Source: a virus
Lineage: Duplodnaviria > Caudoviricetes
DNA length: 64,000 bases
Strand: one strand, 5' to 3'
Virus record (IMG/VR): IMGVR_UViG_3300033066_001054
Shown: in pieces, positions 1 to 64,000 of the stretch
Layout of the letters: each line of letters opens with the position of its first letter
How positions within the stretch are numbered: the stretch's first letter is position 1
Notes under the pieces: generated by a model
What the model was told of the DNA's origin: nothing
Seen by the model: the letters and a program-made list of their open reading frames with translations, nothing else
Database searches by the model: none
Position numbers and translations under genes: made by a program

Positions 1-1
1 G

Positions 2-331
2 AACACTGTAATTAACTACACTGACGTTAATACGCCATACACAAGAATCACTGAGTGGAAGCATAAATATGACATTCAGTGCGAGCATTCATATATCACT
101 CGAGAGTATCCAGCAACATATGAAGAGACAGGCGAGGCTTACTATCCAATCAACGATGATACAAATAATGAACTGCACAAGAGATATCAACAATTGGCAG
201 ATGCGGATTTGTTGCTGACTGGTGGACGAAATGCAGATTACCGATATTATGATATGAACATGGTTATTCCAGCAGCCAGTCGACTGGCTGAAAAGGTAAT
301 TGGTGTAGGTAAACACGGATTCGGTGTGTAA
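2..331 (+). CDS. glf: UDP-galactopyranose mutase, C-terminal part (5' end outside the window)
   Basis: Not in the ORF track. Frame 2 reads NTVINYTDVNTPYTRITEWKH...ITREYP...EAYYPIND...GGRNADYRYYDMNMVI, stop TAA 329-331. These match the Glf motifs NYT..PYTRI.E.KH, YYP and GR.A.Y.YYDM. Confidence 0.9.
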   Translation, partial: NTVINYTDVNTPYTRITEWKHKYDIQCEHSYITREYPATYEETGEAYYPINDDTNNELHKRYQQLADADLLLTGGRNADYRYYDMNMVIPAASRLAEKVIGVGKHGFGV

Positions 332-332
332 G
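305..332 (+). promoter_or_regulatory. Putative phage promoter GTAGGT-N16-TGTAAG
   Basis: Matches a bipartite motif that recurs with a 16-nt spacer upstream of many structural genes. Confidence 0.5.
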
Positions 333-334
333 TA

Positions 335-883
335 ATGATTGTGGACGCTGAAACCCTGTCACAAATGACCAGGCTTGCCAGTGCATATGACATGCACGGT
401 CAATACGAGGCTGCAGATATTTTGGATGCAGTTCTTGTTCGCGTTGCACAGGCCACTGGGCCATTCAATATGAACACACCGATGGAGGGTCGTATGCAAA
501 AATATGACCGCTACCACGAAAAAGAACTGGATGGTGTTGAGCAAGACCGTCAAAAACACCCCAGATTAAGACCAACAGACTACGTTGACGATGGCACCAC
601 AGATGAAGACATCGGCAAAGATGAAGCAGTACCAACTGTGCCCCAGCGCAAGAAATTCAAAAAACCAGACAGTGACACCATTTTTAGCATGGACGACACC
701 GACCCCAAGAAGGGTGGCAATCCATTCCGAATGCACGATAAAGGCACTGCTGGATGGGGATTTATCACCTATGCACCGGATAGTGCTGGCATGTCTGGAC
801 TAGACAAATTCACCTGGGAAAACAAGCGCGGCATCTACGACAATGCATCGGATAGATACAAACTCTTGTTGCCGCAGACTTAA
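335..883 (+). CDS. Hypothetical protein with N-terminal AxxLDxxGxYxEADxxD-type motif (candidate head-internal protein)
   Basis: 182-aa ORF; ASAYDMHGQYEAADILD motif shared with four other proteins; start may be GTG 341. Confidence 0.75.
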   Translation: MIVDAETLSQMTRLASAYDMHGQYEAADILDAVLVRVAQATGPFNMNTPMEGRMQKYDRYHEKELDGVEQDRQKHPRLRPTDYVDDGTTDEDIGKDEAVPTVPQRKKFKKPDSDTIFSMDDTDPKKGGNPFRMHDKGTAGWGFITYAPDSAGMSGLDKFTWENKRGIYDNASDRYKLLLPQT

Positions 884-904
884 TGTGGAAACTTTCAAAA
901 AATC

Positions 905-932
905 GTAGGTGCTGCGAATACAAATTCCTAAG
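905..932 (+). promoter_or_regulatory. Putative phage promoter GTAGGT-N16-CCTAAG
   Basis: Intergenic, upstream of the 964 ORF; consensus match. Confidence 0.6.
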
Positions 933-963
933 GGCATAACAGCACCCCGCGAGGTAAAACATT

Positions 964-1485
964 ATGCCCACACCAATTGGTCTAGTATCACAACAATCAG
1001 CTTGGAATTACTTGACTCAAGGCGACGACAACTTTAGTCTTTCTGACATTCAAAAGAATCTGCTTGAAATGAGCGGTATTCCTGTTCGCGAAGCGTCTAA
1101 GACTGACCCAAGAATTGTTGTTGCGCTTGAGATGATTCTCAAGAACGAATCACAAGATTTAACTGCGCTTGCAGAAGCAGTCGGCAAACCACGACACGTA
1201 TACAACGTGCCTAGCGAAATAAGTGACTATGAATTGATTGGTCTCAAGACTGCTGGATTAGTCCAAGGTCATGGTCGAGCCGTCAGCATCACTGACAAAG
1301 GCAAGGAAGCCATTCGCATGTATTGGTTGAACTCAAGCAACAAGTACAAGGACTCTAAGTCAGCCGAGTTCGTACATCCATGGAACAAGCAAGCATCGGA
1401 TAGCGCAGACAACATCAGGACCGCGTCTATTAACCGACGAAAGTTTGCCGATAGCAACTATCGCAAATTCCAAAGCGAGGAATAA
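964..1485 (+). CDS. Hypothetical protein, possible winged-helix segment
   Basis: 173-aa ORF preceded by GAGGT; LKTAGLVQGHGRAVSITDKGKEAI resembles a wHTH wing (ITxKG). Confidence 0.7.
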   Translation: MPTPIGLVSQQSAWNYLTQGDDNFSLSDIQKNLLEMSGIPVREASKTDPRIVVALEMILKNESQDLTALAEAVGKPRHVYNVPSEISDYELIGLKTAGLVQGHGRAVSITDKGKEAIRMYWLNSSNKYKDSKSAEFVHPWNKQASDSADNIRTASINRRKFADSNYRKFQSEE

Positions 1486-1486
1486 C

Positions 1487-2260
1487 ATGAAGTCTACACT
1501 CCACGCACAGGCAAAAGAAATTGCTAAGGTAATGCATCGCATTGCCGCGTGGAGCAACGACTACCCAGAGCTCAAAAAGAAGAGCGCGAACCTTATCAAG
1601 TTGCCACCAGTGTTTCTTGGCGGAGACAATGGTTCACCTGCCGATGGCAGAAAGAACCTTGAGGCAATGATAAAGGTCTTGGCAGATTATCAGCTTAGCG
1701 GGTTGACGCTCAACGAATTGCCCCAAAGATACGCGTCTTATGGCGGGACTGTCAAAGGCGACGAAATAGGAACCAGACGAATTCATAACTGGATGCACCA
1801 AGTTGCATTCGGGATTCGCGCGGCGATGATTGAAATGAACGATGACGAAGGTGACGAGGCCATAAGAGTGGCATCAAACGTTGCTGAGGTTCTCGACCAA
1901 TCTCCGCTTGTCTTTGTAGCAAGAGAGGGCAATGAATACCGGCCGCTGCGATACGCTTCTCGAGACGCCAAAGAACGATGGCTATGCGAAGAAGTAGTGC
2001 AGCAAAGACTCGGTACAAACTACAACAGTTATGGCGCACAAATCACCGATGATGAATGGTGCCAAAACGGAGTTGGTATGCAGTATCGAGTGGCACACTC
2101 GTCACTCAAAAGCAGCATCGAAAAATTGGTGAAACAGGCTCAAAAACTAGACCAACTTGGTCAATACACAGAGGCCGACACCATAGATGAGGCTTTGTCT
2201 AAGATTCAACGAGGAAGCAATGTCTTAGACACATTCAACGACACACAGGAAGCAAATTAA
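1487..2260 (+). CDS. Hypothetical protein with C-terminal AxxLDxxGxYxEADxxD motif
   Basis: ATG 1487 follows the upstream stop with GAGGA just before it; contains AQKLDQLGQYTEADTID. Confidence 0.75.
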   Translation: MKSTLHAQAKEIAKVMHRIAAWSNDYPELKKKSANLIKLPPVFLGGDNGSPADGRKNLEAMIKVLADYQLSGLTLNELPQRYASYGGTVKGDEIGTRRIHNWMHQVAFGIRAAMIEMNDDEGDEAIRVASNVAEVLDQSPLVFVAREGNEYRPLRYASRDAKERWLCEEVVQQRLGTNYNSYGAQITDDEWCQNGVGMQYRVAHSSLKSSIEKLVKQAQKLDQLGQYTEADTIDEALSKIQRGSNVLDTFNDTQEAN

Positions 2261-2261
2261 C

Positions 2262-5200
2262 GTGAACATTAAGAATCTGCTTGGTAAGTTAAGCATTGGT
2301 CGCGCCGGAGTATCCACCGGTGCTGGTAACATTGTGCGCACAGGTGCGCCAGAAGACGCATTTCGTTCTGGCGTCGCAGAGTTTGTTCGCAAGGCACAAA
2401 CCGAAGAACCAATCGCGGCTGGAATGGGTGCTCAAACAAGCCCCAAGCGACGCATGACACATCCAGTCATGTTGGTGTCTCGTTTTAAGTATCCATACGT
2501 CAAGACCAAATCTGTACCAGGTGAAGAAGGTGAAAAACCAACCAAGGTTGAAACCGGTGAATTAGGGTGGAAAACGACCCCAAACAAAGATGTTGCTGAC
2601 GAAGCCGTTAATGGCCTTTATGCCTATGTGTTGTATCTTTATGAAGACACGGCAACTGGTCAAGATTTAGTCCTTGGTCAGCCAATTGAAGAGCAACTTG
2701 CAAAATCTAAAGCAACACAACAGCCATTGCTGGACGCTAGTATCCAACCCACTCACGTGGATACTCCAGATTGGTACAAAGCTCAAAAATCTCAAAAGGC
2801 TAAGCCAAAGCGAGTCAAGAAGTCAGGACCAGAAGATACCCTGAAAAGATTTGCCGCCGCTGGTGAAGCCGGCGATATTGATGCGCAGACCAACGATTAT
2901 TCTTCAGACCGCGAAATTGAATCTGCTGAATCGCGATACAAATTCAAGGGCAAGATTGTTCGATTTACCACCGACCCATCGAATCCAGAAGGCCAGGCTG
3001 CTAAATTTGGGGCCCATGTTGTCCCTGCGTCTAGCATGGGATATCGTGCGTATGAAGTCATGCCAAGTGCAGTGGCTGAAGATTTGTATGTAGAGCCAGA
3101 CGGAGAAGACCCATCCAAGGTACCAACCTGGACTAAGTCCATTAAAATTCCGACAGAAGAATCGCCATCCGCATATGGAACAAGTTTTAGGTACCGATTC
3201 TCCAATGGAGAACCCATTCCAACACTTAATGGCAACAAACATGTTTTGTCAGAACTGTTAAGCGTTAATGGTGAAAAAGCACCCAAAGACCCAGGCATGA
3301 ATGCCGATTTCAACATCTATGAATTCATGACTGCAAATGACCTTTGGGGGCAAATGGATAACTCAGGTCGACTGCCATCAGCAATCAAAACACAAATCGC
3401 AGATGCCGAATCAGAAATTCAATCAGCACCAGAACTTGAGCACTTCACTCTTGGCGGCGGCTCGCTTATTAATCTTGGTGGCAAAAAGGATTCTATCATG
3501 TCAGAAGAGAACCTTCTGGCTAGGGCACTGTATCATTTGCGCAATCCATCAATGTTCACTTATGTTAACACAGATGGAACCGAAGCATTTCGCCCTCGCG
3601 TAGCTGATGAACCAAACATTGCGCCATTAGCAACCCTAGACAAGCAATTACACGCCGCGCGACAGGCATATCGAGAACTATACGAACAACTCAGTCCAGC
3701 AGAAAGAAAAGCCAGTCCAGAACTTGCGGAGGCCGCAGAGCGAGCTAATCAAATCGGCATCAAGTTTGTTGATTTGATGGCGGCTAAATATCCGTCCAAA
3801 TTGCGCGAATTCGCACTCAAACAACCATATGTTGGTCACGCGCCTTCCGGCGAGCACAATAAACCTGGAGGAAAACACGAAAGTGCATATTCTCTAAGTC
3901 CAACATCTCATTTGTCAGACCAGGGCAAAACACTTGCGACTTATGAATCAGGTGGAGGATTGCAAAAACTCAATGACGACGACAGAAAGCTGTATGCACT
4001 TGTCAAGTCATTCGAACGCAATGCCGACAATGCGCTTAATAACCAGGCAAAAACACTACACAACCAGAAGCATGCCAAGCTGGTTGAGTCACCATCCGAA
4101 TCTGGTGAACCATACAAAATTCCCACTCCGCGCGACGCCGGTGGGGAATGGTCTGAAGCTGCCGGAAAGTCTATCGACTTCATGGAGAATCACTGGTTGC
4201 AAAACCATTTCTTGAGCGCAGAAGACAGGACTGCAATTTCAGAATTGCAAAACAAACTTGCGGCCGAAGGAAAGCAGTATACATGGGGTCAGGTAGCTAT
4301 TGCATATCTGAAGAACCAAGATAGGCTTAAGGTCAAAAAGTTCACCGAGCGCATTGGGATGCTTCATTCACCAGAGCACTTCTCGATAGAGGGGCCGTTC
4401 ACATTCAAATTGTCAGTAGACAATGCAGAAGACAGCAATGATAGCAATGACACTGAGTCATTCACGTTGTACAACTACATCCCAATTTCAGAGGCCGGCC
4501 AAAAACTAAAGAACGATGTAATCAAACAGCATCTTTTTAACAGTAAAGAAGTTGAACTAGCCGAACGTGTTTTTGACAGAAAACCATTCAATAATGGTGA
4601 CGGCACAGAGGAGGAGCATGAAAACAATGCTTTGTTTTCCATTTGGGCTAGTTGGGCAATAAAAGCCAAGCGGGCACAAGTCGCAGAGCGCACCAAAAAG
4701 GCATTGGCATTGCAAGAAGCCAAGGAGAAATCCAAGACTGAAAATGCCAGGGGCAAGCCTAATGGCTGGCCATATGCTCTAACATCTCAAAAGTTTAGTG
4801 ACGAGGAGCGAGCAGAATTTGCTGGCAACCTTGAGGAATTTGTCAATGATATTAAGTACAAAGCCGGAGCGGTAATTGACCATGAGCGCAAAGTAGTCTA
4901 TATCAATCCAGATGGTTCTCAGGTCAAACTGCCAAACTCATTGCCTGTGCAACTGCCGGCTGGTGCCAAAATGCCAATGCCGACATCGAGGCTAAAAAGA
5001 ATCAAGGACAAAGATGTACTAGCGCAATACGGCATCGTGTCAATTAAAAATGTGCTATACAGTACTGCAAACAGTCAGCCTGTTGCAGTACAAGATGATG
5101 CGTTAGTCATTGGCGACGATATAGTCCCGTTGGAATCCTTGCGCGAAATGACCGATAGTGAAATTTTAGACAACTATCGACTGTTTCAGCGCAACGGCAA

Positions 5201-8200
5201 GTATTATTCTGTTGCTGAAAAAGACAGGGTGACTGGTCCCATTACAGAAGTTTTGGCCCGGGGCGGAGAGAAAATTGCGTTACCGACTGAAACACTTGAT
5301 GAAAACGGACTACAATTGCTTATCAAATACACTGAGCAAACTACGGGGCAAAAACTTCGTGGCGGGCAAGTACACACATATGAATCTGATGATGATAAAA
5401 TCAAGATGAGTGGCGTGTACTCCGAAATGCTTAACAACGGTGCTTCGCCAAAAAATGCATACGAGCAGGCCAAAAAGGCTGTTATGCGTGAAAAGCTCAA
5501 TAGCGTTGCTGTGCAATGTCTTTCTGGTAGAGAACAAGCAAATCCAACATACATGCACGCAGCTAAGCACTGGGCTCCAAGAATGATTGAAACAATACAA
5601 TCACTAGGAGACAAGGACGAATTAGAGCTTATAGCCGAAAACTACGGCGGGTTTGATAACTTATTGATGGCAGCAAAATCTGGCGAACTTGACGCCGATG
5701 ACGCTAAAAGTCTTGTAGATACGTACAATGTTGTTACCGGAACAACACCACAACAAGGTGCGTACATCAAGCCGATAATGCAAGATGCTTTACTGCATGG
5801 ATATCAAAAAGATTCAACGCCTGGATTGCCCAACAACAAGTTCTGGCATATGATGATGTCTAATGCAGGTCGTAGATTCCTAGACAGAAAGATTGACAGC
5901 GAATCTGGTAATGATTTGGCAAGCCAAGCAATGCTTCATTTGATTGAAAAGCCAGAATCACCACTTGAAGGGTATGATTTGCATAGGATTTTACCAAAGT
6001 CATCGGTGGCATTGTTAGAAAAAACACTTAAGCCAGAAGAACGGTTAATGCAACGTGCAAACGCGCGATATAAAACAGGAAAGCGCACAGTTGTTGAAGA
6101 ATGGCAGGCAAAACCTTTGCCAAGATTGTTATTCGACCACATTGATTGGATGGTAACGCCTGGTATTTTCCCCCAAGAAATAATTGACCAGGCCCGAGAG
6201 CTGGCGGGTACTGAATTGGTTAAACAAGAACGTCTCAAGATGTTTCCTGATGATATCAGTAAGATGTTCCCTGGGGCAACTGATGAAGAGGATTCTCAAA
6301 AGACTCTCGAGGAAAAGGCTGCCCAAGACCCAGTAAAACGAAGGTTCCTAAATCAGCTCAATTATGCCACTGCTGTGGCTATTGTTCTACAACGCCAGGC
6401 GTCACAATCAGAGAAGCACCCGCAACAAGATATCTGGGATATCATCATGGATGAACCAGGTCTTGACCCGGCTTCTCCACAGTGGAATGCCAAGCATAAA
6501 CTCGCACAGCACGAAGCACAAATACAAAAAACCTCTGATGCTGTGCAAGAACAAGCAAAATTGAGAGAGCAACTTTCAATCAAGAGCATGTTCGATGTGC
6601 CAGATGATGTGCCAGTTGTCCAAATTAGCAATGAAGAAGCAGACGCGATTATTGACCAACCAATGGTTAATGCGCTCACTACATCATTGTTGCAGTCAGA
6701 AGACAGAGACAAGATTAGTGTTTTGGGCAAAGCAAATCGCGCCATGTATAACGAGGCCACTAGTTCAAAGAGTGGTCATGCCAGGGGCGTTGTATATCCC
6801 AAGAATTCAGTGGCTGTTACAAGCACAACGCCATTGATGATAACAGACGAAGAAGGCAGAGAGCGCGATGTTACTGGATACACACCAGAAGAGTATGAGG
6901 GTGTTCACAACGAGGGTGAGGCACCGCTCTATAGTGATGAAAAGGGATTGCCAAAAGAACTTTTGGCAATGATTAACAAAAACACCAAAAACATACTTCA
7001 GGGCACTGACAACGAAGAGGGTCTGACATTTTTGGGTGAGTTTAGACAAAAACTCAACAAAGACTTGATGGGTGAAAACCAGGGTCACATCAATCGTGCT
7101 CAAAGGGCTGAGGCAATGTACACCATGATATACAACCTGGTGTCTAAGTCAAAGAAAAGCCTGTCTGACAATGAAAAGAGGTTGGCGAGGGCCGAGGCAA
7201 ACAACGCCAATAGAACCACTATCAACTCGCTCAAAGCCGAGATTGAAAATGACACAAATATCTTGTCTATGATTGAGTCATACGATGTGTTTGAGCATCT
7301 GTCCAAGATGGTTCATTGGGGTCGAGAGTTCAGCAAAGTCGTCAACAAACTTGAGGATTTGGGTCTACAGGAGAGAGAAATTACATCTCATCTTCTTGAC
7401 AGATACCCAAGCGCTCAGCAAAACATGATGGCTGCGGCAAGGATGTATGAACCAGATAGTGCAGACGAGCTTGTTAGTATAGGTCGAGCAAAAACCAAAT
7501 ATCACCAAGAGATAAAGGACGCGGCACTGGCGTATGACCAATCTGCTAAGGAATTGTGGAACTTTCTCACGAGGACGACATACATGGACAAGCGCAATAT
7601 CGCAAAGCTCGAAGCCATGGGCATGGGTCTGAACATTAGCCAATCCGGTGCAGAGCAAGAATCAAGGCTGACTCAAGATGACCGCGATGAAGTCTCGAAT
7701 ATGGTATTTGACAAACTTGACAAAGAAGCCAGGTGGTTTGAGAACCCAAGCAATAGAATCCCAGCATATCAAGGGTCTGCACTCGGTGTTGAACAACCCA
7801 AAAAGGGTGAAGCAACAGTACCAATTGACTCATTGACACTGCCAGGTGACAAGAAAGAAATACCTAACGGAATTAACCCCATAGACCTGTACAAATTCTT
7901 GTCGCGTCGAGGTGTGCTTTTTGCACTTGAAATGAGCAAACTGGATAAAATTTCCGGCAGACAAAAAACTGCTGGTGCGCAAGGAAAATACACTCAAGAC
8001 TTTACTCAGCCAAAAGATATGGCGTGGTTTGTGCATAACTGGTTGCAAAACACACACATTCCAGACGGGGTTCTGGTGCCTGGGGCCAATGGTCTCAACA
8101 CACTTGACACCGCAATTGGTGAGATAGAACGCAGATTCGCCAAGCCTGGTGGTATTTATTGGAGTAATGCTGGTGAATATAACCCATTGCTTGAGCACGC

Positions 8201-9881
8201 AGATGTGACCGCAATGGGTTATAGCCTGCTTGCAAAATATGTAGACCAATTCGCGAAAAATAGCGCGGACAAATCCAGGGTTAATGAGTTTATTAGCGCC
8301 GCATGTGATATGATTCCAAAAGATGTTGAAAACATTCACAACAGCGTTGGTTACGACAAACTCTCGGATGATATCAAGAACAAGGTAGATGACGCCATTA
8401 AAGTGGCGGCCAACGCAGGCAAGAACCCTGGGTTGGTGGATAGGCTGAAACAGGAATACGTAAACAAGAAAAATCAATACGTGGGCACTGACAAAGACAA
8501 CTTCTCTGAAGCCAAAACTGCTGTGTCAATGCAAATCGCAAATCATAATGTCATCAATGAATTAGTCCATATGTCGCCAGATAATCAACTATTTGTCAAC
8601 AATGGTTCTGAATGGGCGTTTGGTGGTGATTTTGAGACCATCTCGGCTTATATTGCGCACACTATTGCACAAGAAGTTATTGCATCAATTAAACACCTTG
8701 AGCGGCCTGGTAACTGGGAATTGGTAGGATTGTCACCAATTCAAATTTACACAAGAATGAAGCCTGGTGATAGGCTTGATGTCAATGATATTGACGCTTA
8801 CATGTCTCAGAGATTGTCAGAGTTCCAAAAGCTGTTAACATCGCAATGGAAAGTTGAGTCTATCAGCGATATGAACGAAGATGGTGAGCAATCAGGATTT
8901 CATCGAGACATCAAGAAAATCATCAACGATGCCGCAGGAACACTTCATAATTTGCTTTACGACAGTATGGGTGGTGGTGGCCAGGATATTCAAGTGCCTT
9001 TGTCACATGCTATGCGTGAGTTGCAATCTGACGCACAGTTGGTTAATACAAAATTCCAAGAAGACCTGTATGAAAAAATCAATGACCCAAGCAAAGACTT
9101 GCGAGGCGTACATGATGAACACATATTACCGGCACTAAGGGCGGCTAATAAAGACGGTGTCGACTTGGCAACTGCCAAGGCTATACGTAAATGGTCGGCA
9201 GGAGAACTGGAGTGGCCGTTGGTTACGCTTGGTGTCAAAAACAATGTGCGTGAGCCAGCAAAGGGCGAGACCCCAGAGGCATATGCACAATATCTGGCAA
9301 GTTTGGCCAACGAAGGTAAGAAGAGTGCAGAATCATTGATTGGATATGGTCCGTCATCTGTCAAGCGCATTTCAGCATCTGCACTTCGTAATGATGAGCT
9401 TGCGGGCAAAATACACCCCATGCTTTCTCACCAGATTGCACACCGGCTAGATTATTTGAGAAACAGCGATGACTACAACGCCGCCGTCAAAAACAGCGAA
9501 AAAGCCCACTTCCAAAATATGAAGAAAAAGGGTCAATATGGTCAATATGCTGACGTACCGCCAGGCAGCAACAAGTTCGTAAATGGAAACATTGGCGTAC
9601 TTAGCCTAGACGGCTTGCACCCATTGCATTCGTACATATCTGGCGGCTACCAGGTTGGGCGACATGGCAACGCAAAGGACAAAAGGGGTCTAAGACAAGT
9701 TGCGCCCGAACCACAACAAGTACCAAATGTACCTGTTCAGGTTCCTGTTGATGACGCAGAAAAGCAGGCTGCAGTCATTGATAAACTTGTGCGATATGCG
9801 CTCAAGCTAGATGCAAAGGGTAGATTCGCAGAAGCAGACTTGGTTGACTCGTTAATTCATAAGCTAGAGGTGATGGTGTGA
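2262..9881 (+). CDS. Giant 2539-aa hypothetical protein, candidate head-internal/ejection protein
   Basis: Uninterrupted ORF with no catalytic motif recognised; C-terminal ALKLDAKGRFAEADLVD motif. Confidence 0.8.
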   Translation: MNIKNLLGKLSIGRAGVSTGAGNIVRTGAPEDAFRSGVAEFVRKAQTEEPIAAGMGAQTSPKRRMTHPVMLVSRFKYPYVKTKSVPGEEGEKPTKVETGELGWKTTPNKDVADEAVNGLYAYVLYLYEDTATGQDLVLGQPIEEQLAKSKATQQPLLDASIQPTHVDTPDWYKAQKSQKAKPKRVKKSGPEDTLKRFAAAGEAGDIDAQTNDYSSDREIESAESRYKFKGKIVRFTTDPSNPEGQAAKFGAHVVPASSMGYRAYEVMPSAVAEDLYVEPDGEDPSKVPTWTKSIKIPTEESPSAYGTSFRYRFSNGEPIPTLNGNKHVLSELLSVNGEKAPKDPGMNADFNIYEFMTANDLWGQMDNSGRLPSAIKTQIADAESEIQSAPELEHFTLGGGSLINLGGKKDSIMSEENLLARALYHLRNPSMFTYVNTDGTEAFRPRVADEPNIAPLATLDKQLHAARQAYRELYEQLSPAERKASPELAEAAERANQIGIKFVDLMAAKYPSKLREFALKQPYVGHAPSGEHNKPGGKHESAYSLSPTSHLSDQGKTLATYESGGGLQKLNDDDRKLYALVKSFERNADNALNNQAKTLHNQKHAKLVESPSESGEPYKIPTPRDAGGEWSEAAGKSIDFMENHWLQNHFLSAEDRTAISELQNKLAAEGKQYTWGQVAIAYLKNQDRLKVKKFTERIGMLHSPEHFSIEGPFTFKLSVDNAEDSNDSNDTESFTLYNYIPISEAGQKLKNDVIKQHLFNSKEVELAERVFDRKPFNNGDGTEEEHENNALFSIWASWAIKAKRAQVAERTKKALALQEAKEKSKTENARGKPNGWPYALTSQKFSDEERAEFAGNLEEFVNDIKYKAGAVIDHERKVVYINPDGSQVKLPNSLPVQLPAGAKMPMPTSRLKRIKDKDVLAQYGIVSIKNVLYSTANSQPVAVQDDALVIGDDIVPLESLREMTDSEILDNYRLFQRNGKYYSVAEKDRVTGPITEVLARGGEKIALPTETLDENGLQLLIKYTEQTTGQKLRGGQVHTYESDDDKIKMSGVYSEMLNNGASPKNAYEQAKKAVMREKLNSVAVQCLSGREQANPTYMHAAKHWAPRMIETIQSLGDKDELELIAENYGGFDNLLMAAKSGELDADDAKSLVDTYNVVTGTTPQQGAYIKPIMQDALLHGYQKDSTPGLPNNKFWHMMMSNAGRRFLDRKIDSESGNDLASQAMLHLIEKPESPLEGYDLHRILPKSSVALLEKTLKPEERLMQRANARYKTGKRTVVEEWQAKPLPRLLFDHIDWMVTPGIFPQEIIDQARELAGTELVKQERLKMFPDDISKMFPGATDEEDSQKTLEEKAAQDPVKRRFLNQLNYATAVAIVLQRQASQSEKHPQQDIWDIIMDEPGLDPASPQWNAKHKLAQHEAQIQKTSDAVQEQAKLREQLSIKSMFDVPDDVPVVQISNEEADAIIDQPMVNALTTSLLQSEDRDKISVLGKANRAMYNEATSSKSGHARGVVYPKNSVAVTSTTPLMITDEEGRERDVTGYTPEEYEGVHNEGEAPLYSDEKGLPKELLAMINKNTKNILQGTDNEEGLTFLGEFRQKLNKDLMGENQGHINRAQRAEAMYTMIYNLVSKSKKSLSDNEKRLARAEANNANRTTINSLKAEIENDTNILSMIESYDVFEHLSKMVHWGREFSKVVNKLEDLGLQEREITSHLLDRYPSAQQNMMAAARMYEPDSADELVSIGRAKTKYHQEIKDAALAYDQSAKELWNFLTRTTYMDKRNIAKLEAMGMGLNISQSGAEQESRLTQDDRDEVSNMVFDKLDKEARWFENPSNRIPAYQGSALGVEQPKKGEATVPIDSLTLPGDKKEIPNGINPIDLYKFLSRRGVLFALEMSKLDKISGRQKTAGAQGKYTQDFTQPKDMAWFVHNWLQNTHIPDGVLVPGANGLNTLDTAIGEIERRFAKPGGIYWSNAGEYNPLLEHADVTAMGYSLLAKYVDQFAKNSADKSRVNEFISAACDMIPKDVENIHNSVGYDKLSDDIKNKVDDAIKVAANAGKNPGLVDRLKQEYVNKKNQYVGTDKDNFSEAKTAVSMQIANHNVINELVHMSPDNQLFVNNGSEWAFGGDFETISAYIAHTIAQEVIASIKHLERPGNWELVGLSPIQIYTRMKPGDRLDVNDIDAYMSQRLSEFQKLLTSQWKVESISDMNEDGEQSGFHRDIKKIINDAAGTLHNLLYDSMGGGGQDIQVPLSHAMRELQSDAQLVNTKFQEDLYEKINDPSKDLRGVHDEHILPALRAANKDGVDLATAKAIRKWSAGELEWPLVTLGVKNNVREPAKGETPEAYAQYLASLANEGKKSAESLIGYGPSSVKRISASALRNDELAGKIHPMLSHQIAHRLDYLRNSDDYNAAVKNSEKAHFQNMKKKGQYGQYADVPPGSNKFVNGNIGVLSLDGLHPLHSYISGGYQVGRHGNAKDKRGLRQVAPEPQQVPNVPVQVPVDDAEKQAAVIDKLVRYALKLDAKGRFAEADLVDSLIHKLEVMV

Positions 9882-10279
9882 ACCAGCGACTAGCAGTTAG
9901 ATTTGTCGCAGATTGCGATAAAACACGGACTCGCGGACTAATGTTCGCGAGTCCACTTGACCAAAACGAAATTGCACTATTCGTGTTCCCGCGAGCTGAG
10001 CGACATGCGTTTTGGAACAAGAACGTCGAGTTCCCATTGGACTTGGCGTTCCTCGATGAGAATGGTAAGGTTGTAGACTTCAAACATTTGGACGCACAGT
10101 CCGAATCAAGTGTCAGACCTGATAGCCCGGCACGCTTCGTAGTAGAGGCTGCAAAGGGCACATTCGACCGTTTGAACGTCGCGATGGGCGACTATCTTCT
10201 CTATGAAGGTTCAAACATGACAGTTGTGCGCACGAATCAGCAGGTGAATGCTAGGCATGCGTATAAGATAATCAATTAG
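9878..10279 (+). CDS. DUF192-family protein
   Basis: RTRGLMF...LFVFP...FWNKNVEFPLDLAFLDENGKVV...ARFVVE matches the DUF192 pattern; GTGA overlap with the upstream gene. Confidence 0.85.
   Translation: MNQRLAVRFVADCDKTRTRGLMFASPLDQNEIALFVFPRAERHAFWNKNVEFPLDLAFLDENGKVVDFKHLDAQSESSVRPDSPARFVVEAAKGTFDRLNVAMGDYLLYEGSNMTVVRTNQQVNARHAYKIIN
10240..10267 (+). promoter_or_regulatory. Putative phage promoter GCAGGT-N16-TATAAG
   Basis: Consensus match upstream of the 10305 ORF. Confidence 0.5.
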
Positions 10280-10304
10280 GCATCCGTGGAGGATACACAG
10301 AAAA

Positions 10305-11543
10305 ATGGCAGACCGCATATTTATCAACAAAGACTCAGGTCAATACAGTGAGCGAGAGCTCAATCGTATTGACTGGAGCCAGGTTCGAGACGGCATGCTC
10401 GAGGCTCGAAAGGCTGCGAATGCTGGCAAGAACCTAAACCCGTTCGGTATGGTTACCGGACTACTTGACACTAGACTGGCACAGTTTGAGGGAGATGAGA
10501 GTTTCGAATCTCCTGCAATGGGCATGCCAGAAGAGCCAAGCGACGAATCACGCATTCAAATGATTGCTGATGCAGTTGCAAGTGGACAAGACCTTGACAC
10601 AAAGGACGCACAGTTTGGTCTCGATAATGTTGAGGCCGTTGCAGCTAAAGCTGGCATGGAACCAGAAGCAGTTGCAAATACGCTTCAAGATTATGTTGGA
10701 CTCAACATGGACGAGGCTCCGATGGAAGAAGGCGGCGTAGATGAGTTCGCATCGGAAGATGGCGAGCCGGCTATGGAAACCTTCGCCTCTCGTATAGCTA
10801 AGAAGAAGTTGCCTGCTGCTTTGGAGAAATTCAAATTCAAGCAAAAGGGCGGCGATAATCCTGAAAAGCACGAGGACAAAGACAAAGAGGAAAAGGAAGA
10901 AGAGGACGACGAAGGTGCAGAAGCTATGCTTCGCAAGGGTGACGAGCGCAAGGCTGGTCGCAAAATCGTCTTCACAAACCCCGCTCAATTGAGCGCGGCC
11001 GCTGTTGAAGCTGCACGCGCCGCTGGTGACGAAGAGTTGGTTCGTGCAACATTGGCTGCACGTGCCGAACGACGAGTTGCCATTGGTCAACTTGCCGCTG
11101 AAGCAACCCTTGAGCAAATCACTCGAGAGGCAAAAAGCAAGCGCCGAGCCGCCACCGCAACCAAGGTGGAAAAACCAAAAGAGGTAAAAGCTAACGTGAA
11201 AACAGACAAAACAACAACCGGCGAAGACTTTGTCAAGCCCACAGAACTTAGCACTGGTCAAAAATCGGCGTTCGCAAGCAAGGCTCGTGAACTCGGTTTT
11301 CCTGAGAAGTACATCACCGCCTTGCTAGGCACCCGCAACGCAAACACCGTCACCGAAGATGACGTTCGACGCATTGCAGAAGGTCCTGGCAAATACCAAG
11401 AAAAGGTAGAGCGCGTGGCTTCTATGATTCGTGAAGCAAAGCTCGATGACGCTAATCGAAGCCGAATCGTCAAGTTCTGGGTTGAAGAACTCGGATACCC
11501 GGCTGACTACATCAGCAAGATGGTTGAAGATTACCAAGCGTAA
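10305..11543 (+). CDS. Hypothetical head-associated protein (acidic then basic low-complexity regions)
   Basis: 412-aa ORF with GGAGG Shine-Dalgarno, within the head gene block. Confidence 0.75.
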   Translation: MADRIFINKDSGQYSERELNRIDWSQVRDGMLEARKAANAGKNLNPFGMVTGLLDTRLAQFEGDESFESPAMGMPEEPSDESRIQMIADAVASGQDLDTKDAQFGLDNVEAVAAKAGMEPEAVANTLQDYVGLNMDEAPMEEGGVDEFASEDGEPAMETFASRIAKKKLPAALEKFKFKQKGGDNPEKHEDKDKEEKEEEDDEGAEAMLRKGDERKAGRKIVFTNPAQLSAAAVEAARAAGDEELVRATLAARAERRVAIGQLAAEATLEQITREAKSKRRAATATKVEKPKEVKANVKTDKTTTGEDFVKPTELSTGQKSAFASKARELGFPEKYITALLGTRNANTVTEDDVRRIAEGPGKYQEKVERVASMIREAKLDDANRSRIVKFWVEELGYPADYISKMVEDYQA

Positions 11544-11622
11544 CCTTTAACTCCACGATGCTATCTGGGCACAGATTCTGTCAACTGTGCCCAGAACCAA
11601 ACCAGACAGGCAGGAAAAACAA

Positions 11623-11838
11623 ATGTTGAAAACAAACAGAGTACAAAGGGTTGATGCAGGCAATATGAGTGCATTGGTTGAGGCTGTTAAAAAGCAGATG
11701 AGCAACCAAGGCGATGCTTTGAGCAAGGATGCCTCTAAACTATTAGACGGGCGCAATGGCTGTAATGGCTATAGTGCCGATGGCACGGCGCAACCCGCCA
11801 CAATGACTGGTAACGGCATTGTAATCTCAGAATTGTAA
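11623..11838 (+). CDS. Small hypothetical protein
   Basis: Fills the gap between co-oriented genes; AGGA upstream of ATG 11623 (the track starts it at 11587). Confidence 0.55.
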   Translation: MLKTNRVQRVDAGNMSALVEAVKKQMSNQGDALSKDASKLLDGRNGCNGYSADGTAQPATMTGNGIVISEL

Positions 11839-11850
11839 GAGGACAGAACA

Positions 11851-12720
11851 ATGAGAAGAGCATTCCAAAAAGTATCGGAGCAAAATCAAGCACCTGATTA
11901 TGTGTTGAAGCGTTTTGCTGCCACTGAAGATAGTCTTGAAGTAGACCCATATGAGGGTCTGCGACAACGAGCTGCCGAGAACCAACAAAGAATTGCACAT
12001 GATGAATTGGTGTACGGTCGACCCGAGGCGCCAAAGCCAACACGAGAGTGGGAGCAGGAAAGAATTGCAGACACGTATCGGCCACGGCAAATGAGCCGAA
12101 ACGCAGACAGCTTTGAACCAGAAGACCTTAGCCGTCGTTCTGTCAGGCGTGTTGAAACCGCAGAAACACACAATCCGGGCTATCGCCCAATGGAAAGTTA
12201 CAACAGTGGCGGCAACGAACTTTATGTTACCCGCATGGACGCTGAGCGAATGCTATACAACGGCGAATCGTTCTTCGACCCACAGTTGGCAGAAATTACG
12301 TCAACAATTGCCGAGCGAGATATGCGAAGGAAAGCCGAACAAGCAATGCGTGACAAGCAGTCATTGGTTGGTAGCCAGTGGGAGAAGCAGGCCACTGGCC
12401 GGGCTCGTCGCGAGCACAAGCGTGTACTTGACCGATGGAGCAATTTTGACGCAGTTAATGGTGGTTTTACCAGGGTGGCTAACGAACGAGAGGCCGCAGG
12501 CCGATTTGGTATGGCGGACCCAACTGCTGCACTACAACGAGATATGCTTCGACAAGAGGCTGTTCAAGAGCGAATGCAACGAAAAGCAGCTATCAAGGGC
12601 ATCGACCATGCCACACCAGCACAACGAAATTCATGGGAAGACGAAGTGCAATTGATGGCCGGCACAATGCAACAAGACCACTCAATGTCTTGGATTAGCG
12701 ACTTCTTCAAAGGTAAGTAA
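11851..12720 (+). CDS. Hypothetical Arg/Glu-rich protein
   Basis: 289-aa ORF, GAGGA upstream, tightly packed. Confidence 0.75.
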   Translation: MRRAFQKVSEQNQAPDYVLKRFAATEDSLEVDPYEGLRQRAAENQQRIAHDELVYGRPEAPKPTREWEQERIADTYRPRQMSRNADSFEPEDLSRRSVRRVETAETHNPGYRPMESYNSGGNELYVTRMDAERMLYNGESFFDPQLAEITSTIAERDMRRKAEQAMRDKQSLVGSQWEKQATGRARREHKRVLDRWSNFDAVNGGFTRVANEREAAGRFGMADPTAALQRDMLRQEAVQERMQRKAAIKGIDHATPAQRNSWEDEVQLMAGTMQQDHSMSWISDFFKGK

Positions 12721-12722
12721 TT

Positions 12723-13661
12723 ATGGACGGGATGCTTTTGAATTCGCCTGGTGGTTCTGATGGGCTTGTTGATTACGACAAGCTCAAAACCACGTTGCGC
12801 GACATACAAAATGCACCCAGTGAGAAGGCTGCGGTTTTCATCCAGCAACTTCCGCAAAGTACCGGAGATGAATTCCTTGATTCCAAAATTGAGGCAGTCA
12901 AATATTTGGCGGGACCTACCGGAAACGTTAAGAGTGAGGGAGACGGCAACATGAGCGATGTTATCAATGAAATACAGATGTACATTGACAACAAATCCAA
13001 AGAGCCAAAACCACAAAATGGAGTAGCTATGGCAGACAATACGTTTAACTGGGTTCGATATTGCCAACAGAAACAAGAGACTGAGACAAGTCCTTCTTCT
13101 AAGAAGACGAAGAAGACCAAGGCAAACCCATTTCGAGTTTTGATGGGGATGGTCGGAAAACTTCTTGACCACGGTGTGCCCAAGCCCACTGTTGTCCGAC
13201 ACGTAACCAAAAACACTAGCTTTGATGAACCAACAGTCGACCGTGCTGTAGACATTGTGCGCGAATACAATCGAAAACAACAACGACACGACCATGTTGA
13301 ACCAGAAATTGACATGGAAGAAGGTAAGCAGCCAGAAAAGCGCGATGTTGACGCCACGTTCAACTATGTAAAATACATCGAGGCGCAAAAAGCGGCAAGT
13401 GCCGGTGAAAGCCGAGAGCTGTACAACGCAGAACCACAATGGGAGAAGCGTTCGACTGCCGAGTTGTTCTCTCGTCTTGGATGGTTAAACTCACTTATGG
13501 GCTATGACAGCAATTCTCCGCTTGGAGACGGCAAAAAAGCAGCAGATAAGCAGGGTGCTAACGCTCAAATGGACAAAATTACATCAGAACTGCAACGTCG
13601 TGGGTTTAATCGAGAAGAGATTGACTCCTTGTTGCAAGTTAGAGGCGCAACCAAGGGATAG
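12723..13661 (+). CDS. Hypothetical protein
   Basis: 312-aa ORF; internal FNWVRYCQ and FNYVKYIEAQ motifs. Confidence 0.75.
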   Translation: MDGMLLNSPGGSDGLVDYDKLKTTLRDIQNAPSEKAAVFIQQLPQSTGDEFLDSKIEAVKYLAGPTGNVKSEGDGNMSDVINEIQMYIDNKSKEPKPQNGVAMADNTFNWVRYCQQKQETETSPSSKKTKKTKANPFRVLMGMVGKLLDHGVPKPTVVRHVTKNTSFDEPTVDRAVDIVREYNRKQQRHDHVEPEIDMEEGKQPEKRDVDATFNYVKYIEAQKAASAGESRELYNAEPQWEKRSTAELFSRLGWLNSLMGYDSNSPLGDGKKAADKQGANAQMDKITSELQRRGFNREEIDSLLQVRGATKG

Positions 13662-13663
13662 TC

Positions 13664-14815
13664 ATGAGCAAAGAACACAAGAAGACCGACAAGGAAAAAG
13701 CACCAAAGAAAACAAACATTGAAGAGTTTGTTTGTCAGATGCTGGAAAGACTCAATGGCGCACTGAAGCAAATGCAAAAGTCGGTTGAGCATGAACCACT
13801 GGATTTGCCCGATGCTATCGGGCCGGCCACTGATGATGTACTTAAGGATGCCGCCGACAGCGCACCAGTAACCAAGGTGCGTAAGCTCATTGTAATTCCG
13901 GGTGGTGACAAGGGCAAGGTAGAAGAACTCATGGACAAATTGATGTCAGCACGAGAGGCAGATATCAATAACGGATTGCGCACCGTATTTGCACAAGTAC
14001 ACAAGGCAAAAACCAGTGGAGATGTTGCATATCAAATGCAAGCTGTTCGCTCACTTGACACATTGATTAGAGAAGCAAGCAGTGATACTAAAGAAGCATT
14101 ATCCAAAGTACGAAGCCTCGTCTTATCAGGCGACCAAGCGCAACTTGATGCCGCAAATTTCAGATTGCGAAATGTATTCGCGTCTCGTGTTAGCACAGAG
14201 TCAAATACTCGACTCGCGTACACCTCATTATCGACTCAATTTGGAGAAGGTTATCAGCTATGCCCTAAGTCTGTACATCAGATTGGCAAGGCGATTCCTA
14301 TGGAGATTTCTAAGTGCCGCGACAACTGTATAGACTGTCGTGTGACACGTGACGGCGCAGTAACTTGCGCATATGCCGATTGGCTCAGAAAGTCTGCGGA
14401 CAATCACGAATTGGTTGAGGCACGATTGGAGCGCGTCAAGCACAATCTAAACGGAACAACACTGAACAAAATTGGTGCTCCGGACCCAATTAAGAACTGG
14501 GAAGGGCAATTAGAAGAAATTCGAGATAAGTACCCCGAGGCCAAAGAAAAGTCAATGGAAACCACGCTTGGCGACACAGACAAAGGTTTGTTTGGTCACC
14601 AGGGCGAAGCTATCAAGCGAATTCAAGAGCTACTCGAATCCAAGAAAGATTCAGGCAAGACACGAGAAGAGGCACTTGAGACTGACCACACAAACGAAGA
14701 TTATGATGACGAGACGCTTGAGCAGATGCTCGAGGACGAGCGAGAACCGTTCAACGAACAAGAACTCGACATGATGATTGAAGAGTTACTGTCAGACTCA
14801 AGAAACAAGGAGTAA
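13664..14815 (+). CDS. Hypothetical protein with Cys cluster and C-terminal ExxL acidic repeats
   Basis: CPK...CRDNCIDC...C cluster; repeats WEGQLEE, METTLGD, REEALET, LEQMLED, IEELLSD. Confidence 0.75.
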   Translation: MSKEHKKTDKEKAPKKTNIEEFVCQMLERLNGALKQMQKSVEHEPLDLPDAIGPATDDVLKDAADSAPVTKVRKLIVIPGGDKGKVEELMDKLMSAREADINNGLRTVFAQVHKAKTSGDVAYQMQAVRSLDTLIREASSDTKEALSKVRSLVLSGDQAQLDAANFRLRNVFASRVSTESNTRLAYTSLSTQFGEGYQLCPKSVHQIGKAIPMEISKCRDNCIDCRVTRDGAVTCAYADWLRKSADNHELVEARLERVKHNLNGTTLNKIGAPDPIKNWEGQLEEIRDKYPEAKEKSMETTLGDTDKGLFGHQGEAIKRIQELLESKKDSGKTREEALETDHTNEDYDDETLEQMLEDEREPFNEQELDMMIEELLSDSRNKE

Positions 14816-14820
14816 GAGCA

Positions 14821-15159
14821 GTGTGGTACAAATTCGCCAACCAATACGGTGAACCCACACCATTTATTCCAGAACCGACTCGCTCTTTGGGTTCTAATGA
14901 ACAAGAGGCACTTGCTGACGCCATGGACATGCCTGCGCTAGAGAAGCGAATCAAAGAACTGGCAAATCCCAAGAAAGACCCGTACAAGCAAACACTTGAA
15001 GGTCAACTCGCAGACCTTCACCATGAAAACAAAAACATGCTGGACCCCAATGGCGAAGAGGCAGATGCTTTGTGGCGAGGCTGGGGTATCAAAGCGCAAA
15101 GCGATGCAACATCACCAGATAAGAACTGGCCAGCGTCGTTAAGCAAGGTACAAGTTTAA
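14821..15159 (+). CDS. Small hypothetical protein (MWYKFA start)
   Basis: 112-aa ORF, AGGAG upstream of GTG. Confidence 0.7.
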   Translation: MWYKFANQYGEPTPFIPEPTRSLGSNEQEALADAMDMPALEKRIKELANPKKDPYKQTLEGQLADLHHENKNMLDPNGEEADALWRGWGIKAQSDATSPDKNWPASLSKVQV

Positions 15160-15180
15160 TATTGCTGTACAAGTTGTATC

Positions 15181-17562
15181 ATGAGGAAAGACGGACAAAA
15201 TGCACCGCGCCTACAGAGTGTTATTACTGAAGCTGTAGAACGAGTCAGTAACATACAACCGAGAAACACCATTGGTGCTCGAGAACACCCTACTATTCGC
15301 AGTGCTCGCTCATCATCAGATGTAAAGAGAGACATTCGCGCTCGATACGCATTTGTTAACGGTGGTCAAAACACCATTACAACCGCGCCCAATTTTTACA
15401 CCCCGTTCACGACACCAAGCTCTTTTCAGATTCCAACAAACAGAATCGAAGAGTATTTATGGGCACAATGGTTCTTTGATAACGAACCTGCTGTTGCGGC
15501 CTCAATTGAGTTCTATACAGATTTTCCGCTTTCTGGTTTTCAGCTAGAGTGCGGAAACTCTAAGGTTCTTGAGTTCTATCAGCAGATGGTCAAAGATTTG
15601 GATTTTGCCAGATTACTTCCGCTGATTAGCCAAGAATACCATCTCCGAGGCGACGTATTTGTATATGCATCGCTTGATTGTGAGCATTGTGGCGGCACAG
15701 GCGTCGACCAAGATACACATGAACCATGCGAACACCTTGGTGCCAAATGGAAAAGCATCACACTGTTGAACCCCACTCAAGTAGAACTTAGTCCATCCAT
15801 GATGGACATGCAACCAATCTACTATTACATGCCAGATGAAGGCATGAAAAAGGTCGTTCAAGAAAGAAAGCCAATTGCAACATATAAGTCAATTCCAGAT
15901 GCAATCAAGGCTTATATCATGAAGAATGAGCCAATTCCTTTAGACCCAGTGTGTATCCACCACTTTAAGAGAGGTGCGGCACCTTGGCAACCATTCGGCC
16001 GCAGTATGGTGCGAAGGCTATTCCCCACACTGGTATACAAAGACAAGCTGCGACAAGCACAGTATCTTGTTGCGGAAAGACATATTTTGCCGTTCAAGAT
16101 TGCCAAGTTGGGCAATGACGACCGACCAGCCAGCGAGCAAGACCTTGAAATGATTGCAGAGGAAATTGCCAATGTTGCCAACGACCCGTTGATGACAATG
16201 ATTGCACCTCACACATTTGAACTCGATTATGTCGGAGCAAGTGGCAAAGTACTACAGCTTACAAATGAATTCGAACTTATCAATCAAGATATTTTCGATG
16301 GGTTTATGCTTAACAAGGCCCTGCTTAATGGAGAAGGTCCTTCGTATGCCAACGCACAAGTTGGTCTGCTCAGTATGGGTCAAAGACTCAATAAGCTGCG
16401 CGGAGAAATCGCGCACTGGATTGAAGAAAACCTGTTCAAGCCAGTTGCAGAGTGGAATGGATTTGAAGTTGACAACAAGCGCGGTGGAACCAAGCTGGTT
16501 TACCCCACAGTAAAGTGGGATGATTTGCAGCTACGAGACAACACCAATCTGCTTCAGATTGCTATGCAGGCACGGCAAGCCGGCGACCTGTCTTCGCAGA
16601 CAATGCTTGGGCTCATGGATATTAACTATGACCAAGAAATTGAAAGACTGCGTATGGAAAACAGCTATTCAGTCTCTACATCTCCAATGTTGCCTGCCGG
16701 CGAAATGGGTAATGGATACCGAGGTCCAATGGGTGGAGGAATGCCACCAATGGGTGGAGGAATGCCACCAATGGGCGGTGGAATGCCGCCGATGGATGGA
16801 GGTATGGGTATGCCACCGGCTGCGCCTGGTGGAATGCCACAAATGCCAATGGCGTCAAGCAATACTCCAGAAGAGAACTATCGAGAGGCTGTGTCATTCA
16901 CTAATGCAATACACGATAGCGTTCGCACCAGCTTCTACAATCATACACGCGAAGTTTACGCCAACAAGTACAAGTCTGAAGCGCATCGACACTTTATTGA
17001 ATCGCAATGTCCAATTGATGGCACCGGATTCAGAGGTGCATTAGCCACAGAACTCAGTCCGTTGATTGACCCCCTAGATGACCATGGTCAATATCATGGT
17101 GGAGACGAATCGGTTCCTATGAATCCTCTTGCAATGCAAGAACGACAAAGCGATGTATCAAACGGTTGGATTCGCGAGGCCAGAAAACCATCCAAAGATG
17201 AAGAGTTCAGACCAAGTCCGTATCAGAAATTCACAAGCTGGGAAAACAAACTATACGGAATCGTTTTGAGCATCAATCCTCCACTACCGTTCTATGCACA
17301 ATACGCTGCTGGTCCGGATGACCAGTATAGGCTTGATGGCGCGTTCCCTGATATTCAATTGGGCGTTGAGGCCGATAGTGAAACCTATCATTCAACTCCA
17401 GAATATATTGAAAGAGACCGCTACCGAGATTCACAATTGGCAGCACAGGGCTGGACCTTGTTGCGATTTACAGAGAACGAGCTTAAGGAAAGACCAGACG
17501 AGGTTCAGGCGTTAATTATGCGCACCATCCAGCATCTAATCAAGCGCAAGCTCGGAAACTAA
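15181..17562 (+). CDS. Portal protein with C-terminal DUF559/Vsr-like endonuclease domain
   Basis: Lies before protease-scaffold-MCP; portal-like segments (EPAVAASIEFYTDFP, EYHLRGDVF, IHHFKR...PFGRSMV, WDDLQLRD); the C-terminus YRLDGAFPDIQLGVEADSETYH...RDRYRDSQLAAQGWTLLRF fits DUF559. Confidence 0.8.
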   Translation: MRKDGQNAPRLQSVITEAVERVSNIQPRNTIGAREHPTIRSARSSSDVKRDIRARYAFVNGGQNTITTAPNFYTPFTTPSSFQIPTNRIEEYLWAQWFFDNEPAVAASIEFYTDFPLSGFQLECGNSKVLEFYQQMVKDLDFARLLPLISQEYHLRGDVFVYASLDCEHCGGTGVDQDTHEPCEHLGAKWKSITLLNPTQVELSPSMMDMQPIYYYMPDEGMKKVVQERKPIATYKSIPDAIKAYIMKNEPIPLDPVCIHHFKRGAAPWQPFGRSMVRRLFPTLVYKDKLRQAQYLVAERHILPFKIAKLGNDDRPASEQDLEMIAEEIANVANDPLMTMIAPHTFELDYVGASGKVLQLTNEFELINQDIFDGFMLNKALLNGEGPSYANAQVGLLSMGQRLNKLRGEIAHWIEENLFKPVAEWNGFEVDNKRGGTKLVYPTVKWDDLQLRDNTNLLQIAMQARQAGDLSSQTMLGLMDINYDQEIERLRMENSYSVSTSPMLPAGEMGNGYRGPMGGGMPPMGGGMPPMGGGMPPMDGGMGMPPAAPGGMPQMPMASSNTPEENYREAVSFTNAIHDSVRTSFYNHTREVYANKYKSEAHRHFIESQCPIDGTGFRGALATELSPLIDPLDDHGQYHGGDESVPMNPLAMQERQSDVSNGWIREARKPSKDEEFRPSPYQKFTSWENKLYGIVLSINPPLPFYAQYAAGPDDQYRLDGAFPDIQLGVEADSETYHSTPEYIERDRYRDSQLAAQGWTLLRFTENELKERPDEVQALIMRTIQHLIKRKLGN
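16726..16809 (+). repeat. 21-bp tandem repeat (PMGGGMP), about 4 copies, in the portal linker
   Basis: ccaatgggtggaggaatgcca twice exact, then two degenerate copies. Confidence 0.9.
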
Positions 17563-17563
17563 C

Positions 17564-17590
17564 AAATTGGCGGCTTTCGCCGCCAATTTT
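17564..17590 (+). terminator. Intrinsic terminator-like hairpin after portal
   Basis: aaattggcggc-tttc-gccgccaattt followed by T-rich sequence. Confidence 0.8.
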
Positions 17591-17619
17591 ACTTATTCCA
17601 GACGATTTTTTGAAAACAA

Positions 17620-17647
17620 GTAGGTCTAACACCAAACATTACCGAAC
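17620..17647 (+). promoter_or_regulatory. Putative phage promoter GTAGGT-N16-CCGAAC
   Basis: Between the portal terminator and the protease start. Confidence 0.5.
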
Positions 17648-17692
17648 GCACATATAGACGGTAACTTTTCAAAAAGTTGTTTTGGAGCAAGC

Positions 17693-20600
17693 ATGTTACG
17701 AAAGGGCATATCAGGAAGCCTCATTGGGCGCAATCAAATAGAATTCATTGACCCTGCCGAGGCTCGGCGGGTAATCATTGCTGCCAAAAAGGGTAAACAA
17801 AGCCTGTACGCAGACCCATCAGATGTACTGAATCGAGACGTTGACGGCGATTTCGATTTGTTGAAAGAAATGAACGACCGCCAGGGATACAATCTCTTGT
17901 GGGTCAGATGCCGTGCAATTGACGCAGACACAGTCAACGCAAACGGCGATTACTTCTCAGCAGAAGAACTTCTTAAAGAAGTCATTCACAACGGCAAAAA
18001 GGTCCCGGCCTACAAAACATTTGAAGGCTGCCCAATCCACACCAATCATGATAACAAAGACATCATGAAGGCCAAGGGTGAGGTCGTCTATGCAGAGTGG
18101 GACGATAAAAACCAGTGCGTGTGGTGTACGTTCTACATCTCAGAAGACGCATACCCAGAGATTGCCAATGGTATTCGTATTGGTATGATGAGCGATGTCT
18201 CAATGGGATGCACGGTCGAAAGCGGCTTGTGTTCTGTTTGTGGCAAAGAAGCCGTTCGTGTTGATGACTACTGCGAGCACCTTAAGAAATACAAAGGCAA
18301 GAGATTGCCTGGCACGAACACTAAGGTATACGAAAAGAACAAGGGTATCAAGTTTATTGAACTTTCGCTGGTCAATGATGGCGCATTTGACAGTTGTGCA
18401 ATTAGCGAACTATACGACCAAGACGAGCTAACCCAAAAAGCGCTTGAACTCAATCGCAGAGTTGCAGAAATTCGAAATCATGTTTTGACCGCTGGTCATC
18501 TTACGGCCGGAATGACGCCATCTGTGCGCAACGCATATGAAGGCATGTTGAGAACTGTCGTCAGTACAACAACAACTGCTGTCAGAGTAGCACAGACGCA
18601 AGTAGACAATCCGCAATTGCTGGCCACTAATGGCGCAAATGCCAATTCTACCGTTGCTGGAATTTTGAAAGCACTGGGAATGGATGCTAGGCAACAACTC
18701 AATGTACTTGACTTGCTTAATGTTGCGCTTAACTTCCTAGAAGTGGCAATTATGCAAATGTTCACACGCAAAGACAATGTTGATTTGCAACATGTGTCAA
18801 AGATTGCCAAAGCGATGTCTGACCTTCAAGGCACAATGCAAGACCTGATTGATGACGGTGTTGATTCACCGGTCGGAGCAACAGCGGGTACTGGTGGTGC
18901 CGCAGGCACATTACTTAATCCAGGTGGTGGTCAAACAGGACAAGCACCTGCTGGTCAAACACCGGGGCAGCCAGCACAACCATATAGCCCGGCAGAAGGT
19001 GGTGTCGGACAAATGATGTCACCTGTTCAAGTGAGTGAAAGGTCATTCACTACTGAAAAACCACTCAACCCCTTACTTGGTGCAAGCAATAAACACCAAT
19101 TGGTATGGGCAAACAAGGATGGTTCAGAGGAGCGCGAAGTATACGCATCGCGAAAATCTGGCACCGATAATATAGAACGATTTGGTCAAAGTCTATTGGC
19201 TTTGGCCGAAAGCGTTGGGGCTGGCCCACTGGCGGCACCAATGTCCACACGTGCCGCTAATAACGAGCAACCAGTGAGAAGCACCAAGAAAGTGCAAAAC
19301 AACGGAGACACAACCAAGATGAAAAACCCATTCCAGAGAATCGCAAGCAAATTGCGTGAAAGGAAGCCACTCGAAGTCTCGTTCTCAGCAGAGGCTCACA
19401 GTCCTGATACCAACCACAGAATTGTAGTTTCAACGAGAGGAGATATTGAAGGCTACTATATGAACCGGCTCGCCAATTGGAAGCCGCAACTCAGCGACGA
19501 CATCATTAGTGCAATTGAACAAGAGAATCTTGATTTTGCGCTTCCTGTTTTAATGGAAGACTTCCAGAATCATGTTCGAACTGCACAAGCCAAAAACATT
19601 GACATTTGGTCAGATATTGACCTTGAGCCAGAAGGCGAAAAGGATGTCAAAGAAAACGCACTTGAGGGTGAACGACACCCAGTAAAGGGCGAAGGCGAAA
19701 TCATTGATAGCTATGTCAAGACAAAGCGAACAGAACCCGCTGGTGACAGAACCAGAGAGGATGAACTTGAAGCCAAAAGAACAGGCACGGATTCTAAGGT
19801 CAAAGAAGAGTTGCTCGAAAACGCTGGTCTGTATGCACGTCGAGACAATGGCCAGGAAGTACACGACTTCCTAGTTGACGACGCACGCTGTGGATGCCCC
19901 GACGAACATATTGAAGAGAGACTCAAGGGTCGACATGGTCGCAATGACAAGGTGGAAACACGCAAACTCGCAAGCAATATCGCTACCGAACTCGGTCGCG
20001 CCGCTTATGCTGCTCGCGTAACACCAGAAGAGATTATCGAAGTCTCTACAAAGATTGCACAACGAGAAGACCTTGAGGAACTAATCGCATTAGCATCTCT
20101 GGGTACAGATACTCGAGAGCGAACTGCTCAACGACACGCATTCTTTAACAACTCATCTGTAATGCTGGGTGCAGAGAACGCTATCTATCACGGTCTCGGC
20201 AAGATTGTCAGTGATGACATCAAAGCCGGCGACGTTGTCGATGGTCTTCGTGCAGTGATTAGTGAGCGAGAACTCGCTGGCAAATTGATTACTCGAATTG
20301 CCAAAACAATGGTTGAAAACTCACCAACAACTTATGCCGATGTTGTGGTCAAAGCATCTCGTGAAGAACAACTGCGAACTGCTTTGAATTCTCTTGCAGA
20401 TGGCGAGACTGAAACTAGTCGAGGTCATCTCAAGGCCGTGCTTTGCGCTCTAGCAGGAGCTGCAGACGAGTGCCAAGCCGCACCTGAAGAAGTTATCAAT
20501 GTGATTGCATCACGCAATCCTGGTGAAATCTTCGAAACACTCGGCATGTACAACAGCGCAAGTGCCCGAGAGGCACGCAAGACCCTTCGACAAAGAGAAG

Positions 20601-21949
20601 AGTTCTACGGCAAGCGAATGGCATCAAAGAAAGATGTCGAGAACACAGTGTTCGGCTGGATGTCAGATTTTGTCCACGATGGTCGAATCGACAGCTACGC
20701 ACTTGCTGAAGCCGCAAGCCTTCTTGGAGCACGACCTGTTGCTGCAACCAATTTGCTTGGTCGACTACTCGAGCGACAAGCAGCTATTTCGGTTACGGAT
20801 GAAAAATGCACAACCAAGAGGCTTACAGCCACTGTGAGTGACTTCGAAGACCTAGACCCCAAGTCAAGCGACTTCGACCAGCAGTTCAGAATGCGTGCAA
20901 TGGACATCTTCCGACAAGCTGGTTATGATGTTGACGATGGCACATTCAATCTTACGAGTTTGAGCGTTGACCAGTCTGGAAACATTCAAGCCGAGGTTTC
21001 TGCACGACTCACCAAGACATTCTGTGTCGAGGGAAGCACAGCAGGCGCAGGCATGGGCGTAGTAGACGACTTGCCAGTTGAGGCCACTATTGCAGAAAAT
21101 GCACCAATGGAAGACGAATCTGGCAATCTCTATACTGTTTCAGCCATGGATGTGCTTGGAATGGAGCGAACTGCTCAAGCCGCACCAGGAATGGGCGGTG
21201 CAATGGGCGGCGGAATGGGAATGCCACCAGCAGCACCAGCAGGCGGTGGTGTTGACCCATTAGCCGGCGCTGCTGACCCAATGGGTGGAGGTTTTGCCTC
21301 AATGACAGTGCCTAGCGAATCTGGGGCACCAGGAACCGAGGCTGTTGATAACCCTGCAAATGCAGACGATATGTCAGAGCCAGGCACCAAACAACCATGG
21401 GGAACCGTGTGTCCTGTTTGTGGTTCGAAGAATGTCAGCATTGCTAACGGCGAAGGCGAATGCCAGAGCTGTGGCACACAACTGAAGTTCAAGCTGATGG
21501 TCGAAGCCGCACCAAGCACAGATGATGCTGGTGGTGATGGTGAAGGCGCAGATGCTGGAATGGGCGATATGGGTGCAGATGCTGGAATGGGTGATATGGG
21601 CGCAATGCCTGGTGGCGATATGGGCGCAGCACCTCCAATGCCTGCAGGTGGAGCACCAACCGACCCAATGATGATGCAAGCAAGTTGGACAAGTTCGCCA
21701 TTGGTATGGCAACGATTTGCCTCGGCTGGACAAGGCGTTTCTGAAAAAGAAGCAGCTAAGGCCAGACAAGCAATGAAACAATTGCCAGTTGGCCATGTTT
21801 GCCCAGGTTGTGGCGACCGCGAACAAATCGAAAAGATTCGAAACAAGACCATTTGTACTGCTTGCGGTACGGTGGCTGTTTCCAAGGTCGCAGCAGTAGA
21901 AGGACAACCAAATCTGCTGTCCAACACCATCTACTGGATACTCGAATAA
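17693..21949 (+). CDS. Prohead (capsid maturation) protease with long C-terminal extension and Zn-ribbons
   Basis: N-terminal HK97/assemblin-type pattern NANGDYF..EEL...YKTFEGCPIHTNHD...VSMGC...FIELSLVNDGA; C-terminal CxxC pairs; lies between portal and MCP. Confidence 0.8.
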   Translation: MLRKGISGSLIGRNQIEFIDPAEARRVIIAAKKGKQSLYADPSDVLNRDVDGDFDLLKEMNDRQGYNLLWVRCRAIDADTVNANGDYFSAEELLKEVIHNGKKVPAYKTFEGCPIHTNHDNKDIMKAKGEVVYAEWDDKNQCVWCTFYISEDAYPEIANGIRIGMMSDVSMGCTVESGLCSVCGKEAVRVDDYCEHLKKYKGKRLPGTNTKVYEKNKGIKFIELSLVNDGAFDSCAISELYDQDELTQKALELNRRVAEIRNHVLTAGHLTAGMTPSVRNAYEGMLRTVVSTTTTAVRVAQTQVDNPQLLATNGANANSTVAGILKALGMDARQQLNVLDLLNVALNFLEVAIMQMFTRKDNVDLQHVSKIAKAMSDLQGTMQDLIDDGVDSPVGATAGTGGAAGTLLNPGGGQTGQAPAGQTPGQPAQPYSPAEGGVGQMMSPVQVSERSFTTEKPLNPLLGASNKHQLVWANKDGSEEREVYASRKSGTDNIERFGQSLLALAESVGAGPLAAPMSTRAANNEQPVRSTKKVQNNGDTTKMKNPFQRIASKLRERKPLEVSFSAEAHSPDTNHRIVVSTRGDIEGYYMNRLANWKPQLSDDIISAIEQENLDFALPVLMEDFQNHVRTAQAKNIDIWSDIDLEPEGEKDVKENALEGERHPVKGEGEIIDSYVKTKRTEPAGDRTREDELEAKRTGTDSKVKEELLENAGLYARRDNGQEVHDFLVDDARCGCPDEHIEERLKGRHGRNDKVETRKLASNIATELGRAAYAARVTPEEIIEVSTKIAQREDLEELIALASLGTDTRERTAQRHAFFNNSSVMLGAENAIYHGLGKIVSDDIKAGDVVDGLRAVISERELAGKLITRIAKTMVENSPTTYADVVVKASREEQLRTALNSLADGETETSRGHLKAVLCALAGAADECQAAPEEVINVIASRNPGEIFETLGMYNSASAREARKTLRQREEFYGKRMASKKDVENTVFGWMSDFVHDGRIDSYALAEAASLLGARPVAATNLLGRLLERQAAISVTDEKCTTKRLTATVSDFEDLDPKSSDFDQQFRMRAMDIFRQAGYDVDDGTFNLTSLSVDQSGNIQAEVSARLTKTFCVEGSTAGAGMGVVDDLPVEATIAENAPMEDESGNLYTVSAMDVLGMERTAQAAPGMGGAMGGGMGMPPAAPAGGGVDPLAGAADPMGGGFASMTVPSESGAPGTEAVDNPANADDMSEPGTKQPWGTVCPVCGSKNVSIANGEGECQSCGTQLKFKLMVEAAPSTDDAGGDGEGADAGMGDMGADAGMGDMGAMPGGDMGAAPPMPAGGAPTDPMMMQASWTSSPLVWQRFASAGQGVSEKEAAKARQAMKQLPVGHVCPGCGDREQIEKIRNKTICTACGTVAVSKVAAVEGQPNLLSNTIYWILE

Positions 21950-21951
21950 GG

Positions 21952-22043
21952 TTTGCCGCGAACCTATCGCGGCAAATTATTCCCTCTCGAGGGGACTTTT
22001 TTAAGAATCTCGCTCACTTTCGTAGGTGAGCGAGATTCTTTTT
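21952..22043 (+). terminator. Cluster of hairpins/terminator(s) between protease and scaffold genes
   Basis: tttgccgcga-N5-tcgcggcaaa (21952-21976); weak tccct/gggga plus T run (21981-22002); aagaatctcgctcac-N8-gtgagcgagattctt plus T run (22003-22043). Confidence 0.75.
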
Positions 22044-22049
22044 CATAAG
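22022..22049 (+). promoter_or_regulatory. Putative phage promoter GTAGGT-N16-CATAAG
   Basis: Consensus match overlapping the third hairpin, upstream of scaffold-decoration-MCP. Confidence 0.55.
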
Positions 22050-22121
22050 AAGCCAGATAGACGAAGTGTTGGCAAGCGCCGATACCCCACCCAAATCATA
22101 AATTAGGGAGCAAATCTGACT

Positions 22122-24038
22122 ATGGCTACAACAAAACAAGAAGGAGGACTGGACGCACGCACCAAAGCGGTTCGCTTGGCAATGCTACAGGAATCCGACG
22201 CGGACGATTTTCGACAATGCGTTCGCGAAGTGCAAGCCAGTACAGGACTTTCCGAAGCGGAAGCTCGGATTGTTGCTGGAGCACTTAGAAGTGAAATGCT
22301 TCCCAAGGTCGCTCAATCTCTCGGACTAGAGGAGGATGACATTGCAGACTTTGCAAACAAACTCCCAGGTGACGAAGATGATGCAGACGGGGAGCAACCG
22401 ACCACAGATTTCGCTGACGACAAGGTTGAAGACGAAGATGACTTCGTTGAAGAACCACAAGATGATACAGCCGCCATTCGAGGGGATGCTCTCGATATGG
22501 GTGGTGAAGACGCCATCGAAGACGACATGAGCGATGTAGACGACTTGGGTACAGAACAGACCCTTGAGATTCAAGTGCCTGCGGGCAAAGTAGACGAGGT
22601 TCAAGAAGCGATTCGTTCGATTCTTGGAACCGATGCTTTTGGCCTTGGCGGAGATTCTGAATTCAATTTCAAAGACGACGAAGAAGGAGATTTTGGAGAT
22701 GAAAATTTCGAAGATATGCCTTTGGAAGACGATGACGAAGATTTGAATTTCGAAGATGAAAACATTGGGGAAGACGCCCCGAACACAGGAAAACAGGTGA
22801 TTAGCATGTCCAACAAGCAAAAGGCTGGCCGTGAAGTCAGGGCTGCTGATGAGCAGGTGAAACCAAAAGACCGAGGTCTTGGAAGTGACACTAGCCACGG
22901 AGGCAAACCTTTCCAATATGCGGCAGATGCCCAATATCAGGGTGAAGACAAACGACCTGGCATGACCCTTGAGGACAGTGCAGGCAATTCACTCCGCGAC
23001 CAAAACCCGACTTTCGCAGACGCGACAGTCCCCGCCAAAAACCCCGAGAAACTTCAGTTGAAGAACTCGTACAAGACCTTCAAATACGAAGGTGCCGATG
23101 GTGACATCGAGTACGACATGAGCAGCGAAGTTTTCGAAGTCCCCTCTGCCGGTGAAAAGGCCGGAGGCGAATTTGAAGTTCCAACTCAAATGACCAGTAC
23201 TCTTGACCGCAAGACTACTGTGGCCACTTTGAATAGTAACGTCGAAAGAGTCGCTGGGGAAAAAGCAACCGACGACAGTGATTATGTCACTGCAAACAAC
23301 GAAGAGCTTTATGTTACTTCTGACAATCGCACCGTAGGTCGCGATGAGTTCGAAGAGCATGTCATTGACACCTTGGTGGCAAGCGGCATGACAGAGAAGG
23401 AAGTACTTGCGATGTCATTCGCAGAAGGGCTCGAGCTATACGGCAATATTGTCGAACAGCGCACTGCTGCAAGCAATGCAATGGGCGACATTACCCGCGC
23501 ACATGCTGAAAGGCAGGCTCGCATCAATAAACTGGCAGCCGACATTAAGGTCGAGATTGCTGGTGGAACTGAAGAGCCAGATGGCACAGACGAGACAATT
23601 GAGGAAGCCCTTAAGGAATCTCGAGAAGCCATGAGAGACACATTCATCCGCGAGGCTGAATTGTTCAAAAAGCGCGTTAAGGCCGCTTATGGCGTAACTA
23701 CTCGACTCGTAATCGCTGGAATTATCAACGATAACGAAGTTGACAATCACGTAGACACTTGGCTCAAGGATAACCTGAGCGTGGGTGCCATGCTTAAGCA
23801 AGGCAACTTCATGCTTCGGGCTGCGTCCAAGACGACCGACCGCACCGTACAAGCCGGCAACAACAGTGGCAACACTCGAACTGCTGGAGTATCGGTAAAC
23901 CCTGCCCTTGTAACACCGAATCTCGGTAGCACACAGGAGGTTAAGGACCGTCTCGCCAATCTTTTCACTGTTGGTGGAATCCCACGTAACGCATTTGATG
24001 CTTACAAAGATAACGACAACAACAGCAGGGACTTTTAA
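22122..24038 (+). CDS. Probable capsid scaffolding/prohead core protein
   Basis: 638 aa, very D/E-rich N-half and helical C-terminal part, between protease and MCP; GGGAG upstream. Confidence 0.65.
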   Translation: MATTKQEGGLDARTKAVRLAMLQESDADDFRQCVREVQASTGLSEAEARIVAGALRSEMLPKVAQSLGLEEDDIADFANKLPGDEDDADGEQPTTDFADDKVEDEDDFVEEPQDDTAAIRGDALDMGGEDAIEDDMSDVDDLGTEQTLEIQVPAGKVDEVQEAIRSILGTDAFGLGGDSEFNFKDDEEGDFGDENFEDMPLEDDDEDLNFEDENIGEDAPNTGKQVISMSNKQKAGREVRAADEQVKPKDRGLGSDTSHGGKPFQYAADAQYQGEDKRPGMTLEDSAGNSLRDQNPTFADATVPAKNPEKLQLKNSYKTFKYEGADGDIEYDMSSEVFEVPSAGEKAGGEFEVPTQMTSTLDRKTTVATLNSNVERVAGEKATDDSDYVTANNEELYVTSDNRTVGRDEFEEHVIDTLVASGMTEKEVLAMSFAEGLELYGNIVEQRTAASNAMGDITRAHAERQARINKLAADIKVEIAGGTEEPDGTDETIEEALKESREAMRDTFIREAELFKKRVKAAYGVTTRLVIAGIINDNEVDNHVDTWLKDNLSVGAMLKQGNFMLRAASKTTDRTVQAGNNSGNTRTAGVSVNPALVTPNLGSTQEVKDRLANLFTVGGIPRNAFDAYKDNDNNSRDF

Positions 24039-24059
24039 GGAAACACAGGAGAAATAGCA

Positions 24060-24806
24060 ATGGCAATTCGCGAGCTTCAAAGCGTAGTCCACCTTCAATA
24101 CGAAAGCAAGGCCGATTCAAACGTCCAGAACCTCTGGCACGCAGGTCAGGTTCTCGCTATGGAATGGCAGGCAAGCGCTAACAATACAACACAAGGTTTG
24201 GTCCGCCTCGCAAACCGTGGTGACAGTTGGACGACAACTTCGTCTGGTGTCCTCGACAACCCCGGTACAGAGGTACGAGCAAACATCGTAGGTCTTTCTG
24301 CCGACGACACGGCGCGAACTGGCAACACCGGCATTTATGTCGACCCAGTCGGTTCCACCTATGTTGGCACAGGTGTAGGTTCTTCCGCATCGTTTACCGA
24401 CAACACAAATGGTTTCTATTCAGCGACCAAGCGTGCTCTCGGTGACTATCAGGATGAGCGCATCACCAACGTCACAAACTTGACTGATTCGAACTCCGGT
24501 TACGCCGGTCCTCGACGCTCAGTCGCCGTTTATGCAACACCATCTGCGCAGTTCCTCGTGGACAGCACAGCATTCGTGTCAGCACAGACAGCCACAACTA
24601 ACGGTACGTATCTGGACCAATCTCTTGGTACAGCGTTCGCCCCTGGCGACATTCTTACTGTTGGTGCAGGTGTGTTTGCGAGCGCAAACAACTTCGGTTG
24701 CTTGGTTCGACGCACAGCGGCTGCCGATGGTACTGCTATCGCCCGATTGGACGAGTACAACAGCACCAGCGGCCTTATGAAAATTACACTCTTGATGAGT
24801 CTGTAA
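24060..24806 (+). CDS. Probable head decoration (cement) protein
   Basis: T/S/G/A-rich, beta-type composition; strong AGGAG SD; immediately upstream of MCP. Confidence 0.55.
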   Translation: MAIRELQSVVHLQYESKADSNVQNLWHAGQVLAMEWQASANNTTQGLVRLANRGDSWTTTSSGVLDNPGTEVRANIVGLSADDTARTGNTGIYVDPVGSTYVGTGVGSSASFTDNTNGFYSATKRALGDYQDERITNVTNLTDSNSGYAGPRRSVAVYATPSAQFLVDSTAFVSAQTATTNGTYLDQSLGTAFAPGDILTVGAGVFASANNFGCLVRRTAAADGTAIARLDEYNSTSGLMKITLLMSL

Positions 24807-24830
24807 GCAGGGGTATAGGAGATAACTAAC

Positions 24831-25691
24831 ATGAGCAACATCCGAAACGTATATGGCATTGACGAGCAAAACGAAGAGTTTCTCGCCGCCGCTATGGACA
24901 CCCCCGAAGGTCGCGTCGCATTAGCGCAAGCTATGGTTGAACCCATTAAGACATCTTTGATGTACCAAGGTGTAGGCCGCAAGCTGCTGATGGTTGACGA
25001 ACTGCCGCAGGGTGCCCTTCCTCGCTACGAGCGAGACATCGCAGTTAAGTCTTACGTAATGAGTAAGCGTGGTTCAGTTCCAACGTCTATCGTTGAAGCT
25101 GAAGAGTTGATGGTTCCGGTTCTTGAAATCGCTTGTAACCCAACCGTCAAGCTCAACGAAATCCGTGCCCGACGATTCTATATTGTCGACCGCGCACAGG
25201 TGAGGGCCAAGGACTCATTGCAGCGACAAGAGGACGCCGAAGTCTTCCGCGTTATCAACGCGGCTGTACCTTCAGCACACAACATCACGGTTACTGGTTC
25301 ACTCCAGCCCGAGAACATCAACCTCGCTCTGTCTCTCATTGAAGAGCACGAGTTGATTGGTGCCAAAATTGTTGTGCATCCTCAGCGCTACAAAGACATC
25401 CGAACATGGGGCAAGGAGTTCTATGATGAAGCGACAACTCGCGACATCTTGATGACCGGACTTTTCGGTCACTTGTACTCCGCTGACATTCACGTCAGCA
25501 CCATCGTTCCAAAGAACGCTGTCTACGTATTGGCACCGGCCGCCTTCGTTGGCGCCATGCCAGTCCGCCAGGACATCACCGTTCTTCCGAGCGACGACCC
25601 TCGACGACTCCGCCTCGGCTGGGTCATCTTCGAGGAACTTGGCTTCGCCGTTATCAACGACTACGCCACCGCTCGAATCATCGTTAGCTAA
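24831..25691 (+). CDS. Major capsid protein (compact HK97 fold)
   Basis: Strong AGGAG SD, C-ending codon bias, terminator directly after; spine-helix-like DRAQVRAKDSLQRQEDAEVF, A-domain-like IVVHP and GHLYSADIHVST, terminal GFAVIND...RIIVS. Confidence 0.85.
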   Translation: MSNIRNVYGIDEQNEEFLAAAMDTPEGRVALAQAMVEPIKTSLMYQGVGRKLLMVDELPQGALPRYERDIAVKSYVMSKRGSVPTSIVEAEELMVPVLEIACNPTVKLNEIRARRFYIVDRAQVRAKDSLQRQEDAEVFRVINAAVPSAHNITVTGSLQPENINLALSLIEEHELIGAKIVVHPQRYKDIRTWGKEFYDEATTRDILMTGLFGHLYSADIHVSTIVPKNAVYVLAPAAFVGAMPVRQDITVLPSDDPRRLRLGWVIFEELGFAVINDYATARIIVS

Positions 25692-25709
25692 CGCTACGGT
25701 GAACGACTT

Positions 25710-25743
25710 ACAGGCCCCGCCATAGGCGGGGCCTGTTTTGTTT
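25710..25743 (+). terminator. Intrinsic terminator after MCP
   Basis: acaggccccgcc-ata-ggcggggcctgt followed by tttgttt. Confidence 0.9.
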
Positions 25744-25750
25744 GTATAAG
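25722..25750 (+). promoter_or_regulatory. Putative promoter for the MCP-fragment operon, ATAGGC-N17-TATAAG
   Basis: Near-consensus match overlapping the terminator; TATAAG lies 6 nt before in-frame GTG 25757. Confidence 0.5.
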
Positions 25751-25756
25751 GCTGAA

Positions 25757-25981
25757 GTGGTCGAAAAACAACATAATACAGAGTTGAATAATGGATTCTA
25801 TGACGCAGCGACACAGCGCGATATATTGAAGACAGGTTACTACGGTCATTTGTATTCAGCAAGTATACATGTTAGCACAATGGTTCCTAGAAACACTGTG
25901 GAAACTATGGATAGGGTGTTGCAATCAGAAGAACAGCGTAAGCAACTTTCTGATTACATGCGGTCGTGGTTGAAGAAATGA
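25757..25981 (+). CDS. MCP-fragment mini-protein A (MCP 197-231 plus YMR tail)
   Basis: FYDAATQRDILKTGYYGHLYSASIHVSTMVPRNTV vs MCP, 26/35 identical; tail LSDYMRSW. Start uncertain (the track gives TTG 25742). Confidence 0.85.
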   Translation: MVEKQHNTELNNGFYDAATQRDILKTGYYGHLYSASIHVSTMVPRNTVETMDRVLQSEEQRKQLSDYMRSWLKK

Positions 25982-26223
25982 GCAACGGCGAAATTATACT
26001 ACCAGGTGCCTTCGATGGCGCATTGCCGATGAGAGAAGACATAACGATTTTGCCAGCCACACCTGTGCCACGAGATAAACAGGGACTTGGCTGGGTGGTT
26101 TTTGAAGAAGTTGGTGAAGCAATAATCAACAACTATGCTATTGATAGAATAGTGGTCAGTAATCAAACTCAAGAAGATATCAAACGAGCGCTGGAAGAAT
26201 ACATGAGGAAATATGCAAGGTAG
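25978..26223 (+). CDS. MCP-fragment mini-protein B (MCP 236-286 plus YMR tail)
   Basis: PGAFDGALPMREDITILP (12/18) and LGWVVFEEVGEAIINNYAIDRIVVS (17/25) vs the MCP C-terminus; tail LEEYMRKY; ATGA overlap with A. Confidence 0.85.
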   Translation: MSNGEIILPGAFDGALPMREDITILPATPVPRDKQGLGWVVFEEVGEAIINNYAIDRIVVSNQTQEDIKRALEEYMRKYAR

Positions 26224-26434
26224 CAGTGAATCAAAACCATATAAGGCGTTTGGGCGCAAGCTGTTAATGGTTGACGAATTACCTCAGGGTGCATTAGCAA
26301 AATACGAGCGTGACGTACAAGTGAAATCGTATGTCATACCACGTCGTGGTGGTGTGCCCGGAGCTGTTTCAGAACCTTATGCACCAATTGACACACTCAA
26401 GGAATATATTAGGAAGTGGATGAGTAGTGGCTAA
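26213..26434 (+). CDS. MCP-fragment mini-protein C (MCP 49-84 plus YIR tail)
   Basis: GRKLLMVDELPQGALAKYERDVQVKSYVIPRRGGVP, 28/36 identical; tail LKEYIRKW. Confidence 0.85.
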   Translation: MQGSSESKPYKAFGRKLLMVDELPQGALAKYERDVQVKSYVIPRRGGVPGAVSEPYAPIDTLKEYIRKWMSSG

Positions 26435-26660
26435 AAACACAAATCAACAAAGAGAGGACCAAATAACAGCGGCGCTTAGCACCCCAGAAGGCAAGGCAGC
26501 ACTTCGTGCCGCGATGTCCGCGCCAATACAGACTTCGATAATGTATCAGAACATCGGCGCGAAACTGCTAATGGTAGATTCATTGCCAGACCCTTATGAC
26601 GAATATCCGAATGCCCGTGACGCTGTTAGCGATTACATGAAAAAATGGGTGCAAAAATGA
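26427..26660 (+). CDS. MCP-fragment mini-protein D (MCP 12-59 plus YMK tail)
   Basis: QQREDQITAALSTPEGKAALRAAMSAPIQTSIMYQNIGAKLLMVDSLP, 28/48 identical; tail VSDYMKKW. Confidence 0.85.
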   Translation: MAKNTNQQREDQITAALSTPEGKAALRAAMSAPIQTSIMYQNIGAKLLMVDSLPDPYDEYPNARDAVSDYMKKWVQK

Positions 26661-26851
26661 CCGCGAACCCACTGGCTAACATCAATGCAGCTCTCGAGGC
26701 ATTGGAACAACACGAATTGGCCGGCGCAAAAATCATCATTCATCCGAGCAGGTATGCCGATATTGAGCGATGGAGAAGAGAAGATGACGCCACAATACGC
26801 GAGCAGTTTAGCAAGTACATGCGAGGATATTTGGGTCAAGACATCAAGTAA
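26657..26851 (+). CDS. MCP-fragment mini-protein E (MCP 162-193 plus YMR tail)
   Basis: NINAALEALEQHELAGAKIIIHPSRYADIERW, 20/32 identical; tail FSKYMRGY; ATGA overlap with D. Confidence 0.85.
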   Translation: MTANPLANINAALEALEQHELAGAKIIIHPSRYADIERWRREDDATIREQFSKYMRGYLGQDIK

Positions 26852-27393
26852 TATTCAGAGACATCTTGACCCATGGCTGCTTCACATTTGTCAACAATTT
26901 TGACAATGTAGTCTGATATTCCTTTATGTTGCAATGAACTGAGTTTCGACATTTCACTGAGTGTGTATGTCATTTCTTTGAATGATTCCATACGTCGCTC
27001 ATCTTGTGCCAACATTTGTTGACCAATCAAAACACCGAACATCTGCGGGTCTTGGACCCCAAAATCCTTGCTGTGGTATTTGATTGTGTGAATAGACCTG
27101 ATTGCGTGTTCTGCATGCTCGAATTCTGTTAAACAACGAATTAAAGAGGTGTACAGTGCTGCCAATTCTCCAGTCATCTGCACTTCGCCAGACACCAACA
27201 CTGGCAATAGACTGTATTGGATTGTTCGAATACAGGCACTCATTTCAGCGTTGGGCTCGAATGCCATGTTCGATGGCATTTCGTCCGGGGACTCATTGAG
27301 TTGTTGCTGAATGGTCGACGTGTTATTGTCGATTCTCTCTTGCTCAATTCCCTGGATGTCGTCTGGAATACTTGCCTTTCTAAATCGTTTCAT
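26836..27393 (-). CDS. Hypothetical helical protein
   Basis: 185-aa ORF, ATGA-coupled to the upstream minus-strand gene. Confidence 0.7.
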   Translation of the reverse strand: MKRFRKASIPDDIQGIEQERIDNNTSTIQQQLNESPDEMPSNMAFEPNAEMSACIRTIQYSLLPVLVSGEVQMTGELAALYTSLIRCLTEFEHAEHAIRSIHTIKYHSKDFGVQDPQMFGVLIGQQMLAQDERRMESFKEMTYTLSEMSKLSSLQHKGISDYIVKIVDKCEAAMGQDVSEYYLMS

Positions 27394-27746
27394 TGTAGCG
27401 TCAATAGATACTTGAGTTTGTTCATTGCAGCAAGCATCTCATCCCTGAGATTAAGTAAGTCCGAATCTGATTGTTCAAACACATTGTTAAACTCTATCAG
27501 ATATTCAATGCAGTGACCGATGAACTCAATAGGTTCAACATTTACAGAAAGCGATATGCTCAATTTATCTTCGCGGATTCTGCTTTGGGATTTGCCCAAG
27601 TACACTTCGACAAATTCATCAACAAGTCCATCAAGTGCTTCGTAGGTTTTTCCAAACGCCTCGTGTTGCGCGAAACTTTTGGTCTGCCAGTGGAACACAC
27701 GAATTTGTTGTTGAATCGTGATGAGGTTTCCAATTAGCTGACTCAT
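27390..27746 (-). CDS. Ferritin/Dps-like four-helix-bundle protein (DUF5856-like)
   Basis: FHWQTKSFAQHEAFGKTYEALDGLVDEFVEVYLG...DLLNLRDEMLAAMNKLKYLLTL. Confidence 0.8.
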   Translation of the reverse strand: MSQLIGNLITIQQQIRVFHWQTKSFAQHEAFGKTYEALDGLVDEFVEVYLGKSQSRIREDKLSISLSVNVEPIEFIGHCIEYLIEFNNVFEQSDSDLLNLRDEMLAAMNKLKYLLTLQ

Positions 27747-27781
27747 AGTGTATTATTCGCCATGAATCAAACACCGCCCTT

Positions 27782-28699
27782 TCAGACCATCGCAAGTTCT
27801 TTTGAATTCGGCAACGGCGTGTTCAAGGCTGATACGATTTCATCAGCGAAATTCTCTTTCGGTCTACACCAAGATGTGTGCTCGTAGTTGACCTTATTTG
27901 CGCTTGATTCGTATTTCTTTGGATTGTGCCTGAGCAAAAGTTTCTGTGCTAATAGTGTATCTGCTATTGGGATATTGGTTCCCATGTGTCCGCAAAATGC
28001 TTGTTCAACCTTATTCTTATCACCGAGGCGCAAAACGTTGCCATGAAGTGTATACAAAAGCCGGTATTTGATGCCGCATTTTGATACAACATCAAACCAT
28101 CCTTGCTTCTTCAGTGAACGCTTTTGCACTGGCGACAAGTGTTCCCAAAGCAAATGAATTGCTCGGTGAGTAGCCTTGGCCCGGAGCATTGCATTTCGCT
28201 CAATCTCTGCTTCACGTGCCCGACGTTGCTCTTCGAGTAATTCTCTCTCTTCCTCAGTGAGTTCTCGAGATGTAATCCCACCCAGCATTGCGCCGAAATA
28301 GTTCGATGTATCACTTGATGCAATGTACTGAAGCACCTGGCCCGAAGCAGTACACCCCTCAGCGGTACTGAGTATCAGATTTTGCAGTTCGGTATTTGAA
28401 CTGCCTGGCGTCATTGCCAGCCTCACTGACCAATATGGATAAGACCCTTCAGTGGCGGTGGCGGTTATGTTTTGAACTACATAATTGCAATTTGAACCAG
28501 TGATAACTCTTGTGTTAGCCAAAAGTTCAATTGCCGCAGTGTCGTCTACTTCAAATTCATATACAGCACTTAGGGTTGTATCGGTTCGATACGCGGTAAT
28601 TGCCGTGTTGCTCATAGTCGAAAGATGCACGCTATGGCTGGTTCCAGAAGTAGCGCAACCTGACCAATACAACCCAAGAGAGTTGTTTGTCGAGGGCAT
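27782..28699 (-). CDS. Hypothetical protein (S/T-rich N-terminus, coiled coil, basic C-terminal domain)
   Basis: 305-aa ORF, TAATG-coupled to the upstream gene. Confidence 0.7.
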   Translation of the reverse strand: MPSTNNSLGLYWSGCATSGTSHSVHLSTMSNTAITAYRTDTTLSAVYEFEVDDTAAIELLANTRVITGSNCNYVVQNITATATEGSYPYWSVRLAMTPGSSNTELQNLILSTAEGCTASGQVLQYIASSDTSNYFGAMLGGITSRELTEEERELLEEQRRAREAEIERNAMLRAKATHRAIHLLWEHLSPVQKRSLKKQGWFDVVSKCGIKYRLLYTLHGNVLRLGDKNKVEQAFCGHMGTNIPIADTLLAQKLLLRHNPKKYESSANKVNYEHTSWCRPKENFADEIVSALNTPLPNSKELAMV

Positions 28700-28968
28700 T
28701 ATCCTTCTGGCGGACTTGGATACCCGGCCTTTACTGGCGGAGCAAAGATGATTTTCCCAGCATGGGGGTCAAACTCTGACATCTCGCCTTCTTCTATGCC
28801 AAACGGGTCTACGTAATATGCCATGAATCCTTCGGTTAGCTTTTTCTCGAAGAGCTGTTTGGCTCGGTCTACGTCATATTCATCATTAACGTTGAACTCA
28901 AAAGGCGTGTCTCCAGTCTCGTTCAATTCATGCATGATTAGCCTGCCGGCTGCTTGTGTAGCTTGCAT
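28699..28968 (-). CDS. Small hypothetical protein, probably leaderless
   Basis: TGCTATAAT extended -10 box 6 nt before ATG 28968. Confidence 0.7.
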   Translation of the reverse strand: MQATQAAGRLIMHELNETGDTPFEFNVNDEYDVDRAKQLFEKKLTEGFMAYYVDPFGIEEGEMSEFDPHAGKIIFAPPVKAGYPSPPEG

Positions 28969-28975
28969 ACTCATA

Positions 28976-29536
28976 TTATAGCACAAGTTTGCGCCAATCT
29001 GATGTTAGCATTGCACCAAGCAAGCCGGCTGTGTTCCATGCGTCCCAATCCGCACTGTGCTCCTGACCTTCCCACGTGAGTCCAAATGCCTCAACAGCAC
29101 GGCGCAATCCAACGTTTTTGTAGCTATTGAATGCCAATTTTGTTAATGTGGCAACATCAATACACTCGTCAGACAAGAACATGTCGCAATTGGCGAATTC
29201 ACACTCTTTTTTCACGCAATCCCAGTCGTCACCATAGACAGCAGTAGCGTACTGCTTCATCCCCATGTTGGTCATTCGTGCGCTAGTAATAGCCAGAGAT
29301 TGGCCTCGACGCACATCCGCAGGCGTAATTCCTGTTAGGTCTGTACAGTATGTGCTGATTGTCGAGTTTTCTGGCTTGACATACAGCATGTCACGACCAG
29401 AGCGTTCGCCTGTTTTTGGGTTCAGAAAACACCAACCAATTTGAATGATTTCAGGAAACATTCCGTCTGGAGGTGTTCCGTCCCAGCAGGTGAGCTCGAG
29501 GTCGAAGACCAATATCTTATCAGCGCGACGAATCAT
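28976..29536 (-). CDS. DEDDh 3'-5' exonuclease (ERI1/KapD-like)
   Basis: VFDLELTCW, EIIQIG, LTGIT and HSADWDAWNT motifs; start ATG 29536 lies 6 nt after TATCAT. Confidence 0.9.
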   Translation of the reverse strand: MIRRADKILVFDLELTCWDGTPPDGMFPEIIQIGWCFLNPKTGERSGRDMLYVKPENSTISTYCTDLTGITPADVRRGQSLAITSARMTNMGMKQYATAVYGDDWDCVKKECEFANCDMFLSDECIDVATLTKLAFNSYKNVGLRRAVEAFGLTWEGQEHSADWDAWNTAGLLGAMLTSDWRKLVL

Positions 29537-29551
29537 TTTCTTATGATACCC

Positions 29552-29579
29552 GTAGGTAAGCGCACAATACAACCCTAAA
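29552..29579 (+). promoter_or_regulatory. Putative phage promoter GTAGGT-N16-CCTAAA
   Basis: Consensus match in the divergent intergenic region ahead of the fibre operon. Confidence 0.6.
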
Positions 29580-29614
29580 TGAAAATATAGGGCTTGCGCT
29601 CGAGGCAATACAAT

Positions 29615-30010
29615 ATGGCAAACACATTATACGACAAAGGGAGAGAGGCATTCTTAGCTGGTGACGCTGATTGGGACGCAAACACCATTAAGGTAAGTCT
29701 GCTTAGTGCATCTTACACTTTTTCACAAACACATGACTTTTTCAACGACATCACAGGCGTTGTGGCTACGTCATCTGCTCTTGGAAGCAAAACGGTCACC
29801 GATGGTGTTGCTGATGCCGCTGATGTAACTTTCTCTGCTGTAAGTGGTTCGCAGGTAACACAGTTTATCATTTGGGCAGATACGGGTGTGGCTGGAACCA
29901 GCCGATTGTTGGTTTACTTTGACTCAGCAACAAACTTGCCGGTGACGCCAAACGGTGGTGACATCACTATTCAGTGGTCAAACGGTTCAGACAAAATATT
30001 CAAACTTTAA
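29615..30010 (+). CDS. Probable minor tail/virion structural protein
   Basis: MANTLYDKGREAFL...TIKVSLL...DAADVTF...LPVTPNGGDITIQW resembles small phage tail-associated proteins; GAGG SD. Confidence 0.65.
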   Translation: MANTLYDKGREAFLAGDADWDANTIKVSLLSASYTFSQTHDFFNDITGVVATSSALGSKTVTDGVADAADVTFSAVSGSQVTQFIIWADTGVAGTSRLLVYFDSATNLPVTPNGGDITIQWSNGSDKIFKL

Positions 30011-30019
30011 GGTGTAAAA

Positions 30020-30295
30020 ATGGCAGATTATAGCAATTGGACAATGGAACAAATTCTCGAGCTAAAGCGCAGCAAAGAGGTCGAATGGCAATCATTGCGA
30101 GAAGAAATTCGCGCACTGGCAAGGGCAGAAGAGCGACTGGTAAGATTTGACGAACTTAAGCGACGCATGGGTGACAGTGTAACCATTGAAGACCTTGAGA
30201 TGCTTTCGGATATTCTTAACACTCCGTCTGGACAAAGCGTAAGCGTCGATGGTATTGATGCTTCTGGAAATGTCGGTGAGCCGGGCAAAGACTAA
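30020..30295 (+). CDS. Small coiled-coil hypothetical protein
   Basis: 91 aa, AAGGTG upstream. Confidence 0.65.
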   Translation: MADYSNWTMEQILELKRSKEVEWQSLREEIRALARAEERLVRFDELKRRMGDSVTIEDLEMLSDILNTPSGQSVSVDGIDASGNVGEPGKD

Positions 30296-30297
30296 AC

Positions 30298-30492
30298 ATG
30301 TTGACAATTGAGGCAGAAACATTGGTTGAGACTGGTGGTGTTCGGTATCGAACTATCACCGGAGGAGATTATGAAGAGTCAGGATTGGTAGAAGTCTACC
30401 GAGAAGGTGACGAACAGAAAAACTCAATTGGTGCCTTTCAGGCACATTACATTGTCCACGGATATCATGTTGGAGAACCACCTCCAAACTAA
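30298..30492 (+). CDS. Small hypothetical protein
   Basis: 64-aa ORF packed in the operon. Confidence 0.55.
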   Translation: MLTIEAETLVETGGVRYRTITGGDYEESGLVEVYREGDEQKNSIGAFQAHYIVHGYHVGEPPPN

Positions 30493-30504
30493 AGAGAGAA
30501 CAAT

Positions 30505-32952
30505 ATGGCAAGAGTTTCAGTAGAACACAGATTCACCGGAACAACAGGCCCAATTGATAGTCTTTCAGCACCTACAGTTAGCGTTACAAACATCGGTGCC
30601 ACCGGTGCCACGACATATGGATATCGAGTATCGGCTATCAACAGTGTTGGGGAAACATTGGCCTCGAGTACGGTAACCACCGCGACGGGCAACTCGTCAT
30701 TGACAGGGTCTAACTACAACAGAATTAGCTGGACTAGGGTAATTGGCGCGACAGGATACAAGGTTTACGGACGAACTTCTGGTTCCGAGTTGCTTATGGC
30801 AACCGTTACAACAGCAAATCATTATGATGACACAGGCGCGGTAACGCCATCTGGGGCATTGCCAAGTACAAACACCACAGGGTATTCGTCGTCTAGAACA
30901 TCTATTGGCACCCTGATGCGACAACAAACTGGCACTGCCGATATTGATAAATGGGTTGGCCCATTCCCTGTTGGAATCAGTCGACCCATGGAAGGCAGCA
31001 CTCAGATTCCAGGCATTATGCCGCATGTTATTAGGTGGAGTGGTGATATTGATTGGATTTTCTTGGCCGATAACGCCACCGCAACGACAAGTCGTAGAAT
31101 AGTATTCTACACATACACTCGGTCAACTAATACACTTGCATGGGAGGGCTTTGTCACAATTACCCATCCAAGCGGCACCAACGCCACTATACGTGGATTT
31201 AGAATGGTGTACGACACCTACACTACTGGAACAGTGAGCGTGACCGGAACATCGGTAACCGGAAGTGGTTCAGCTTGGTCAACAAACAGAATTGCTGTTG
31301 GTAGTCGGATTGGATTTGGTTCAACAGACCCAAACTATATTACAAGATGGTATGAAATCTCGGCTATTGGTTCTGACACGGGTATAACACTCGCCGTAGC
31401 GGTTGACGCAAGCGTTGCCGCAAACACACCATATGTCATAGAAGAACTTAGAGTAGTTATGGCTCAAACCAATAACACCGCAACTTCTGGTGGTTTGTTC
31501 GTAGCAAAGGGATTAAGGCCAGAGTTGTTTATCACCTCTGGCACTGCAATTGCGGCTGCTACAACCACCGACAATCAAAGAGCGTGTTATTGGCTTGCAG
31601 ACGCCTCTACTGTTACAAATACAACCTCTCTGGGATTTGGTCTCCAGGCTAAGACCTCATATACAGCACAAAACGTATATGTTTTGGATGGAACATCTGC
31701 ATGTAAGGTGTTTGTTTACAATATCAGGGCGTCATTAACTGGTTTAGCGTCTGGAAAATCAACTTCTGCTCTGTCTTTCTCAACTGGAACACAAACGCTT
31801 ACTGGAACGGCCGGCCAGGTAAATAATGGAAGAATGGGCACGCTGTCTCATGGCCCGGGTTCAGGTATTGAGTGCCTATATTTCTGCACTGGTACTCGTG
31901 TGTATCGAGCCAAAATTACAGATATTGTCAGCGGTTCAACTGTATGGATTTCAGACTGTATGGTTGAGATACCTACGGGTAGCGCAAGTACATATGCCGC
32001 AACCGGTGTGTTGAGCAGTGTGGAGGTAGCGGACTCATTAGACAGGTTAATTATTACTTCTACTGGTGCGTCCGGTGTGAGGCATTACGTTACAAAATAC
32101 CAAACCAATGTAGAACAATTCGATTTGATTTGGGGAGTTGACATAAAACAAATTGACCAAACACTTGCCGACGCCAATACACCGATTGTGCCAGGCAATA
32201 TTCTCGCTACACCATTTACCGTTTGGTCTGAGGCAGGATTAACATACTTGGCCCGCGTAGGCACTGCAGCCACAAACAATCATCTATACGTAGTTCCATT
32301 TGGGGCACATTGGGGATTTCAGTCTGCTGCGCCAACGCAGCGAGTTATCACTCCAGAAATCAGCACACCAAATTGTTTTATGTTTCACAGGGCATGTATG
32401 TCATTTGTGAAAAAACTAGGGGCTGATAAGTTTTCCATATCACCAGAACCAATCAAAATGTTCTATCGAACGAATGGAATTACGGACAATAGTGGTACAT
32501 GGTATGAACTTGATGACTATGCAGATTTATCCGGTGTTGCGCCATCTTCCAGTATACAGTTTATGTTTGAATTCAAAATCATAGGCAATTACTGTGTTCC
32601 AGGTAGGCTGCTGGGGTGTGAGGTTATGTACGAGATTGAAGACACATTGCCGTCACACCTTCAATGGAACCTTAACGATTCCAATAACTCTAATGGCACA
32701 GTTGGGTTTATTCAAAAATCCACTTATGGAAGTGTGCCCAATTTGGAAATCAACTACTATCGCTCAGATAACGATGTTAACTTACTCACGCAAGACAGTA
32801 CATCTAGCACATATGGAGCATTTGAGTATTGGACAGGTGCGGCATGGGCAGCAGGGCTAGGTTCTGATGCAGTTAACCAAAGAAGAAGATTTGTGCCATC
32901 ATCTGGATTGCCAGCAAGCACGAACGTCTACGCTAAAATCAAGGTGATATAA
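30505..32952 (+). CDS. Tail fibre/spike-like protein, paralogue 1
   Basis: T/S/G-rich; N-terminal FN3-like module; GTVSVTGTSVTGSGSAW motif; colinear with the next two genes. Confidence 0.7.
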   Translation: MARVSVEHRFTGTTGPIDSLSAPTVSVTNIGATGATTYGYRVSAINSVGETLASSTVTTATGNSSLTGSNYNRISWTRVIGATGYKVYGRTSGSELLMATVTTANHYDDTGAVTPSGALPSTNTTGYSSSRTSIGTLMRQQTGTADIDKWVGPFPVGISRPMEGSTQIPGIMPHVIRWSGDIDWIFLADNATATTSRRIVFYTYTRSTNTLAWEGFVTITHPSGTNATIRGFRMVYDTYTTGTVSVTGTSVTGSGSAWSTNRIAVGSRIGFGSTDPNYITRWYEISAIGSDTGITLAVAVDASVAANTPYVIEELRVVMAQTNNTATSGGLFVAKGLRPELFITSGTAIAAATTTDNQRACYWLADASTVTNTTSLGFGLQAKTSYTAQNVYVLDGTSACKVFVYNIRASLTGLASGKSTSALSFSTGTQTLTGTAGQVNNGRMGTLSHGPGSGIECLYFCTGTRVYRAKITDIVSGSTVWISDCMVEIPTGSASTYAATGVLSSVEVADSLDRLIITSTGASGVRHYVTKYQTNVEQFDLIWGVDIKQIDQTLADANTPIVPGNILATPFTVWSEAGLTYLARVGTAATNNHLYVVPFGAHWGFQSAAPTQRVITPEISTPNCFMFHRACMSFVKKLGADKFSISPEPIKMFYRTNGITDNSGTWYELDDYADLSGVAPSSSIQFMFEFKIIGNYCVPGRLLGCEVMYEIEDTLPSHLQWNLNDSNNSNGTVGFIQKSTYGSVPNLEINYYRSDNDVNLLTQDSTSSTYGAFEYWTGAAWAAGLGSDAVNQRRRFVPSSGLPASTNVYAKIKVI

Positions 32953-35396
32953 TGGGTAAGGTAGTGGTCGAATCAGTATTTAGCACTGCCTCTTTTGCGC
33001 CAATTGATACGATAGGCACGCCAACTGGTGTCGCAGTAACAAATGTTGGCACTGCAGGTGCTACAACATACGGATATCGAATATCTGCGGTTAATAGTGT
33101 CGGAGAAACACTTGCGTCATCAAGTACAACAACCACTACCGGAAATGCCGCCCTCAGTGCTTCTAACTTCAATAGGATTGCCTGGAGTCGAGTGATGGAT
33201 GCCGCGTCTTACAAGATTTATGGCAGGACTAATGGTTCAGAATTGTATATGGGCACCACAACTGGTCTGCATTTCGATGACACCGGTGCTGTTACCCCAT
33301 CTGGTGCTTTGCCTGGCTCAGATACGTCAAAATATGATTCAACAAAGGTGTGTATAGGTACGGCACTCGAATACCAGTCATCGGACAAAAGCGTTGGTCC
33401 ATTGCCCGTACAAATTGCTAGACCATCAGAAGGCAATATTCAAGTACCAATAAACTTTGTTACCGCAGTCACGTGGAGCAGCAATATTGATTGGATTTTT
33501 GGTGCTGACGCTGCAAGTGCTGCGGCCACAAGACGAATTGTCATGTTTGAATACAATCGGAGTACTGGTGTGCTTACGAGTCGCGGTTTTATCACACTTA
33601 CATACCCTCCTGCAACCAACCATACCATTCGAGGAATTGCTGTTGGATATGATGTGTACACCAAAGGTTCTGTGGCTGTCACTGGAACTGCTGTTACCGG
33701 CACTGGGTCTACATGGACAACAGACCGCCTGGCTGTGGGCAGTCGTATAGGATTTGGTTCTACGGACCCCTCTCAAATTACCAGATGGTATGAGATTTCT
33801 GCTGTTGGAACTGACACAAGTATTACGCTTACTGCGTCAATTGACGCCACCATTGCCGCTGGTTCAGCATATTGTATTGAAGACCTTAGAATTTACACAA
33901 CCACCACAAATGCCACATCAACCAACGGAGGACTGTTTGTGGTTAAGGGCCTAAAACCTGAAGTTTTTACCTATGCAGGAACTACAATATCAGCCGCTAC
34001 GAATGCCGATAGCATCCGTGCAGTTTACTGGCTGGCAGATGCGTCTACGGTCACTAATACTGGCTCGTGTGGTGCGTGCTTAGAAACCAAGGCAAGCTGG
34101 ACTTCACAATTTTTGTATGTTTTAGACAACGCATCAAATAGCAAGTTTTACAAATACAACGTGCGTGCCGCGCTTACGCCAGCATCTGGAAAAGATACAA
34201 CGTCTTTGAATTTACAAACAGGAACATCTGCTGTTACAGGAGTCATACAATCATTCAACAATGGTCGACTCGTAACAACGGGGCATGGGCCAGGAAGCGG
34301 TGCATCTTGCATATATTACACGACTGCTTCAAGGGTGTATAGAGCCGCTGTATCTGGTATCACTGCAGCAAGCACTACATTCAACAACGACAACATGACC
34401 GAGGTGCCGCCCGGTGGAACCAGTACATATGCTGCGACTTCGGCTATTCAGGGAATAGACTACATATATGGAATCGACAGATTTGCTGTGTACACCACCA
34501 GCAGCGGTTCTACACGCCATTATGTTACACAATACCAAACCGGCGGAAGTCAGTTTGATAGTATTTTCTCAGTAGATAGCAAGCAAATAGACCACACACT
34601 ATGCAACCCAGAGATGGCACCACCATCATTGGTTCAGAATACAAGTGTTAACGTGACGTCATTCACAAACTATAACACTACGTATTTTACTAAAGGCGGA
34701 GGAACTGGATTGCTGTCTTGGCTGTATACTTGTAATTTTGGCAGTGATTATGCATTTACGCATATTTCAGGCAACGACCAGTCTATCATAACACCAGAAA
34801 TGACATGTACTGGCAACGTGATGTTTTATCGTGTCTATGTCAATCACTTAAGAGCACATGGTTCAGACAAATACAACCATATACCTGCTGAACCTTTCAA
34901 AATCTGGTATCGCACTAGTGGTATTAGTGACAATAGCGGCGGGTGGACTTTGGTCCCTGCCGGGGGAGTGTTAACTGGTGTAACCGCAACCAGCTCTATT
35001 CAATTCAGAATACGATTCAAAACAATTGGGGCACATTGTCTCCCAACCAAGATATATGGCGTATGTGTTGTGTATGAATCCTCGGCTGATATGCCATCAC
35101 ACCTAAAATGGAATTTTGCTGATACAAATAACAGTACTGGTACTGTTGGATTTGTGCAATGTTGTTATTATGGCAGTGTCCCAAACTTACAAATTGACTA
35201 CTACAGAGCAGATACAGATGCTAACGTATTGTCCCAGGCTAGTACAAGTAGTACTAATGGTGTTTTTGAATATTGGGATGGTTCTGCATGGACGGCTGGT
35301 CTGGGTACAGATACAATTGATATACGACGCAGGTTTAGGCCAACGGCGTCGTTACCAACCGGTGTCAATGTCTACGCAAGGGTGAAGGTAATTTAA
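32952..35396 (+). CDS. Tail fibre/spike-like protein, paralogue 2
   Basis: Shares GSRIGFGSTDP, YWLADASTVTNT, HGPG and PSHL.WN blocks; TAATG coupling. Confidence 0.7.
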   Translation: MGKVVVESVFSTASFAPIDTIGTPTGVAVTNVGTAGATTYGYRISAVNSVGETLASSSTTTTTGNAALSASNFNRIAWSRVMDAASYKIYGRTNGSELYMGTTTGLHFDDTGAVTPSGALPGSDTSKYDSTKVCIGTALEYQSSDKSVGPLPVQIARPSEGNIQVPINFVTAVTWSSNIDWIFGADAASAAATRRIVMFEYNRSTGVLTSRGFITLTYPPATNHTIRGIAVGYDVYTKGSVAVTGTAVTGTGSTWTTDRLAVGSRIGFGSTDPSQITRWYEISAVGTDTSITLTASIDATIAAGSAYCIEDLRIYTTTTNATSTNGGLFVVKGLKPEVFTYAGTTISAATNADSIRAVYWLADASTVTNTGSCGACLETKASWTSQFLYVLDNASNSKFYKYNVRAALTPASGKDTTSLNLQTGTSAVTGVIQSFNNGRLVTTGHGPGSGASCIYYTTASRVYRAAVSGITAASTTFNNDNMTEVPPGGTSTYAATSAIQGIDYIYGIDRFAVYTTSSGSTRHYVTQYQTGGSQFDSIFSVDSKQIDHTLCNPEMAPPSLVQNTSVNVTSFTNYNTTYFTKGGGTGLLSWLYTCNFGSDYAFTHISGNDQSIITPEMTCTGNVMFYRVYVNHLRAHGSDKYNHIPAEPFKIWYRTSGISDNSGGWTLVPAGGVLTGVTATSSIQFRIRFKTIGAHCLPTKIYGVCVVYESSADMPSHLKWNFADTNNSTGTVGFVQCCYYGSVPNLQIDYYRADTDANVLSQASTSSTNGVFEYWDGSAWTAGLGTDTIDIRRRFRPTASLPTGVNVYARVKVI

Positions 35397-37810
35397 TGGC
35401 TAAAATTGCAGTAGAACATGTTTTTGGAAGTGCCACTGTACCATTAGTGCCACTCGAGGAACCAACCAATGTGTTGGTAACAAATTTTGGCACACCTGGT
35501 GCAACAACGTATACATATTACGTATCGGCATACAATACATATGGCGAAACTCTGGCCACAACAGCGATAACAACGACTGGTAACGGAACTCTTTCTGCAT
35601 CTAATTTCAATCGAATTTCATGGGATAAAGTGTGGGGTGCAACTGGATATTACGTTTACAATAGTTCTGGCGCATTTGCCCCAACTTCAAATTTACATTT
35701 TGATGACGTTGGTACTTCCTCAACAGCAAGAAGCCAACAAGAGTCAAACACCAGTGGATATAACTCACTGTATACATCTGCTGGCACGTTGATGTATCAA
35801 TCAGGAGGGGCCATTGGTCCAATGCCAGTTAAGGTTGCAAGACCGATGGGGCAATCAACGGCATTTCAGTGCGCATTTCCTTCTGTTGTATCATGGAGTC
35901 CTACGGTTGATTGGGTGTTTTTAATTGAAGGTAGTGCGGCGGCGGCGACGAGGCGGGCGATGCTTTACGAATTTGACCGCAGTACAGATGCGTTTACATG
36001 GAAGGGTTATGTCACATTAACATTTCCAACAGCTACAAACCATACAGTTCGCGGCTTTGCAATGACCTATGACATATATGCCACCGGTACTGTGAGTGTA
36101 TCTGGAACGGCAGTTACTGGTTCTGGCACCGCTTGGTCTACAAGTAGGCTTGCGGCAGGTTCGCGTATTGGATTTGGCTCAACAGACCCCAATCAAATTA
36201 GTACATGGTATGAAATCTCAACCATTGGTTCCGACACAAGTATAACCTTAACAGCAACTGCTGGTACAATATCGGCCAATAGTGTATATTGCATCGAAGA
36301 CTTAAGAGCGGTTGTTTCAACCACTAACGCTACTGCGGCCAATGGCGGATTATTTGTAGCCAAGGGACTGAAGTATGAGAACTTTGTGTCGGGCGGCACC
36401 ACTATTTCAGCGGGCGTGTCGACAGATAATGTGCGTGCTGTATTTTGGCTTGCTGATGCCAGTACAGTAACAAATACCGTTGCTTGTGGCAATGCCGTAT
36501 CTGACAAAACAGATTGGAATACTCAATATTGTTACAGTATAGATACAACAGCAACACCAAAAGTATACAAGTATAACTTACGTGCTTCTTTATCTGGTTT
36601 GTCCTCTGGTAAATCAACATCAGCACTTGTTTTGATAACCGGAACTCAAACAGTTACTGGCACTACCTCTCAACAAAACAATGGCGAAGTAGTTGTGGCA
36701 AATCACGGACCCGGAAAGGATATTGAGTGCCTTTATTTCGTTACTACAACACGCGCCTATAGGGCAAAAACATCAGAAATTGTCAACGGCTCTACGGTGT
36801 GGATTGCAGACTGCTATGTAGAAATCCCGCCAGGTGGCACCAATACATTCGCCGCCACATCTGCGCTAGGATACATTGAACACACTGATTTTATGGATGA
36901 TTTTGTGGTGTATTCAACTGGTGCGACTTCTTTTCGTAGTTATATTACAGATTATGCTTCTGCCATTTATCCTTTTGAGTCAATGCTTGGTTATGACACT
37001 AAGCAATTAGACCAATCTGGCGCAGATGCAAATTCAGCTCCGCACCCTTCAATTGGTGTTTCTCAATTGGTTTCGTGGAATGAAGAAGGGATGCACTACG
37101 TTTTAAGGCAAAACTCTTCATCCACACTAAATCAATTGTATGCAGTACCGCTTGCTGCATGTTATACTCACGCATGGGAAAGCGGTCGTGAACAATATGT
37201 TATCACGCCAGCTCTGCCAACCCCAAATGGGGCGACTTTGTATCGAGCATATGCCAATACCCTTTTGGCGCACGGCGGCACAGATGCGTTAATGGTTGAG
37301 GCCGAACCTGTTAAAATATGGTACAGAACCGAAGGAATATATGATAACTCTGGTGTGTGGTACTTATTATCGGATAACGGTGATTTAACTGGTGTAAAGA
37401 CCGGCAAAGACATTCAATTTAGGCTTGCATTTAAGGTTATTGGCGGGCATCAACTGCCATCTAAAGCATATTCTGTTTGTGTGGTTTACGACACTGATAC
37501 AGATTTGCCATCACATTTACAATGGAATATGGGAGACACAAATTCAAGCACTGGCATTGTTGGTTTTATTCAAAAAGGAACTTACGGAAGCGTACCCAAT
37601 TTGCAAATATCATACTATCGTTCAGATAACGACCAGCTTATCTTAACCCAGGCAAGTACCGGTTCTACTTATGGTGCATTTGAGTACTGGAATGGTTCTT
37701 CGTGGGCATCTGGACTTGGTACTGACACCAACGGAATACGTCGAAGGTTCAACCCAACCATAGGTATCTTGACAGGAATTAACGTATATTGTAAATTGAA
37801 GGTGGTGTAA
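35396..37810 (+). CDS. Tail fibre/spike-like protein, paralogue 3
   Basis: Same conserved blocks; TAATG coupling. Confidence 0.7.
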   Translation: MAKIAVEHVFGSATVPLVPLEEPTNVLVTNFGTPGATTYTYYVSAYNTYGETLATTAITTTGNGTLSASNFNRISWDKVWGATGYYVYNSSGAFAPTSNLHFDDVGTSSTARSQQESNTSGYNSLYTSAGTLMYQSGGAIGPMPVKVARPMGQSTAFQCAFPSVVSWSPTVDWVFLIEGSAAAATRRAMLYEFDRSTDAFTWKGYVTLTFPTATNHTVRGFAMTYDIYATGTVSVSGTAVTGSGTAWSTSRLAAGSRIGFGSTDPNQISTWYEISTIGSDTSITLTATAGTISANSVYCIEDLRAVVSTTNATAANGGLFVAKGLKYENFVSGGTTISAGVSTDNVRAVFWLADASTVTNTVACGNAVSDKTDWNTQYCYSIDTTATPKVYKYNLRASLSGLSSGKSTSALVLITGTQTVTGTTSQQNNGEVVVANHGPGKDIECLYFVTTTRAYRAKTSEIVNGSTVWIADCYVEIPPGGTNTFAATSALGYIEHTDFMDDFVVYSTGATSFRSYITDYASAIYPFESMLGYDTKQLDQSGADANSAPHPSIGVSQLVSWNEEGMHYVLRQNSSSTLNQLYAVPLAACYTHAWESGREQYVITPALPTPNGATLYRAYANTLLAHGGTDALMVEAEPVKIWYRTEGIYDNSGVWYLLSDNGDLTGVKTGKDIQFRLAFKVIGGHQLPSKAYSVCVVYDTDTDLPSHLQWNMGDTNSSTGIVGFIQKGTYGSVPNLQISYYRSDNDQLILTQASTGSTYGAFEYWNGSSWASGLGTDTNGIRRRFNPTIGILTGINVYCKLKVV

Positions 37811-37826
37811 TTCACCGGGACAATAA

Positions 37827-40304
37827 ATGGCAGATGGAGTTCAGTTAGGCGGCGGACCACTGCTACTAGCTCCCTCAATCGCGTTGGCGTTCAATGGAAC
37901 AATTGTTGGTCCATCGGGCGCAGATACAATTGTTGGAACCGGTAGCCAGTCTGGAATTTCAGGTATCTTTACGATTCCTGAAGAGTCATTTAACATCCAA
38001 GGCGGAAGCGGAACAATAGCCTTTGCTCCGATTGTCGGGGGTGGTTCAATGGTTCTTACTGGCATTGGCACCGCCAATCAAACCATTACCCACACCAGTA
38101 TTGCTGCTGTGGATTCATATGGAACACACAGCGTGGCAGCAGGGACTATCACACTGACAACCAGTTCGATTGGAACCTCTGGTACTTACGGCACACACAC
38201 AGCAGTTCCTGGCGCGGTAACAATAGTTCACACTTCATTATCTACCAGCGCATCATATGGTTCGCACACATTAGCAAGCACAATAGCCATATTGCCATCC
38301 AGTATTGTAGCAGTAGATGCTTATGGAACACACACTATTGCTCCAGGCACGGCAACAATCACGCATACAAGTTTAGCAACAGCCGAGGCTTATGGGACAC
38401 ACACTATTGTTCCAGGTAGTGTAACAATAGTTCACAACAGTCTATCTACATCGGCTTCTTACGGCACGCACACCTTGGTCGCCGGCACGGTAACAATAGC
38501 ACACACTTCACTGTCGACAAGTGCGTCTTATGGTTCACATACAATTTCAACATCTTACTTGATTACACACAGTTCTATATCGAGCAATGTTGCATATGGC
38601 ACACATACATTAGTGGCCGGCGCGGTAACAATAGTACACACCTCACTGTCGACAAGTGCGTCTTATGGCACACATACAATTGAGTCTGGAAGTAGTACGA
38701 TTATTCATACAAGTGTTGGTTCGGCAGAGTCATATGGTACTCACACGCTGTCACCCGGTGGAGTCGTTGTGACACACACAAGCATCGGAACGGCGGCTGC
38801 ATATGGCACTCATACACTGGCCAGTTCATACAACATTGTTCATAACAGCGTGTCTTCAAACAGCGCATATGGCACCCACACTGTTTTAGTGGGAGCAGTG
38901 GCAATTATTGCGACCTCAATATCAACTGCAGCGTCATATGGAACACACACATTATCTGCTGGCGGCGTAACGATTACTCATACCTCGATTGGTGCAACCA
39001 GTACATATGGCTCTCACACAATTGCCGTTGGTGGAGTAAATATTTCACATATCAGCCTGTCGAGTAATGCGTCTTATGGCACGGCCACTATAACCCCCGG
39101 TGTCGTAAACGTCATCCATGCCAGCATAGGCACTGCAGCCTCGTATGGTGCCCACACAGCCGTTGTTGGTGGTGTATCAATAATCACGAGTGGGGTGGCA
39201 ACCAGCGCGTCCTACGGGGCGCACACATTGGTTCCTGGCGGTGTTGTTGTTGTTGCAACCTCAATTAGCACTGCGGCTGCATATGGAACACACAGTATGT
39301 CAGCAACGTACTCGATTGTGGCCGGTAGTATTGGGGCTTCTAGTTCTTACGGCACACATACGTTTACTGTCGGAGGCGTGAACATATTGGCTACAAGCCT
39401 GTCTAGTGGTGCATCATATGGAACGCACACAATGGTTCCTGGTGCAGTAACCATTGTGCCAACCTCAATTAGTACGGCGTCAAGTTATGGTAACCACACC
39501 ATGGTTCCTGGCACAGTATATGTGGTTGCGACTGGATTGTCGACACAAGAGTCATACGGAGTACACGAGGTTGTATCCAGTAACGTCAATCTTTTCCTAA
39601 GTAGTATCGCCAGTTCAGAAAGCATTGGTGCCACTACATTATATGTCAACACTAACATTGTTCTATCCAACGGCGTCTCATCAGGTTTTGTTGCCAGCAC
39701 GCACGTCATGGTGGCGGGAGAAGTCCTTATTATTGTTGGTGGAATAGCCAGCGAAAGCGCAATAGGACTGACCGCACTGCAATCAACGTATTACATACTT
39801 GCAGTCTCTATTGGAACTACAGAAAGCATTGGAACCCACGCAATGGATGTGACATACTTGATTAGTGTTGATGGCGTTTCTAGCGTACACAGCATTGGTG
39901 CAACAACATTACATACCACATACCAAATCACAATTGGGTCTGGAGTATCTTCTACAGAATCGGTCTCAACTCCGTATATCTTGATTGGCCCTGTGTTTAT
40001 AGACGCAGTATCTGTTCCTGGCGGAGATGCGTATGGAGCACCAAACCTGTATGCCATTGCTTACATTTCACCAAATTCAATTGGTTCAATATTGTCACTT
40101 GGCGACGCAAGGTTGCAACTTCCAGCTATACCAGCACAACTAACATCCCAGTTCGTTGCCGAACCATGTGTGGCAACTAGTCGTATCGCACCGTGTGATA
40201 GTTCAACACAAGCAGTGCCTATGCTGAGGTCTACTGCAAGGTTTGTGGAAGTCAGTTGTATCATCGAAGAGACGAATCCAAGTTCAGAGATAGCTTTCTT
40301 GTAG
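37827..40304 (+). CDS. Fibre-shaft-like protein of 22-23-aa repeats (HTSxxTxxSYGTHT)
   Basis: About 22 clear YGxH-type repeats plus about 8 degenerate ones; very few charged residues. Confidence 0.75.
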   Translation: MADGVQLGGGPLLLAPSIALAFNGTIVGPSGADTIVGTGSQSGISGIFTIPEESFNIQGGSGTIAFAPIVGGGSMVLTGIGTANQTITHTSIAAVDSYGTHSVAAGTITLTTSSIGTSGTYGTHTAVPGAVTIVHTSLSTSASYGSHTLASTIAILPSSIVAVDAYGTHTIAPGTATITHTSLATAEAYGTHTIVPGSVTIVHNSLSTSASYGTHTLVAGTVTIAHTSLSTSASYGSHTISTSYLITHSSISSNVAYGTHTLVAGAVTIVHTSLSTSASYGTHTIESGSSTIIHTSVGSAESYGTHTLSPGGVVVTHTSIGTAAAYGTHTLASSYNIVHNSVSSNSAYGTHTVLVGAVAIIATSISTAASYGTHTLSAGGVTITHTSIGATSTYGSHTIAVGGVNISHISLSSNASYGTATITPGVVNVIHASIGTAASYGAHTAVVGGVSIITSGVATSASYGAHTLVPGGVVVVATSISTAAAYGTHSMSATYSIVAGSIGASSSYGTHTFTVGGVNILATSLSSGASYGTHTMVPGAVTIVPTSISTASSYGNHTMVPGTVYVVATGLSTQESYGVHEVVSSNVNLFLSSIASSESIGATTLYVNTNIVLSNGVSSGFVASTHVMVAGEVLIIVGGIASESAIGLTALQSTYYILAVSIGTTESIGTHAMDVTYLISVDGVSSVHSIGATTLHTTYQITIGSGVSSTESVSTPYILIGPVFIDAVSVPGGDAYGAPNLYAIAYISPNSIGSILSLGDARLQLPAIPAQLTSQFVAEPCVATSRIAPCDSSTQAVPMLRSTARFVEVSCIIEETNPSSEIAFL

Positions 40305-40328
40305 GCAAAACACACCAACATTCCTAAA
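40301..40328 (+). promoter_or_regulatory. Putative phage promoter GTAGGC-N16-CCTAAA
   Basis: Consensus match, 8 nt before GTG 40337. Confidence 0.55.
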
Positions 40329-40336
40329 AACACACT

Positions 40337-40627
40337 GTGCCTGAATTTGAACCAATTACACGAATACGCATTAGAGCCACAATCAGGGGTTTTGACGGAG
40401 TATTGTCTGACCCTACAACGCTCGAGTGTACTGTTCGTGAACCAGATGGCACAGAAACTACCTATATTTGGGGCACTGATGTGGAACTAGTTCAAGCAGA
40501 CACAGGTGATTTCTATGTCGACTGGGATGCAAGTCAAGCCGGCCAACACAAATATCGCTGGCAGTCGGGTGGAACCATCGTTGTTTCTTTTGGCGGTTCA
40601 TTTAATATCAGGCAACCGAGGTTCTAA
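40337..40627 (+). CDS. Small Ig-like beta protein, copy 1
   Basis: 96 aa, PDGT...G.FYVDW....AGQHKYRW pattern; 56/96 identical to the next gene. Confidence 0.75.
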   Translation: MPEFEPITRIRIRATIRGFDGVLSDPTTLECTVREPDGTETTYIWGTDVELVQADTGDFYVDWDASQAGQHKYRWQSGGTIVVSFGGSFNIRQPRF

Positions 40628-40917
40628 TGGTAGACTATTATCCAACAACAAGAATCAGGGTAGAAGCCCAACTGCGCAATCTAAGCAGTGTGTACACAGA
40701 CCCTACACAGTTGATATTTACCATCGAAGAGCCAGATGGCACCGAGACGTCGTACACATGGGGTATTGACCCAGAACTCGAGAGAACATCAGCAGGCAGG
40801 TTCTATGTAGACTGGGACGCAGACCAGGCTGGGCAACACAAATATCGCTGGCAGGCAAACGGTGCCATTCAGGCTGCGTTCGGCGGTTCATTCAACATCA
40901 AAGAACCCAACTTCTGA
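40627..40917 (+). CDS. Small Ig-like beta protein, copy 2
   Basis: 96 aa, ungapped paralogue of 40337-40627. Confidence 0.75.
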   Translation: MVDYYPTTRIRVEAQLRNLSSVYTDPTQLIFTIEEPDGTETSYTWGIDPELERTSAGRFYVDWDADQAGQHKYRWQANGAIQAAFGGSFNIKEPNF

Positions 40918-41292
40918 TTCTGGCTCTTCGTATTGAATTCGAGTTAGTGCCTCTCCCCTGGATGTTAATGGCATATATCGCACACTAACATTTCTAATGT
41001 ACTTACCAGAATCATCTGGGATTACGCCGGCACTAGACAGTAAGTCTAAGATTGGTTTGCACGAATTGTCTGGGTCACAATGAGGACCCCAATCACGACC
41101 CTGCACAATGACAATATTGACATCTATTGGGAAATTGCGTGCAGACCGCATTTGTGACTGCACGACAGGAAGATTGGTTTCAATCCAGTTCCTGTATTTG
41201 CGTGTTTTGAACACGCCTTTGGGCGTCATTGCATACATACGATTAGCCGAAATTGGCGCCCCGATGCTACACGCTGTGTCATGACCGAACAT
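40888..41292 (-). CDS. rusA: RusA-family Holliday junction resolvase
   Basis: PISANRMY...DPDNSCKPILDLL...GVIPDDS matches the RusA DxDNxxKxxxD...DD motifs. Confidence 0.85.
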   Translation of the reverse strand: MFGHDTACSIGAPISANRMYAMTPKGVFKTRKYRNWIETNLPVVQSQMRSARNFPIDVNIVIVQGRDWGPHCDPDNSCKPILDLLSSAGVIPDDSGKYIRNVSVRYMPLTSRGEALTRIQYEEPESEVGFFDVE

Positions 41293-41309
41293 AGTCTGAC
41301 TTATACAGG

Positions 41310-42029
41310 TTACCGTTTATTCAATGGGTTAAGTTCTGGCGGTAACCAAGATTGGACCGGATTGTCTAGCTTAGGATTACTAAATGGGTTTGAAGTCGGT
41401 GCCTCTTTCTTGGGCGGTGTCAACTTATCTTGTGACCCATAATAAGCCTCTTTCTTTGGTGCGCTTGTGCTTTTTGGTACCGAAGCAGGTTTGTCAATAG
41501 GTTTTTCAGACGCTGGCTTTTCTGATTTTGTCGCAGGTGGTTCCCACTTGAGCTTCTTGCGCTTTTTCTCTTCCATGGCATCAGAGAATGGCTTGGCCTG
41601 GTTGAGCCATGAGGATTTACCAGATGCAATATCTTGTGTTCGTTTTCTGGATTCTTCTGACCATCTTGGGTCTACCATTCCTGGTGATTTTGGTTGTAAC
41701 CCCTTGGTTTCTGGTAGCTTTAGTGCCTTGGCACGAGCAACAATTGCTTCAACAAATTGAGGCGGGTCGTCGCGTTTCATAATTGGAGTGCCGTCGTTCA
41801 GTGTAACAATGCGACTTTCTTGCATTCTAGCCTTCATATAGTCAATGCCCTTAGACCTGGCTAAATCTAACAACTTGCCTACATACTCAGCCATACCGCC
41901 GCCATAGCCGGCAGTAACGATTTTGTGAGCATATCTGTCAATTTGATTGGCCTCGGCAAACCGACCCGAAGAGTCGAGTTGTGAAGCTCTTTCAAGCATA
42001 TATGCAATAATGAAATCAATATCTGTCAT
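41310..42029 (-). CDS. Hypothetical protein with N-terminal AxxLDxxGxFxEANxxD motif and K/P-rich tail
   Basis: ASQLDSSGRFAEANQID; ATGA overlap at 42026-42029. Confidence 0.75.
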   Translation of the reverse strand: MTDIDFIIAYMLERASQLDSSGRFAEANQIDRYAHKIVTAGYGGGMAEYVGKLLDLARSKGIDYMKARMQESRIVTLNDGTPIMKRDDPPQFVEAIVARAKALKLPETKGLQPKSPGMVDPRWSEESRKRTQDIASGKSSWLNQAKPFSDAMEEKKRKKLKWEPPATKSEKPASEKPIDKPASVPKSTSAPKKEAYYGSQDKLTPPKKEAPTSNPFSNPKLDNPVQSWLPPELNPLNKR

Positions 42030-44308
42030 CTTCGTGTATCCCAAAAATCGTCGTACTCGTTAGCCCATGTTTTAGGCTTTTCCTGTCGCGGCACCTGCTG
42101 TTGTGGAGCAGGTTGTTGCACAGGTGGAGTATATTGAGGTTGCTGAACCGGTGGTGTATACCGAGGCTCTTGTTGAACCGGTGGTGTATACTGAGGTTCT
42201 GGCTGCTGTTGCATTGGTTGCGAATATCCAGACTGAGGACTATCCACTGTTTGGATAGCTTCTCTTGCCGCGCCTGCGGGTGCCAACTGGGTTACAATTC
42301 CCCAAATAGCTGCGGCGCCGAGTCCCATACCACCCAAGAATTTAACCAGCTTTTTGAGTTTTAGGGCCCGTTCTTGAGGGCGACGAGGCACCCATGAACC
42401 AGTATCCTCTGGAACCTGGTCTTGGGATTCGTTGTCGCCTAAATCCATTTCAGGTTCGTCATACTGACCGGGCTTCGTCTCTTCGGTGCCAGGTGCGTGC
42501 TCCTCTTGGTCAAGTATGGTGTTTTCTTCACCATCGTTTGGGTTCAATCCGAGGGCGGTTACTATAATGTATGCCGCCTTTTCTAAAAGCGCATCTAGGT
42601 TTTCCTGGGAGTCAAGCCATTGAAGAATTTCATTGTTTGGTTGCCTATCCGCTATAGGCACGCTATCTATTAGGCTATTGAGCACAATAGTAAATGCGTA
42701 TTTGCGCTTTTCTCCACCGTTTACGATATCGTCCTTGAGCTCTTGAATAATTGCAAGAACTTCAGGAGTTGTGTCTGGGTTTGACTCAATGCTTTTAATC
42801 TCTTGGACTACACCCATAGCCATTCGCTCAATCTCGGCTTCTTCTGGTGTAGATTCTTGACCAGTTCCACTTGGCACTTCATCGACCGTATCTTGGTCTT
42901 CGTCAACAATTTGTTCATCTGTTGGCACAAATGACTCATCATCTGGTGTAGGTGGTTCTGAGATATCGGTGTTCTCCATGCCAACATCGGCACCAGGAAC
43001 ATCTTCGGGCGCCTCTATGCCAACGGGTGACTGAACAGGCTCATCAACAGGTTTTTTGCCTTTTCGCCCTTTTGGCGCCGGCGGAACCAATTCTTCCACT
43101 GGTGCTTCCACTGGTGCTTCCACTGGTTGTTTGCCCTTTCTTCCTTTTGGTTGTGGTGTGACTGGTGTGATTGGTGCTTCCACTGGCTCTTCTAAACCGA
43201 TGGTTTGTGCGTCATTCGTTTCATCTTGTGGACCGGAGGTTGCGTCAAATGGCATCTCTTCGTCTGGTGGAATCGGTGTGTCAGACGGTTGAAGATTTGT
43301 AATTGCATACTTTGGATTTGACCGACTCAACAAGTGATTGACTTCATCTTGGTCAAACCACCTTATGCCGTCTGTCTCAGGGTCTCCTGCAGATGATTCA
43401 AAGAATCCATCGGGCAACGCAACATCGTTTGGCATTCCGACCATACGTGCTTTTTCTTCTACCAGACTCATAGTTGATGTAATGTTTGGCAATGGCTCTA
43501 GAAACCAATTTATCAAAGCCGCTGCGTTCGCAGCAATGGCTTCTCTGGCCTGAGGTGTCTTGGCTTTTTGAATCATTGGTTCCAGTTGTTTGCTTACTAA
43601 CAACTCTGTAATTTGTCTGGCTTCTGGTGTTTGCAAACTCGAAAGTCCATCAAATTGAACTTGAGCAATCTGCTCTGGGTCGCGCTCCATTTCAGACACC
43701 TTTTTAGCCCTTGCTAACTCCTTGCGAATATCATTGCTCATGCCCCGAGTAGAAATGTCTTCTCTTCCACTAAGTGCTTGCATCTCCAGGTTCTTAACAA
43801 GGCTCGACCCTAGTGCATTCAATTCTTTCGGTGTGTATGCGGCGTCTGATTTACCAAACGCTTCGCGAATTCCATTCAACCAGATGTTACGGAACACTGG
43901 AGATAATACGCCCAACATTGATAACTGCTCTGGTGTTAGTTCTCCATCCATGTTCGATGCAAACCGGGCACTAAAAGGCAGTGACTTTCGTGCTAAACGA
44001 ACCTTGTGGTCTTCCTCAAGCATGAATGACCATAGCTCAATATATCGGTCAATCTCTCCAAGTACAAACGCCTTTTCGCCAGCAGTTCGTTCGTTGACCG
44101 TCTGTGACGAGACTAGTTTCTTGGCTTCGCGCAAAAACTCAAGATATTCGTGGTGCTCTTGGGTGTTGTGAAACAGTGGCTGTCCGGCATCCATTGCCAT
44201 GCCAACTCTCATCAAAGCCTCAACATTATCGGCTTGTTTAGCAAGGCCAATTTTGTCTAAGGTGTTTGCTGTGCGAACATATGGTTCTATGCGTGGGTTG
44301 TTTGCCAT
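42026..44308 (-). CDS. Acidic, Pro-rich protein with N-terminal shared motif and a C-terminal hydrophobic helix
   Basis: ANTLDKIGLAKQADNVE; PVEA repeats; FLGGMGLGAAAIWGIVTQL; PQYTPPVQQ-like repeat x3. Confidence 0.8.
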   Translation of the reverse strand: MANNPRIEPYVRTANTLDKIGLAKQADNVEALMRVGMAMDAGQPLFHNTQEHHEYLEFLREAKKLVSSQTVNERTAGEKAFVLGEIDRYIELWSFMLEEDHKVRLARKSLPFSARFASNMDGELTPEQLSMLGVLSPVFRNIWLNGIREAFGKSDAAYTPKELNALGSSLVKNLEMQALSGREDISTRGMSNDIRKELARAKKVSEMERDPEQIAQVQFDGLSSLQTPEARQITELLVSKQLEPMIQKAKTPQAREAIAANAAALINWFLEPLPNITSTMSLVEEKARMVGMPNDVALPDGFFESSAGDPETDGIRWFDQDEVNHLLSRSNPKYAITNLQPSDTPIPPDEEMPFDATSGPQDETNDAQTIGLEEPVEAPITPVTPQPKGRKGKQPVEAPVEAPVEELVPPAPKGRKGKKPVDEPVQSPVGIEAPEDVPGADVGMENTDISEPPTPDDESFVPTDEQIVDEDQDTVDEVPSGTGQESTPEEAEIERMAMGVVQEIKSIESNPDTTPEVLAIIQELKDDIVNGGEKRKYAFTIVLNSLIDSVPIADRQPNNEILQWLDSQENLDALLEKAAYIIVTALGLNPNDGEENTILDQEEHAPGTEETKPGQYDEPEMDLGDNESQDQVPEDTGSWVPRRPQERALKLKKLVKFLGGMGLGAAAIWGIVTQLAPAGAAREAIQTVDSPQSGYSQPMQQQPEPQYTPPVQQEPRYTPPVQQPQYTPPVQQPAPQQQVPRQEKPKTWANEYDDFWDTRR

Positions 44309-44339
44309 GATTCACCAATTACAAGTGTACAGTTTGAAA

Positions 44340-44367
44340 CTTACGAACGCGGACAATTTAGACCTTT
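44340..44367 (-). promoter_or_regulatory. Putative phage promoter AAAGGT-N16-CGTAAG
   Basis: Consensus match on the minus strand upstream of 44308. Confidence 0.55.
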
Positions 44368-44422
44368 CTTTTGAAAAGCACAAGGCAAAAAATGGCGAGT
44401 TCCTAAGATAGCATTATAGTCC

Positions 44423-45475
44423 ATGTCATCAATATCACTGTGCGGTTTCTACGGCAAAAACAATTACGGCGACGATTTAATGGCCGAATGCTTGAGCCAG
44501 CGTCTTAGCACTAGCGATAGCGAAGTAAAAGTTTACTCTGACGTATGCAAGGGTGATATTTTGAATGGTATGAAAGACCATTCATTCTTAGACAGCGACT
44601 GGATTGTCATTGGTGGTGGCAACATCATAGGCCCAGGTTTCTGGGCATTCAAAGATGGAATGATTGACCTGTTGCCAAAAGATGGCAGGGTTGTGTTTTT
44701 GAATGTCGGCGTTACACAGGACTACCTGAGTAACAGTGATTTTAGCAAAAAACTTGAGAGTCTAAATGCAAAATGGTGGGTAAGAGATATGGAATCACAA
44801 GACATACTCTACAACCTTGATATTGAATCGAGCTTTTTGCCAGATATATCATTGACACTCCGAGAACAGTTACACACGGAAAAAGAACCAAAAACCATTG
44901 GGGTGCTACTTAATGCGTATCCAATGAACGATTTGTTCAACAACGATAACGTATATCTTCACCAACGCGCACACCAATTTGCTCGAGTCCTGGCACATCA
45001 TTTGGACTGGATGATATCGTTTGGATGGAAAGTGAAATTCTTGCCCTGTCATGTGAGTACCCAGATTGATGACAGGTTGATAGCTGCGGTGGTTTTTGGA
45101 TACATGCAAAACAAGAAATCAGCAACATGGCAGGTTTCACATATGCCTTGGAAAGACCTGTCAGAGAGCATCAGCAAATGTGAGTTGGTGTTTTCGATGA
45201 GATACCACGCTTCGACCACAGCAGTGGCTTCTAAAACAAGATTTGTAGACTTAATTCACCATGACAAAAACAAACAGTTTGTCAGATACATCAAGGCTGA
45301 ACAGTGTGCTGTAAACATATGGGCCGCAACACACGAAAGCCTAATAGAAGCAACGGTTGCGGCCGAGGCTATAAATACGGATTCATGGTATCAATGCAAC
45401 GTTGCACAAAGCCTGTGGAACGACTTTGATTCATCATGGAAAACTCTCATAGAGAAAAACAATGCAAGAACATAA
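44423..45475 (+). CDS. Polysaccharide pyruvyltransferase-family protein
   Basis: GFYGKNNYGDDLM, IGGGNII, VRDMES, PD and SMRYHA motifs. Confidence 0.85.
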   Translation: MSSISLCGFYGKNNYGDDLMAECLSQRLSTSDSEVKVYSDVCKGDILNGMKDHSFLDSDWIVIGGGNIIGPGFWAFKDGMIDLLPKDGRVVFLNVGVTQDYLSNSDFSKKLESLNAKWWVRDMESQDILYNLDIESSFLPDISLTLREQLHTEKEPKTIGVLLNAYPMNDLFNNDNVYLHQRAHQFARVLAHHLDWMISFGWKVKFLPCHVSTQIDDRLIAAVVFGYMQNKKSATWQVSHMPWKDLSESISKCELVFSMRYHASTTAVASKTRFVDLIHHDKNKQFVRYIKAEQCAVNIWAATHESLIEATVAAEAINTDSWYQCNVAQSLWNDFDSSWKTLIEKNNART

Positions 45476-47036
45476 ACCACTAGCAACAAAATCGCTTATC
45501 AAGAAAATATCATCGGGCATTCTGTGTGTAATGCTTTCGGTGTTCTTTTTCGTCGTTGGTATCCCTCTACTCGTATTGGCGTACATTGGACTGTGCTTCG
45601 GATATGCCGGAAAGACACTTGATAGGATTGGTTGTGCTATGTGTGCTTATGTAGAGTTCTTGCTCAGAAGCATCATTGACTCATTGCACAAAGTGTGTCA
45701 CATAGACCCATATGACAGCGAGTATTGCGGATGCTGGCCGCCGCATTGTGGTTGGCATCCACATTGTGGTCATGCACCCCATTGTGGATGCCCAGCGCAT
45801 GGATGCTCATGGCTTTCGATTTTAGTTATGCTTTTGAACATCATAGCAATGCCATATTTCTGGTGTACCAAAAAACCACACAAGGTCAATAAGCCCCGTG
45901 TTGGTGAAAACGAAAAACTTCGAGTGGCATATGTCAGTGTGTGGGGCACACCGTGTGGAATCGCCACATACAACGAGGAACTTGTTCCATATCTGAGAGA
46001 GTACGCCGATGTTAAGGTATTCGCAGAGTACGCCGATACAGACAAAAACCAAGGACTCGACCGAGACCCTGAGTGGGTGTTGCGCTGCTGGAGCAGACAC
46101 GAGCATCCAAAATCCAAACTTATGCACGAATTGCTCGAATATCAGCCCCATGTCGTGCATATTGGTCATGAGTATGGGTTCTTTGCAAGGGCTTACATGT
46201 ACACATCTTTGGTAACCTGGCTAAAGGGTCGTAAAATTCCGGTGCTCACCACGTTCCATAGTGTTTATGAGCACCAGGATAAGGTTGTAACAGAAGTGTC
46301 TTCACCAAACATCATTGTTCACACAGAGGCCGGAAGGGACTGTCTTGTAAAGAAAGGACTTCAGCCAAGCAAAATACACACAATACCACATGGCACAGAG
46401 GTTCTTGCTGGTACACAAGATGCGCCAGAACTGTTGCCGAGTATGTGGAACACATGGCACACAAAGCACACTATATTTCACCCAGGGTTCATGTTTGGAT
46501 ACAAAGGTCATGTAAGGATGCTTCATATTGTGGCCAGACTGAAAAAGAAATACCCTGATGTGCATTACATCATTCAGGGCTCAGAAAACCCACACACAAT
46601 GAAGGAACATGATGCGCTATATGCACAAATCATTGAAACCGCAGATGCACTTGGGCTTTCATCAAATGTAACGGTAAACCGTGGGTTTGTGTCCAAAGAG
46701 GTATTGTTGTCATTTATCAGAACAACTCGTGTGTGCGTATTGCCATATCAAAGCCACCCTGACCACGAGGTGCGTGCAACATCTGGTATAGCCAGGGTGG
46801 TCGCCGGCACAGAGACACCACTCGTTGTAAGTTCTGTACACTTGTTTGATGACCTTGACGATGTTGCTACAAAGTGCATTGACGATGATGCAATGTATAA
46901 CGCGATTGACAACATCTTTAAGGACAACGACGTCAAAAACTCTCAGGTATACAGCCGAGTGAGGTTCTTAAAAGCAACTAACTGGAAGCATATCGCCAAA
47001 AAGACTTTTGACGTCTACAAGCAAATCATTCGCTGA
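45462..47036 (+). CDS. GT4-like (GT-B) glycosyltransferase with hydrophobic, Cys/His-rich N-terminal extension
   Basis: CGIATYNEEL, HIGHEYG, TTFH, IIVHT, IPHG, GFMFGYKG, VLPY and TSG motifs. Confidence 0.85.
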   Translation: MQEHKPLATKSLIKKISSGILCVMLSVFFFVVGIPLLVLAYIGLCFGYAGKTLDRIGCAMCAYVEFLLRSIIDSLHKVCHIDPYDSEYCGCWPPHCGWHPHCGHAPHCGCPAHGCSWLSILVMLLNIIAMPYFWCTKKPHKVNKPRVGENEKLRVAYVSVWGTPCGIATYNEELVPYLREYADVKVFAEYADTDKNQGLDRDPEWVLRCWSRHEHPKSKLMHELLEYQPHVVHIGHEYGFFARAYMYTSLVTWLKGRKIPVLTTFHSVYEHQDKVVTEVSSPNIIVHTEAGRDCLVKKGLQPSKIHTIPHGTEVLAGTQDAPELLPSMWNTWHTKHTIFHPGFMFGYKGHVRMLHIVARLKKKYPDVHYIIQGSENPHTMKEHDALYAQIIETADALGLSSNVTVNRGFVSKEVLLSFIRTTRVCVLPYQSHPDHEVRATSGIARVVAGTETPLVVSSVHLFDDLDDVATKCIDDDAMYNAIDNIFKDNDVKNSQVYSRVRFLKATNWKHIAKKTFDVYKQIIR

Positions 47037-47809
47037 TGTCTAACATTGGTATAGCTATATCAACCAGAAATCGCCAGGCGCATTTGAAGATGTGCCTGGC
47101 GCATTTTATAGCGTATTTCCCAACCGAACATACAGTTGACATCTTGGTGTGTGATGACAACAGTGCGACTGATTGTGCAACAGAAAACAAATTAACATGT
47201 GAACATTGGGGCATAAACTATCACTACCATCAAACAAGAATTGGCGTTGCCGCCAACAAAAACTTTGGCTTATCAATGATGTCAAATAACGATGTTGTCT
47301 TCCTGTTTGATGACGACAGTTTTCCTAATGAGGCATTCTGGGTTGAGTCCTATATTCATACCATGAACCACAACAATGTGCATCACCTGACTTATACTCC
47401 TTGGTTTCCGGACCAAAGGTCGGAACGAGCCGGAATGTACATTAGCGAGTGGGGTATGGGGTGCTGTATGTTTTTCAGCAAGCAACTTCTGGAGAAGATT
47501 GGTGGATTTGACGAAAAGTACCATATGTTTGGTTTTGAGCATCTGTCTTATGGAAGAAGGGCGTTTTTGTCTGGCATGAACCAGGATTACGGTGCATACT
47601 TAACCCCAATTGCCGCCATTGGGAAAATCTTCACGCTTGATTACGAATACAAAAGTCTCAAACAACAACCCTCGATTGGCATTATTGATTTTGAACATGT
47701 GCGAACATCTCATGCTGACACACCAGGCGACATCGTGAGCATAAATCGCAAGTTGTTTGACAGCAATAACGACGACCTGTATGTAAAACTACCGCAGTAT
47801 AAACTGTAG
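47036..47809 (+). CDS. GT2-like glycosyltransferase
   Basis: IAISTRNR, CDDNS, GVAANKN, FLFDDD, IGGFDE..FGFEH. Confidence 0.85.
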   Translation: MSNIGIAISTRNRQAHLKMCLAHFIAYFPTEHTVDILVCDDNSATDCATENKLTCEHWGINYHYHQTRIGVAANKNFGLSMMSNNDVVFLFDDDSFPNEAFWVESYIHTMNHNNVHHLTYTPWFPDQRSERAGMYISEWGMGCCMFFSKQLLEKIGGFDEKYHMFGFEHLSYGRRAFLSGMNQDYGAYLTPIAAIGKIFTLDYEYKSLKQQPSIGIIDFEHVRTSHADTPGDIVSINRKLFDSNNDDLYVKLPQYKL

Positions 47810-47810
47810 T

Positions 47811-48662
47811 ATGTATCGTGGCAAGCGCATAGTTGTAGTTACACCTGCTGGTCGAAGACGGTACCTCAATGTGCTTATGCCGTATGTATTGCGTGAGAAG
47901 GCAATCATTGACAAATACAGATTTTGGGTCAATACCAACAACGCAGAAGACATTAAGTACATCAAACAACAAGTCGACTCAGACCCTGATTTTTTTGAAG
48001 CAGAATACCTTGATGACCCTAAGCCTGATTGGAAAGGTAACCGAAGGGTCAGGCTAATATGCCAATTCTTCAAAAACTGCACAGAACCTGACACAGTGTA
48101 TGTTAGACTCGATGATGATATTTGTTGGATGATGCCTGGGGCCTTAAAGGCGTTAATTGATTACAGAATTGACAATCCAGAATACTTTCTGGTGTATCCG
48201 GGTATTTTCAACAATGGATACACGGCCGAAATACACTCCGCTCTTGGGCTCGTCAAATTCCCATCAAAATCGTTTAGGAAATGGCAACGTGAATCAAAGT
48301 GGGGCATTTTGCATCACGAAAAACTTCTTGAGTCAATAGAGAATAACGACGCTCACAAGTGGTTATTTGAAAGTGTGGTTATCAAAGACTATGCTCAGGC
48401 ACCCATCAATTGCATCAGTTGGATTGGCGAGGAATTCGCAAAATTTGGAGGCGTGGTCGCAGATGAGAATTGTGACTATCTAGAAGAAGTTTGGTTGACC
48501 AAAATAAAACCAGGTCAAATTCACAAACACAATTGCATGTATGGGGGTAGCCTAATGGCACATTTCGCATTCAACACACAGCGCGAATACTTCGAAACAC
48601 ACACCAATTTACTCGAGAGCTATGAAGTACTTTCGCTATACGATGGTGCTATGGAATTCTAG
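47811..48662 (+). CDS. Putative GT-A glycosyltransferase
   Basis: VTPAGRRRYL start, YVRLDDDI DxD motif, terminal HFAF; lies within the GT cluster. Confidence 0.6.
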   Translation: MYRGKRIVVVTPAGRRRYLNVLMPYVLREKAIIDKYRFWVNTNNAEDIKYIKQQVDSDPDFFEAEYLDDPKPDWKGNRRVRLICQFFKNCTEPDTVYVRLDDDICWMMPGALKALIDYRIDNPEYFLVYPGIFNNGYTAEIHSALGLVKFPSKSFRKWQRESKWGILHHEKLLESIENNDAHKWLFESVVIKDYAQAPINCISWIGEEFAKFGGVVADENCDYLEEVWLTKIKPGQIHKHNCMYGGSLMAHFAFNTQREYFETHTNLLESYEVLSLYDGAMEF

Positions 48663-48928
48663 TCTATATCCACTGGCGGAGTGCCCAGCGGTGTTAAATC
48701 TACACATTCATCTAGTACATCGAATTGTATACCTTCGAGTTGAGGTGCAAGATTCTCTAACATCAATGCCTGGGCCACTTTGTCGTTAGCATATTGCTTG
48801 ATAACCTGAAGTGTGAATAGCATCAATGACTTGTGTTCAATTGTGTCGGATTCCTCGAGTTTTTTAAGCGCAATGGTAAGAGAATGCGCTTGCATTCTTA
48901 GTGCGGCGGCGACTTGCCGTGCTGTCAT
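48659..48928 (-). CDS. Small hypothetical protein
   Basis: 89 aa, ATGA-coupled; last gene of the minus-strand operon. Confidence 0.6.
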   Translation of the reverse strand: MTARQVAAALRMQAHSLTIALKKLEESDTIEHKSLMLFTLQVIKQYANDKVAQALMLENLAPQLEGIQFDVLDECVDLTPLGTPPVDID

Positions 48929-49653
48929 CTGCGATTCATCCTTCCAAGTAACGCTCTCAGCCTTGGGTCTGATGCCGGTGAGTTTTCTGAATCATCTGAT
49001 TGTGTTGGCATGGATGATTCAGGTTCACTATATGCCATCCAGACAATCTGATACCTTTCATAATCAGACATTTTTACCGACCGCCATTCTGTAGCATTAA
49101 ACACAAACACGCGCTTGATGATTCCATCAACATCCAATATGACTGGATGCACTGGGTGTCCAAGCTCTCCAGAGAAGAATGATTTGGCAGAGGCGTATAG
49201 TGCTTGCGCTTCTCCAAACTGTACGAAGAACACTTTAGAAGCGTGCTCCCAGAGTTGAACCACGAAATCATATGAGAGTTGAGAGATATCTGGTTTGTGG
49301 ACAGTTTTCGTTCCTATTTCTGCAATCCATATAAGTGACTTTTTAAGAAGTTCTCTGCGCTCGTATTCGCCGGCGAAATACTCTCTGCCGTCTTGTGATT
49401 TTCTGAATGCATACATTTCAATTGCCGCAGCCTCGCGCCAAGTCGGTTCTCTCAAGCAACATAAATAGGTTTCACCCTCAAACTGAATACGCAACAAGAA
49501 CTCATCTTCCTGCACACTAGGTGCCCAGGTTTCTAATTCTGCAGTAGTCACAGTAACAGTCTCACTTGCTATTTGTGCTGGGCGATTTTGACGCGCTTCG
49601 TTTAACAATTCGCGCATCTTTTTTGCAGTTTCGAGTTGATTGTCTTCTATCAT
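48925..49653 (-). CDS. Hypothetical protein, possible tail assembly chaperone
   Basis: LREPTWRE segment and position after a tube-like gene. Confidence 0.5.
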   Translation of the reverse strand: MIEDNQLETAKKMRELLNEARQNRPAQIASETVTVTTAELETWAPSVQEDEFLLRIQFEGETYLCCLREPTWREAAAIEMYAFRKSQDGREYFAGEYERRELLKKSLIWIAEIGTKTVHKPDISQLSYDFVVQLWEHASKVFFVQFGEAQALYASAKSFFSGELGHPVHPVILDVDGIIKRVFVFNATEWRSVKMSDYERYQIVWMAYSEPESSMPTQSDDSENSPASDPRLRALLGRMNRR

Positions 49654-49655
49654 GA

Positions 49656-50852
49656 TTATTCTGTGGTTGCGTAAAACTCTGATGTTGGATATCCAGATGT
49701 AGCTGCTGTGAATCCCTTTGTGACTGCATAGTCACAAGACCGGGCGACAAATGAATATGTCACATCATATGTTTTTCCAGGGTTTAGGGAAGTAGTTGGC
49801 TTGTTCCAATCAACATTCTGCATTGGAAACAGGAACGGGCCACCAAAGTACATAGTGACCGAACCAGACGAACCTTGTGTCATGCCTTCGAACAATGCCT
49901 CTCTGTCGCGGCCAGTGAAAGTGATTTCTCCCCTTACAACTCTATTTGATACTGAAACAAATCTTGGACCATGTTGGTCACTCCTGCCCCTGGATGGGCA
50001 CGTATATTCGAATTTGACACTTTGTTGCACACTAAGACTCATACCAACCAATGCTTCATAATCCCAGTATCGCGAGTTTGACATTGACAATGCAAGGTCT
50101 GCTGATGTCAACTGTAGTGTTGTGTCAAACCCACAATCCATTATGTTCGCCGTGCGATATTCATTGGCATACCCTCGTGTTTCTATATCTCCGTCCCAGA
50201 ACGCATTTGGTGGCATCAACGGCGAGCGCACTACTTTTCCACCTTTCCAATCAACACTGACTTGCACCGGAGATAACGAACCGGAACCAGATACACTGAA
50301 TGATGCAGATGACATGAATACAGGACCGTAGGCCCGCGAAGCTGGCGTAGTGGTTCCCACAAACATCGGCATGCCTGGGTAGATTATTGATTGCCTCAGT
50401 GCCACTTCTCCAAGGTAATTCAATGACAAATACGGGAACAGTACATCCCCGCTTGCCAATGGTATCAACGGAGATGTTTGCATCTTAGAGTCAAACACGT
50501 GTCCTGCCGCAAGACCATGCGTGAATGGAGCAACTGCAAAATGCGTTTCTAGTGGTTCAAACACTCTTGAACCTGCGTCATCAGAATACGACCCAACCAA
50601 GAGTGGTCGCCAGTATGGTGATGTTGATGATAGAGTGTTAAATCCAGACCCGTTTCTCTCAAGTGGTAATCCGCTTGCCAATCTGTGCATATCCCATGTG
50701 TACGTGTCTTTGATGGGTTCAAGTCCGTTTTTGCGGTTGCACATTCCAATACGAGTTTGACTCTCGTCTAACCATATGCCAGGGTTGTAGTCAGTCATAG
50801 ACATTAAGTACACAGACTGTTGTCCGCTTGAGATTAACGGCGGTGTTCTCAT
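49656..50852 (-). CDS. Tail-tube-like protein 2
   Basis: Beta-rich; GMSLSVQQSV...NRVVRGEITF parallels 53532-54893. Confidence 0.45.
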   Translation of the reverse strand: MRTPPLISSGQQSVYLMSMTDYNPGIWLDESQTRIGMCNRKNGLEPIKDTYTWDMHRLASGLPLERNGSGFNTLSSTSPYWRPLLVGSYSDDAGSRVFEPLETHFAVAPFTHGLAAGHVFDSKMQTSPLIPLASGDVLFPYLSLNYLGEVALRQSIIYPGMPMFVGTTTPASRAYGPVFMSSASFSVSGSGSLSPVQVSVDWKGGKVVRSPLMPPNAFWDGDIETRGYANEYRTANIMDCGFDTTLQLTSADLALSMSNSRYWDYEALVGMSLSVQQSVKFEYTCPSRGRSDQHGPRFVSVSNRVVRGEITFTGRDREALFEGMTQGSSGSVTMYFGGPFLFPMQNVDWNKPTTSLNPGKTYDVTYSFVARSCDYAVTKGFTAATSGYPTSEFYATTE

Positions 50853-51238
50853 CTATTTCTCCGACCAGTTTTCTTTAACCATTCTCGAGCGATTGCCCTT
50901 GGGATTTCGTCATGCATTTGGCCAACAACCTCTGGCGTAATTGGGATTTGTTTTTCTGTCTTCTCGTCTTTTAGATTCCACGCCTTGACAAAATTACAAA
51001 CGATGCCACGGTATAGGTTCCTGGTTCGAACCATCGCATTTCCAGTAATGTGATTGATAATAGTCGAGTCCTCGAGAACGCGGGACATTGTGTCGAAATC
51101 GCGGCCTTTGCAAGCACAGATGATTTCATCACATTCTTCATCAGACCCAGCACCAAGAAACTCAATTCCTCCGTCTGGAATCATGCGAAACTTAAAGCGT
51201 ATTTCGATTGCTGGATTTTGGTCAACAAACAAACTCAT
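50849..51238 (-). CDS. Probable tail assembly chaperone
   Basis: VKAWNLKDE...IPITPEVVGQM resembles the chaperone WNLxD pattern; start ATG 51238 avoids overlap with the divergent gene. Confidence 0.5.
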   Translation of the reverse strand: MSLFVDQNPAIEIRFKFRMIPDGGIEFLGAGSDEECDEIICACKGRDFDTMSRVLEDSTIINHITGNAMVRTRNLYRGIVCNFVKAWNLKDEKTEKQIPITPEVVGQMHDEIPRAIAREWLKKTGRRNR

Positions 51239-51263
51239 TCTATTCAACTTGTACAATGCTGAT

Positions 51264-52061
51264 GTGAGCAGGAAAGTCGTCATATCTACCGGTTTTGACC
51301 GTGCCTATTTCCCGAAGACCAGAGATTACATAGATTCTGTGGCCGAACACGGAGAATTTGACGACTATGTTGCCCTGTGCCTGAACTTTCTTCCAAATGA
51401 ATCTGAGGTTTGTGAGCCATGGAGATATGTCTACACAAATGAACACCAGGTCATAGCCCCACACTCCAATAGATGCATGCAGCACGGTGCGTTCATTAGT
51501 TTCTTGAATTTAGACCATGATGATGTGGTTTTGTTTACTGACTCAGATATGCGAATGCAAAGGCGAATGTGGCCTGAAGAAATGGACATATTGAGAAAGC
51601 TAAAACACGGAGAAGTGTTTGTTGGAGAAAACAAAGACGCCAATGAAACCCTGTATGAAGAGGCAAAGTATTTGAGACCGTTCGTCCCGGTGGAAAGTCT
51701 TACAGATGTGTTCAAAGATACCAATATCAAAACATCGAAATGCTACAACACCGGCGTAATGGCTGCTACGGTTTCTACATTCTCTGTGATACTCGAGGAA
51801 TACGCTAGAAATATTGGGAGCACTGATTACATATTCGAGCATTACGCAAGGCAGCAATGGTTGATATCTTACATCATTGCATATCGCGGAGACCTGAGAG
51901 TGCGTGTGATGCCAGCTACATTTCACACGCATGGTTGTCATGGCGCAAAACCGGGCACTGCATACAATGGATTGTCATACACGTATCATGGCGTAGATGT
52001 TTTATTTGCTCACAATTTACACCCAAATATGTTTCGTCAAGAAAAATCCATTGCGTTTTGA
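51264..52061 (+). CDS. Putative GT-A glycosyltransferase
   Basis: FTDSDM DxD, YNTGVM and QQWLIS motifs; GTG 51264 lies 6 nt after TACAAT. Confidence 0.7.
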   Translation: MSRKVVISTGFDRAYFPKTRDYIDSVAEHGEFDDYVALCLNFLPNESEVCEPWRYVYTNEHQVIAPHSNRCMQHGAFISFLNLDHDDVVLFTDSDMRMQRRMWPEEMDILRKLKHGEVFVGENKDANETLYEEAKYLRPFVPVESLTDVFKDTNIKTSKCYNTGVMAATVSTFSVILEEYARNIGSTDYIFEHYARQQWLISYIIAYRGDLRVRVMPATFHTHGCHGAKPGTAYNGLSYTYHGVDVLFAHNLHPNMFRQEKSIAF

Positions 52062-52858
52062 CCAGTAATTGGAACGTGTAGCTGACGTTCTCGTCTAGAG
52101 ACCTCTTCGTTGATAATCCCATTGACCTTGCGTGCATGAATTCGATATGCTTCCCAGGGTTCTTCCACCAAGCTACTCTGAAACTCATGTGGTAAACTTT
52201 TCAGTGGTGGTGGGACTCTTCCCATTTGCCAATCAAGGTCGAAGGCGTAAATATAGTTGCTTGCGCCGACAGGCACGCAGGAGCGGCCTAGTTTGTTGGT
52301 CAGAATGGCTTCCTGGGCGCGTCTAGTGTATTCTATGTGTTCGTAGCCATAAATGCCGTAACGTTCGTCAAATCCGCCTATAACGTCAAGACAATGCCTT
52401 GTCATAAACATCAGCACGCCGAGCTCAGCATTGTACTCTTCAACACCGAATGCTTTGCCAACAGGTGCATAGGGGCCAATGTGTGCGTTATAGAGCAGAT
52501 GATGGCAGCCACTGTGCTTATAGCAGTTGACATAAAGTTCGTCCCATCCAGTCTGTTTGGGAAAGCAGTCATCATCAAACAGGAAACAATAGTCACAATC
52601 ACCAAGTCGTTCCAGGCATTGATTTTTGGCTTTGGCAATACCCATTCTTTCACTAGCGTAGACATAGCTCATTGAAAACCCATGCTCTACACATGATTGC
52701 TCATTCATGTTGGCGATATCTTCGTCACTATTGTCATCAAGTACAAAAAACGAATAATCAAGTCCGGGTTTGAACACAGCGAAATGTCTAAGACAGACCG
52801 AGAGAACCTCTGGTCTGTTTCTGGTTGTGATTGCGATACCGATTTTCTCTGAATTCAT
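52037..52858 (-). CDS. GT2-like glycosyltransferase (paralogue of 47036-47809)
   Basis: IGIAITTRNR, LDDNS, GIAKAKN, FLFDDDCFP, IGGFDERYGIYGYEH. Confidence 0.85.
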   Translation of the reverse strand: MNSEKIGIAITTRNRPEVLSVCLRHFAVFKPGLDYSFFVLDDNSDEDIANMNEQSCVEHGFSMSYVYASERMGIAKAKNQCLERLGDCDYCFLFDDDCFPKQTGWDELYVNCYKHSGCHHLLYNAHIGPYAPVGKAFGVEEYNAELGVLMFMTRHCLDVIGGFDERYGIYGYEHIEYTRRAQEAILTNKLGRSCVPVGASNYIYAFDLDWQMGRVPPPLKSLPHEFQSSLVEEPWEAYRIHARKVNGIINEEVSRRERQLHVPITGQNAMDFS

Positions 52859-53532
52859 TACATGCCCCACTTATCGGCAAACACTTGCCGTAATCCATAT
52901 GTTTTGTTAATTTTGTCTTTTGGGTCTAGGAGTTCATGAGACTGTGACTCAAGATGTGTTACAAGTGAAGATGTGACAAGCGCATGTTTCTTCTTGGTGC
53001 ATCTAAGGTATTGAGCCAAATCGTTATCCTGAAACCAAAAACTGAACGCCTCATCAAGTGGCATGATATGCTTCAATGTGTCTTGTTTCATAACCAGACA
53101 CCATCCGCAAAAATGGATACCAGATTCAAAACCGGGCAATATTCCATTATCATAAGGTCTGTGTGCTTCCCATATTGGGCATTTTGGAGACGCGGAATCT
53201 AGATTGTGCTCTTTCATCTTGTCGACAATCTCAGAAAACCAGCCATTATGACATAAAATATCATTGTTCATAATGATGACATATTCGCTTGTGCATTCTG
53301 GCAAAGCCATGTTCAGATACTGGTTGTAATTGAACGGCAAATTTGGTTGAATTACACGATGCACAATATCATTGTATGTCATACCACCAAGTTCTGGTGC
53401 AGTTTCAACTAAATGCACCCTAAAACCCCAATCGTTTTCCGAAGAATGCAACGATTCTATGCAGTGGCGCGTCATTGCATAGAATCGTTCGTTTTTCGTA
53501 TAGCTCAGAATAACAACATCGACTATTTTCAT
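52858..53532 (-). CDS. GT2-like glycosyltransferase
   Basis: DVVILSY, FNYNQYLN, MNNDI, LDEAFSFWFQDND, HLESQS. Confidence 0.85.
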   Translation of the reverse strand: MKIVDVVILSYTKNERFYAMTRHCIESLHSSENDWGFRVHLVETAPELGGMTYNDIVHRVIQPNLPFNYNQYLNMALPECTSEYVIIMNNDILCHNGWFSEIVDKMKEHNLDSASPKCPIWEAHRPYDNGILPGFESGIHFCGWCLVMKQDTLKHIMPLDEAFSFWFQDNDLAQYLRCTKKKHALVTSSLVTHLESQSHELLDPKDKINKTYGLRQVFADKWGM

Positions 53533-54893
53533 CAGCTTGTAATGTATGTCATGGCTGGAAGGTCTTCATACACATCAGTGACCATAGTCCACTGAACCTG
53601 TCTGGTTTGCGCTTCTTTAGACTGACCCGTGCCACTCGAGGGAGCCCAAACCACATGAGGCACCTCAAGTCTGAAAGTGTCTGCTGAAATCCTTAGCCCA
53701 TTTTGTCCAATTCCATTTGGCCCTGATAATCGCTCAGCAAGTGCCCATGGTTCTATTGGTGCTTTGTATGTAATCGTTCCATTCACTATGCGACTTTCTA
53801 CGGCAAGTGCAAACGGAAATGCGTTTAGCATCTCTCGAGTTGCCGAATTGTCGTATTCTGCTCGCTCAGGTTCGATTCCAACTGCATGCATAGAATGTAT
53901 TGGTATGATATTATGTTCGATTTTGAATGTGAATTCTTGTATACTGGTTGGCAACAGGTTAATTCCAGAAAATCCTCTAAACAGCGGGCTGTCAACAACG
54001 CCATCCATACCAAAAGACCATGAGTCAGAAGCAATTGACTCAATCACTACAGCAGTGTGACCAACCATACGTGCAGGTGGTTGAGCGGCGTAGGCCGCAA
54101 CAATTGCCGCTGATTCATTTCGAATTGCCATTTGATGATATCTGTCAAGTCTGTATGCATTGATTTCGGATGAAACCTTGATTGGCTGGCCTGGCTTAAA
54201 AGAAAGCTCTATGCTTTTTACAAGACATCCTGTCAGCAATCCCTCTCGTAGTGAGACAAGAGAGAAGGCCCGTTCGTGAAATATATCAGTTGCAGCGCGA
54301 AGTGGCGCAAATATCTGTGTCTCAGATGTCGTAGTCCTTCCAATTGCTCCAGAAAACGTGAATTTACCAAGGCGTTTGTTGACGCTTGTTACAGTTGCTG
54401 AACTCGTAATCCCATTGTCAATAATACTAACAGTGAATGGTGTTGACAATCTAACAAAATCAGCAGCGTTATCTACTAACAACTCAGTTGCAGAGGGTGC
54501 CATGGTTTGACGACATCTGGTTAATGCAACGGTTGGAGTGCCCGCATACGAAAGCCTGGTCATGTGATACAAGTCCGCAAAAGCCGGGTCGACCCATCCC
54601 TGAATTGGACTTTGTAGTGGCATATCGAGTGTCGCAGAAATGGTCAGCGGCGGCACCATAAAGTTGCTTGGGTCTACTGATTCTCCAGCGGACTTCTCGG
54701 TGACCTTTGGTGCCTGGTCTACGTTTAATCGAAACGAACTGGCTGCGAGAATGGTGCGCGGTACGACCTCATCTACTATGTCAATTGCATATAGCGGTTC
54801 GCTTGGTTCGTTGCGCACAATAGCCAAGAGGTCTACAAACCCCTCGTGAAACCCAAGCATTCCGAGACTACTATAGATTGATTGAACAGACAT
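53532..54893 (-). CDS. Tail-tube-like protein 1
   Basis: GCLVKSIELSF...EFTFKIEHNI...RIVNGTITY pattern typical of tube-type proteins; TAATG coupling at 54893. Confidence 0.5.
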   Translation of the reverse strand: MSVQSIYSSLGMLGFHEGFVDLLAIVRNEPSEPLYAIDIVDEVVPRTILAASSFRLNVDQAPKVTEKSAGESVDPSNFMVPPLTISATLDMPLQSPIQGWVDPAFADLYHMTRLSYAGTPTVALTRCRQTMAPSATELLVDNAADFVRLSTPFTVSIIDNGITSSATVTSVNKRLGKFTFSGAIGRTTTSETQIFAPLRAATDIFHERAFSLVSLREGLLTGCLVKSIELSFKPGQPIKVSSEINAYRLDRYHQMAIRNESAAIVAAYAAQPPARMVGHTAVVIESIASDSWSFGMDGVVDSPLFRGFSGINLLPTSIQEFTFKIEHNIIPIHSMHAVGIEPERAEYDNSATREMLNAFPFALAVESRIVNGTITYKAPIEPWALAERLSGPNGIGQNGLRISADTFRLEVPHVVWAPSSGTGQSKEAQTRQVQWTMVTDVYEDLPAMTYITS

Positions 54894-57325
54894 TACGGCA
54901 CCGTTTCTACTGTGACAAAATCGTATAAACTCCAAGCAATACGATAATTTGCATCCATGCTTAGGTCAGTGCCAGGTGTAATGAGAACCTCGTCAACTCT
55001 GTCAAATAAATCTGATTCAGAGCCCACGAGAAACTCAGTGCCTCGAATGGTGTTTTGCGGGACTGTCACACTGAATGTTTGTGGCGTGCCCGTCGCTCCG
55101 AGTCGAGCGGTAACCGTGACAATCAATTCATTCTTCGTCGGACTGTTTTCTGGGTCTGACAAATCATACTCATCATCGCCGGCGAATGCAACAACCGGGT
55201 CTCGACCGCGAATCAATGTGTTTGCTTCTACAGGCGGAACATATACGCGTAGTCTTCGCGGTTCTAGTGCAATATCACCTGTTAGCCTGAGTCCGCGTTG
55301 TGTCACTGCTTGTCCTGCGACACCACTGTCGATATAACCGTACATTGGGTGAATGTATGCTGTTAGATTGTTGACCGTAGACCACGTCGGCGGTGTTGTG
55401 GCTGTTGCATATTTACCAGTTGCAACTGCTGACGATGCGACAAAACGAATGTTTCCGCCTGTGGGTGCCGCAGACTGTTCCATGACAAGCCAGTAGTCAT
55501 TGCCATCAGTTAGATTTGCTGAGCACTTTAGCAAAATAGTTCTTGTGGTTGCTGTCAAATCACCATATGGCACCGTGTCTGTAATTGTAGCCACGACGCT
55601 TCCTGGTACACCCGCATTGTCATTATAGATGTAAAACGTCAAGGTTTCTAATGGATTAGACAATGTGGCCGATGTTTGAACCTGGCATCTAATACCCTGG
55701 AGCAGTGTCCCAGAAGCAGTGAATTTGATAGCTTCAAATGCCGTGGACATGGTTCTGGTGGTGTCATATGTGAGTCCTGGGAATGTGTATGAACCATAGC
55801 CTGTAACTTCGCCAACTTCAGTTAAACGATAGTCAATCTGGTCCCCAACCAAATTTGAACGACGATAGACATGGTAGAAAAGAGCATCGGTTACTTCATC
55901 GAACTCAATATGATTAACAAAATAAGACGGGCTTGAGTAACTTGCGTTTGCAGTGGCGTATGTGACCGGTGTTTCACCATTGTTGGTTACCGCACTGACT
56001 CCATAGATATACGTGCCGCGACTCATTGAGAAAGACTCACCTGTCCAATACACATCATCTGAACGATAACTGGTTCCTGTGACATTAGTCGGGGCATCGC
56101 CCACAATTCCATATGCATAATCAAACAAGTCGCCACGGAAAATAGCAAATGTGTGCTGTACGTCAACGCCTCTGATATCGTAATACGCCCGAGCAAAATT
56201 ACGAGGGAACTCAAATCTCTCGAGGCCTGCGAATGAAATACCTCGAGCGAAATAGCTAGATGGCTTAAACGAGCGAGTTGCCCAATATGTTCTGAAATCC
56301 TGGTCTGGTGCATCGGCTACCTGAGCGGTATATTCTTCCATAGCGGCCATCATGTTGGCCAAACTAGCATTGTCCCTGGCTTGCTTCAATGCAATTCTGG
56401 TTTGCTTTGCTGCTCTTGTGATAGTACTTGCATCAGCAGAGCCAAAAATTGGATTGGTTGAGTCAGGTGACGGATAAGCCTGAACAGTTCTAAGAATCAC
56501 CGGTTCGCCAGCATCTTCTGTTAGTTCTGGGTCTTCTGGCGTGCCAGCAAGCATGTCTGCGACAGGAAGCCACGTGTCTGGCAACGGTGGAAAGTAATAG
56601 AACGTTTCTGGATTTGTGCCACCATGAAGCACTGGCAAGCCATACAACACAGACAGCCTTGGTTCGTACACAAAATACACAGGTGAGCCAGAGGCAATTG
56701 ATGATGAAATGCGGCCGTATCGAAGAGGGTCGCTGACTAGTCCAACGCCATTATCATAGCTAGGGTCTACAACAAGTGCGGTGCCGGCTGTATTTACGCC
56801 AGAGAACCTGACAAACACATTGTTAACATGTGCTGATACAGGAAACCCAAGTGATTCGACCAGACTGATGTTATTGATTGGTAATTCAGTAGCGTTTGCA
56901 GACGTAGATGCAGAAGTCGTTGTGGAATAAGACTGAGTAGCACGTTCGGCTTCCGTAAGTGAAAAGCCAACCCTGATACCATATAGATACCCAGCGCCAT
57001 ATGTGTCTGCAAATACCCTTCGGATTGCAATTTTTTGTGCTGGGATTACCAGCCTTTGTCCATTATATCCGACTTCTCCAGAACTGAAATTCACAAAGTA
57101 CTTATCGTTGACACTATCATATGAACCAGTGAATCCCGCTGGTGTTGTCTCCAAAATACCAAAAGCAGGTAGTTGATTTGAGGCCAGTTGCTCGAGTTGG
57201 TACAATTCAAAAGTCGCGCTCTTTGGAGTCGTTTCATTGCCGACACCATCTTGCACTGCTACATGCATGTCGCCTATTGCTCTGACTAATTCGTAAATGT
57301 ATTCTTCAACCATATCTATGCTCAC
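54893..57325 (-). CDS. Large virion structural protein (tail/baseplate) with FN3-like and beta-sandwich modules
   Basis: TYIYGVSAVTNNGET...FYHVYRR module; YNDNAGVPG...YWLVME module. Confidence 0.6.
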   Translation of the reverse strand: MSIDMVEEYIYELVRAIGDMHVAVQDGVGNETTPKSATFELYQLEQLASNQLPAFGILETTPAGFTGSYDSVNDKYFVNFSSGEVGYNGQRLVIPAQKIAIRRVFADTYGAGYLYGIRVGFSLTEAERATQSYSTTTSASTSANATELPINNISLVESLGFPVSAHVNNVFVRFSGVNTAGTALVVDPSYDNGVGLVSDPLRYGRISSSIASGSPVYFVYEPRLSVLYGLPVLHGGTNPETFYYFPPLPDTWLPVADMLAGTPEDPELTEDAGEPVILRTVQAYPSPDSTNPIFGSADASTITRAAKQTRIALKQARDNASLANMMAAMEEYTAQVADAPDQDFRTYWATRSFKPSSYFARGISFAGLERFEFPRNFARAYYDIRGVDVQHTFAIFRGDLFDYAYGIVGDAPTNVTGTSYRSDDVYWTGESFSMSRGTYIYGVSAVTNNGETPVTYATANASYSSPSYFVNHIEFDEVTDALFYHVYRRSNLVGDQIDYRLTEVGEVTGYGSYTFPGLTYDTTRTMSTAFEAIKFTASGTLLQGIRCQVQTSATLSNPLETLTFYIYNDNAGVPGSVVATITDTVPYGDLTATTRTILLKCSANLTDGNDYWLVMEQSAAPTGGNIRFVASSAVATGKYATATTPPTWSTVNNLTAYIHPMYGYIDSGVAGQAVTQRGLRLTGDIALEPRRLRVYVPPVEANTLIRGRDPVVAFAGDDEYDLSDPENSPTKNELIVTVTARLGATGTPQTFSVTVPQNTIRGTEFLVGSESDLFDRVDEVLITPGTDLSMDANYRIAWSLYDFVTVETVP

Positions 57326-58206
57326 GGCAAAATGATGTTCAGCTCGTCCAGTAAGTATTGTTTCAGTCTCTGTGGCATATCATCACTATATGTCGTCCAA
57401 TAATCCACAAAGTCTGGCGTCCACGCCGTTAAATCAACCCATGCACTAACGAAATTGTACAGCGAGAGAGCTGCTTGGTCTGCAATCTCTGCTTGAGAAC
57501 GCCAGTTGCTGATTGCACTTGGATTAAAGTATGCAGCGCTGATTTCATCGGCAAAACCACCCCATGCCCTTGGTGACCTTTTGTCTGCAAAATACACCTT
57601 GGCTTCAGTCAAGCTGGTTGAGCCAGGGATATAATTGTCAACACTAATGACAAATCGCTGCAACTCTAGGTATTCAACTTCGTCACCTGGGTCTGTAATA
57701 GTGAACACAGACATATATTCACTATTCACAAGTTCAAGCGCTTCTTGAACTGAAATTGTTCTTCCTATGAGCAAAGGTGAGCCCTCGTTGGTCGCGCCGC
57801 CCTTGAATGGCAGCGCGTTGATATCCAGAAACGGAGTAGTGGACACTTTGTATGCTACAGCGTATGTGGCGCCGAAAACATAAACGTCATTGAGCGGACG
57901 AGCACCCAAGAACACATTATAATCAAACGCTACTTCATACGGTGATGAATCGTATTTTGCAGTCGGTGTTGCGTCGCCGTATTTTCGAAACAGACCAGTA
58001 CCAACCACTACAGGCTTCAAGGCATTGCTTGCATCTGATGGCTCGACCCAACAAGCACCGAACGAGCACTCTAAATTCCTTGAGGACAATGCTGTACCTA
58101 TGGCCATTTCTGCTGACGATAAGGCGCGGTCTTCAGCAGACAAAAACTTGTCTACTGATACCACAACTGCATTAACTATTTCTGCGCTTAAGAATGGTTG
58201 TGACAT
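57322..58206 (-). CDS. Hypothetical structural protein
   Basis: 294 aa, coupled on both sides within the tail operon. Confidence 0.65.
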   Translation of the reverse strand: MSQPFLSAEIVNAVVVSVDKFLSAEDRALSSAEMAIGTALSSRNLECSFGACWVEPSDASNALKPVVVGTGLFRKYGDATPTAKYDSSPYEVAFDYNVFLGARPLNDVYVFGATYAVAYKVSTTPFLDINALPFKGGATNEGSPLLIGRTISVQEALELVNSEYMSVFTITDPGDEVEYLELQRFVISVDNYIPGSTSLTEAKVYFADKRSPRAWGGFADEISAAYFNPSAISNWRSQAEIADQAALSLYNFVSAWVDLTAWTPDFVDYWTTYSDDMPQRLKQYLLDELNIILP

Positions 58207-61200
58207 CAGCTACTCCTTATTACTATGACATCACCAGGTGGGGCGCCGTCTGTATATGTTTCTAGTTCTTCTTGTGTTTTAGCCACTGCCAAATATGCAA
58301 TACCGTCTGCTAGTTCCGGACCAAGAGTTACTGCCGTTGGTGCAACTGCGTATGATGTGTCTGGGCTGATAAGTTCTGGAATTGGATTGGTTGTTGAGTA
58401 CCAAAACAGCTTTAGTTTTTGCGTTGTTGTATCTCTGTAATGCTCTACTACAATCGTGTATGTGTTTGATTGGTCAAGCGGGCCAGGAATAACATAACTT
58501 ACTGGCACATACGAAGGCGAATCCCATGTATCTATTACAGGTGTATCCATGTCTTCAAAGTACACACGCGCACCAGTGTTTGCCTCTAACACCAAAGTGT
58601 ATACCTCATCATCGTACAGTGGTCTAAAATTGCCTTCAAATCTTGCATTCCAGCTTTGGCCTAGTTCATCATCATCTCCTTCATAGTTTTCATAATTGAT
58701 ACTCTCTACAATTACATCTGTTGTAGGCTCGTCAGTGATGTCTAGGTCTTTCTCATCGCCAGAGGTCTTTGCCCAGAACTGAGCCCTCCAACCAGGAGCA
58801 GGTTCAAGGTGTATGATGTCTTTTTCAACGACGCGGCCGTCAACCCATAGTTTGACCTTTACAAATATGTCTCGACTTCTTGGTGCATATTCCCATGATG
58901 CAGTGTTAGAGTTATAGAATGCTCGAGGATAAATCGACAACTCCGATGGCTCTTCGAGTTGTCTCGAGGTGTATGACCAAAATGTGTCAACTTTGTATAC
59001 GTTGCTTTTTGTGTTGACTGCGGTATATCTGCGTTGGTCGTTTGGGGGTGGTAAATGTTCTGTGATGTTTGGGGTGTCGCGATTGAATGCGCCCAGAACT
59101 GCATATGTTTGTTGATAACAGTCTAGCCAAACATCTGATGAATGTGCAACCCACGTATCATCAGGGTGTCGATGTGCCACATACCCATTTGTGACATCGC
59201 TTGTGTCTTTGGGCACAAACACCCATCCGCCGCGTGGCGTTTCATCGAAGTAAAACTCTGCCCAGTAAGTGCCGGCAGACAATGTGTCTTCTGTTTCAAA
59301 TTTGTATTCAACCAGGCTGTCTGTAATGCTGCGCATCTCTGGACCTGTGGCTGTGGTCACCTCAACACCAGACGGAAAGTCTGCGACACTGGTAACAATG
59401 CGCATCCTGACCCTTTTACCAGTTCCATTCAGCAATGTACCATATGGATTTTCTTCCTGCAGAATAGCCGAAAGCAAAACACCGATACGGTCTGTGTCGC
59501 TTGGAACTGTTATCTTGATTGCTGTTTTGTCATAGCACAAAACCTCTTCGTAATATCCATCTTCTTGGTTAAACACAGGTGTTATTGTTTCGGTTTCTCC
59601 GTTGTATCCAGAAAGCCAAATAGTCCCAGATACCGGAGTCCAATCTGGTGTATCACGACCAGCATCGTAGTGCCATGCTGTAAGTGTAACTGGCTCTGTT
59701 TTAGATTCAACTGCAACAAATCCCCATGGCATTGCCTCTGTGGGTTCAATAACAAACCAGTAGACCCTTGCTTGTGCAAAGTTATGATTCAAGAAGAACT
59801 CTTTTTCAGTAAAATCAATGTCTGATATTGAATCAAATGTTACTGTGCCACCAGTTGCAATCAAATTTCCAGGCAATCCATCAACACTAGAGTACAGCGA
59901 AGCACGCAGCCCGGCACCTGGAGAATTAGTAAACTCACCGTCATATGATGACTTTCTAAGCCTGAGCTTAAACCCAGATATACCACTGTCAACCGAAGTT
60001 ACAATCTTGGTTGCAAAAGCCGGAAGTACAATTGCTGTTTCGTGGCCGGTATTGGATGTTTTGTCCAAGCCTGGGTCTTCTGACGCCAACACCTGATTGC
60101 CATATGACTCGAGCAAAGATGGGTCTAGTCCGCTTGGCGCGATGGTAAACGAATCTCCACGAGCGACCTCTGGTTCTACGGGTTCGTCTGGGGTTGACGA
60201 ATCTGCAAAATCAAAGAAGCCGTTAAGATTGTTGACCCAATATGGAGAGTCATATGACGCAAGTTGCGACACACAAACTCCAAGTTCGTCAAGTGAGATG
60301 AATTTGTTATCATACTGCCTTAGGTCAATAATCAAAAATTGCCCGCCGTTGTCAAGGAAATCTCTGACTGCATCGTCTATTTGTTCTTGTGAATACCCTT
60401 GGTTCTCAAGATTCTTTCTGAATTGCTCTTCTGTAACTAGTGTTTCATCATCCGGTGACACCACACGAGTGTTGATAATACGATAGTCACGCATAGACAA
60501 GTCGGGGATTACGCCGGCGTATCCGTGTAATCGAAATTCGTTCATGTACTGCAGGGTGTCTTTTTTGAAGTAACCCAGTGTTGACAATCCCGCTGCTATT
60601 CTTGCGTCGTATTCGCTGTCGGAAAGATAGTATTTTGATGCAGTGACGTACAGGTCTTTCTCAAATTGATTTTCGTCAAAGTCTTGTAATTTAAGCCTAA
60701 GAGTGTAGTCATTTGTAAGTCTGTCAGCAGAACTATCTGATGTAATCGCGTCGCACTGGTCTGATTCATCCATGAACACTTCAAACGTATTTGAGACGTC
60801 AAGTACTTCGCCTGTTGTGCTCAGCAAATTTGAATCAAGCCTTGCCATAACTGTTGACGGTGGACGAGTTGCAATGTCTGAAACCACCCTGCGCTCATCA
60901 GCATCAAACTCAAATGATTGATAACCGTCTTCTGGCACCAATTCACTGTTTATTGGTGTTTTTAGCGCGGCTCTGAAAGCCTTGGACGACGTGTTGTTTT
61001 CGTTTCTGAGATTCGACAGTCCAGTAAGGATGGTATTTGGTAAATAAGCACCAGGGGGTAGTAGACCATACGCCAGGCTCGAAATTGGTGTATCAATCGA
61101 GTACAATCTTAACTCAAGCAACGACAGATACAATGCAAATAACAGTCTCTCAATTGCGTCTGGGTCTTCAACAGGCGGCCGGGCAAACGAAAGTGCATCT

Positions 61201-62675
61201 TGTGACATCCAAGCAATGTAAAAATGGCAATTCAGTGATGATATTTCATCTGAATTAGCATCATCAACATCACCAATGTCTGCAAGCAGTGTCCTGAATG
61301 ATGCGTCTCTTTGGTCGACAATGTCATATAGCGCACCTGGTGCCCTAACAACAACAATGCGGCCGAGAGTTTCATATCCATCAATTTCTGGTGGAAAATA
61401 CGGACATTCATCCCAGTTCTCTGGCCAAAACTCAGCAGTAACCTCTGGACCGACCGATAGTAACGGCTTGACATCTGGTGATTCATAATCGCTCTTCTGT
61501 GGTCGACCCATAAGGCGTATACAACAAGCTGCGCCTTTTCTTAGGTCTCGTAAATATCCAGTGAGTGCGCCCGTGTACCCAACCGGTGTGGCGGCTTCCC
61601 AATCTTGCAAAGAATACAAACTAGGCACTGGCGGGTCACTATATTCGCCGTCATAAAACTTGAAATGCGTGCGATTTTTGGCGCGTAAAAACGAATAGGC
61701 TGCATAAATTGAATCAAGTGTCCATCCAAATTGAACACCAACGTCTTTTCTGAAAAAGTTCTTGCGAGTCCAAATGCGCACATTTGATATAGCGGTAATT
61801 GCTGGTAAACCAGGTATTCCGCTTATTGGTTCAAGCGATAGTTCTTCATGTGTGCCCCACAGTACAACTATATGCCAATAGCTGTTATCTACCCATGTGG
61901 TTACATTAGCCGGAACCCTAACAGTAATTCCATAAGTTGAACCTGTTTTTGAGACCTCCATGTCAAGCACGACAGGCATGTCTCCGTATGATGGAAGTGT
62001 TGTCGCATTCCACGATGAACCGGTTTTAGTTTGCACCAATTCATCATATGCATAGACCCTAATGTCTCTTGGTACATCAGTCTCTGCATCAATCAACATG
62101 CAACCATCTAATTTGTCTGCTGAAATTGTAAATGTAACCCAAGATGAAGCCCCAATTGTGCTGCCTGTTTCATTTAGCAACGACACCCATCTGCCGTGCT
62201 TAAAATACGGTACGTCTTGGTGCGCCGCACCATCCCATCGTTGCGGTCTGGTATATGTAAGTCTGCTGTCGTAATTGACACCCTCTGTATTGCCGGCCTG
62301 TGGTTCTACATCCCACGAACTCCATGCATTGTAATACCAGATACCCCAGCCTTCTGGAGAAGGCGGACCGTAATATCTTGGGTACCAGGTTGAAATGCCT
62401 GGGTCTTCGAACTCGGGTGCGTCATGGTCTTGCTCTTCCAATATGCCATCCATAACTCCGAAACGAACAGGGTCTTCAGTGTTGTATGCCAATAACCCTG
62501 AAGAACCATCTGAGTCATGGAATGTGGTAGCCTGGCGCAGTCGACACAGTGCTGACTCCATGCGCATTAGGGCGCCTGGGTATTTGTTTGTGTCGCCAAA
62601 GTCACCGAGCAGGCTGTTTCTTGCCATACCCAGCGCCTTATAAACTTGCTCGAATGCTACTCGGTCTAAATTCAT
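58206..62675 (-). CDS. Large virion structural protein with C-terminal PA14-like domain
   Basis: INYE...WNARFEGNF...YTLVLEANTGARVYF...VIDTW...YTIVVEHY...LKLFW fits PA14. Confidence 0.65.
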   Translation of the reverse strand: MNLDRVAFEQVYKALGMARNSLLGDFGDTNKYPGALMRMESALCRLRQATTFHDSDGSSGLLAYNTEDPVRFGVMDGILEEQDHDAPEFEDPGISTWYPRYYGPPSPEGWGIWYYNAWSSWDVEPQAGNTEGVNYDSRLTYTRPQRWDGAAHQDVPYFKHGRWVSLLNETGSTIGASSWVTFTISADKLDGCMLIDAETDVPRDIRVYAYDELVQTKTGSSWNATTLPSYGDMPVVLDMEVSKTGSTYGITVRVPANVTTWVDNSYWHIVVLWGTHEELSLEPISGIPGLPAITAISNVRIWTRKNFFRKDVGVQFGWTLDSIYAAYSFLRAKNRTHFKFYDGEYSDPPVPSLYSLQDWEAATPVGYTGALTGYLRDLRKGAACCIRLMGRPQKSDYESPDVKPLLSVGPEVTAEFWPENWDECPYFPPEIDGYETLGRIVVVRAPGALYDIVDQRDASFRTLLADIGDVDDANSDEISSLNCHFYIAWMSQDALSFARPPVEDPDAIERLLFALYLSLLELRLYSIDTPISSLAYGLLPPGAYLPNTILTGLSNLRNENNTSSKAFRAALKTPINSELVPEDGYQSFEFDADERRVVSDIATRPPSTVMARLDSNLLSTTGEVLDVSNTFEVFMDESDQCDAITSDSSADRLTNDYTLRLKLQDFDENQFEKDLYVTASKYYLSDSEYDARIAAGLSTLGYFKKDTLQYMNEFRLHGYAGVIPDLSMRDYRIINTRVVSPDDETLVTEEQFRKNLENQGYSQEQIDDAVRDFLDNGGQFLIIDLRQYDNKFISLDELGVCVSQLASYDSPYWVNNLNGFFDFADSSTPDEPVEPEVARGDSFTIAPSGLDPSLLESYGNQVLASEDPGLDKTSNTGHETAIVLPAFATKIVTSVDSGISGFKLRLRKSSYDGEFTNSPGAGLRASLYSSVDGLPGNLIATGGTVTFDSISDIDFTEKEFFLNHNFAQARVYWFVIEPTEAMPWGFVAVESKTEPVTLTAWHYDAGRDTPDWTPVSGTIWLSGYNGETETITPVFNQEDGYYEEVLCYDKTAIKITVPSDTDRIGVLLSAILQEENPYGTLLNGTGKRVRMRIVTSVADFPSGVEVTTATGPEMRSITDSLVEYKFETEDTLSAGTYWAEFYFDETPRGGWVFVPKDTSDVTNGYVAHRHPDDTWVAHSSDVWLDCYQQTYAVLGAFNRDTPNITEHLPPPNDQRRYTAVNTKSNVYKVDTFWSYTSRQLEEPSELSIYPRAFYNSNTASWEYAPRSRDIFVKVKLWVDGRVVEKDIIHLEPAPGWRAQFWAKTSGDEKDLDITDEPTTDVIVESINYENYEGDDDELGQSWNARFEGNFRPLYDDEVYTLVLEANTGARVYFEDMDTPVIDTWDSPSYVPVSYVIPGPLDQSNTYTIVVEHYRDTTTQKLKLFWYSTTNPIPELISPDTSYAVAPTAVTLGPELADGIAYLAVAKTQEELETYTDGAPPGDVIVIRSS

Positions 62676-63464
62676 TTACCGTCGTTCCCACGAATCAGTG
62701 GAGACGTTATCCGGACCATACTCGGCAACTCTAATCAGTTCTGTGGCCGACAATGAAGCAGTTGCCTTGTATAGCAGTTGTTGCCCTTCGCCGCCGTCAG
62801 ATGTCTTGATTTCGCCCATTACCACATTGTATAGAATTCGAACTGGTCTCCGCCATTTACTCTTATACGAGAGAATTCTTTGGCGTGCTTCATCTGACAG
62901 ATTTGGTATGACTGGATTGGTCATATCTACCACTGAATCATACATTTCTAAAAAGGCTGTCGCGGCCAGGGCACTATCCGCCAATGTTGGCGATGTTGAT
63001 GTGTGTGTGAGGTTCCAGATGTTATCAAAATCGCTCTGTGCAGATGTAACATACGTTGAAAGAATATCGTTGTGACTATCGGTAAAATGCTTTGGAGACA
63101 ATGCTGACTTTCCGCAAATTGGGCATATACCAACTACCCACATTCTTCGATGGTTGCGTAGAATGTCATTGAGCAATCTGGCTGCTTCTTGCGAAAACCT
63201 TTCACTCGATTGGCGCGAGGAACCCTGAACATATACCTCTATGTCAATTTTGTGTTGATACTCTTGGGCACCATAAACCTCATCTGATGTGGGTGTAGAT
63301 GTGCCCTTGATAATTACAGCAGGTGTATCTGTACCAACCAGTGTGAACTCGCCCAGATGCCACTTTTTGATTACTTGGTCGTAAATAGCCGGCAACGACT
63401 GGTTGTTTTTTGGCCATTCGTCAAACAGTATTCCGCGTATAGTTTCGTAGACATCTTCAATCAT
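62676..63464 (-). CDS. Probable neck/tail-completion protein with inserted C2H2-like Zn finger
   Basis: PAVIIK...IDIEVYVQ tail-terminator-like strands; CPICGK...HFTDSH insert; follows the adaptor gene. Confidence 0.5.
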   Translation of the reverse strand: MIEDVYETIRGILFDEWPKNNQSLPAIYDQVIKKWHLGEFTLVGTDTPAVIIKGTSTPTSDEVYGAQEYQHKIDIEVYVQGSSRQSSERFSQEAARLLNDILRNHRRMWVVGICPICGKSALSPKHFTDSHNDILSTYVTSAQSDFDNIWNLTHTSTSPTLADSALAATAFLEMYDSVVDMTNPVIPNLSDEARQRILSYKSKWRRPVRILYNVVMGEIKTSDGGEGQQLLYKATASLSATELIRVAEYGPDNVSTDSWERR

Positions 63465-63469
63465 TTATA

Positions 63470-63958
63470 TCACTTATTGCCTTGTGATTTACCCTCAACC
63501 GCTGGGTTCTTTGGCGCTCCTCTCAGGGTGTTTGAAATGAACCTGCTACTTCTGGTTCGCCTTTGCCCCTCGAGCACTATCTCACCATTTTGCAACCGCA
63601 CCATCATGTTTTCTGCCCAGTCTTCTCTGCGCTTTTGAGGCTCACTAGCTTCACGGTCTGCACCTTGAAGTTTCTGTTCGTAAATCATTTGTGCGGCCAT
63701 AATGGCACACACTGTTGGTATCGGAGAGGGAAAGTCAACCTCTCCGCCCTGATTAATCTTCTTTAGTGGCACGTCATAAACCGCACGTATCAAAGCATTG
63801 ATGCGTTGAGTTGCCTGCTCAATATAGAACTCGATGTTGTCGACCAAAAGATTCGCTGGTTCTGGGTTGTATGGGTCTGGTGTGCTATTAGTACCTTCAA
63901 CAACAATGTTGTTTGGCAAATACACAATCACGTCTTCAATGTTGCAATATGTTGTCAT
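63470..63958 (-). CDS. Head-tail adaptor (Mu gp36/DUF1320-like)
   Basis: YCNIEDV...IEQATQRINALIRAVYDVPL...CAIMAAQMIY...LQNGEIVL; AGGAG SD. Confidence 0.7.
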   Translation of the reverse strand: MTTYCNIEDVIVYLPNNIVVEGTNSTPDPYNPEPANLLVDNIEFYIEQATQRINALIRAVYDVPLKKINQGGEVDFPSPIPTVCAIMAAQMIYEQKLQGADREASEPQKRREDWAENMMVRLQNGEIVLEGQRRTRSSRFISNTLRGAPKNPAVEGKSQGNK

Positions 63959-64000
63959 ATGATTTCTCCTTTAGCGCCAGTTCCTGGTTGTGCCAATCCT

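Follow-up and report, generated by a model that had tools for sequence, protein, structure and literature searches.

The window analyzed here, a 64-kb stretch of DNA from an uncultured megaphage (roughly 480 kb), contains a gene for a major capsid protein (MCP) that matched the PHROG 2522 major head protein (3e-68) and gp27 of phage G (48.6% identity; 1.5e-89 against PDB 6WKK). The dN/dS of the MCP gene versus its counterparts in relatives was 0.01. Other proteins of the phage include a decoration-like protein of 248 aa and an acidic, scaffold-like protein of 638 aa. Downstream of the MCP terminator lie five overlapping ORFs of 64 to 81 amino acids (aa), here called mini-genes m1 to m5, at the positions reported in the first-pass annotation. 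The features of the locus are as follows.

24831..25691, + strand: MCP gene, 286 aa, HK97 fold, parent family of the five fragments (profile and homologue matches)
25710..25746, + strand: strong intrinsic terminator (stem of 12 bp, 10 of them G-C, followed by a T-run) that separates the MCP gene from the array (sequence)
25757..25981, + strand: m1, 74 aa, MCP 197-231, A-domain helix and strands (alignment, tblastn)
25978..26223, + strand: m2, 81 aa, MCP 233-286, C-terminal P-domain hairpin and last strand (alignment, tblastn)
26213..26434, + strand: m3, 73 aa, MCP 45-89, E-loop region (alignment, tblastn)
26427..26660, + strand: m4, 77 aa, MCP 11-59, N-arm and first E-loop strand (alignment, tblastn)
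26657..26851, + strand: m5, 64 aa, MCP 162-195, A-domain, the final gene of the array (alignment, tblastn)
26836..27393, - strand: convergent 185-aa gene, function unassigned, right border of the array (ORF call)

The likely start of m1 is GTG 25757 (alternative, TTG 25742), and m2, m3, m4, and m5 start at ATG 25978, ATG 26213, GTG 26427, and ATG 26657 (alternative, ATG 26645), respectively. The starts of m2 and m5 form ATGA overlaps with the stop codons of m1 and m4, and SD-like purine runs are present 5' of the mini-gene starts, most clearly for m3 (GAGGA) and m4. The terminator sequence was kept in the related loci L049-L051 and L003. No sigma-70-like promoter was found for the array; TGTATAAG, considered as a candidate promoter motif, was not enriched (2 matches versus 1.6 expected). 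The convergent 185-aa gene, the 3' end of which shares 16 nt with the end of m5, is independent of the array, since it was kept both in L003 (array absent) and in L050 (array present). Judged from its sequence, the locus appears to be an accessory, translationally coupled operon of a phage-G-like megaphage.

When the MCP (24831-25688) was used as query in local alignments and in tblastn against the 64-kb window, the five fragments were matched with E-values of 3e-25 to 5e-12 (next match in 64 kb, E = 0.48), and a self-search across the window revealed no other protein with fragment copies. Identity to the MCP was 26/35 residues for m1 (MCP 197-231), 55% for m2 (MCP 233-286), 30/45 for m3 (MCP 45-89), 28/49 for m4 (MCP 11-59), and 20/33 for m5 (MCP 162-194). 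Between them, the segments cover the N-arm, the E-loop, two pieces of the A-domain, and the C-terminal P-domain hairpin, and the sequence KLLMVDxLP is common to m3 and m4. The scrambled order of the fragments, the overlap between m3 and m4, and a gap in the center of the MCP had all been noticed at first reading and were indeed reproduced by the alignments, in which MCP residues about 90 to 160 (the spine-helix region) were represented in none (0/5) of the mini-proteins.

A complete HK97-fold MCP was taken to be a single chain of ~280 aa that comprises N-arm, E-loop, spine helix, P-domain, and A-domain; the mini-proteins, with 33 to 56 profile residues each, fall short of such a protein (PHROG 2522/NF042927). 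In PHROGs they matched the MCP family alone, and in Pfam no significant domain, ankyrin included, was found in them (one chance-level match). Searches of PADLOC, NCBIfam, Pfam, and PHROGs with the mini-proteins, the profile of their tail, and the C-terminal module of L064 (both described below) gave only MCP-fragment or chance-level matches. The mini-proteins are MCP derivatives and not capsid proteins. The AF2 model of m2 had a mean pLDDT of 46, and only its tail, a low-confidence helix at residues 65-79, reached ~60. The AF2 model of the MCP, made with an 11-sequence alignment, had a pLDDT of 37, and its secondary-structure string alone was used, cautiously. The predicted complex of the MCP and m3 scored 0.00 in both runs (no controls), a result that speaks neither for nor against binding.

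All five mini-ORFs (5/5) are closed by an amphipathic motif, Φ-x-[DEK]-Y-[MI]-[RK]-x-[WY], which reads LSDYMRSWLKK in m1, LEEYMRKYAR in m2, LKEYIRKWMSSG in m3, VSDYMKKWVQK in m4, and FSKYMRGYLGQDIK in m5. The six-frame translation of the window contained seven occurrences of this motif, five of which were the C termini of the mini-ORFs, 2 to 6 residues from the stop. The earlier description of ORFs with their own starts and stops stood, but the flanks, described as non-MCP sequence, proved not to be arbitrary, since one tail motif ends all five. The codons of the tail differ from gene to gene among the five, m5 retains the tail without any gene start downstream, and paralogue-specific tail signatures are kept across lineages, which together argue that the tail is selected as protein. 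Across the window and 580 kb of related loci, the tail was found on no ORFs other than those of mini-proteins. The common tail belongs to the design, each mini-protein consisting of a short leader, an MCP copy of 33 to 56 residues, and a common C-terminal helix of ~15 residues.

Two other readings of the tail were considered and rejected. As a genome-wide tag, its DNA pattern gave 2 matches in the complete relative G001 (478,840 bp) versus 3 and 3 in controls. Descent of the tail from the MCP itself (from the spine helix or from residues 203-215) had been suggested by the tails of m5 and of m3 in L048, which by eye seemed collinear with the MCP, but a profile-profile comparison of 13 tails with the MCP alignment gave a probability of 0.2%. 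A PDB search with the tail profile yielded no match below E = 0.09.

The mini-genes are real and under purifying selection. All five were intact and in unchanged order in L049-L051 (source samples SRR23702475, JGI 3300045396, and JGI 3300006899), and m2 to m5 were intact in L046-L048 (73% nucleotide identity), the contigs of which start within m2. Indels among relatives were all multiples of three, and the dN/dS of the mini-genes was 0.08 to 0.24 overall (m2, 0.15 to 0.24; m3, 0.18 to 0.22; m4, 0.17; m5, 0.08). Starts, ribosome-binding sites, overlaps, and tails were conserved across lineages. These values and the preserved reading frames exclude a decayed or frameshifted duplicate, which had been argued against from the layout of the array, and the recurrence of the array in independent Logan, JGI, and GenBank assemblies excludes an assembly chimera, the artifact that the first-pass annotation had considered. 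In codons specifying the same amino acid in the MCP and the fragments, 79/132 differed synonymously; synonymous sites are saturated between the array and the MCP gene.

The mini-proteins mimic the invariant residues of the MCP. Of 120 family-wide invariant MCP residues, 91 (76%) are retained in the five mini-proteins of the window, versus 45% of variable positions, with 24/26 invariant residues retained in m3, and in all lineages together 338/469 invariant versus 194/430 variable residues were retained. In a tree, the fragments grouped as one clade, the placement of which next to the MCP of the window was weakly supported, and the fragments and this MCP share 5 derived residues. Of 23 sites at which the own MCP deviates from the consensus of its clade, 12 are consensus-like in the fragments. 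By alignment scores, the fragments were about equally similar to their own MCP and to the MCPs of relatives. They are ancient paralogues of the own-lineage MCP and not recent copies. A foreign origin, from a clade with 77% MCP identity, was also considered; raw scores for this clade were slightly higher, but the tree and the 5 derived residues favor the own lineage.

Relatives with arrays of varying fragment content, which had been thought informative at first reading, were indeed found. Orthologues were identified for m1 in L051 (called from the same GTG) and L065; for m2 in P0030-P0034, L048, and L065; for m3 in P0002-P0009 (63 to 90% identity, 71 to 78 aa); for m4 in L046-L048, L050, and L065; and for m5 in L048, L050, P0036, and P0037. 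L065, the sole new locus from the metagenome scan, contains a variant array, expanded and reshuffled and with extra members, directly 3' of a homing endonuclease gene. A homing endonuclease gene also follows the MCP gene in L064 and in L005, and in the latter, 33 aa of the MCP C terminus persist behind it as a remnant. In L003, the MCP of which differs from that of the window at about 3/286 residues, the array has been deleted, leaving the 3' third of m5 (41 aa). The array is therefore dispensable. Nor was it present in phage G, in LR745208, or in five large megaphage records, of which four are at least 99% complete by CheckV, and scans of IMG/VR with m4 and with the L064 module identified no relatives. 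Overall, the array is accessory and turns over between relatives, with a distribution that resembles that of an arms race.

MCP fragments were joined to other constant modules in related loci. L064 contains three overlapping mini-genes with MCP 85-116, 235-284, and 12-49 and one common 55-aa C-terminal module, for which the ESM Atlas gave no usable match. One of these fragments was 85% identical at the nucleotide level to the resident MCP gene, which indicates that it was captured recently from that gene. In L063, two neighboring genes carry the same Tat-like signal on MCP 94-124 and on MCP 12-81, and a Tat-like signal combined with MCP 12-85 was found in at least 8 distinct proteins; TIGR01409 scored above the cutoff in P0023, P0104, and P0108. 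A twin-arginine N terminus (S/T-R-R-x-F-L-K plus a hydrophobic region) was absent from the five proteins of the window. Other phage-G-like lineages have evolved "fragment plus constant module" independently, with differing handles. For capsid building, a signal for export or anchoring makes less sense than it does for removing or relocating a bound factor. The Tat-type and 55-aa-module proteins come from other lineages and may differ in function.

Our preferred, though tentative, reading is that the mini-proteins do not assemble but may serve as bait, or as decoys, for some factor recognizing the MCP, a form of mimicry that could be called "bait on a handle." The pieces would be unable to form a capsid yet would retain the invariant residues of the MCP family, and a factor recognizing such parts of newly made MCP would be expected to bind the pieces as well. 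The likeliest factor would be a host sensor of the capsid protein or a host protein attacking it. Through the common helix, all five pieces would share one fate (co-assembly, tethering, or sequestration), and the bound factor would thereby be drawn off the real MCP. We infer that the mini-proteins are expressed, that they have binding partners, and that binding protects. Bacterial sensors of the MCP include Avs7, Avs8, and Avs10 (PMC13581612), and type I Thoeris is cited as another. In the folded MCP, however, several of the copied segments form strands or helices of the buried core, and AF2 gave no independent fold for m2. The mini-proteins are therefore unlikely to imitate a folded surface, and the bait reading would fit only a factor that recognizes segments while these are unfolded or nascent. 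The array lies behind the MCP terminator with no recognizable promoter, and its products may be late and scarce, which would be poor for a pre-emptive decoy. In addition, in the cases of Lit with the Gol peptide and of CapRel, a bound piece of MCP reportedly activates the defense rather than blocking it, so that a decoy would need to be bound without setting the defense off.

The alternative that we ranked as the main rival to the bait reading, and that we consider rather unlikely, is that the mini-proteins bind the MCP itself, blocking docking sites of subunits or intercalating in folding, either as a dominant-negative poison of a co-infecting relative or as a brake on or chaperone of the phage's own assembly. 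Ty1 p22 and inhibitory protein fragments made in the laboratory would be parallels. The invariant residues retained in the fragments, many of which presumably serve subunit contacts or folding, would suit this role, as would the presence among the fragments of the N-arm and the E-loop, elements that act in trans in HK97-fold capsids. The array directly adjoins the MCP gene, with homing endonuclease genes near the MCP gene or the array in L065, L064, and L005, and an intron endonuclease is reported to mediate competition of co-infecting phages (PMC11620839). The consensus residues present at 12/23 sites where the own MCP deviates could render the own MCP partly insensitive. However, the about equal scores against the own and relatives' MCPs lead one to expect self-poisoning, which weakens the case for a competitor-specific poison, and L003, with an essentially identical MCP and no array, indicates that the array is unneeded for assembly, which weakens the case for a modulator of the phage's own assembly. 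The Tat handles of the related designs would, moreover, take the pieces out of the cytoplasm, the site of capsid formation.

We regard it as improbable that the mini-proteins are minor components of the virion or procapsid, packaged or filling special lattice positions, with the basic amphipathic helix as capsid-targeting or scaffold-like coat-binding signal. Scaffolding proteins do have C-terminal coat-binding helices and T4 internal proteins have targeting peptides, and the location in a head-gene block, in a leaky-terminator-type arrangement, would give substoichiometric late expression, but the tail is private to the five mini-proteins in 64 kb, its DNA pattern is not enriched in G001, the array is dispensable (L003), and phage G is without such genes, its shell reportedly consisting of the major capsid protein and a decoration protein (PDB 6WKK). 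Still more doubtful is an effect on host proteostasis, in which unfoldable MCP pieces would engage chaperones or membrane proteases, much as FtsH is engaged by the lambda CIII peptide, and thereby pre-induce folding capacity for thousands of MCP copies or shield the MCP from degradation. Such a role would be consistent with the lack of a confident AF2 fold for the m2 fragment and with the helix predicted, at low confidence, for its tail, and a T=52 capsid, as in phage G, demands a very large supply of folded MCP; any unfolded peptide would do, however, leaving both the retained invariant residues and the repeated copying of the same MCP segments in several lineages unexplained. The least credible of the alternatives, in our estimate very improbable, is that the array is debris or a set of DNA-level cassettes, i.e., scars of endonuclease-driven recombination, silent gene-conversion donors (pilS-like), or a DGR template. 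True scars are present in relatives (the 33-aa MCP remnant in L005 and the 41-aa m5 remnant in L003), but the dN/dS values of the array lie far below 1, and its starts, overlaps, tails, and ribosome-binding sites are kept. The longest exact match of the array to the MCP gene was 12 nt and nucleotide identity was 54 to 70%, which is insufficient for homologous recombination. Mismatch rates by MCP base were 32% for A, 52% for C, 37% for G, and 35% for T, such that the adenine-confined mismatches expected of a DGR were not seen between the array and the MCP gene, and no reverse transcriptase was found among ten neighboring proteins (Pfam). Debris and cassettes are already contradicted by the selection and identity results.

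Returning to the bait reading, a broader form of it is possible but more doubtful, namely, that giant phages repeatedly evolved a modular mimicry device in which tiles of their own capsid protein would be joined to an exchangeable handle, the baits would capture host MCP recognizers and relocate or neutralize them, and new tiles would be obtained from the resident gene. Whichever reading applies, the recurrent joining of fragment and handle suggests that these small phage proteins form a class not described before. Several bacterial immune systems recognize capsid proteins, but phages are not known to counter them with copies of the capsid protein itself; the array represents a compact, conserved candidate countermeasure. 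If the mini-proteins are bait, they would be a protein-level counterpart of anti-defense decoys, with built-in renewal of content; if the pieces bind the MCP, they would be natural peptide inhibitors of HK97-fold assembly and a tool for investigating the construction of very large (T=52-type) heads. Natural controls exist in a relative without the array, a relative with extra members, and lineages with other handles.

A literature search for decoys or mimics made of phage capsid fragments yielded no relevant work, in agreement with the initial impression that no phage system with this layout had been described. Partial copies of a surface-structure gene beside the expressed gene, as in the window, are also found in pilS and vls cassettes and in the template repeats of DGRs. 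Those systems act at the DNA level, with long identical tracts or with a reverse transcriptase and adenine-specific changes, whereas in the array exact identity spans no more than 12 nt, mismatches are not biased to adenines, selection acts on the protein, and starts and stops are separate. P4 Sid, SaPI CpmB, PLE TcaP, and PICI Ccm are likewise small accessory proteins acting on HK97-fold capsid assembly, but they are encoded by satellites and are not fragments of the helper MCP, and Ccm is a full-fold homologue. Ty1 p22 and Gag derivatives of the Fv1 or enJS56A1 type are capsid-derived restriction fragments that have been shown to bind Gag, and the mini-proteins may be analogous to them as separate parts of a capsid protein that build no particle and would act by likeness. 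The former, however, are single large fragments, made by the element or the host, that restrict the particle, whereas the window encodes five small viral tiles with a handle. Recognition of short or conserved parts of the MCP by the host is exemplified by Lit and the Gol peptide of T4 gp23, CapRel-SJ46, Avs7/8/10 (PMC13581612), and type I Thoeris; these capsid-sensing immune systems belong to hosts and are the proposed decoy targets of the array, and no phage-encoded MCP-fragment inhibitor of them was described in the literature searched. The closest precedent is Bodo saltans virus, in which ankyrin-repeat ORFs include fragments from the 5' end of genes essential to the virus (Deeg et al. 2018, eLife, PMC5871332), i.e., tandem arrays of fragments of the virus's own essential proteins with one repeated constant module; a decoy for host antiviral factors was proposed by its authors (PMC5871332), and the role there is a proposal only. 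Bodo saltans virus is a eukaryotic virus with a long ankyrin-repeat handle and with fragments from catalytic domains (polymerase, MutS), no capsid tiling being described, whereas the window array has a helix of ~15 residues and MCP tiles. Own fragments and a shared module are nevertheless combined in both, in the window as five MCP fragments with one tail.

The five mini-genes (m1 to m5) that lie 3' of the gene for the major capsid protein (MCP), each carrying one segment of that protein, form a real, conserved and selected gene arrangement that was previously undescribed and whose anatomy is now well defined. When the MCP was searched against the 64-kb window, all five were recovered with E-values of 3e-25 to 5e-12, reproducing the scrambled MCP segments reported in the first-pass annotation. 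No further MCP match in the window was better than E = 0.48, and a window-wide search found no small fragment copies of other large window proteins. The features of the region are listed below, with mini-gene coordinates and lengths for the most likely starts and residues in MCP numbering.

22122-24038, highly acidic 638-aa protein, 5' of the MCP gene
24060-24806, 248-aa protein, 5' of the MCP gene, at the position of the phage G decoration gene gp26
24831-25691, + strand, MCP gene, 286 aa, HK97 fold (PHROG 2522 "major head protein", 3e-68)
25710-25736, strong terminator, 3' of the MCP gene and 5' of the array
25757-25981, + strand, m1, 74 aa, MCP 197-231, 74% identical, A-domain segment
25978-26223, + strand, m2, 81 aa, MCP 233-286, 55% identical, C-terminal P-domain hairpin and last strand
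26213-26434, + strand, m3, 73 aa, MCP 45-89, 67% identical, E-loop
26427-26660, + strand, m4, 77 aa, MCP 11-59, 57% identical, N-arm and first E-loop strand
26657-26851, + strand, m5, 64 aa, MCP 162-194, 61% identical, A-domain segment

All five ORFs are on the MCP strand and overlap, with ATGA overlaps at two junctions and overlaps of 8 to 11 nt at the remaining two; such short overlaps are the usual signature of translational coupling. The array lies behind the MCP terminator, and no recognizable promoter was found for it. Segments were assigned to the fold from the order of HK97-fold elements and a low-confidence AF2 secondary-structure string of the MCP. Residues about 90 to 160, comprising the strand after the E-loop and the long spine helix, were absent from all five.

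The window MCP was 48.6% identical to gp27 of the 497-kb Bacillus phage G and matched the solved gp27 chain 6WKK at 1.5e-89. A close relative (L003) sits on a complete IMG/VR genome of 478,840 bp with terminal repeats, and the window is therefore taken to belong to a megaphage of roughly 480 kb. The 638-aa and 248-aa proteins had no Pfam or PHROG family match, and their naming as scaffold and decoration protein, respectively, is a guess from position. G+C content was 0.49 to 0.54 in the head genes (21000-26000) versus 0.46 for the window average, and GC3 reached 0.75 in the MCP gene versus 0.33 to 0.52 in the mini-genes. The window also holds two paralogue pairs, one of about 815 aa each (30505-32952 and 35396-37810, both +; 51% identity) and one of about 250 aa each (47036-47809, +, and 52037-52870, -; 34% identity). 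Two short partial NCBI proteins labeled Vibrio parahaemolyticus and Salmonella enterica (P0060 and P0086) were 67 to 83% identical to the megaphage MCP; they lie on contigs of 277 to 365 nt in bacterial assemblies, where they probably stem from contamination or from phage reads.

In independent assemblies (L049 from Logan, L050 and L051 from JGI), the array was present at 85 to 91% nucleotide identity, with five intact ORFs in the same order and all indels in multiples of three. At 73% nucleotide identity, m2 to m5 were intact in L046 to L048, whose contigs start within m2, and the view that the array is not a decayed or frameshifted duplicate thus holds. Against L050/L051, dN/dS (Nei-Gojobori throughout) was 0.15 for m2, 0.22 for m3, 0.17 for m4 and 0.08 for m5, and 0.40 for m1, a value drawn from just eight changes; against L048 it was 0.18 to 0.24 for m2 and m3, and for the MCP it was 0.01. 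The ratios near 1 and disrupted frames that the first-pass annotation had named as counterevidence were not seen. Nucleotide identity between array and MCP gene was only 54 to 70%, with a longest exact match of 12 nt; 79 of 132 codons for the same residue differed synonymously, and the differences showed no adenine bias. Together these values exclude a DGR template, silent recombination cassettes and a recent duplication, and they show that the peptide sequence has long been under selection. Residues invariant in the MCP family were kept by m1 to m5 at 91 of 120 positions versus 52 of 115 variable ones (338/469 versus 194/430 across all lineages); the mini-proteins mimic conserved MCP features and are not products of mere drift.

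The non-MCP flanks described earlier are present, but the C-terminal flank proved to be one shared motif in all five, Φ-x-[DEK]-Y-[MI]-[RK]-x-[WY]-Φ. A six-frame translation of the window contained seven copies of this motif, five of which lie at the C termini of m1 to m5, 2 to 6 residues before the stop. The motif is the central part of the tail, a roughly 15-residue amphipathic helix; in a low-confidence model, AF2 placed a helix at residues 65-79 of m2 (pLDDT about 60). It is the protein sequence of the tail that is conserved: tail codons differ among the mini-genes, and m5 keeps the tail with no gene start downstream that it would have to encode. Neither the MCP nor any solved chain showed detectable homology to the tail profile, and the complete genome of the close relative was not enriched in the tail's DNA pattern. 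Across 580 kb of related loci, only MCP-fragment mini-proteins carried the tail.

Relatives carry arrays of varying fragment content, a point that the first-pass annotation had proposed to check. In L003, where the upstream region is 92% identical in nucleotides and the MCP differs at about 3 of 286 residues, window positions 25752-26747 are missing and a 41-aa remnant of the m5 C terminus survives; the array has therefore been lost. A GenBank metagenome contig (L065) has at least five mini-genes, all keeping the tail, with varying fragment content; they include an extra one of 54 aa (MCP 58-78) and one of 105 aa (MCP 10-87). Only the MCP itself was found in phage G, in megaphage LR745208 and in five large megaphage records, four of which CheckV rates as at least 99% complete. 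LAGLIDADG-type homing endonuclease genes adjoin this site in three relatives.

L005, 6977-8443, directly downstream of the MCP gene
L064, 6013-7224, directly downstream of the MCP gene
L065, 1-972, directly preceding the mini-gene array; the contig starts inside the gene

In L005, a 33-aa remnant of the MCP C terminus follows the endonuclease gene as a true scar. The 3' side of the MCP gene has the look of a hot spot for insertions, and gene conversion driven by the endonucleases may carry the array along. Another mobile endonuclease polymorphism is an Endonuclease_7 (PF02945) gene (L046, 3640-4074), which lies between an RNase_T gene and a 131-aa gene in L046/L047 and is missing from the matching position in L049/L050.

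Concatenated fragments of three lineages formed one clade (support 1.0) with a long branch, which was placed, with weak support (0.18), next to the MCP of the window. Of 23 sites at which this MCP differs from the consensus of the clade, the fragments agree with the consensus at 12 and with the own-lineage residue at 5, and match neither at the other 6. Together, tree and site pattern make the fragments ancient paralogues of the MCP of their own lineage, with a rate of evolution several times that of the MCP. The MCP is far more conserved than its neighbors: phages with a 77%-identical MCP are otherwise distant (scaffold-like protein about 31% and decoration protein about 38% identical), and no MCP fragments were found within 6 kb of their MCP gene.

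Short proteins matching an MCP query were inspected on their contigs, and in other phage-G-like lineages MCP pieces proved to be joined to constant modules different from the tail. In L064, three overlapping mini-genes carry MCP 85-116, 235-284 and 12-49, and all three have an identical kind of 55-aa module at the C-terminal end (...DIEDWIDESYWPEW...), with 87% nucleotide identity between two of the copies; one fragment is 85% identical over 123 nt to the resident MCP gene, which points to recent duplication and capture. In L063, two adjacent genes join the same twin-arginine-like signal to MCP 94-124 or MCP 12-81. At least eight distinct proteins combine a Tat-like signal with MCP about 12-85, three of the Tat-like proteins scoring above the TIGR01409 cut-off; where context is visible, their genes lie among nucleotide-metabolism or small accessory genes, not head genes. 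A Tat-signal protein of 152 aa (P0104, on a 94,319-bp contig) contains two copies of the N-arm/E-loop region, one partial and one fuller, each with EPIK...IGRKLL, and a second SRRNFLKM motif near the C terminus; it may have arisen by internal duplication or by fusion of two cassette units. In L039 and L055, additional genes for N-arm, E-loop and C-terminal fragments are scattered 3 to 8 kb downstream of the MCP gene, some with 16- to 17-residue runs identical to the resident MCP.

We tentatively favor a reading in which m1 to m5 are baits for something that recognizes the MCP and in which the handle (here the tail) would impose a common fate on bait and captured factor. Host proteins sensing MCPs are well documented (PMC13581612), and Thoeris is another system of this kind. 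Baits are the best fit to selected mimicry of invariant MCP features, a private common helix, dispensability and turnover between close relatives, and convergent fragment-plus-handle designs that include export or anchoring signals. Against baits, binding activates the known MCP sensors, the array lies behind a terminator with no recognizable promoter and may be expressed late, and several pieces are buried core elements, so that capture would fit only if unfolded segments are recognized.

The main rival, which we consider rather doubtful, is that the mini-proteins bind the MCP directly, either slowing assembly in the phage itself or poisoning relatives that co-infect the cell. The N-arm and E-loop, which act in trans in HK97 capsids, are among the fragments, and homing endonucleases occupy the array site in relatives; yet the fragments are as similar to the phage's own MCP as to those of relatives, the array is lost in L003 and related designs have Tat handles. 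That they are packaged or minor head proteins is improbable, and manipulation of proteostasis is quite improbable. Debris or DNA-level cassettes are very improbable, being contradicted by the dN/dS values and by the low nucleotide identity and short exact matches to the MCP gene.

The array is part of a broader pattern, as yet unpublished, of giant-phage mini-proteins that join a fragment to a handle. Its sole verified published parallel is Bodo saltans virus, in which fragments of the virus's own essential genes are fused to ankyrin-repeat ORFs and for which the authors proposed a decoy role (PMC5871332).

Follow-up and report, generated by a model that had tools for sequence, protein, structure and literature searches.

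Immediately 3′ of the terminator that follows the major capsid protein (MCP) gene of a G-like megaphage from river/wastewater, five overlapping genes of the + strand (25742-26851; all positions refer to the window, the whole 64-kb stretch of DNA that was analysed) encode miniproteins of about 65-85 aa with one common architecture, in which a diverged MCP segment (52-74% identical in local alignment) is followed by an acidic or Pro-rich linker and by a C-terminal tail. These five ORFs are real, translationally coupled genes, and the tagged capsid-fragment operon that they form is conserved and resembles nothing described in the literature that we found. We tentatively propose, with somewhat less than even confidence, that they encode tagged capsid-fragment microproteins in which the MCP pieces would serve as baits and the tail as a common address or anchor, with the inner membrane as its likeliest site. 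The MCP gene, the array and its boundaries are organised as follows:

24831..25691, + strand: MCP gene, 286 aa, HK97 fold (phrog_2522, E 3e-68)
25710..25746, + strand: strong intrinsic terminator that separates the array from the MCP gene, 12-bp stem with 10 G-C pairs and a T-run
25742..25981, + strand: gene A, MCP 197-231-like piece (74% aa identity), linker, tail ...QLSDYMRSWLKK; motif core 25946-25969
25978..26223, + strand: gene B, MCP 233-286-like piece (57%), tail ...ALEEYMRKYAR (phrog_2522, E 6e-4); motif core 26191-26214
26213..26434, + strand: gene C, MCP 45-89-like piece (67%), tail ...TLKEYIRKWMSSG, start within the tail of B; motif core 26396-26419
26427..26660, + strand: gene D, MCP 11-59-like piece (57%), tail ...AVSDYMKKWVQK (phrog_2522, E 8e-6); motif core 26625-26648
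26645..26851, + strand: gene E, MCP 162-195-like piece (about 52%), tail ...QFSKYMRGYLGQDIK; motif core 26807-26830
26836..27393, - strand: convergent gene, 185 aa, 3′ boundary of the array, overlapping the last 16 nt of E

The MCP is 48.6% identical to gp27 of Bacillus phage G, and its family profile matches gp27 in PDB 6wkk with an E-value of 2.8e-128. Judged by sequence similarity, this family is the parent of all five array fragments, the PHROG MCP family being matched by B, D and E. In MCP coordinates, fragments E, A and B are contiguous (162-286) and D and C together account for 11-89, their order in the array being scrambled relative to the MCP. The piece in D presumably corresponds to the N-arm region and that in C to the E-loop region, assignments based on the HK97 fold in general and on the sequence match with 6wkk. 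Residues 90-161 of the MCP are represented in none of the five fragments; they include a long helix, drawn at residues 121-145 in the low-confidence AlphaFold2 model of the MCP (27 sequences, pLDDT 41), and presumably the core spine helix of the HK97 fold. Upstream of the array, the head module comprises a portal, a protease-domain protein, a 638-aa acidic protein, a 248-aa protein and the MCP, the 638-aa protein being a putative scaffold by its position 5′ of the MCP. The fragments were also considered as copies of the resident MCP, a possibility that was rejected: at positions where the resident and sister-clade MCPs differ, 16 match the sister clade and 7 the resident. From sequence comparison, they are old, diverged MCP paralogues, in the same order in all arrays.

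Stop and start codons overlap at each of the four junctions (ATGA for A-B, 11 nt for B-C, 8 nt for C-D and ATGA for D-E), an arrangement that fits translational coupling. Gene D starts with a GTG within the tail of C, and gene E with either ATG 26645 or ATG 26657, the latter overlapping the stop of D as ATGA. The true start of gene A is uncertain: the conserved core of the protein begins at about ILKTGYYGH, and its N-terminus is variable at 18 of 18 sites, this region being deleted or frameshifted in the contigs L046 and L049. The convergent gene that closes the array has no match in PHROG or Pfam and is kept in all relatives, with the array present or absent, at a dN/dS of 0.03-0.05. The terminator ahead of the array is conserved in L001, L044, L046, L047 and L049; no sigma-70-type promoter was found 5′ of the array, and the window shows no enrichment of TGTATAAG. 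Three wastewater metatranscriptome libraries from a single study contain the array stretch; their contigs cover the array and span the 3′ end of the MCP gene and the terminator, 27174-27841 being uncovered in two runs. These contigs could derive from DNA, so that transcription or co-transcription of the array is putative. If the array were transcribed solely by read-through from the MCP gene, its products would appear late and below MCP levels, a poor fit for a decoy.

Six metagenome contigs besides the window carry these five genes, in unchanged order. All five ORFs are open in the window, L044, L046 and L049, and partly so in L045, L047 and L048. These arrays were retrieved through a protein-cluster database only; a pattern scan for B-like genes in IMG/VR and JGI metagenome contigs returned none. 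Across the seven contigs, with dS up to 1.1, the indels of the array are exclusively in-frame and no frame is disrupted. NG86 estimates of dN/dS for the array genes lie at 0.09-0.5, with one pair at 0.87 (by gene: A 0.19-0.87, B 0.11-0.44, C 0.09-0.30, D 0.15-0.35 and E 0.09-0.41). Between the window and L044, genes B-E show a dS of 0.39-0.81 and a dN of 0.06-0.14, against a dS of 0.04-0.25 and a dN below 0.01 in both flanks. The closest relative, L001, whose MCP differs by 1 residue, is devoid of window positions 25752-26747, and only the 3′ third of gene E is left there, motif included. The slot 3′ of the MCP gene is itself variable, being occupied in L007 by a LAGLIDADG endonuclease gene and elsewhere by other inserts. 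The array is an accessory, fast-diverging cassette in this slot, and its evolution is arms-race-like. The preliminary description had likened the locus to a repeat/spacer array read as protein; the layout of constant tag and variable insert holds, but the analogy is formal only: the fragments are old, their order is fixed and no sign of ongoing acquisition is seen.

The tail motif, [LVF]xxY[MI][RK]x[WY], ends 2-6 residues ahead of the stop in all five proteins, and the five tails quoted in the preliminary description are found in the sequence exactly as given. A relaxed form, [LVFIM]xxY[MIL][RK]x[WYF], has 6 matches in the six frames of the window, five of them at the ends of array ORFs, as compared with 2.2 matches, 1.1 of them near a stop, in a shuffled-sequence control. 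The motif is indeed absent from the MCP, with no regex match in the MCP frame and no hhalign match between the tail profile and the MCP family. The claim that each copy uses different codons applies to the Arg/Lys and −3 hydrophobic codons but fails for Tyr, which is TAC in four of five copies; mean identity among the five copies of the 8-codon core is 56% for nucleotides and 46% for amino acids, and the tails of A and D together with the AAATGA junctions agree at 70% over 30 nt. AGGA does occur in the tails of B, C and E and is absent from those of A and D. DNA-level coupling signals, previously raised as a possible source of the motif, do not explain it, since E keeps its tail without a downstream cistron, and A and D without AGGA. 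The motif is furthermore conserved in the homologous arrays, so that the tag proposed earlier withstands this check, and its conservation lies at the protein level: orthologues differ least in the tail, where 19% of the sites vary, as compared with 31% of those in the fragment, 39% in the linker and 54% in the N-terminus. Among 17 distinct tails, Tyr is invariant and the M/I and W/Y positions are kept in all.

Outside the array, no ORF of the window or of some 550 kb of related loci carries the tail motif, whose DNA pattern also shows no enrichment when the complete genome of the closest relative is scanned (18 matches versus 21 for the control). The tail HMM gave no match in five related genomes, a search insensitive enough to miss likewise the known remnant in L001. 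Only A orthologues were returned by a query consisting of the last 40 residues of A, and the ESM Atlas yielded no usable match.

The tail is predicted to form a cationic amphipathic C-terminal helix of 12-15 residues. Its amphipathic character, asserted from the outset, is borne out by the scores: the highest helical hydrophobic moment of each protein sits in the tail (0.63-0.84 for the best 11-residue window, the background 99th percentile being 0.62), together with a net positive charge. Windows of 11 residues centred on the motif have a moment of 0.57-0.74 and a net charge of +1 to +2, and the last 15 residues of the five proteins carry +1 to +4. All five tails have a HeliQuest-type D factor of 0.83-1.13; among other C-termini, 24% reach 0.68. 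In the AlphaFold2 model of D, residues 61-75 are drawn as a helix with a pLDDT of about 45-50, a weak indication of helicity. Complex predictions of E, A (residues 14-79), C and B with B as partner scored 0.00, which is neutral for binding. Membrane-targeting amphipathic helices are found at the C-termini of MinD and FtsA, and the tail resembles them in its location at the extreme C-terminus, its length of about 10-15 residues, its aromatic/aliphatic face, its flanking Lys/Arg and the linker that precedes it. It has no sequence homology with them, its invariant Tyr, Met and Trp/Tyr are unusual in such helices, and its binding to lipids is putative. The resemblance is drawn from simple physicochemical scores. 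The invariant residues point to a specific contact between proteins more than to a generic lipid-binding helix, which speaks against a membrane reading.

The layout of a constant tag and a variable capsid insert recurs independently in other phages, with an N-terminal twin-arginine signal as the tag. At least 16 clusters of small proteins from related phages have an RRxFLK twin-arginine signal fused to MCP pieces:

Twin-arginine clusters: P0063, P0067, P0072, P0074, P0075, P0077, P0082, P0083
Twin-arginine clusters, continued: P0089, P0091, P0093, P0099-P0101, P0103, P0116

Cluster P0074 matches PF10518 above its cut-off, and L052 carries two adjacent genes that share one leader and differ in their MCP pieces. 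In this class, the RRxFLK signal and a hydrophobic stretch precede the MCP piece; the five miniproteins of the window have no such leader and hence fall outside it. Neither MCP fragments nor pieces tagged with a twin-arginine signal occur in phage G or in five complete relatives from IMG/VR. The recurrence of the layout favours the reading of the tail as an address tag, and the use of a different tag on the MCP pieces of relatives suggests that placement matters more than an activity of the tag itself. Since a twin-arginine signal would export its passenger from the cytoplasm and a peripheral C-terminal helix keeps it inside, the two classes of tags need not work alike.

In the explanation that we prefer, the capsid pieces would act as baits for whatever recognises the corresponding MCP surfaces, be it MCP subunits of the same or a rival phage or an MCP-sensing host protein, and the shared tail would provide the common address or anchor. 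By analogy with the MinD and FtsA helices, its likeliest target would be the cytoplasmic face of the inner membrane, where anchoring would hold the bound protein away from its site of action. Docking of all five tails on one partner, with sequestration or degradation of whatever the capsid pieces bind, was suggested in the preliminary description and is putative. That G-like megaphages pursue a bait-and-address strategy is in our estimate doubtful: tiled, tagged pieces of their own MCP would capture MCP-recognising proteins, such as host immune sensors of capsid protein or the MCP encoded by a competing phage or a satellite. By means of the tag, which is here a C-terminal helix of cationic, amphipathic character and in other lineages a twin-arginine signal, the captive would then be taken to the membrane or expelled from the cytoplasm.

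Several other explanations were weighed against the preferred one. The tail may instead be a capsid- or scaffold-docking helix that binds the procapsid interior or the scaffold site of the MCP, the miniproteins being loaded into the capsid or modulating or poisoning its assembly. The array directly adjoins the head module, its stretch is present in the RNA libraries of one study, and Rcm and CpmB provide examples of proteins that act on the MCP via scaffold mimicry (PMC12409344). The C-terminal helices that these two have in common with helper scaffolds, as well as the cargo-loading peptides of encapsulins, would be analogues of the tail. We nevertheless regard docking as unlikely, because the tail profile resembles neither the MCP family nor the putative scaffold (hhalign probability 0.2%, no similarity), the tag is carried by no other ORF of the window or of the related loci, and its DNA pattern is not enriched in the closest relative. 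Moreover, the array is dispensable in L001 despite a near-identical MCP, and an MCP that stays near-invariant while the array diverges fast is a poor fit for a co-adapted assembly partner. It is distinctly unlikely that the tails zip the five proteins into a stoichiometric hetero-oligomer, whether a helical bundle, a multivalent five-epitope particle or an MCP-like body minus 90-161. Roughly equal amounts are suggested by translational coupling, the genes are always five and in the same order, the fragments join up into 162-286 (E, A, B) and 11-89 (D and C), and the hydrophobic positions of the tails (−7, −3, 0, +4) would fit a 4-3-4 spacing. However, the hydrophobic stretch extends over only about two heptads, the absent MCP segment holds the presumed core spine helix, which makes a native-like refold unlikely, and an identical motif on five chains better suits one common receptor.

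Explanations without any function for the tail or the ORFs are far less probable still. The M/I-R-K codons of B and C contain AGGA 5′ of the next start, and all tails but that of E overlap the start region of the next gene, as expected if overlapping signals for translation initiation had produced the tail without any function of its own, or if the similarity were due to chance; this very improbable reading is largely refuted by gene E, which keeps the motif without a downstream gene, by its survival in the L001 remnant, by the lack of AGGA in A and D, and by the invariant Tyr, Met/Ile and Trp/Tyr, which are not encoded by a Shine-Dalgarno-like sequence. The location of five of the six motif matches at array ORF ends and the low variability of the tail among orthologues likewise stand against it. 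Hardly more credible is that the ORFs are nonfunctional, decaying remnants of duplicated or displaced MCP pieces, for instance from mobile elements. The hot-spot character of the slot (LAGLIDADG gene in L007, other inserts), the scrambled order of the fragments and the deletion in L001 would agree with such decay; the selection analysis largely refutes it, with dN/dS well below 1 in nearly all comparisons, frames intact in seven contigs at dS up to 1.1, in-frame indels and conservation of tails that are not MCP-derived.

MicroProteins (miPs) are small proteins that correspond to the interaction region of a larger protein and act as dominant-negative regulators; they are described mainly from plants and animals. 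The array proteins are like them in being small, homologous to part of a larger self-assembling protein, separately encoded and under purifying selection, and unlike them in that five pieces of one viral capsid protein are tiled in one operon with an extra, non-homologous tag; binding to the parent protein, a microProtein trait, is putative for the array proteins. Among capsid-redirecting factors of satellites, CpmB and Rcm mimic the MCP-binding helices of the helper scaffold (PMC12409344). The miniproteins share with them a small and (here predicted) helical nature, a short common helix, an accessory status and fast evolution, as well as a putative action on an HK97-fold MCP; however, CpmB and Rcm are satellite-encoded and copy the scaffold, whereas here the genes belong to a phage, the body copies the MCP and the tail is unlike the putative scaffold. 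The capsid-targeting sequence of T4 is, like the array tag, a short peptide common to several small proteins of one phage, but it is N-terminal, cleaved and borne by unrelated cargo, while the array tag is C-terminal and restricted to the five capsid-fragment proteins. Prohead-protease x-x-E motifs are present in the array linkers and are uninformative, Glu being too common there. In T4, the Lit protease is activated by the Gol peptide, a short segment of the MCP gp23. Other host defences that sense the MCP include CapRel and Avs7/8/10 (bioRxiv 10.64898/2026.01.04.697583). That isolated MCP segments or conserved surfaces are read by immunity in Gol/Lit, CapRel and Avs is the premise of the bait or decoy reading, with the difference that these are host sensors of the full MCP, whereas the array is a phage-encoded set of tiled MCP pieces whose role as a countermeasure is putative. 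We know of no phage-encoded tiled MCP set described as a countermeasure, and neither capsid-fragment genes nor capsid pieces bearing twin-arginine signals are described in the literature that our search covered.

Capsid proteins are among the phage molecules most often read by bacterial immunity, and they are hijacked by satellites and competing phages. A conserved operon in which almost the entire capsid protein is expressed anew as separate tagged pieces, along with a much larger sister class bearing twin-arginine signals, points to an undescribed use of capsid-derived peptides, possibly as decoys, assembly inhibitors or anchors. With five genes of about 70 codons and one motif of 9 residues, the system is small and easy to synthesise and to test. 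If the tail were a membrane anchor, it would bear on the site of giant capsid assembly. If the bait-and-address strategy were true, it would represent a new type of anti-defence or inter-virus weapon, a protein-level decoy built from the virus's own most conserved antigen, and would provide a natural set of MCP-interface peptides.

The window derives from a phage-G-like megaphage. Its major capsid protein (MCP) shares 48.6% identity with gp27 of Bacillus phage G, whose solved chain 6wkk is matched by the MCP family profile with an E value of 2.8e-128. The genes for the portal, for a 1418-aa protein containing a head-maturation-protease domain and for two proteins of 638 aa (acidic) and 248 aa lie upstream of the MCP gene. 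The MCP gene itself and the features behind it are:

24831-25691, + strand: MCP gene, 286 aa, HK97 fold (phrog_2522, E 3e-68)
25710-25746: strong terminator, directly after the MCP gene
25742-25981, + strand: ORF A, MCP residues 197-231, 74% identical
25978-26223, + strand: ORF B, MCP residues 233-286, 57% identical
26213-26434, + strand: ORF C, MCP residues 45-89, 67% identical
26427-26660, + strand: ORF D, MCP residues 11-59, 57% identical
26645-26851, + strand: ORF E, MCP residues 162-195, about 52% identical

ORFs A to E encode five conserved, coupled small proteins, in each of which a piece of the MCP is followed by a constrained amphipathic and cationic tail. Their stop/start overlaps (in order ATGA, 11 nt, 8 nt and ATGA) correspond to the usual layout for translational coupling. 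MCP residues 90-161 are absent from the array, and a low-confidence model of the MCP predicts a long helix at residues 121-145, inside this unrepresented stretch. No sigma-70-type promoter was found in front of the array; contigs of three wastewater metatranscriptome libraries from one study cover it and span the terminator, although such contigs cannot prove transcription. Two genes 3' of the array, a 118-aa DUF5856/phrog_858 protein (27390-27746, - strand), labelled 'starvation-inducible transcriptional regulator' in PHROGs, is kept in all relatives.

The five C-terminal tails reported in the preliminary description, with the motif [LVF]xxY[MI][RK]x[WY], are present in the sequence exactly as quoted, and the motif is indeed absent from the MCP. 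A relaxed form, [LVFIM]xxY[MIL][RK]x[WYF], has six matches in the 64-kb window, all six frames being read, and A to E account for five of these, in each case 2-6 residues before the stop; shuffled window sequence gave 2.2 matches, 1.1 of them near a stop. Alignment of the tail profile with hhalign revealed no relation to the MCP family profile or to the 638-aa neighbour. The statement that each copy uses different codons holds for the Arg/Lys and the -3 hydrophobic positions but not for the tyrosine, which is TAC in four copies out of five. The eight-codon cores share 56% DNA identity. Taken together with the AAATGA junctions, the tails of A and D agree to 70% over 30 nt, an indication that the tail-plus-junction module was duplicated long ago.

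The preliminary description also named DNA-level coupling signals as a possible refuting explanation of the motif, AGGA being present in the B, C and E tails and missing from those of A and D. This distribution is correct, but the E tail carries AGGA although no gene follows E, the A and D tails do without it, and purine-rich sequence does not encode the invariant residues, so that a by-product of translation-initiation signals is very improbable. Further ORFs bearing the tail, of which small ones had been envisaged, were found neither elsewhere in the window nor in about 550 kb of related loci, and the complete genome of the closest relative showed no enrichment of the tail DNA pattern (18 matches versus 21 in the control, the known remnant being recovered). 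Within the window, these loci and that genome, the tag is not a genome-wide label.

A search with B retrieved five close homologues leading to six metagenome contigs (complete arrays in L044, L046 and L049, partial ones in L045, L047 and L048) with the same array at the same place; runs holding its sequence come from river, wastewater and activated-sludge samples of eight studies. Every ORF of the four complete and three partial arrays is open, the indel lengths are multiples of three, and dN/dS (Nei-Gojobori) is 0.09-0.5 in nearly all pairs, a single A pair reaching 0.87; that the ORFs are decaying remnants of an MCP duplication appears highly doubtful. Among orthologues, the share of variable sites rises from 19% in the tail through 31% (capsid-like part) and 39% (linker) to 54% (N-terminus). 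None of the 17 distinct tails departs from the tyrosine or from M/I and W/Y at their positions; at +2, Arg/Lys is sometimes replaced by Met, Gly or Ser. With the fewest variable sites and these residues kept, the tail is conserved in homologous arrays, and the lack of conservation considered in the preliminary description is not observed.

Of the sites at which the resident MCP and the sister-clade consensus disagree, the fragments have the sister state at 16, the resident state at 7 and neither at 9, and at 48 further sites, where the two MCPs agree, they differ from both. By these counts the fragments are old paralogues or imports rather than recent copies of the resident MCP gene. Some of the consistent changes peculiar to them replace a hydrophobic by a charged residue (GFA to GEA, FVG to FDG).

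The array is an accessory, fast-diverging cassette. The closest IMG/VR relative, the complete 478,840-bp genome L001, is about 92% identical in nucleotides over the head region and differs by one residue in the MCP. It lacks window positions 25752-26747, the MCP terminator being joined directly to the last third of E (L001:6900-7030); this E remnant still reads INYMRSYLGHDIK, with no long ORF in front, and L001 is a deletion derivative. No MCP fragments were found within 6 kb in 41 other related loci (MCP 48-78% identical), nor in the phage G genome. In relatives, the slot that immediately follows the MCP gene varies as a hot spot and is occupied for example by:

L007:6948-8123: LAGLIDADG homing-endonuclease gene (PF14528 above cut-off)
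L002:6947-7384: zinc-finger protein
L038:6932-8677: 581-aa multidomain protein

Compared between the window and L044, genes B to E (dS 0.39-0.81, dN 0.06-0.14) have diverged much further than the genes flanking the array on both sides (dS 0.04-0.25, dN below 0.01), while A shows no such excess, which makes the array mosaic. Elsewhere in the window (30505-40304), four tandem paralogous genes of 815, 814, 804 and 825 aa, the first without PHROG match, display an extremely high dS of 2.8 against L046 (dN 0.09) and may encode tail fibres or receptor-binding proteins.

A search of shorter proteins with the MCP revealed that small proteins holding capsid pieces are widespread in this MCP family. In at least 16 cluster representatives (P0063, P0067, P0072, P0074, P0075, P0077, P0082, P0083, P0089, P0091, P0093, P0099-P0101, P0103 and P0116), an MCP piece follows a twin-arginine (Tat) signal at the N-terminus, made up of RRxFLK and a hydrophobic stretch. 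This piece is in most cases the N-arm/E-loop and in one the RRFYIVDRA helix segment. P0074 exceeds the PF10518 cut-off, which P0089 and P0101 narrowly miss. Genes of this class were located on three phage-like contigs, with nucleotide-metabolism neighbours and away from any MCP gene:

L052:5769-5993 and L052:6001-6357: two adjacent genes
L051:6001-6381: one gene
L053:6001-6459: one gene

The L052 pair shares the leader MQISR[RQ]xFL[RK] ahead of different MCP pieces, one being the RRFYIVDRA segment missing from the window array and the other the N-arm/E-loop. The layout of the window array, in which the tag is constant and the capsid piece varies, is repeated here with a recognised localisation signal. 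In a third form, on L037 (MCP 63% identical), MCP pieces (N-arm twice, E-loop, P-loop/C-terminus) are embedded within soluble proteins of larger size; the C-terminal end of a B-like protein of 64 aa, EDKIKKINEYR, resembles EDIKRALEEYMRKYAR of B. Four accessory ORFs with MCP pieces lie there 3-6 kb downstream of the MCP gene:

L037:8979-9305
L037:10187-10381
L037:11091-11723
L037:11901-12356

More distant MCP-like paralogues were also noted: a 176-aa ORF whose KVLMRDELPLDNLARYE segment is E-loop-like (L054:1507-2037, - strand, equal to G001:C1:211006-211536 of a related genome), a 356-aa ORF 26% identical to MCP 108-245 (G001:C1:304593-305012), and, about 2 kb behind the MCP gene of L096, a match with 31% identity to MCP 45-175 (L096:5766-6188).

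The capsid pieces could act as baits for whatever binds the corresponding MCP surfaces, the shared tail serving as an address or anchor. In all five proteins the highest helical hydrophobic moment (11-residue window) falls in the tail, at 0.63-0.84, the 99th percentile for long ORFs of the window being 0.62. The last 15 residues carry a net charge of +1 to +4, and four of the five bodies are acidic. A HeliQuest-type discriminant is 0.83-1.13 for the five C-termini, 24% of the window's other C-termini exceeding 0.68; AlphaFold2 draws the D tail as a helix with low confidence. A peripheral membrane-binding helix would be the first choice among the readings, given these physicochemical properties, the location at the C-terminus and the parallel to the twin-arginine class. 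A specific protein receptor would suit the invariant aromatic residues too, and a twin-arginine signal would put its passenger on the opposite side of the membrane. A helix docking on the procapsid or scaffold is a less probable alternative, and tail-mediated hetero-oligomerisation is somewhat less likely still.

PHROGs and Pfam hold no family for the A to E proteins beyond weak matches to the MCP model, and literature searches found no description of capsid-fragment genes or of twin-arginine signals on capsid pieces. Closest in concept are microProteins, MinD/FtsA-type membrane-targeting helices, the T4 capsid-targeting sequence, the Gol peptide and scaffold mimicry by CpmB and Rcm (PMC12409344); the array differs from all of them in combining tiled capsid-protein pieces with one shared non-homologous tag. 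The target of the putative baits could be an MCP, either the phage's own or that of a rival, or else a satellite protein or a host sensor of the MCP. Since MCP-sensing immunity exists (CapRel, Lit/Gol, Avs7/8/10; see also bioRxiv 10.64898/2026.01.04.697583), a decoy role of these proteins is conceivable.

Follow-up and report, generated by a model that had tools for sequence, protein, structure and literature searches.

The interval 25757-26851 of the window, the 64-kb stretch of viral DNA analysed here, contains a complete array of five tandem mini-genes that lie directly behind the gene for the major capsid protein (MCP) and its block of head genes, and each of these encodes a piece of MCP followed by a short tail that all five have in common. 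We put the probability at about 60% that this array is an old, vertically inherited accessory operon of capsid-fragment mini-genes in a phage G-like megaphage, with products that are proposed to act as interface mimics. The array shows that parts of the structural protein that a virus conserves most can become distinct genes that are themselves under selection. A preliminary description of this DNA had drawn attention to positions 25796-26350, which extend from the first MCP-like codon of the first mini-gene (A) to the inside of the third (C).

The five mini-genes, A to E (Table 1), have intact frames and are translationally coupled by overlapping starts and stops. The ATG start codons of B and E form ATGA overlaps with the stop codons of A and D, respectively, the start of C is situated 11 nt upstream of the stop of B, the GTG start of D overlaps the end of C, and the 3′ end of E overlaps the convergent gene downstream by 16 nt. 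Mini-gene A probably starts with the GTG at 25757 (alternative, TTG at 25742) and has no in-frame ATG; its orthologue in the metagenomic phage contig L052 has one through a 1-nt difference. For E an alternative ATG is located at 26645. In tblastn comparisons with the MCP gene of a relative, all five mini-proteins gave E-values of 1e-13 to 1e-17, and B (E 6e-4), D (E 6e-6) and E each matched by themselves the phrog_2522 family (major head protein), which is also the family of the resident MCP (E 3e-68). Judged by these sequence matches, the homology of the mini-proteins to MCP is beyond chance. No Pfam match to the mini-proteins was obtained except for a single one at chance level.

Table 1. 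The capsid-fragment array and the features that flank it, in coordinates of the window.
Feature	Position	Strand	MCP-like part	MCP residues	MCP elements	Tail motif	Remarks
Resident MCP gene	24831-25691	+					286 aa; HK97 fold without delta domain
Intrinsic terminator-like hairpin and T-run	25710-25746	+					12-bp stem with 10 G-C pairs
Mini-gene A	25757-25981	+	25796-25900	196-231	A-domain helix and strand	25946-25969	
Mini-gene B	25978-26223	+	25993-26160	232-286	P-domain hairpin and C-terminal strand	26191-26214	
Mini-gene C	26213-26434	+	26240-26374	44-89	last N-arm helix and E-loop	26396-26419	
Mini-gene D	26427-26660	+	26442-26588	10-59	N-arm helices	26625-26648	
Mini-gene E	26657-26851	+	26678-26776	161-194	A-domain helix, strand, helix	26807-26830	
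Convergent 185-aa gene	26836-27393	-					conserved; right edge of the variable slot
DUF5856 gene	27390-27746						next after the convergent 185-aa gene

The resident MCP is 48.6% identical to gp27 of Bacillus phage G and matches the structure of that protein (PDB 6wkk chain A, Gp27 major capsid protein) with an E-value of 1.5e-89. Its gene is closed by the terminator-like hairpin, which represents the left edge of a variable slot and is retained behind the MCP gene in the relatives L001 and L052. The neighbours that flank the slot are identical in all of the arrays and in all of the array-less relatives that were examined.

Each mini-protein corresponds to 33-56 residues of MCP and together they cover residues 10-89 and 161-286 almost without overlapping one another, while residues 90-160, which on the MCP model make up the structural core including the spine helix (108-145), are absent from all five. 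Mapping onto this predicted model showed that the pieces in the array are peripheral elements of the capsid protein, namely the N-arm, the E-loop, two pieces of the A-domain, and the P-domain hairpin with the C-terminus. As none of the mini-proteins has a complete HK97 fold, they are derivatives of the family rather than shell-forming members of it. Orthologues of A (L052, L086, L090, and L091) and of C (P0101) were identified, those of B have a hypervariable loop ahead of the hairpin, and in the alignment of the twelve orthologues of D the tail is nearly invariant. The structure of mini-protein D predicted using these twelve orthologues (low confidence, mean pLDDT 55.7) consists only of helices, of which the tail is helix 63-75, and has no compact fold. 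As a separate observation, the pairwise alignment of mini-protein E with MCP continues into MCP residues 195-215.

The tail that the mini-proteins share is predicted to be a single short amphipathic helix of roughly 12 residues at the C-terminus, which in mini-protein A is separated from the MCP-like part by a linker. In the six reading frames of the window the tail motif occurs five times, each at the end of a mini-gene, and in the complete 478,840-bp genome of a close relative (G001) it is found at a protein end once, on a remnant of gene E. These searches show the predicted helix to be private to the array, and at the profile level the tail had no similarity to the MCP family. The five tail-coding DNA segments have little in common beyond the core of the motif and hence there is no sign that the tail is a mobile cassette.

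In the preliminary description it was claimed that the fragments differ from the MCP gene mostly at synonymous sites, and this was borne out when local protein alignments were converted to codon alignments. Over 216 aligned codons from the five fragments, differences at codon positions one, two and three numbered 74, 46, and 141, so that an even spread, which would have refuted the claim, is rejected (chi-square 54.8, p = 1.3e-12). The example that had been given from fragment C, a 14-residue stretch with five codons changed (CTG>TTA twice, CCG>CCT, GCC>GCA, and CTT>TTA) and no change of amino acid, was reproduced exactly (26255-26296, vs 24978-25019 in the MCP gene), and the estimate that about half of the conserved residues in fragment A are recoded agrees with the count, as 26 of 35 residues are identical and 15 of these 26 have another codon. 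Across all fragments, the codon is the same for 54 of 135 identical residues. Protein identity to the resident MCP is 55-74% and DNA identity 54-70%, the best-matching stretch of DNA being 86 nt at 72% identity with a longest exact run, as read there, of 12 nt. By the Nei-Gojobori method, dN is 0.17-0.43 and dS is saturated (undefined) for every fragment. The differences from the MCP gene are mostly silent because the copies are ancient and the peptides have been under purifying selection since. That such recoding would limit recombination with the MCP gene, as had been proposed, fits the sequence.

A further claim, that MCP prefers C-ending codons and the fragments A/T-ending ones, holds for the array overall, in which the fraction of C-ending codons is 0.18 compared to 0.40 in MCP, but not for gene E (GC3 0.54). 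The GC3 of the MCP gene (0.60) is the highest among the 41 genes of the window, while that of the array (0.43) is close to the genome mean of 0.44 (sd 0.05). Since the array is typical of the genome and the MCP gene is the outlier, the A/T-ending preference is not a foreign signature. Rather, the contrast arises because the MCP gene is highly biased to C-ending codons and the mini-genes use the ordinary codons of the genome. This serves as a methodological warning that a codon-usage contrast between a gene and its partial copies may stem from the parent gene.

An excess of silent differences between a fragment and its parent does not by itself prove selection on the fragment, which is something that a comparison of orthologous fragments can do. 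Orthologous arrays are present in further metagenomic phage contigs, at least seven in number (L052, L086, L087, L088, L089, L090, and L091), and the at least eight arrays, including that of the window, agree in their five fragment types, in the order of these and in the slot that they occupy, and their frames are intact. Between arrays, dN/dS is ∼0.06-0.5 and mostly 0.1-0.3 for each mini-gene, the non-capsid tail included, with some pairwise values up to about 0.5 in these short genes and with dS ranging from 0.1 to saturation. Even in comparisons of arrays with saturated dS, conservation extends to the MCP-like cores as well as to the tails. These low ratios indicate that selection acts on the mini-proteins themselves, and they support the view, raised in the preliminary description, that the peptides have long been under purifying selection. 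Between strains, the dS of the array is 3-7 times that of the MCP gene, and strains with widely different arrays have MCPs that are either identical or distinguished by a single residue. Scans of IMG/VR with mini-proteins E and B found no further arrays, and the DNA of the locus had no match among GenBank phages.

These properties bear on two explanations in which the mini-proteins would have no role of their own. One is that the units are silent donor cassettes that serve as templates for gene conversion and so vary the MCP gene, in the manner of pilin and vls systems. Partial copies arrayed beside the expressed gene on the same strand are consistent with this, but every unit is equipped with a start codon of its own, is coupled to its neighbours by overlapping stops and starts, and ends in a non-capsid tail that is under selection. 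At the DNA level, identity to the MCP gene is low, with a short longest exact run in the best-matching pair, and the resident protein hardly varies among strains with divergent arrays. Together these points make such a role barely credible. The other is that the array consists of decaying, functionless partial duplications of MCP that were left by break repair beside a homing-endonuclease site. An endonuclease-like gene occupies the same slot in three relatives (L061, L090, and L091) and could explain the first partial copies, and the remnant of gene E in the relative L001 is clearly decaying. For the present state of the array this reading is largely refuted by frames that are intact in eight of eight arrays, by dN/dS well below 1, and by tails that are conserved across lineages with saturated silent sites. 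It may account for how the array originated, and as an explanation of the array as a whole we regard it as very improbable.

The slot in which the array resides was shown to be a hot spot, which in relatives is either empty or occupied by an endonuclease-like gene or by an unrelated one. The endonuclease-like gene encodes an HTH protein of 433 aa that has a weak LAGLIDADG-like match, and the unrelated gene, in L058, encodes 177 aa. In L090 an unrelated gene stands in place of mini-gene B. In L001 the array is gone except for a remnant of the 3′ third of gene E, although upstream identity is 91.5%, and the MCP of one array-less relative differs from the resident protein at only 1 of 286 residues. 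Since it has been lost in a close relative the array is dispensable, and from the pattern of its occurrence in these genomes it is an accessory locus, probably of the conflict type.

The same observations are pertinent to an alternative in which the five mini-proteins would join via their shared helices into a stoichiometric complex that helps to build or decorate the capsid of the virus itself, for instance by serving as a cofactor of assembly or as a piece associated with the vertices. That the five genes are all coupled suggests equal dosage, the genes are located directly behind the head-gene block, the tail is predicted to be an amphipathic helix, and the fragments tile much of MCP with little overlap, each of which would be in keeping with a part of the head. 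However, a near-identical capsid protein in a relative that has no array indicates that the capsid does not need one, the slot is hypervariable, gene B can be replaced by an unrelated gene, and evolution of the array is faster than that of the head genes by a factor of several. Hence a role in the virus's own head is unlikely.

The origin of the fragments was considered as either an old duplication or capture. When compared with 128 MCPs, the best protein identity of the fragments is 59-81%; they keep 91 of 122 near-invariant MCP columns and have fixed changes of their own, with every fragment having substitutions at columns that are otherwise nearly invariant. The resident MCP differs from the family consensus at 29 sites, and at these the fragments have the consensus residue 14 times, the resident residue three times and neither 12 times. 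A recent copy of today's resident gene is thus excluded, as the fragments lack its derived residues. Fragments E, A, and B abut at MCP residues 194/196 and 231/232, the latter boundary cutting through a predicted strand, C and D overlap, and the orthologue of C in L091 covers residues 10-87 in a local alignment and so spans both. This arrangement argues for a single origin rather than independent captures. A candidate patch of recent conversion at the 5′ end of gene A was rejected, because its best match, to the resident clade, was 75% over 48 nt, which does not exceed what is seen elsewhere in the gene.

It had been proposed in the preliminary description that the fragments were captured from the MCPs of other phages, making the array a record of competitors, and in such a scheme each fragment would come from a different competitor and perhaps target that competitor specifically. 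The agreement of the fragments with the family consensus at resident-divergent sites is in line with capture, for C and D numerous MCPs (up to 80 and 65% identity, respectively) are closer than the resident one (67 and 57%), and when only two arrays were used, B and C were placed best outside the resident clade. Once more orthologues were included, putting A, D, and E next to the resident clade as its sister was at least as good as the free placement, and for B and C it cost only ∼4.3 lnL units, these values being bounds only, since in the fast constrained searches A and E scored lower when placed freely than when held to the resident-sister position. The AU p-values of the per-branch placement were erratic (for example, 1e-31 for 4.7 lnL units), and differences in likelihood and ratios of weights were used in their place. 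The per-fragment phylogeny, which had been put forward as the means of deciding between the two origins, therefore gave diffuse placements that are compatible with the resident lineage and would also accommodate an old capture from a related phage. Moreover, the at least eight arrays, between which silent sites are saturated in part, retain five fragment types in one order, and a new capsid cassette appears nowhere. None of the sampled MCPs is close in DNA, the best-matching stretch to the resident gene being the 86 nt noted above, and the 48-nt patch of gene A reaches at most 75% identity with any sampled MCP gene, those of the resident clade being the closest. The abutting boundaries point to one source copy, and no DNA repeats or other signature of acquisition were found between the units. 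Differences among the arrays are limited to deletion, to a chimera, and to the substitution of DNA that does not derive from capsid genes, and the array was shown to be a fixed set that changes by deletion, tail-to-tail recombination and replacement and not a growing record. In the absence of cassette turnover and of a near-identical donor among the 128 MCPs, the claim of a record of competitors is not supported, and we consider capture of the individual fragments to be distinctly improbable.

For the function of the vertically inherited operon, we favour the interpretation that the mini-proteins are capsid-interface mimics engaged in a conflict with rival phages or host sensors. They would present contact-making elements of MCP as free peptides, which could bind the normal partners of those elements, and the shared tail helix may be a common handle or stabiliser. 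The targets might be the capsid subunits of co-infecting related phages, in which case the effect would be dominant-negative interference with assembly, or host sensors that recognise capsid protein, for which the mini-proteins would be decoys. The premise of the latter is that host immunity senses MCPs (PMC9712102; bioRxiv 10.64898/2026.01.04.697583). Mimicry of the resident MCP is imperfect, as the fragments have limited identity to it. Prediction of a complex between MCP and mini-protein C (one job, with alignments for both) gave a score of 0.29, the mark being 0.32, and this weighs on neither side of the question of binding. A more specific and rather speculative version, to which we give tentative and minor weight, is that these are natural dominant-negative peptides that poison shell assembly by related co-infecting phages or blind capsid sensors, and that the resident MCP escapes them through its drift from the consensus at these same elements. 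If true, this would be an interference system at the protein level made from the virus's own structural gene. The function of the capsid-fragment mini-genes is directly testable since relatives with and without the array exist that have near-identical capsid proteins.

No published description of such capsid-fragment mini-genes was found for phages. Of the 43 MCP loci compared, a single one, L037, has additional MCP pieces at a distance of up to 6 kb, and these are pieces of its own MCP within other small genes, with silent sites that are saturated or nearly so. In other megaphages, a piece comprising the N-arm and E-loop is fused to signal-like N-termini. In these sequence comparisons the capsid-fragment design has recurred independently. 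The Gol peptide of the phage T4 capsid protein gp23 activates the Lit protease together with EF-Tu and resembles the mini-proteins in being a short piece of MCP, one that is active alone and is read by a host defence. Gol, however, is a region of the full-length protein, and free Gol switches the defence on, whereas the array consists of separate genes. To our knowledge, no phage encodes Gol as a tagged mini-gene. The capsid-targeting sequence of the T4 internal proteins and the cargo-loading peptides of encapsulin systems are short tags at the ends of small proteins whose genes are situated close to that of an HK97-fold shell protein, and the tail described here resembles them in this, but those tags are shared by various cargo proteins while within the window the array tail is on the five mini-genes only. 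A recording array of the CRISPR type would have strain-specific or new units and near-identical donors, and the array has neither. Similarly, pilS and vls cassettes have no expression signals of their own and contain long identical tracts, in contrast to array units with their own starts and coupled stops.

A closer architectural parallel is provided by Bodo saltans virus, in which ankyrin-repeat ORFs contain fragments from the 5′ portions of genes essential to the virus (Deeg et al. 2018, PMC5871332). According to the passages of that paper that concern these ORFs, they too are in tandem, being numerous and of small or medium size, and in each of them part of an essential protein of the virus itself is joined to a shared module, and a decoy role toward host factors is likewise put forward there as a hypothesis (PMC5871332). 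Bodo saltans virus is a giant virus of eukaryotes, its shared module is an ankyrin repeat, and the fragments in those passages are catalytic domains (e.g., DNA polymerase and MutS), whereas the array belongs to a tailed phage, its module is a helix of roughly 12 residues, and its fragments are pieces of an HK97-fold capsid protein. The same passages describe no selection analysis or fixed tiling set, while the array is a fixed operon of five genes. With respect to mechanism, the nearest comparison is FragFold, in which engineered protein fragments inhibit the parent protein or its partners via native interfaces (PMC10769210). Those fragments are laboratory constructs that were tested in Escherichia coli, and the mini-genes are natural and conserved, with any inhibition by their products being proposed. 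If the interpretation favoured here is correct, inhibitory protein fragments of the engineered kind would have a natural equivalent in the array.

The array is a conserved, coupled five-gene operon of peripheral elements of the major capsid protein (MCP) joined to a private helix, it is under purifying selection, and it is accessory in status. The window covers part of the genome of a megaphage akin to Bacillus phage G, and its resident MCP shares 48.6% identity with phage G gp27 and finds the solved capsid chain of gp27 (6wkk_A) with an E of 1.5e-89. IMG/VR contains a near relative, a contig of 478,840 bp with terminal repeats. On the same strand as the MCP gene, and 3′ of a hairpin, lie five small reading frames (A-E), in which each start overlaps the preceding stop (ATGA is common to stop and start at the A/B and D/E junctions, C starts 11 nt ahead of the B stop, and D starts with a GTG overlapping the end of C). 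Each mini-gene encodes, in this order, an MCP piece, a linker and a tail, the tail carrying the motif hydrophobic-x-x-Y-[MI]-[RK]-x-[WY] 2 to 6 residues ahead of the stop. In the six frames of the 64-kb window the motif has five occurrences, all at mini-gene ends, and at a protein end it is present once in the relative's 478-kb genome, on a remnant of gene E. The hydrophobic moments of the tails are 0.32-0.81, and the D tail is a helix (residues 63-75) in a low-confidence model.

Coordinates of window features, with MCP residues from local alignment and substitution rates between the window and the related contig L052
Feature	Position (strand)	MCP residues	dN/dS	dS	Remark
Head-region protein, 1418 aa	17693-21949				
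Resident MCP, 286 aa	24831-25691 (+)		0.011	0.145	Matches major-head-protein family phrog_2522, E 3e-68
Hairpin	25710-25736				Strong, terminator-like; between MCP gene and array
Array	25757-26851 (+)				
A		196-231	0.23	0.51	
B		232-286	0.12	1.07	
C		44-89	0.11	0.51	
D		10-59	0.15	0.64	
E		161-194	0.09	0.38	
Gene B loop	26028-26100				Ahead of P-domain hairpin
305-aa gene	27782-28699 (-)		0.09	1.47	
Tandem paralogues	30505-40304				Four genes, ~805-825 aa each

The start of gene A varies (25791-25841 vs 1945-2000 of L052): a G/C-rich run differs by 1 nt between the two, which gives an in-frame ATG in L052, the frame retaining MCP-like residues in the window offers GTG or TTG starts only, and the N-terminal part of A is far less MCP-like in the contigs L086, L090 and L091. 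Elsewhere in the window, the 1418-aa protein contains long low-complexity repeats rich in Gly, Ala, Met and Asp, has two weak zinc-ribbon-like matches towards the C-terminus, and is encoded upstream of an acidic, scaffold-like protein of 638 aa, while the four tandem genes have DNA cross-similarity and a related block in the relative L001, and are probably fibre or receptor-binding paralogues. The 478,840-bp genome also has two distant MCP-like paralogues (304419-305012 and 211087-211530; ~25% identity), one a shortened frame of ~178 aa.

On the MCP model from AlphaFold (pLDDT 71.7), D corresponds to the N-arm helices (10-53), C to the E-loop plus the last N-arm helix (57-90), E to two helices (160-171 and 184-191) and the strand between them (179-182), A to helix 200-209 and strand 219-222, and B to the final strand plus the 247-271 hairpin. 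Residues 90-160, the P-domain strand and spine helix of the fold core, are left out of all pieces. In HK97-type shells, the elements kept in the array are those reaching neighbouring subunits.

The preliminary description had reported that the fragments differ from the resident MCP mostly at silent sites, and had offered as explanations long purifying selection or capture from the MCPs of related phages, which would make the array a record of competitors. Its counts proved exact, with five codons and no amino acid changed along a 14-residue stretch (26255-26296 vs 24978-25019) and a different codon at 15 of 26 conserved residues of A. In 216 aligned codons, the differences are unevenly spread over the codon positions (74, 46 and 141 at positions 1, 2 and 3; chi-square 54.8, p 1.3e-12), dS is saturated, and dN is 0.17-0.43. 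Such a silent-site excess is expected under both alternatives, and since the MCP branch is itself under strong purifying selection, the comparison with the MCP says little about a fragment. The contrast in codon usage is also real (GC3 0.60 and 40% C-ending codons in the MCP vs 0.43 and 18% in the array). Mean GC3 over the 41 genes of the window is 0.44 (sd 0.05), so the array is ordinary for the genome, and the MCP has the highest value of all, followed by the adjoining decoration-like gene (0.53). The contrast therefore stems from the MCP, a very highly expressed gene with biased codons, rather than from a foreign signature in the fragments, and this bias helps to explain the low MCP dS between strains.

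Because the comparison with the MCP was of little use here, orthologous fragments were sought. A search of short proteins having words in common with the MCP yielded P0101, an orthologue of C from the 4.8-kb contig L052, in which a whole array stands behind the gene for an MCP identical in protein sequence to that of the window. Twelve further orthologues were retrieved with D, and their contigs L086, L087, L088, L089, L090 and L091 hold whole or partial arrays in the same slot. For all pairs with unsaturated dS, dN/dS is 0.06 to ~0.5, mostly 0.1-0.3, the few high values coming from little-diverged pairs of short genes. In lineages with saturated dS, the MCP-like cores and the tails are conserved and the linkers variable, and the D tail is almost invariant among orthologues. 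Selection thus acts on the mini-proteins themselves, tail included, and the purifying selection suggested earlier is directly demonstrated by dN/dS between orthologous arrays. Beside these ratios, it is very improbable that the mini-genes are leftover repair products, and a shade more so that they are silent donor cassettes. Between conserved flanks, the gene B loop has its own length and sequence in each orthologue, and is a candidate site of diversifying selection.

The origin of the fragments was addressed by placing them on a fixed backbone tree from an alignment of 128 MCPs (120 of them database clusters 68-99% identical, the others loci and phage G). When two arrays are used, each of the five fragment pairs is placed within the 68-100% clade, on a long stem (0.5-1.4 substitutions per site), and the likelihood weight is scattered over many branches, the resident clade receiving 0.004-0.08 vs 0.085 under an even spread. 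Positions of A, C and D inside the resident clade, after its split from the 86%-identical P0111 lineage, are 7-11 lnL units worse. When all orthologues are added, in fast searches that give bounds only, placement as sister to the resident clade scores equal or better for A, D and E, and for B and C it is worse by ~4.3 lnL units. The resident MCP leaves the family consensus at 29 sites; of these, the fragments show the consensus residue at 14, the resident one at 3 and another at 12, and they are changed at 31 of 122 columns that are almost invariant in real MCPs. These placements and counts indicate that the copies predate the recent changes of the resident lineage and have since evolved under constraints of their own; the phylogeny proposed earlier fits old internal duplication and old capture alike. 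The idea that the array records competitors is not supported, and four observations count against it: cassette set and order are identical across all arrays; the MCPs sampled include none that is close at the DNA level; no repeat or other acquisition signature was found between units; and the E, A and B pieces abut at 194/196 and 231/232, the latter boundary falling within a predicted strand, as if one copy had been cut up. Capture from other phages' MCPs long ago is improbable. The coverage of C and D overlaps, and the L091 orthologue of C spans both regions, which points to duplication within the array.

The slot itself is a mosaic accessory hot spot. L001, 91.5% identical to the window upstream and with an MCP differing at one residue, lacks window positions ~25754-26738 and retains a decayed 3′ third of E as its sole array remnant. 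In L058 (MCP 86% identical) the slot is taken by an unrelated gene of 177 aa, and L061 (MCP 99% identical) has in the array's place a 433-aa HTH protein (3240-4541) with a weak, sub-threshold LAGLIDADG-like match, its gene standing alone between the MCP gene and the slot. Homologues of this gene lie upstream of the array in L091 (1-972) and L090 (2-310), and its product may be a free-standing homing endonuclease driving exchange at the hot spot. In L090, an A core is joined to a B-type tail and an unrelated frame of 82 aa stands in place of B, an arrangement that resembles the outcome of tail-to-tail recombination. Between the window and L052, dS is 0.15-0.26 for conserved flanking genes vs 0.4-1.1 for the array. 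The 305-aa gene, missing from L001 and with neighbours at dS 0.15-0.26, marks a second accessory island adjoining a conserved 185-aa/DUF5856 pair. Mosaic accessory hot spots in phage genomes usually hold conflict genes, and the array slot appears to be of this kind.

The mini-peptides would bind whatever the corresponding MCP elements bind. Their targets could be subunits of related co-infecting phages, with interference in assembly as the outcome, or host proteins sensing the MCP, for which the peptides would serve as a decoy; host proteins of this type exist (PMC9712102; bioRxiv 10.64898/2026.01.04.697583). That the mini-proteins take part in the phage's own head is unlikely. The evolutionary account of the array is highly probable, interface mimicry in conflict is a tentative proposal that may well be wrong, and the statement combining the two, as worded, is given a probability of roughly 0.6. 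The array is a real, selected kind of phage gene set and, as far as could be found, unpublished.

Capsid fragments are also found outside this lineage. In the distantly related L037, with an MCP 62% identical, other small genes 2-6 kb downstream contain parts of that same MCP, with residues conserved and silent sites saturated or near-saturated. Up to four small or medium frames at 8979-12356 contain such pieces (10187-10381 and the C-terminus of 11091-11723 are clear). These frames sit downstream of the head genes, within an A/T-rich block, and lack a tail of the window's type. Five megaphage proteins of 88-152 aa (P0055, P0060, P0077, P0081 and P0089) fuse an N-arm/E-loop piece, present twice in P0077, to an N-terminus resembling a twin-arginine signal by sub-threshold Pfam matches. 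In the two contexts fetched, those of P0060 (L056:8001-8381) and P0077 (L057:8001-8459), the genes sit among nucleotide-metabolism genes, far from head genes. Literature searches found no phage capsid-fragment genes in print. The nearest published likeness found to the array is in Bodo saltans virus, where fragments of essential genes occur in a set of ankyrin-repeat ORFs with a proposed decoy role (PMC5871332).
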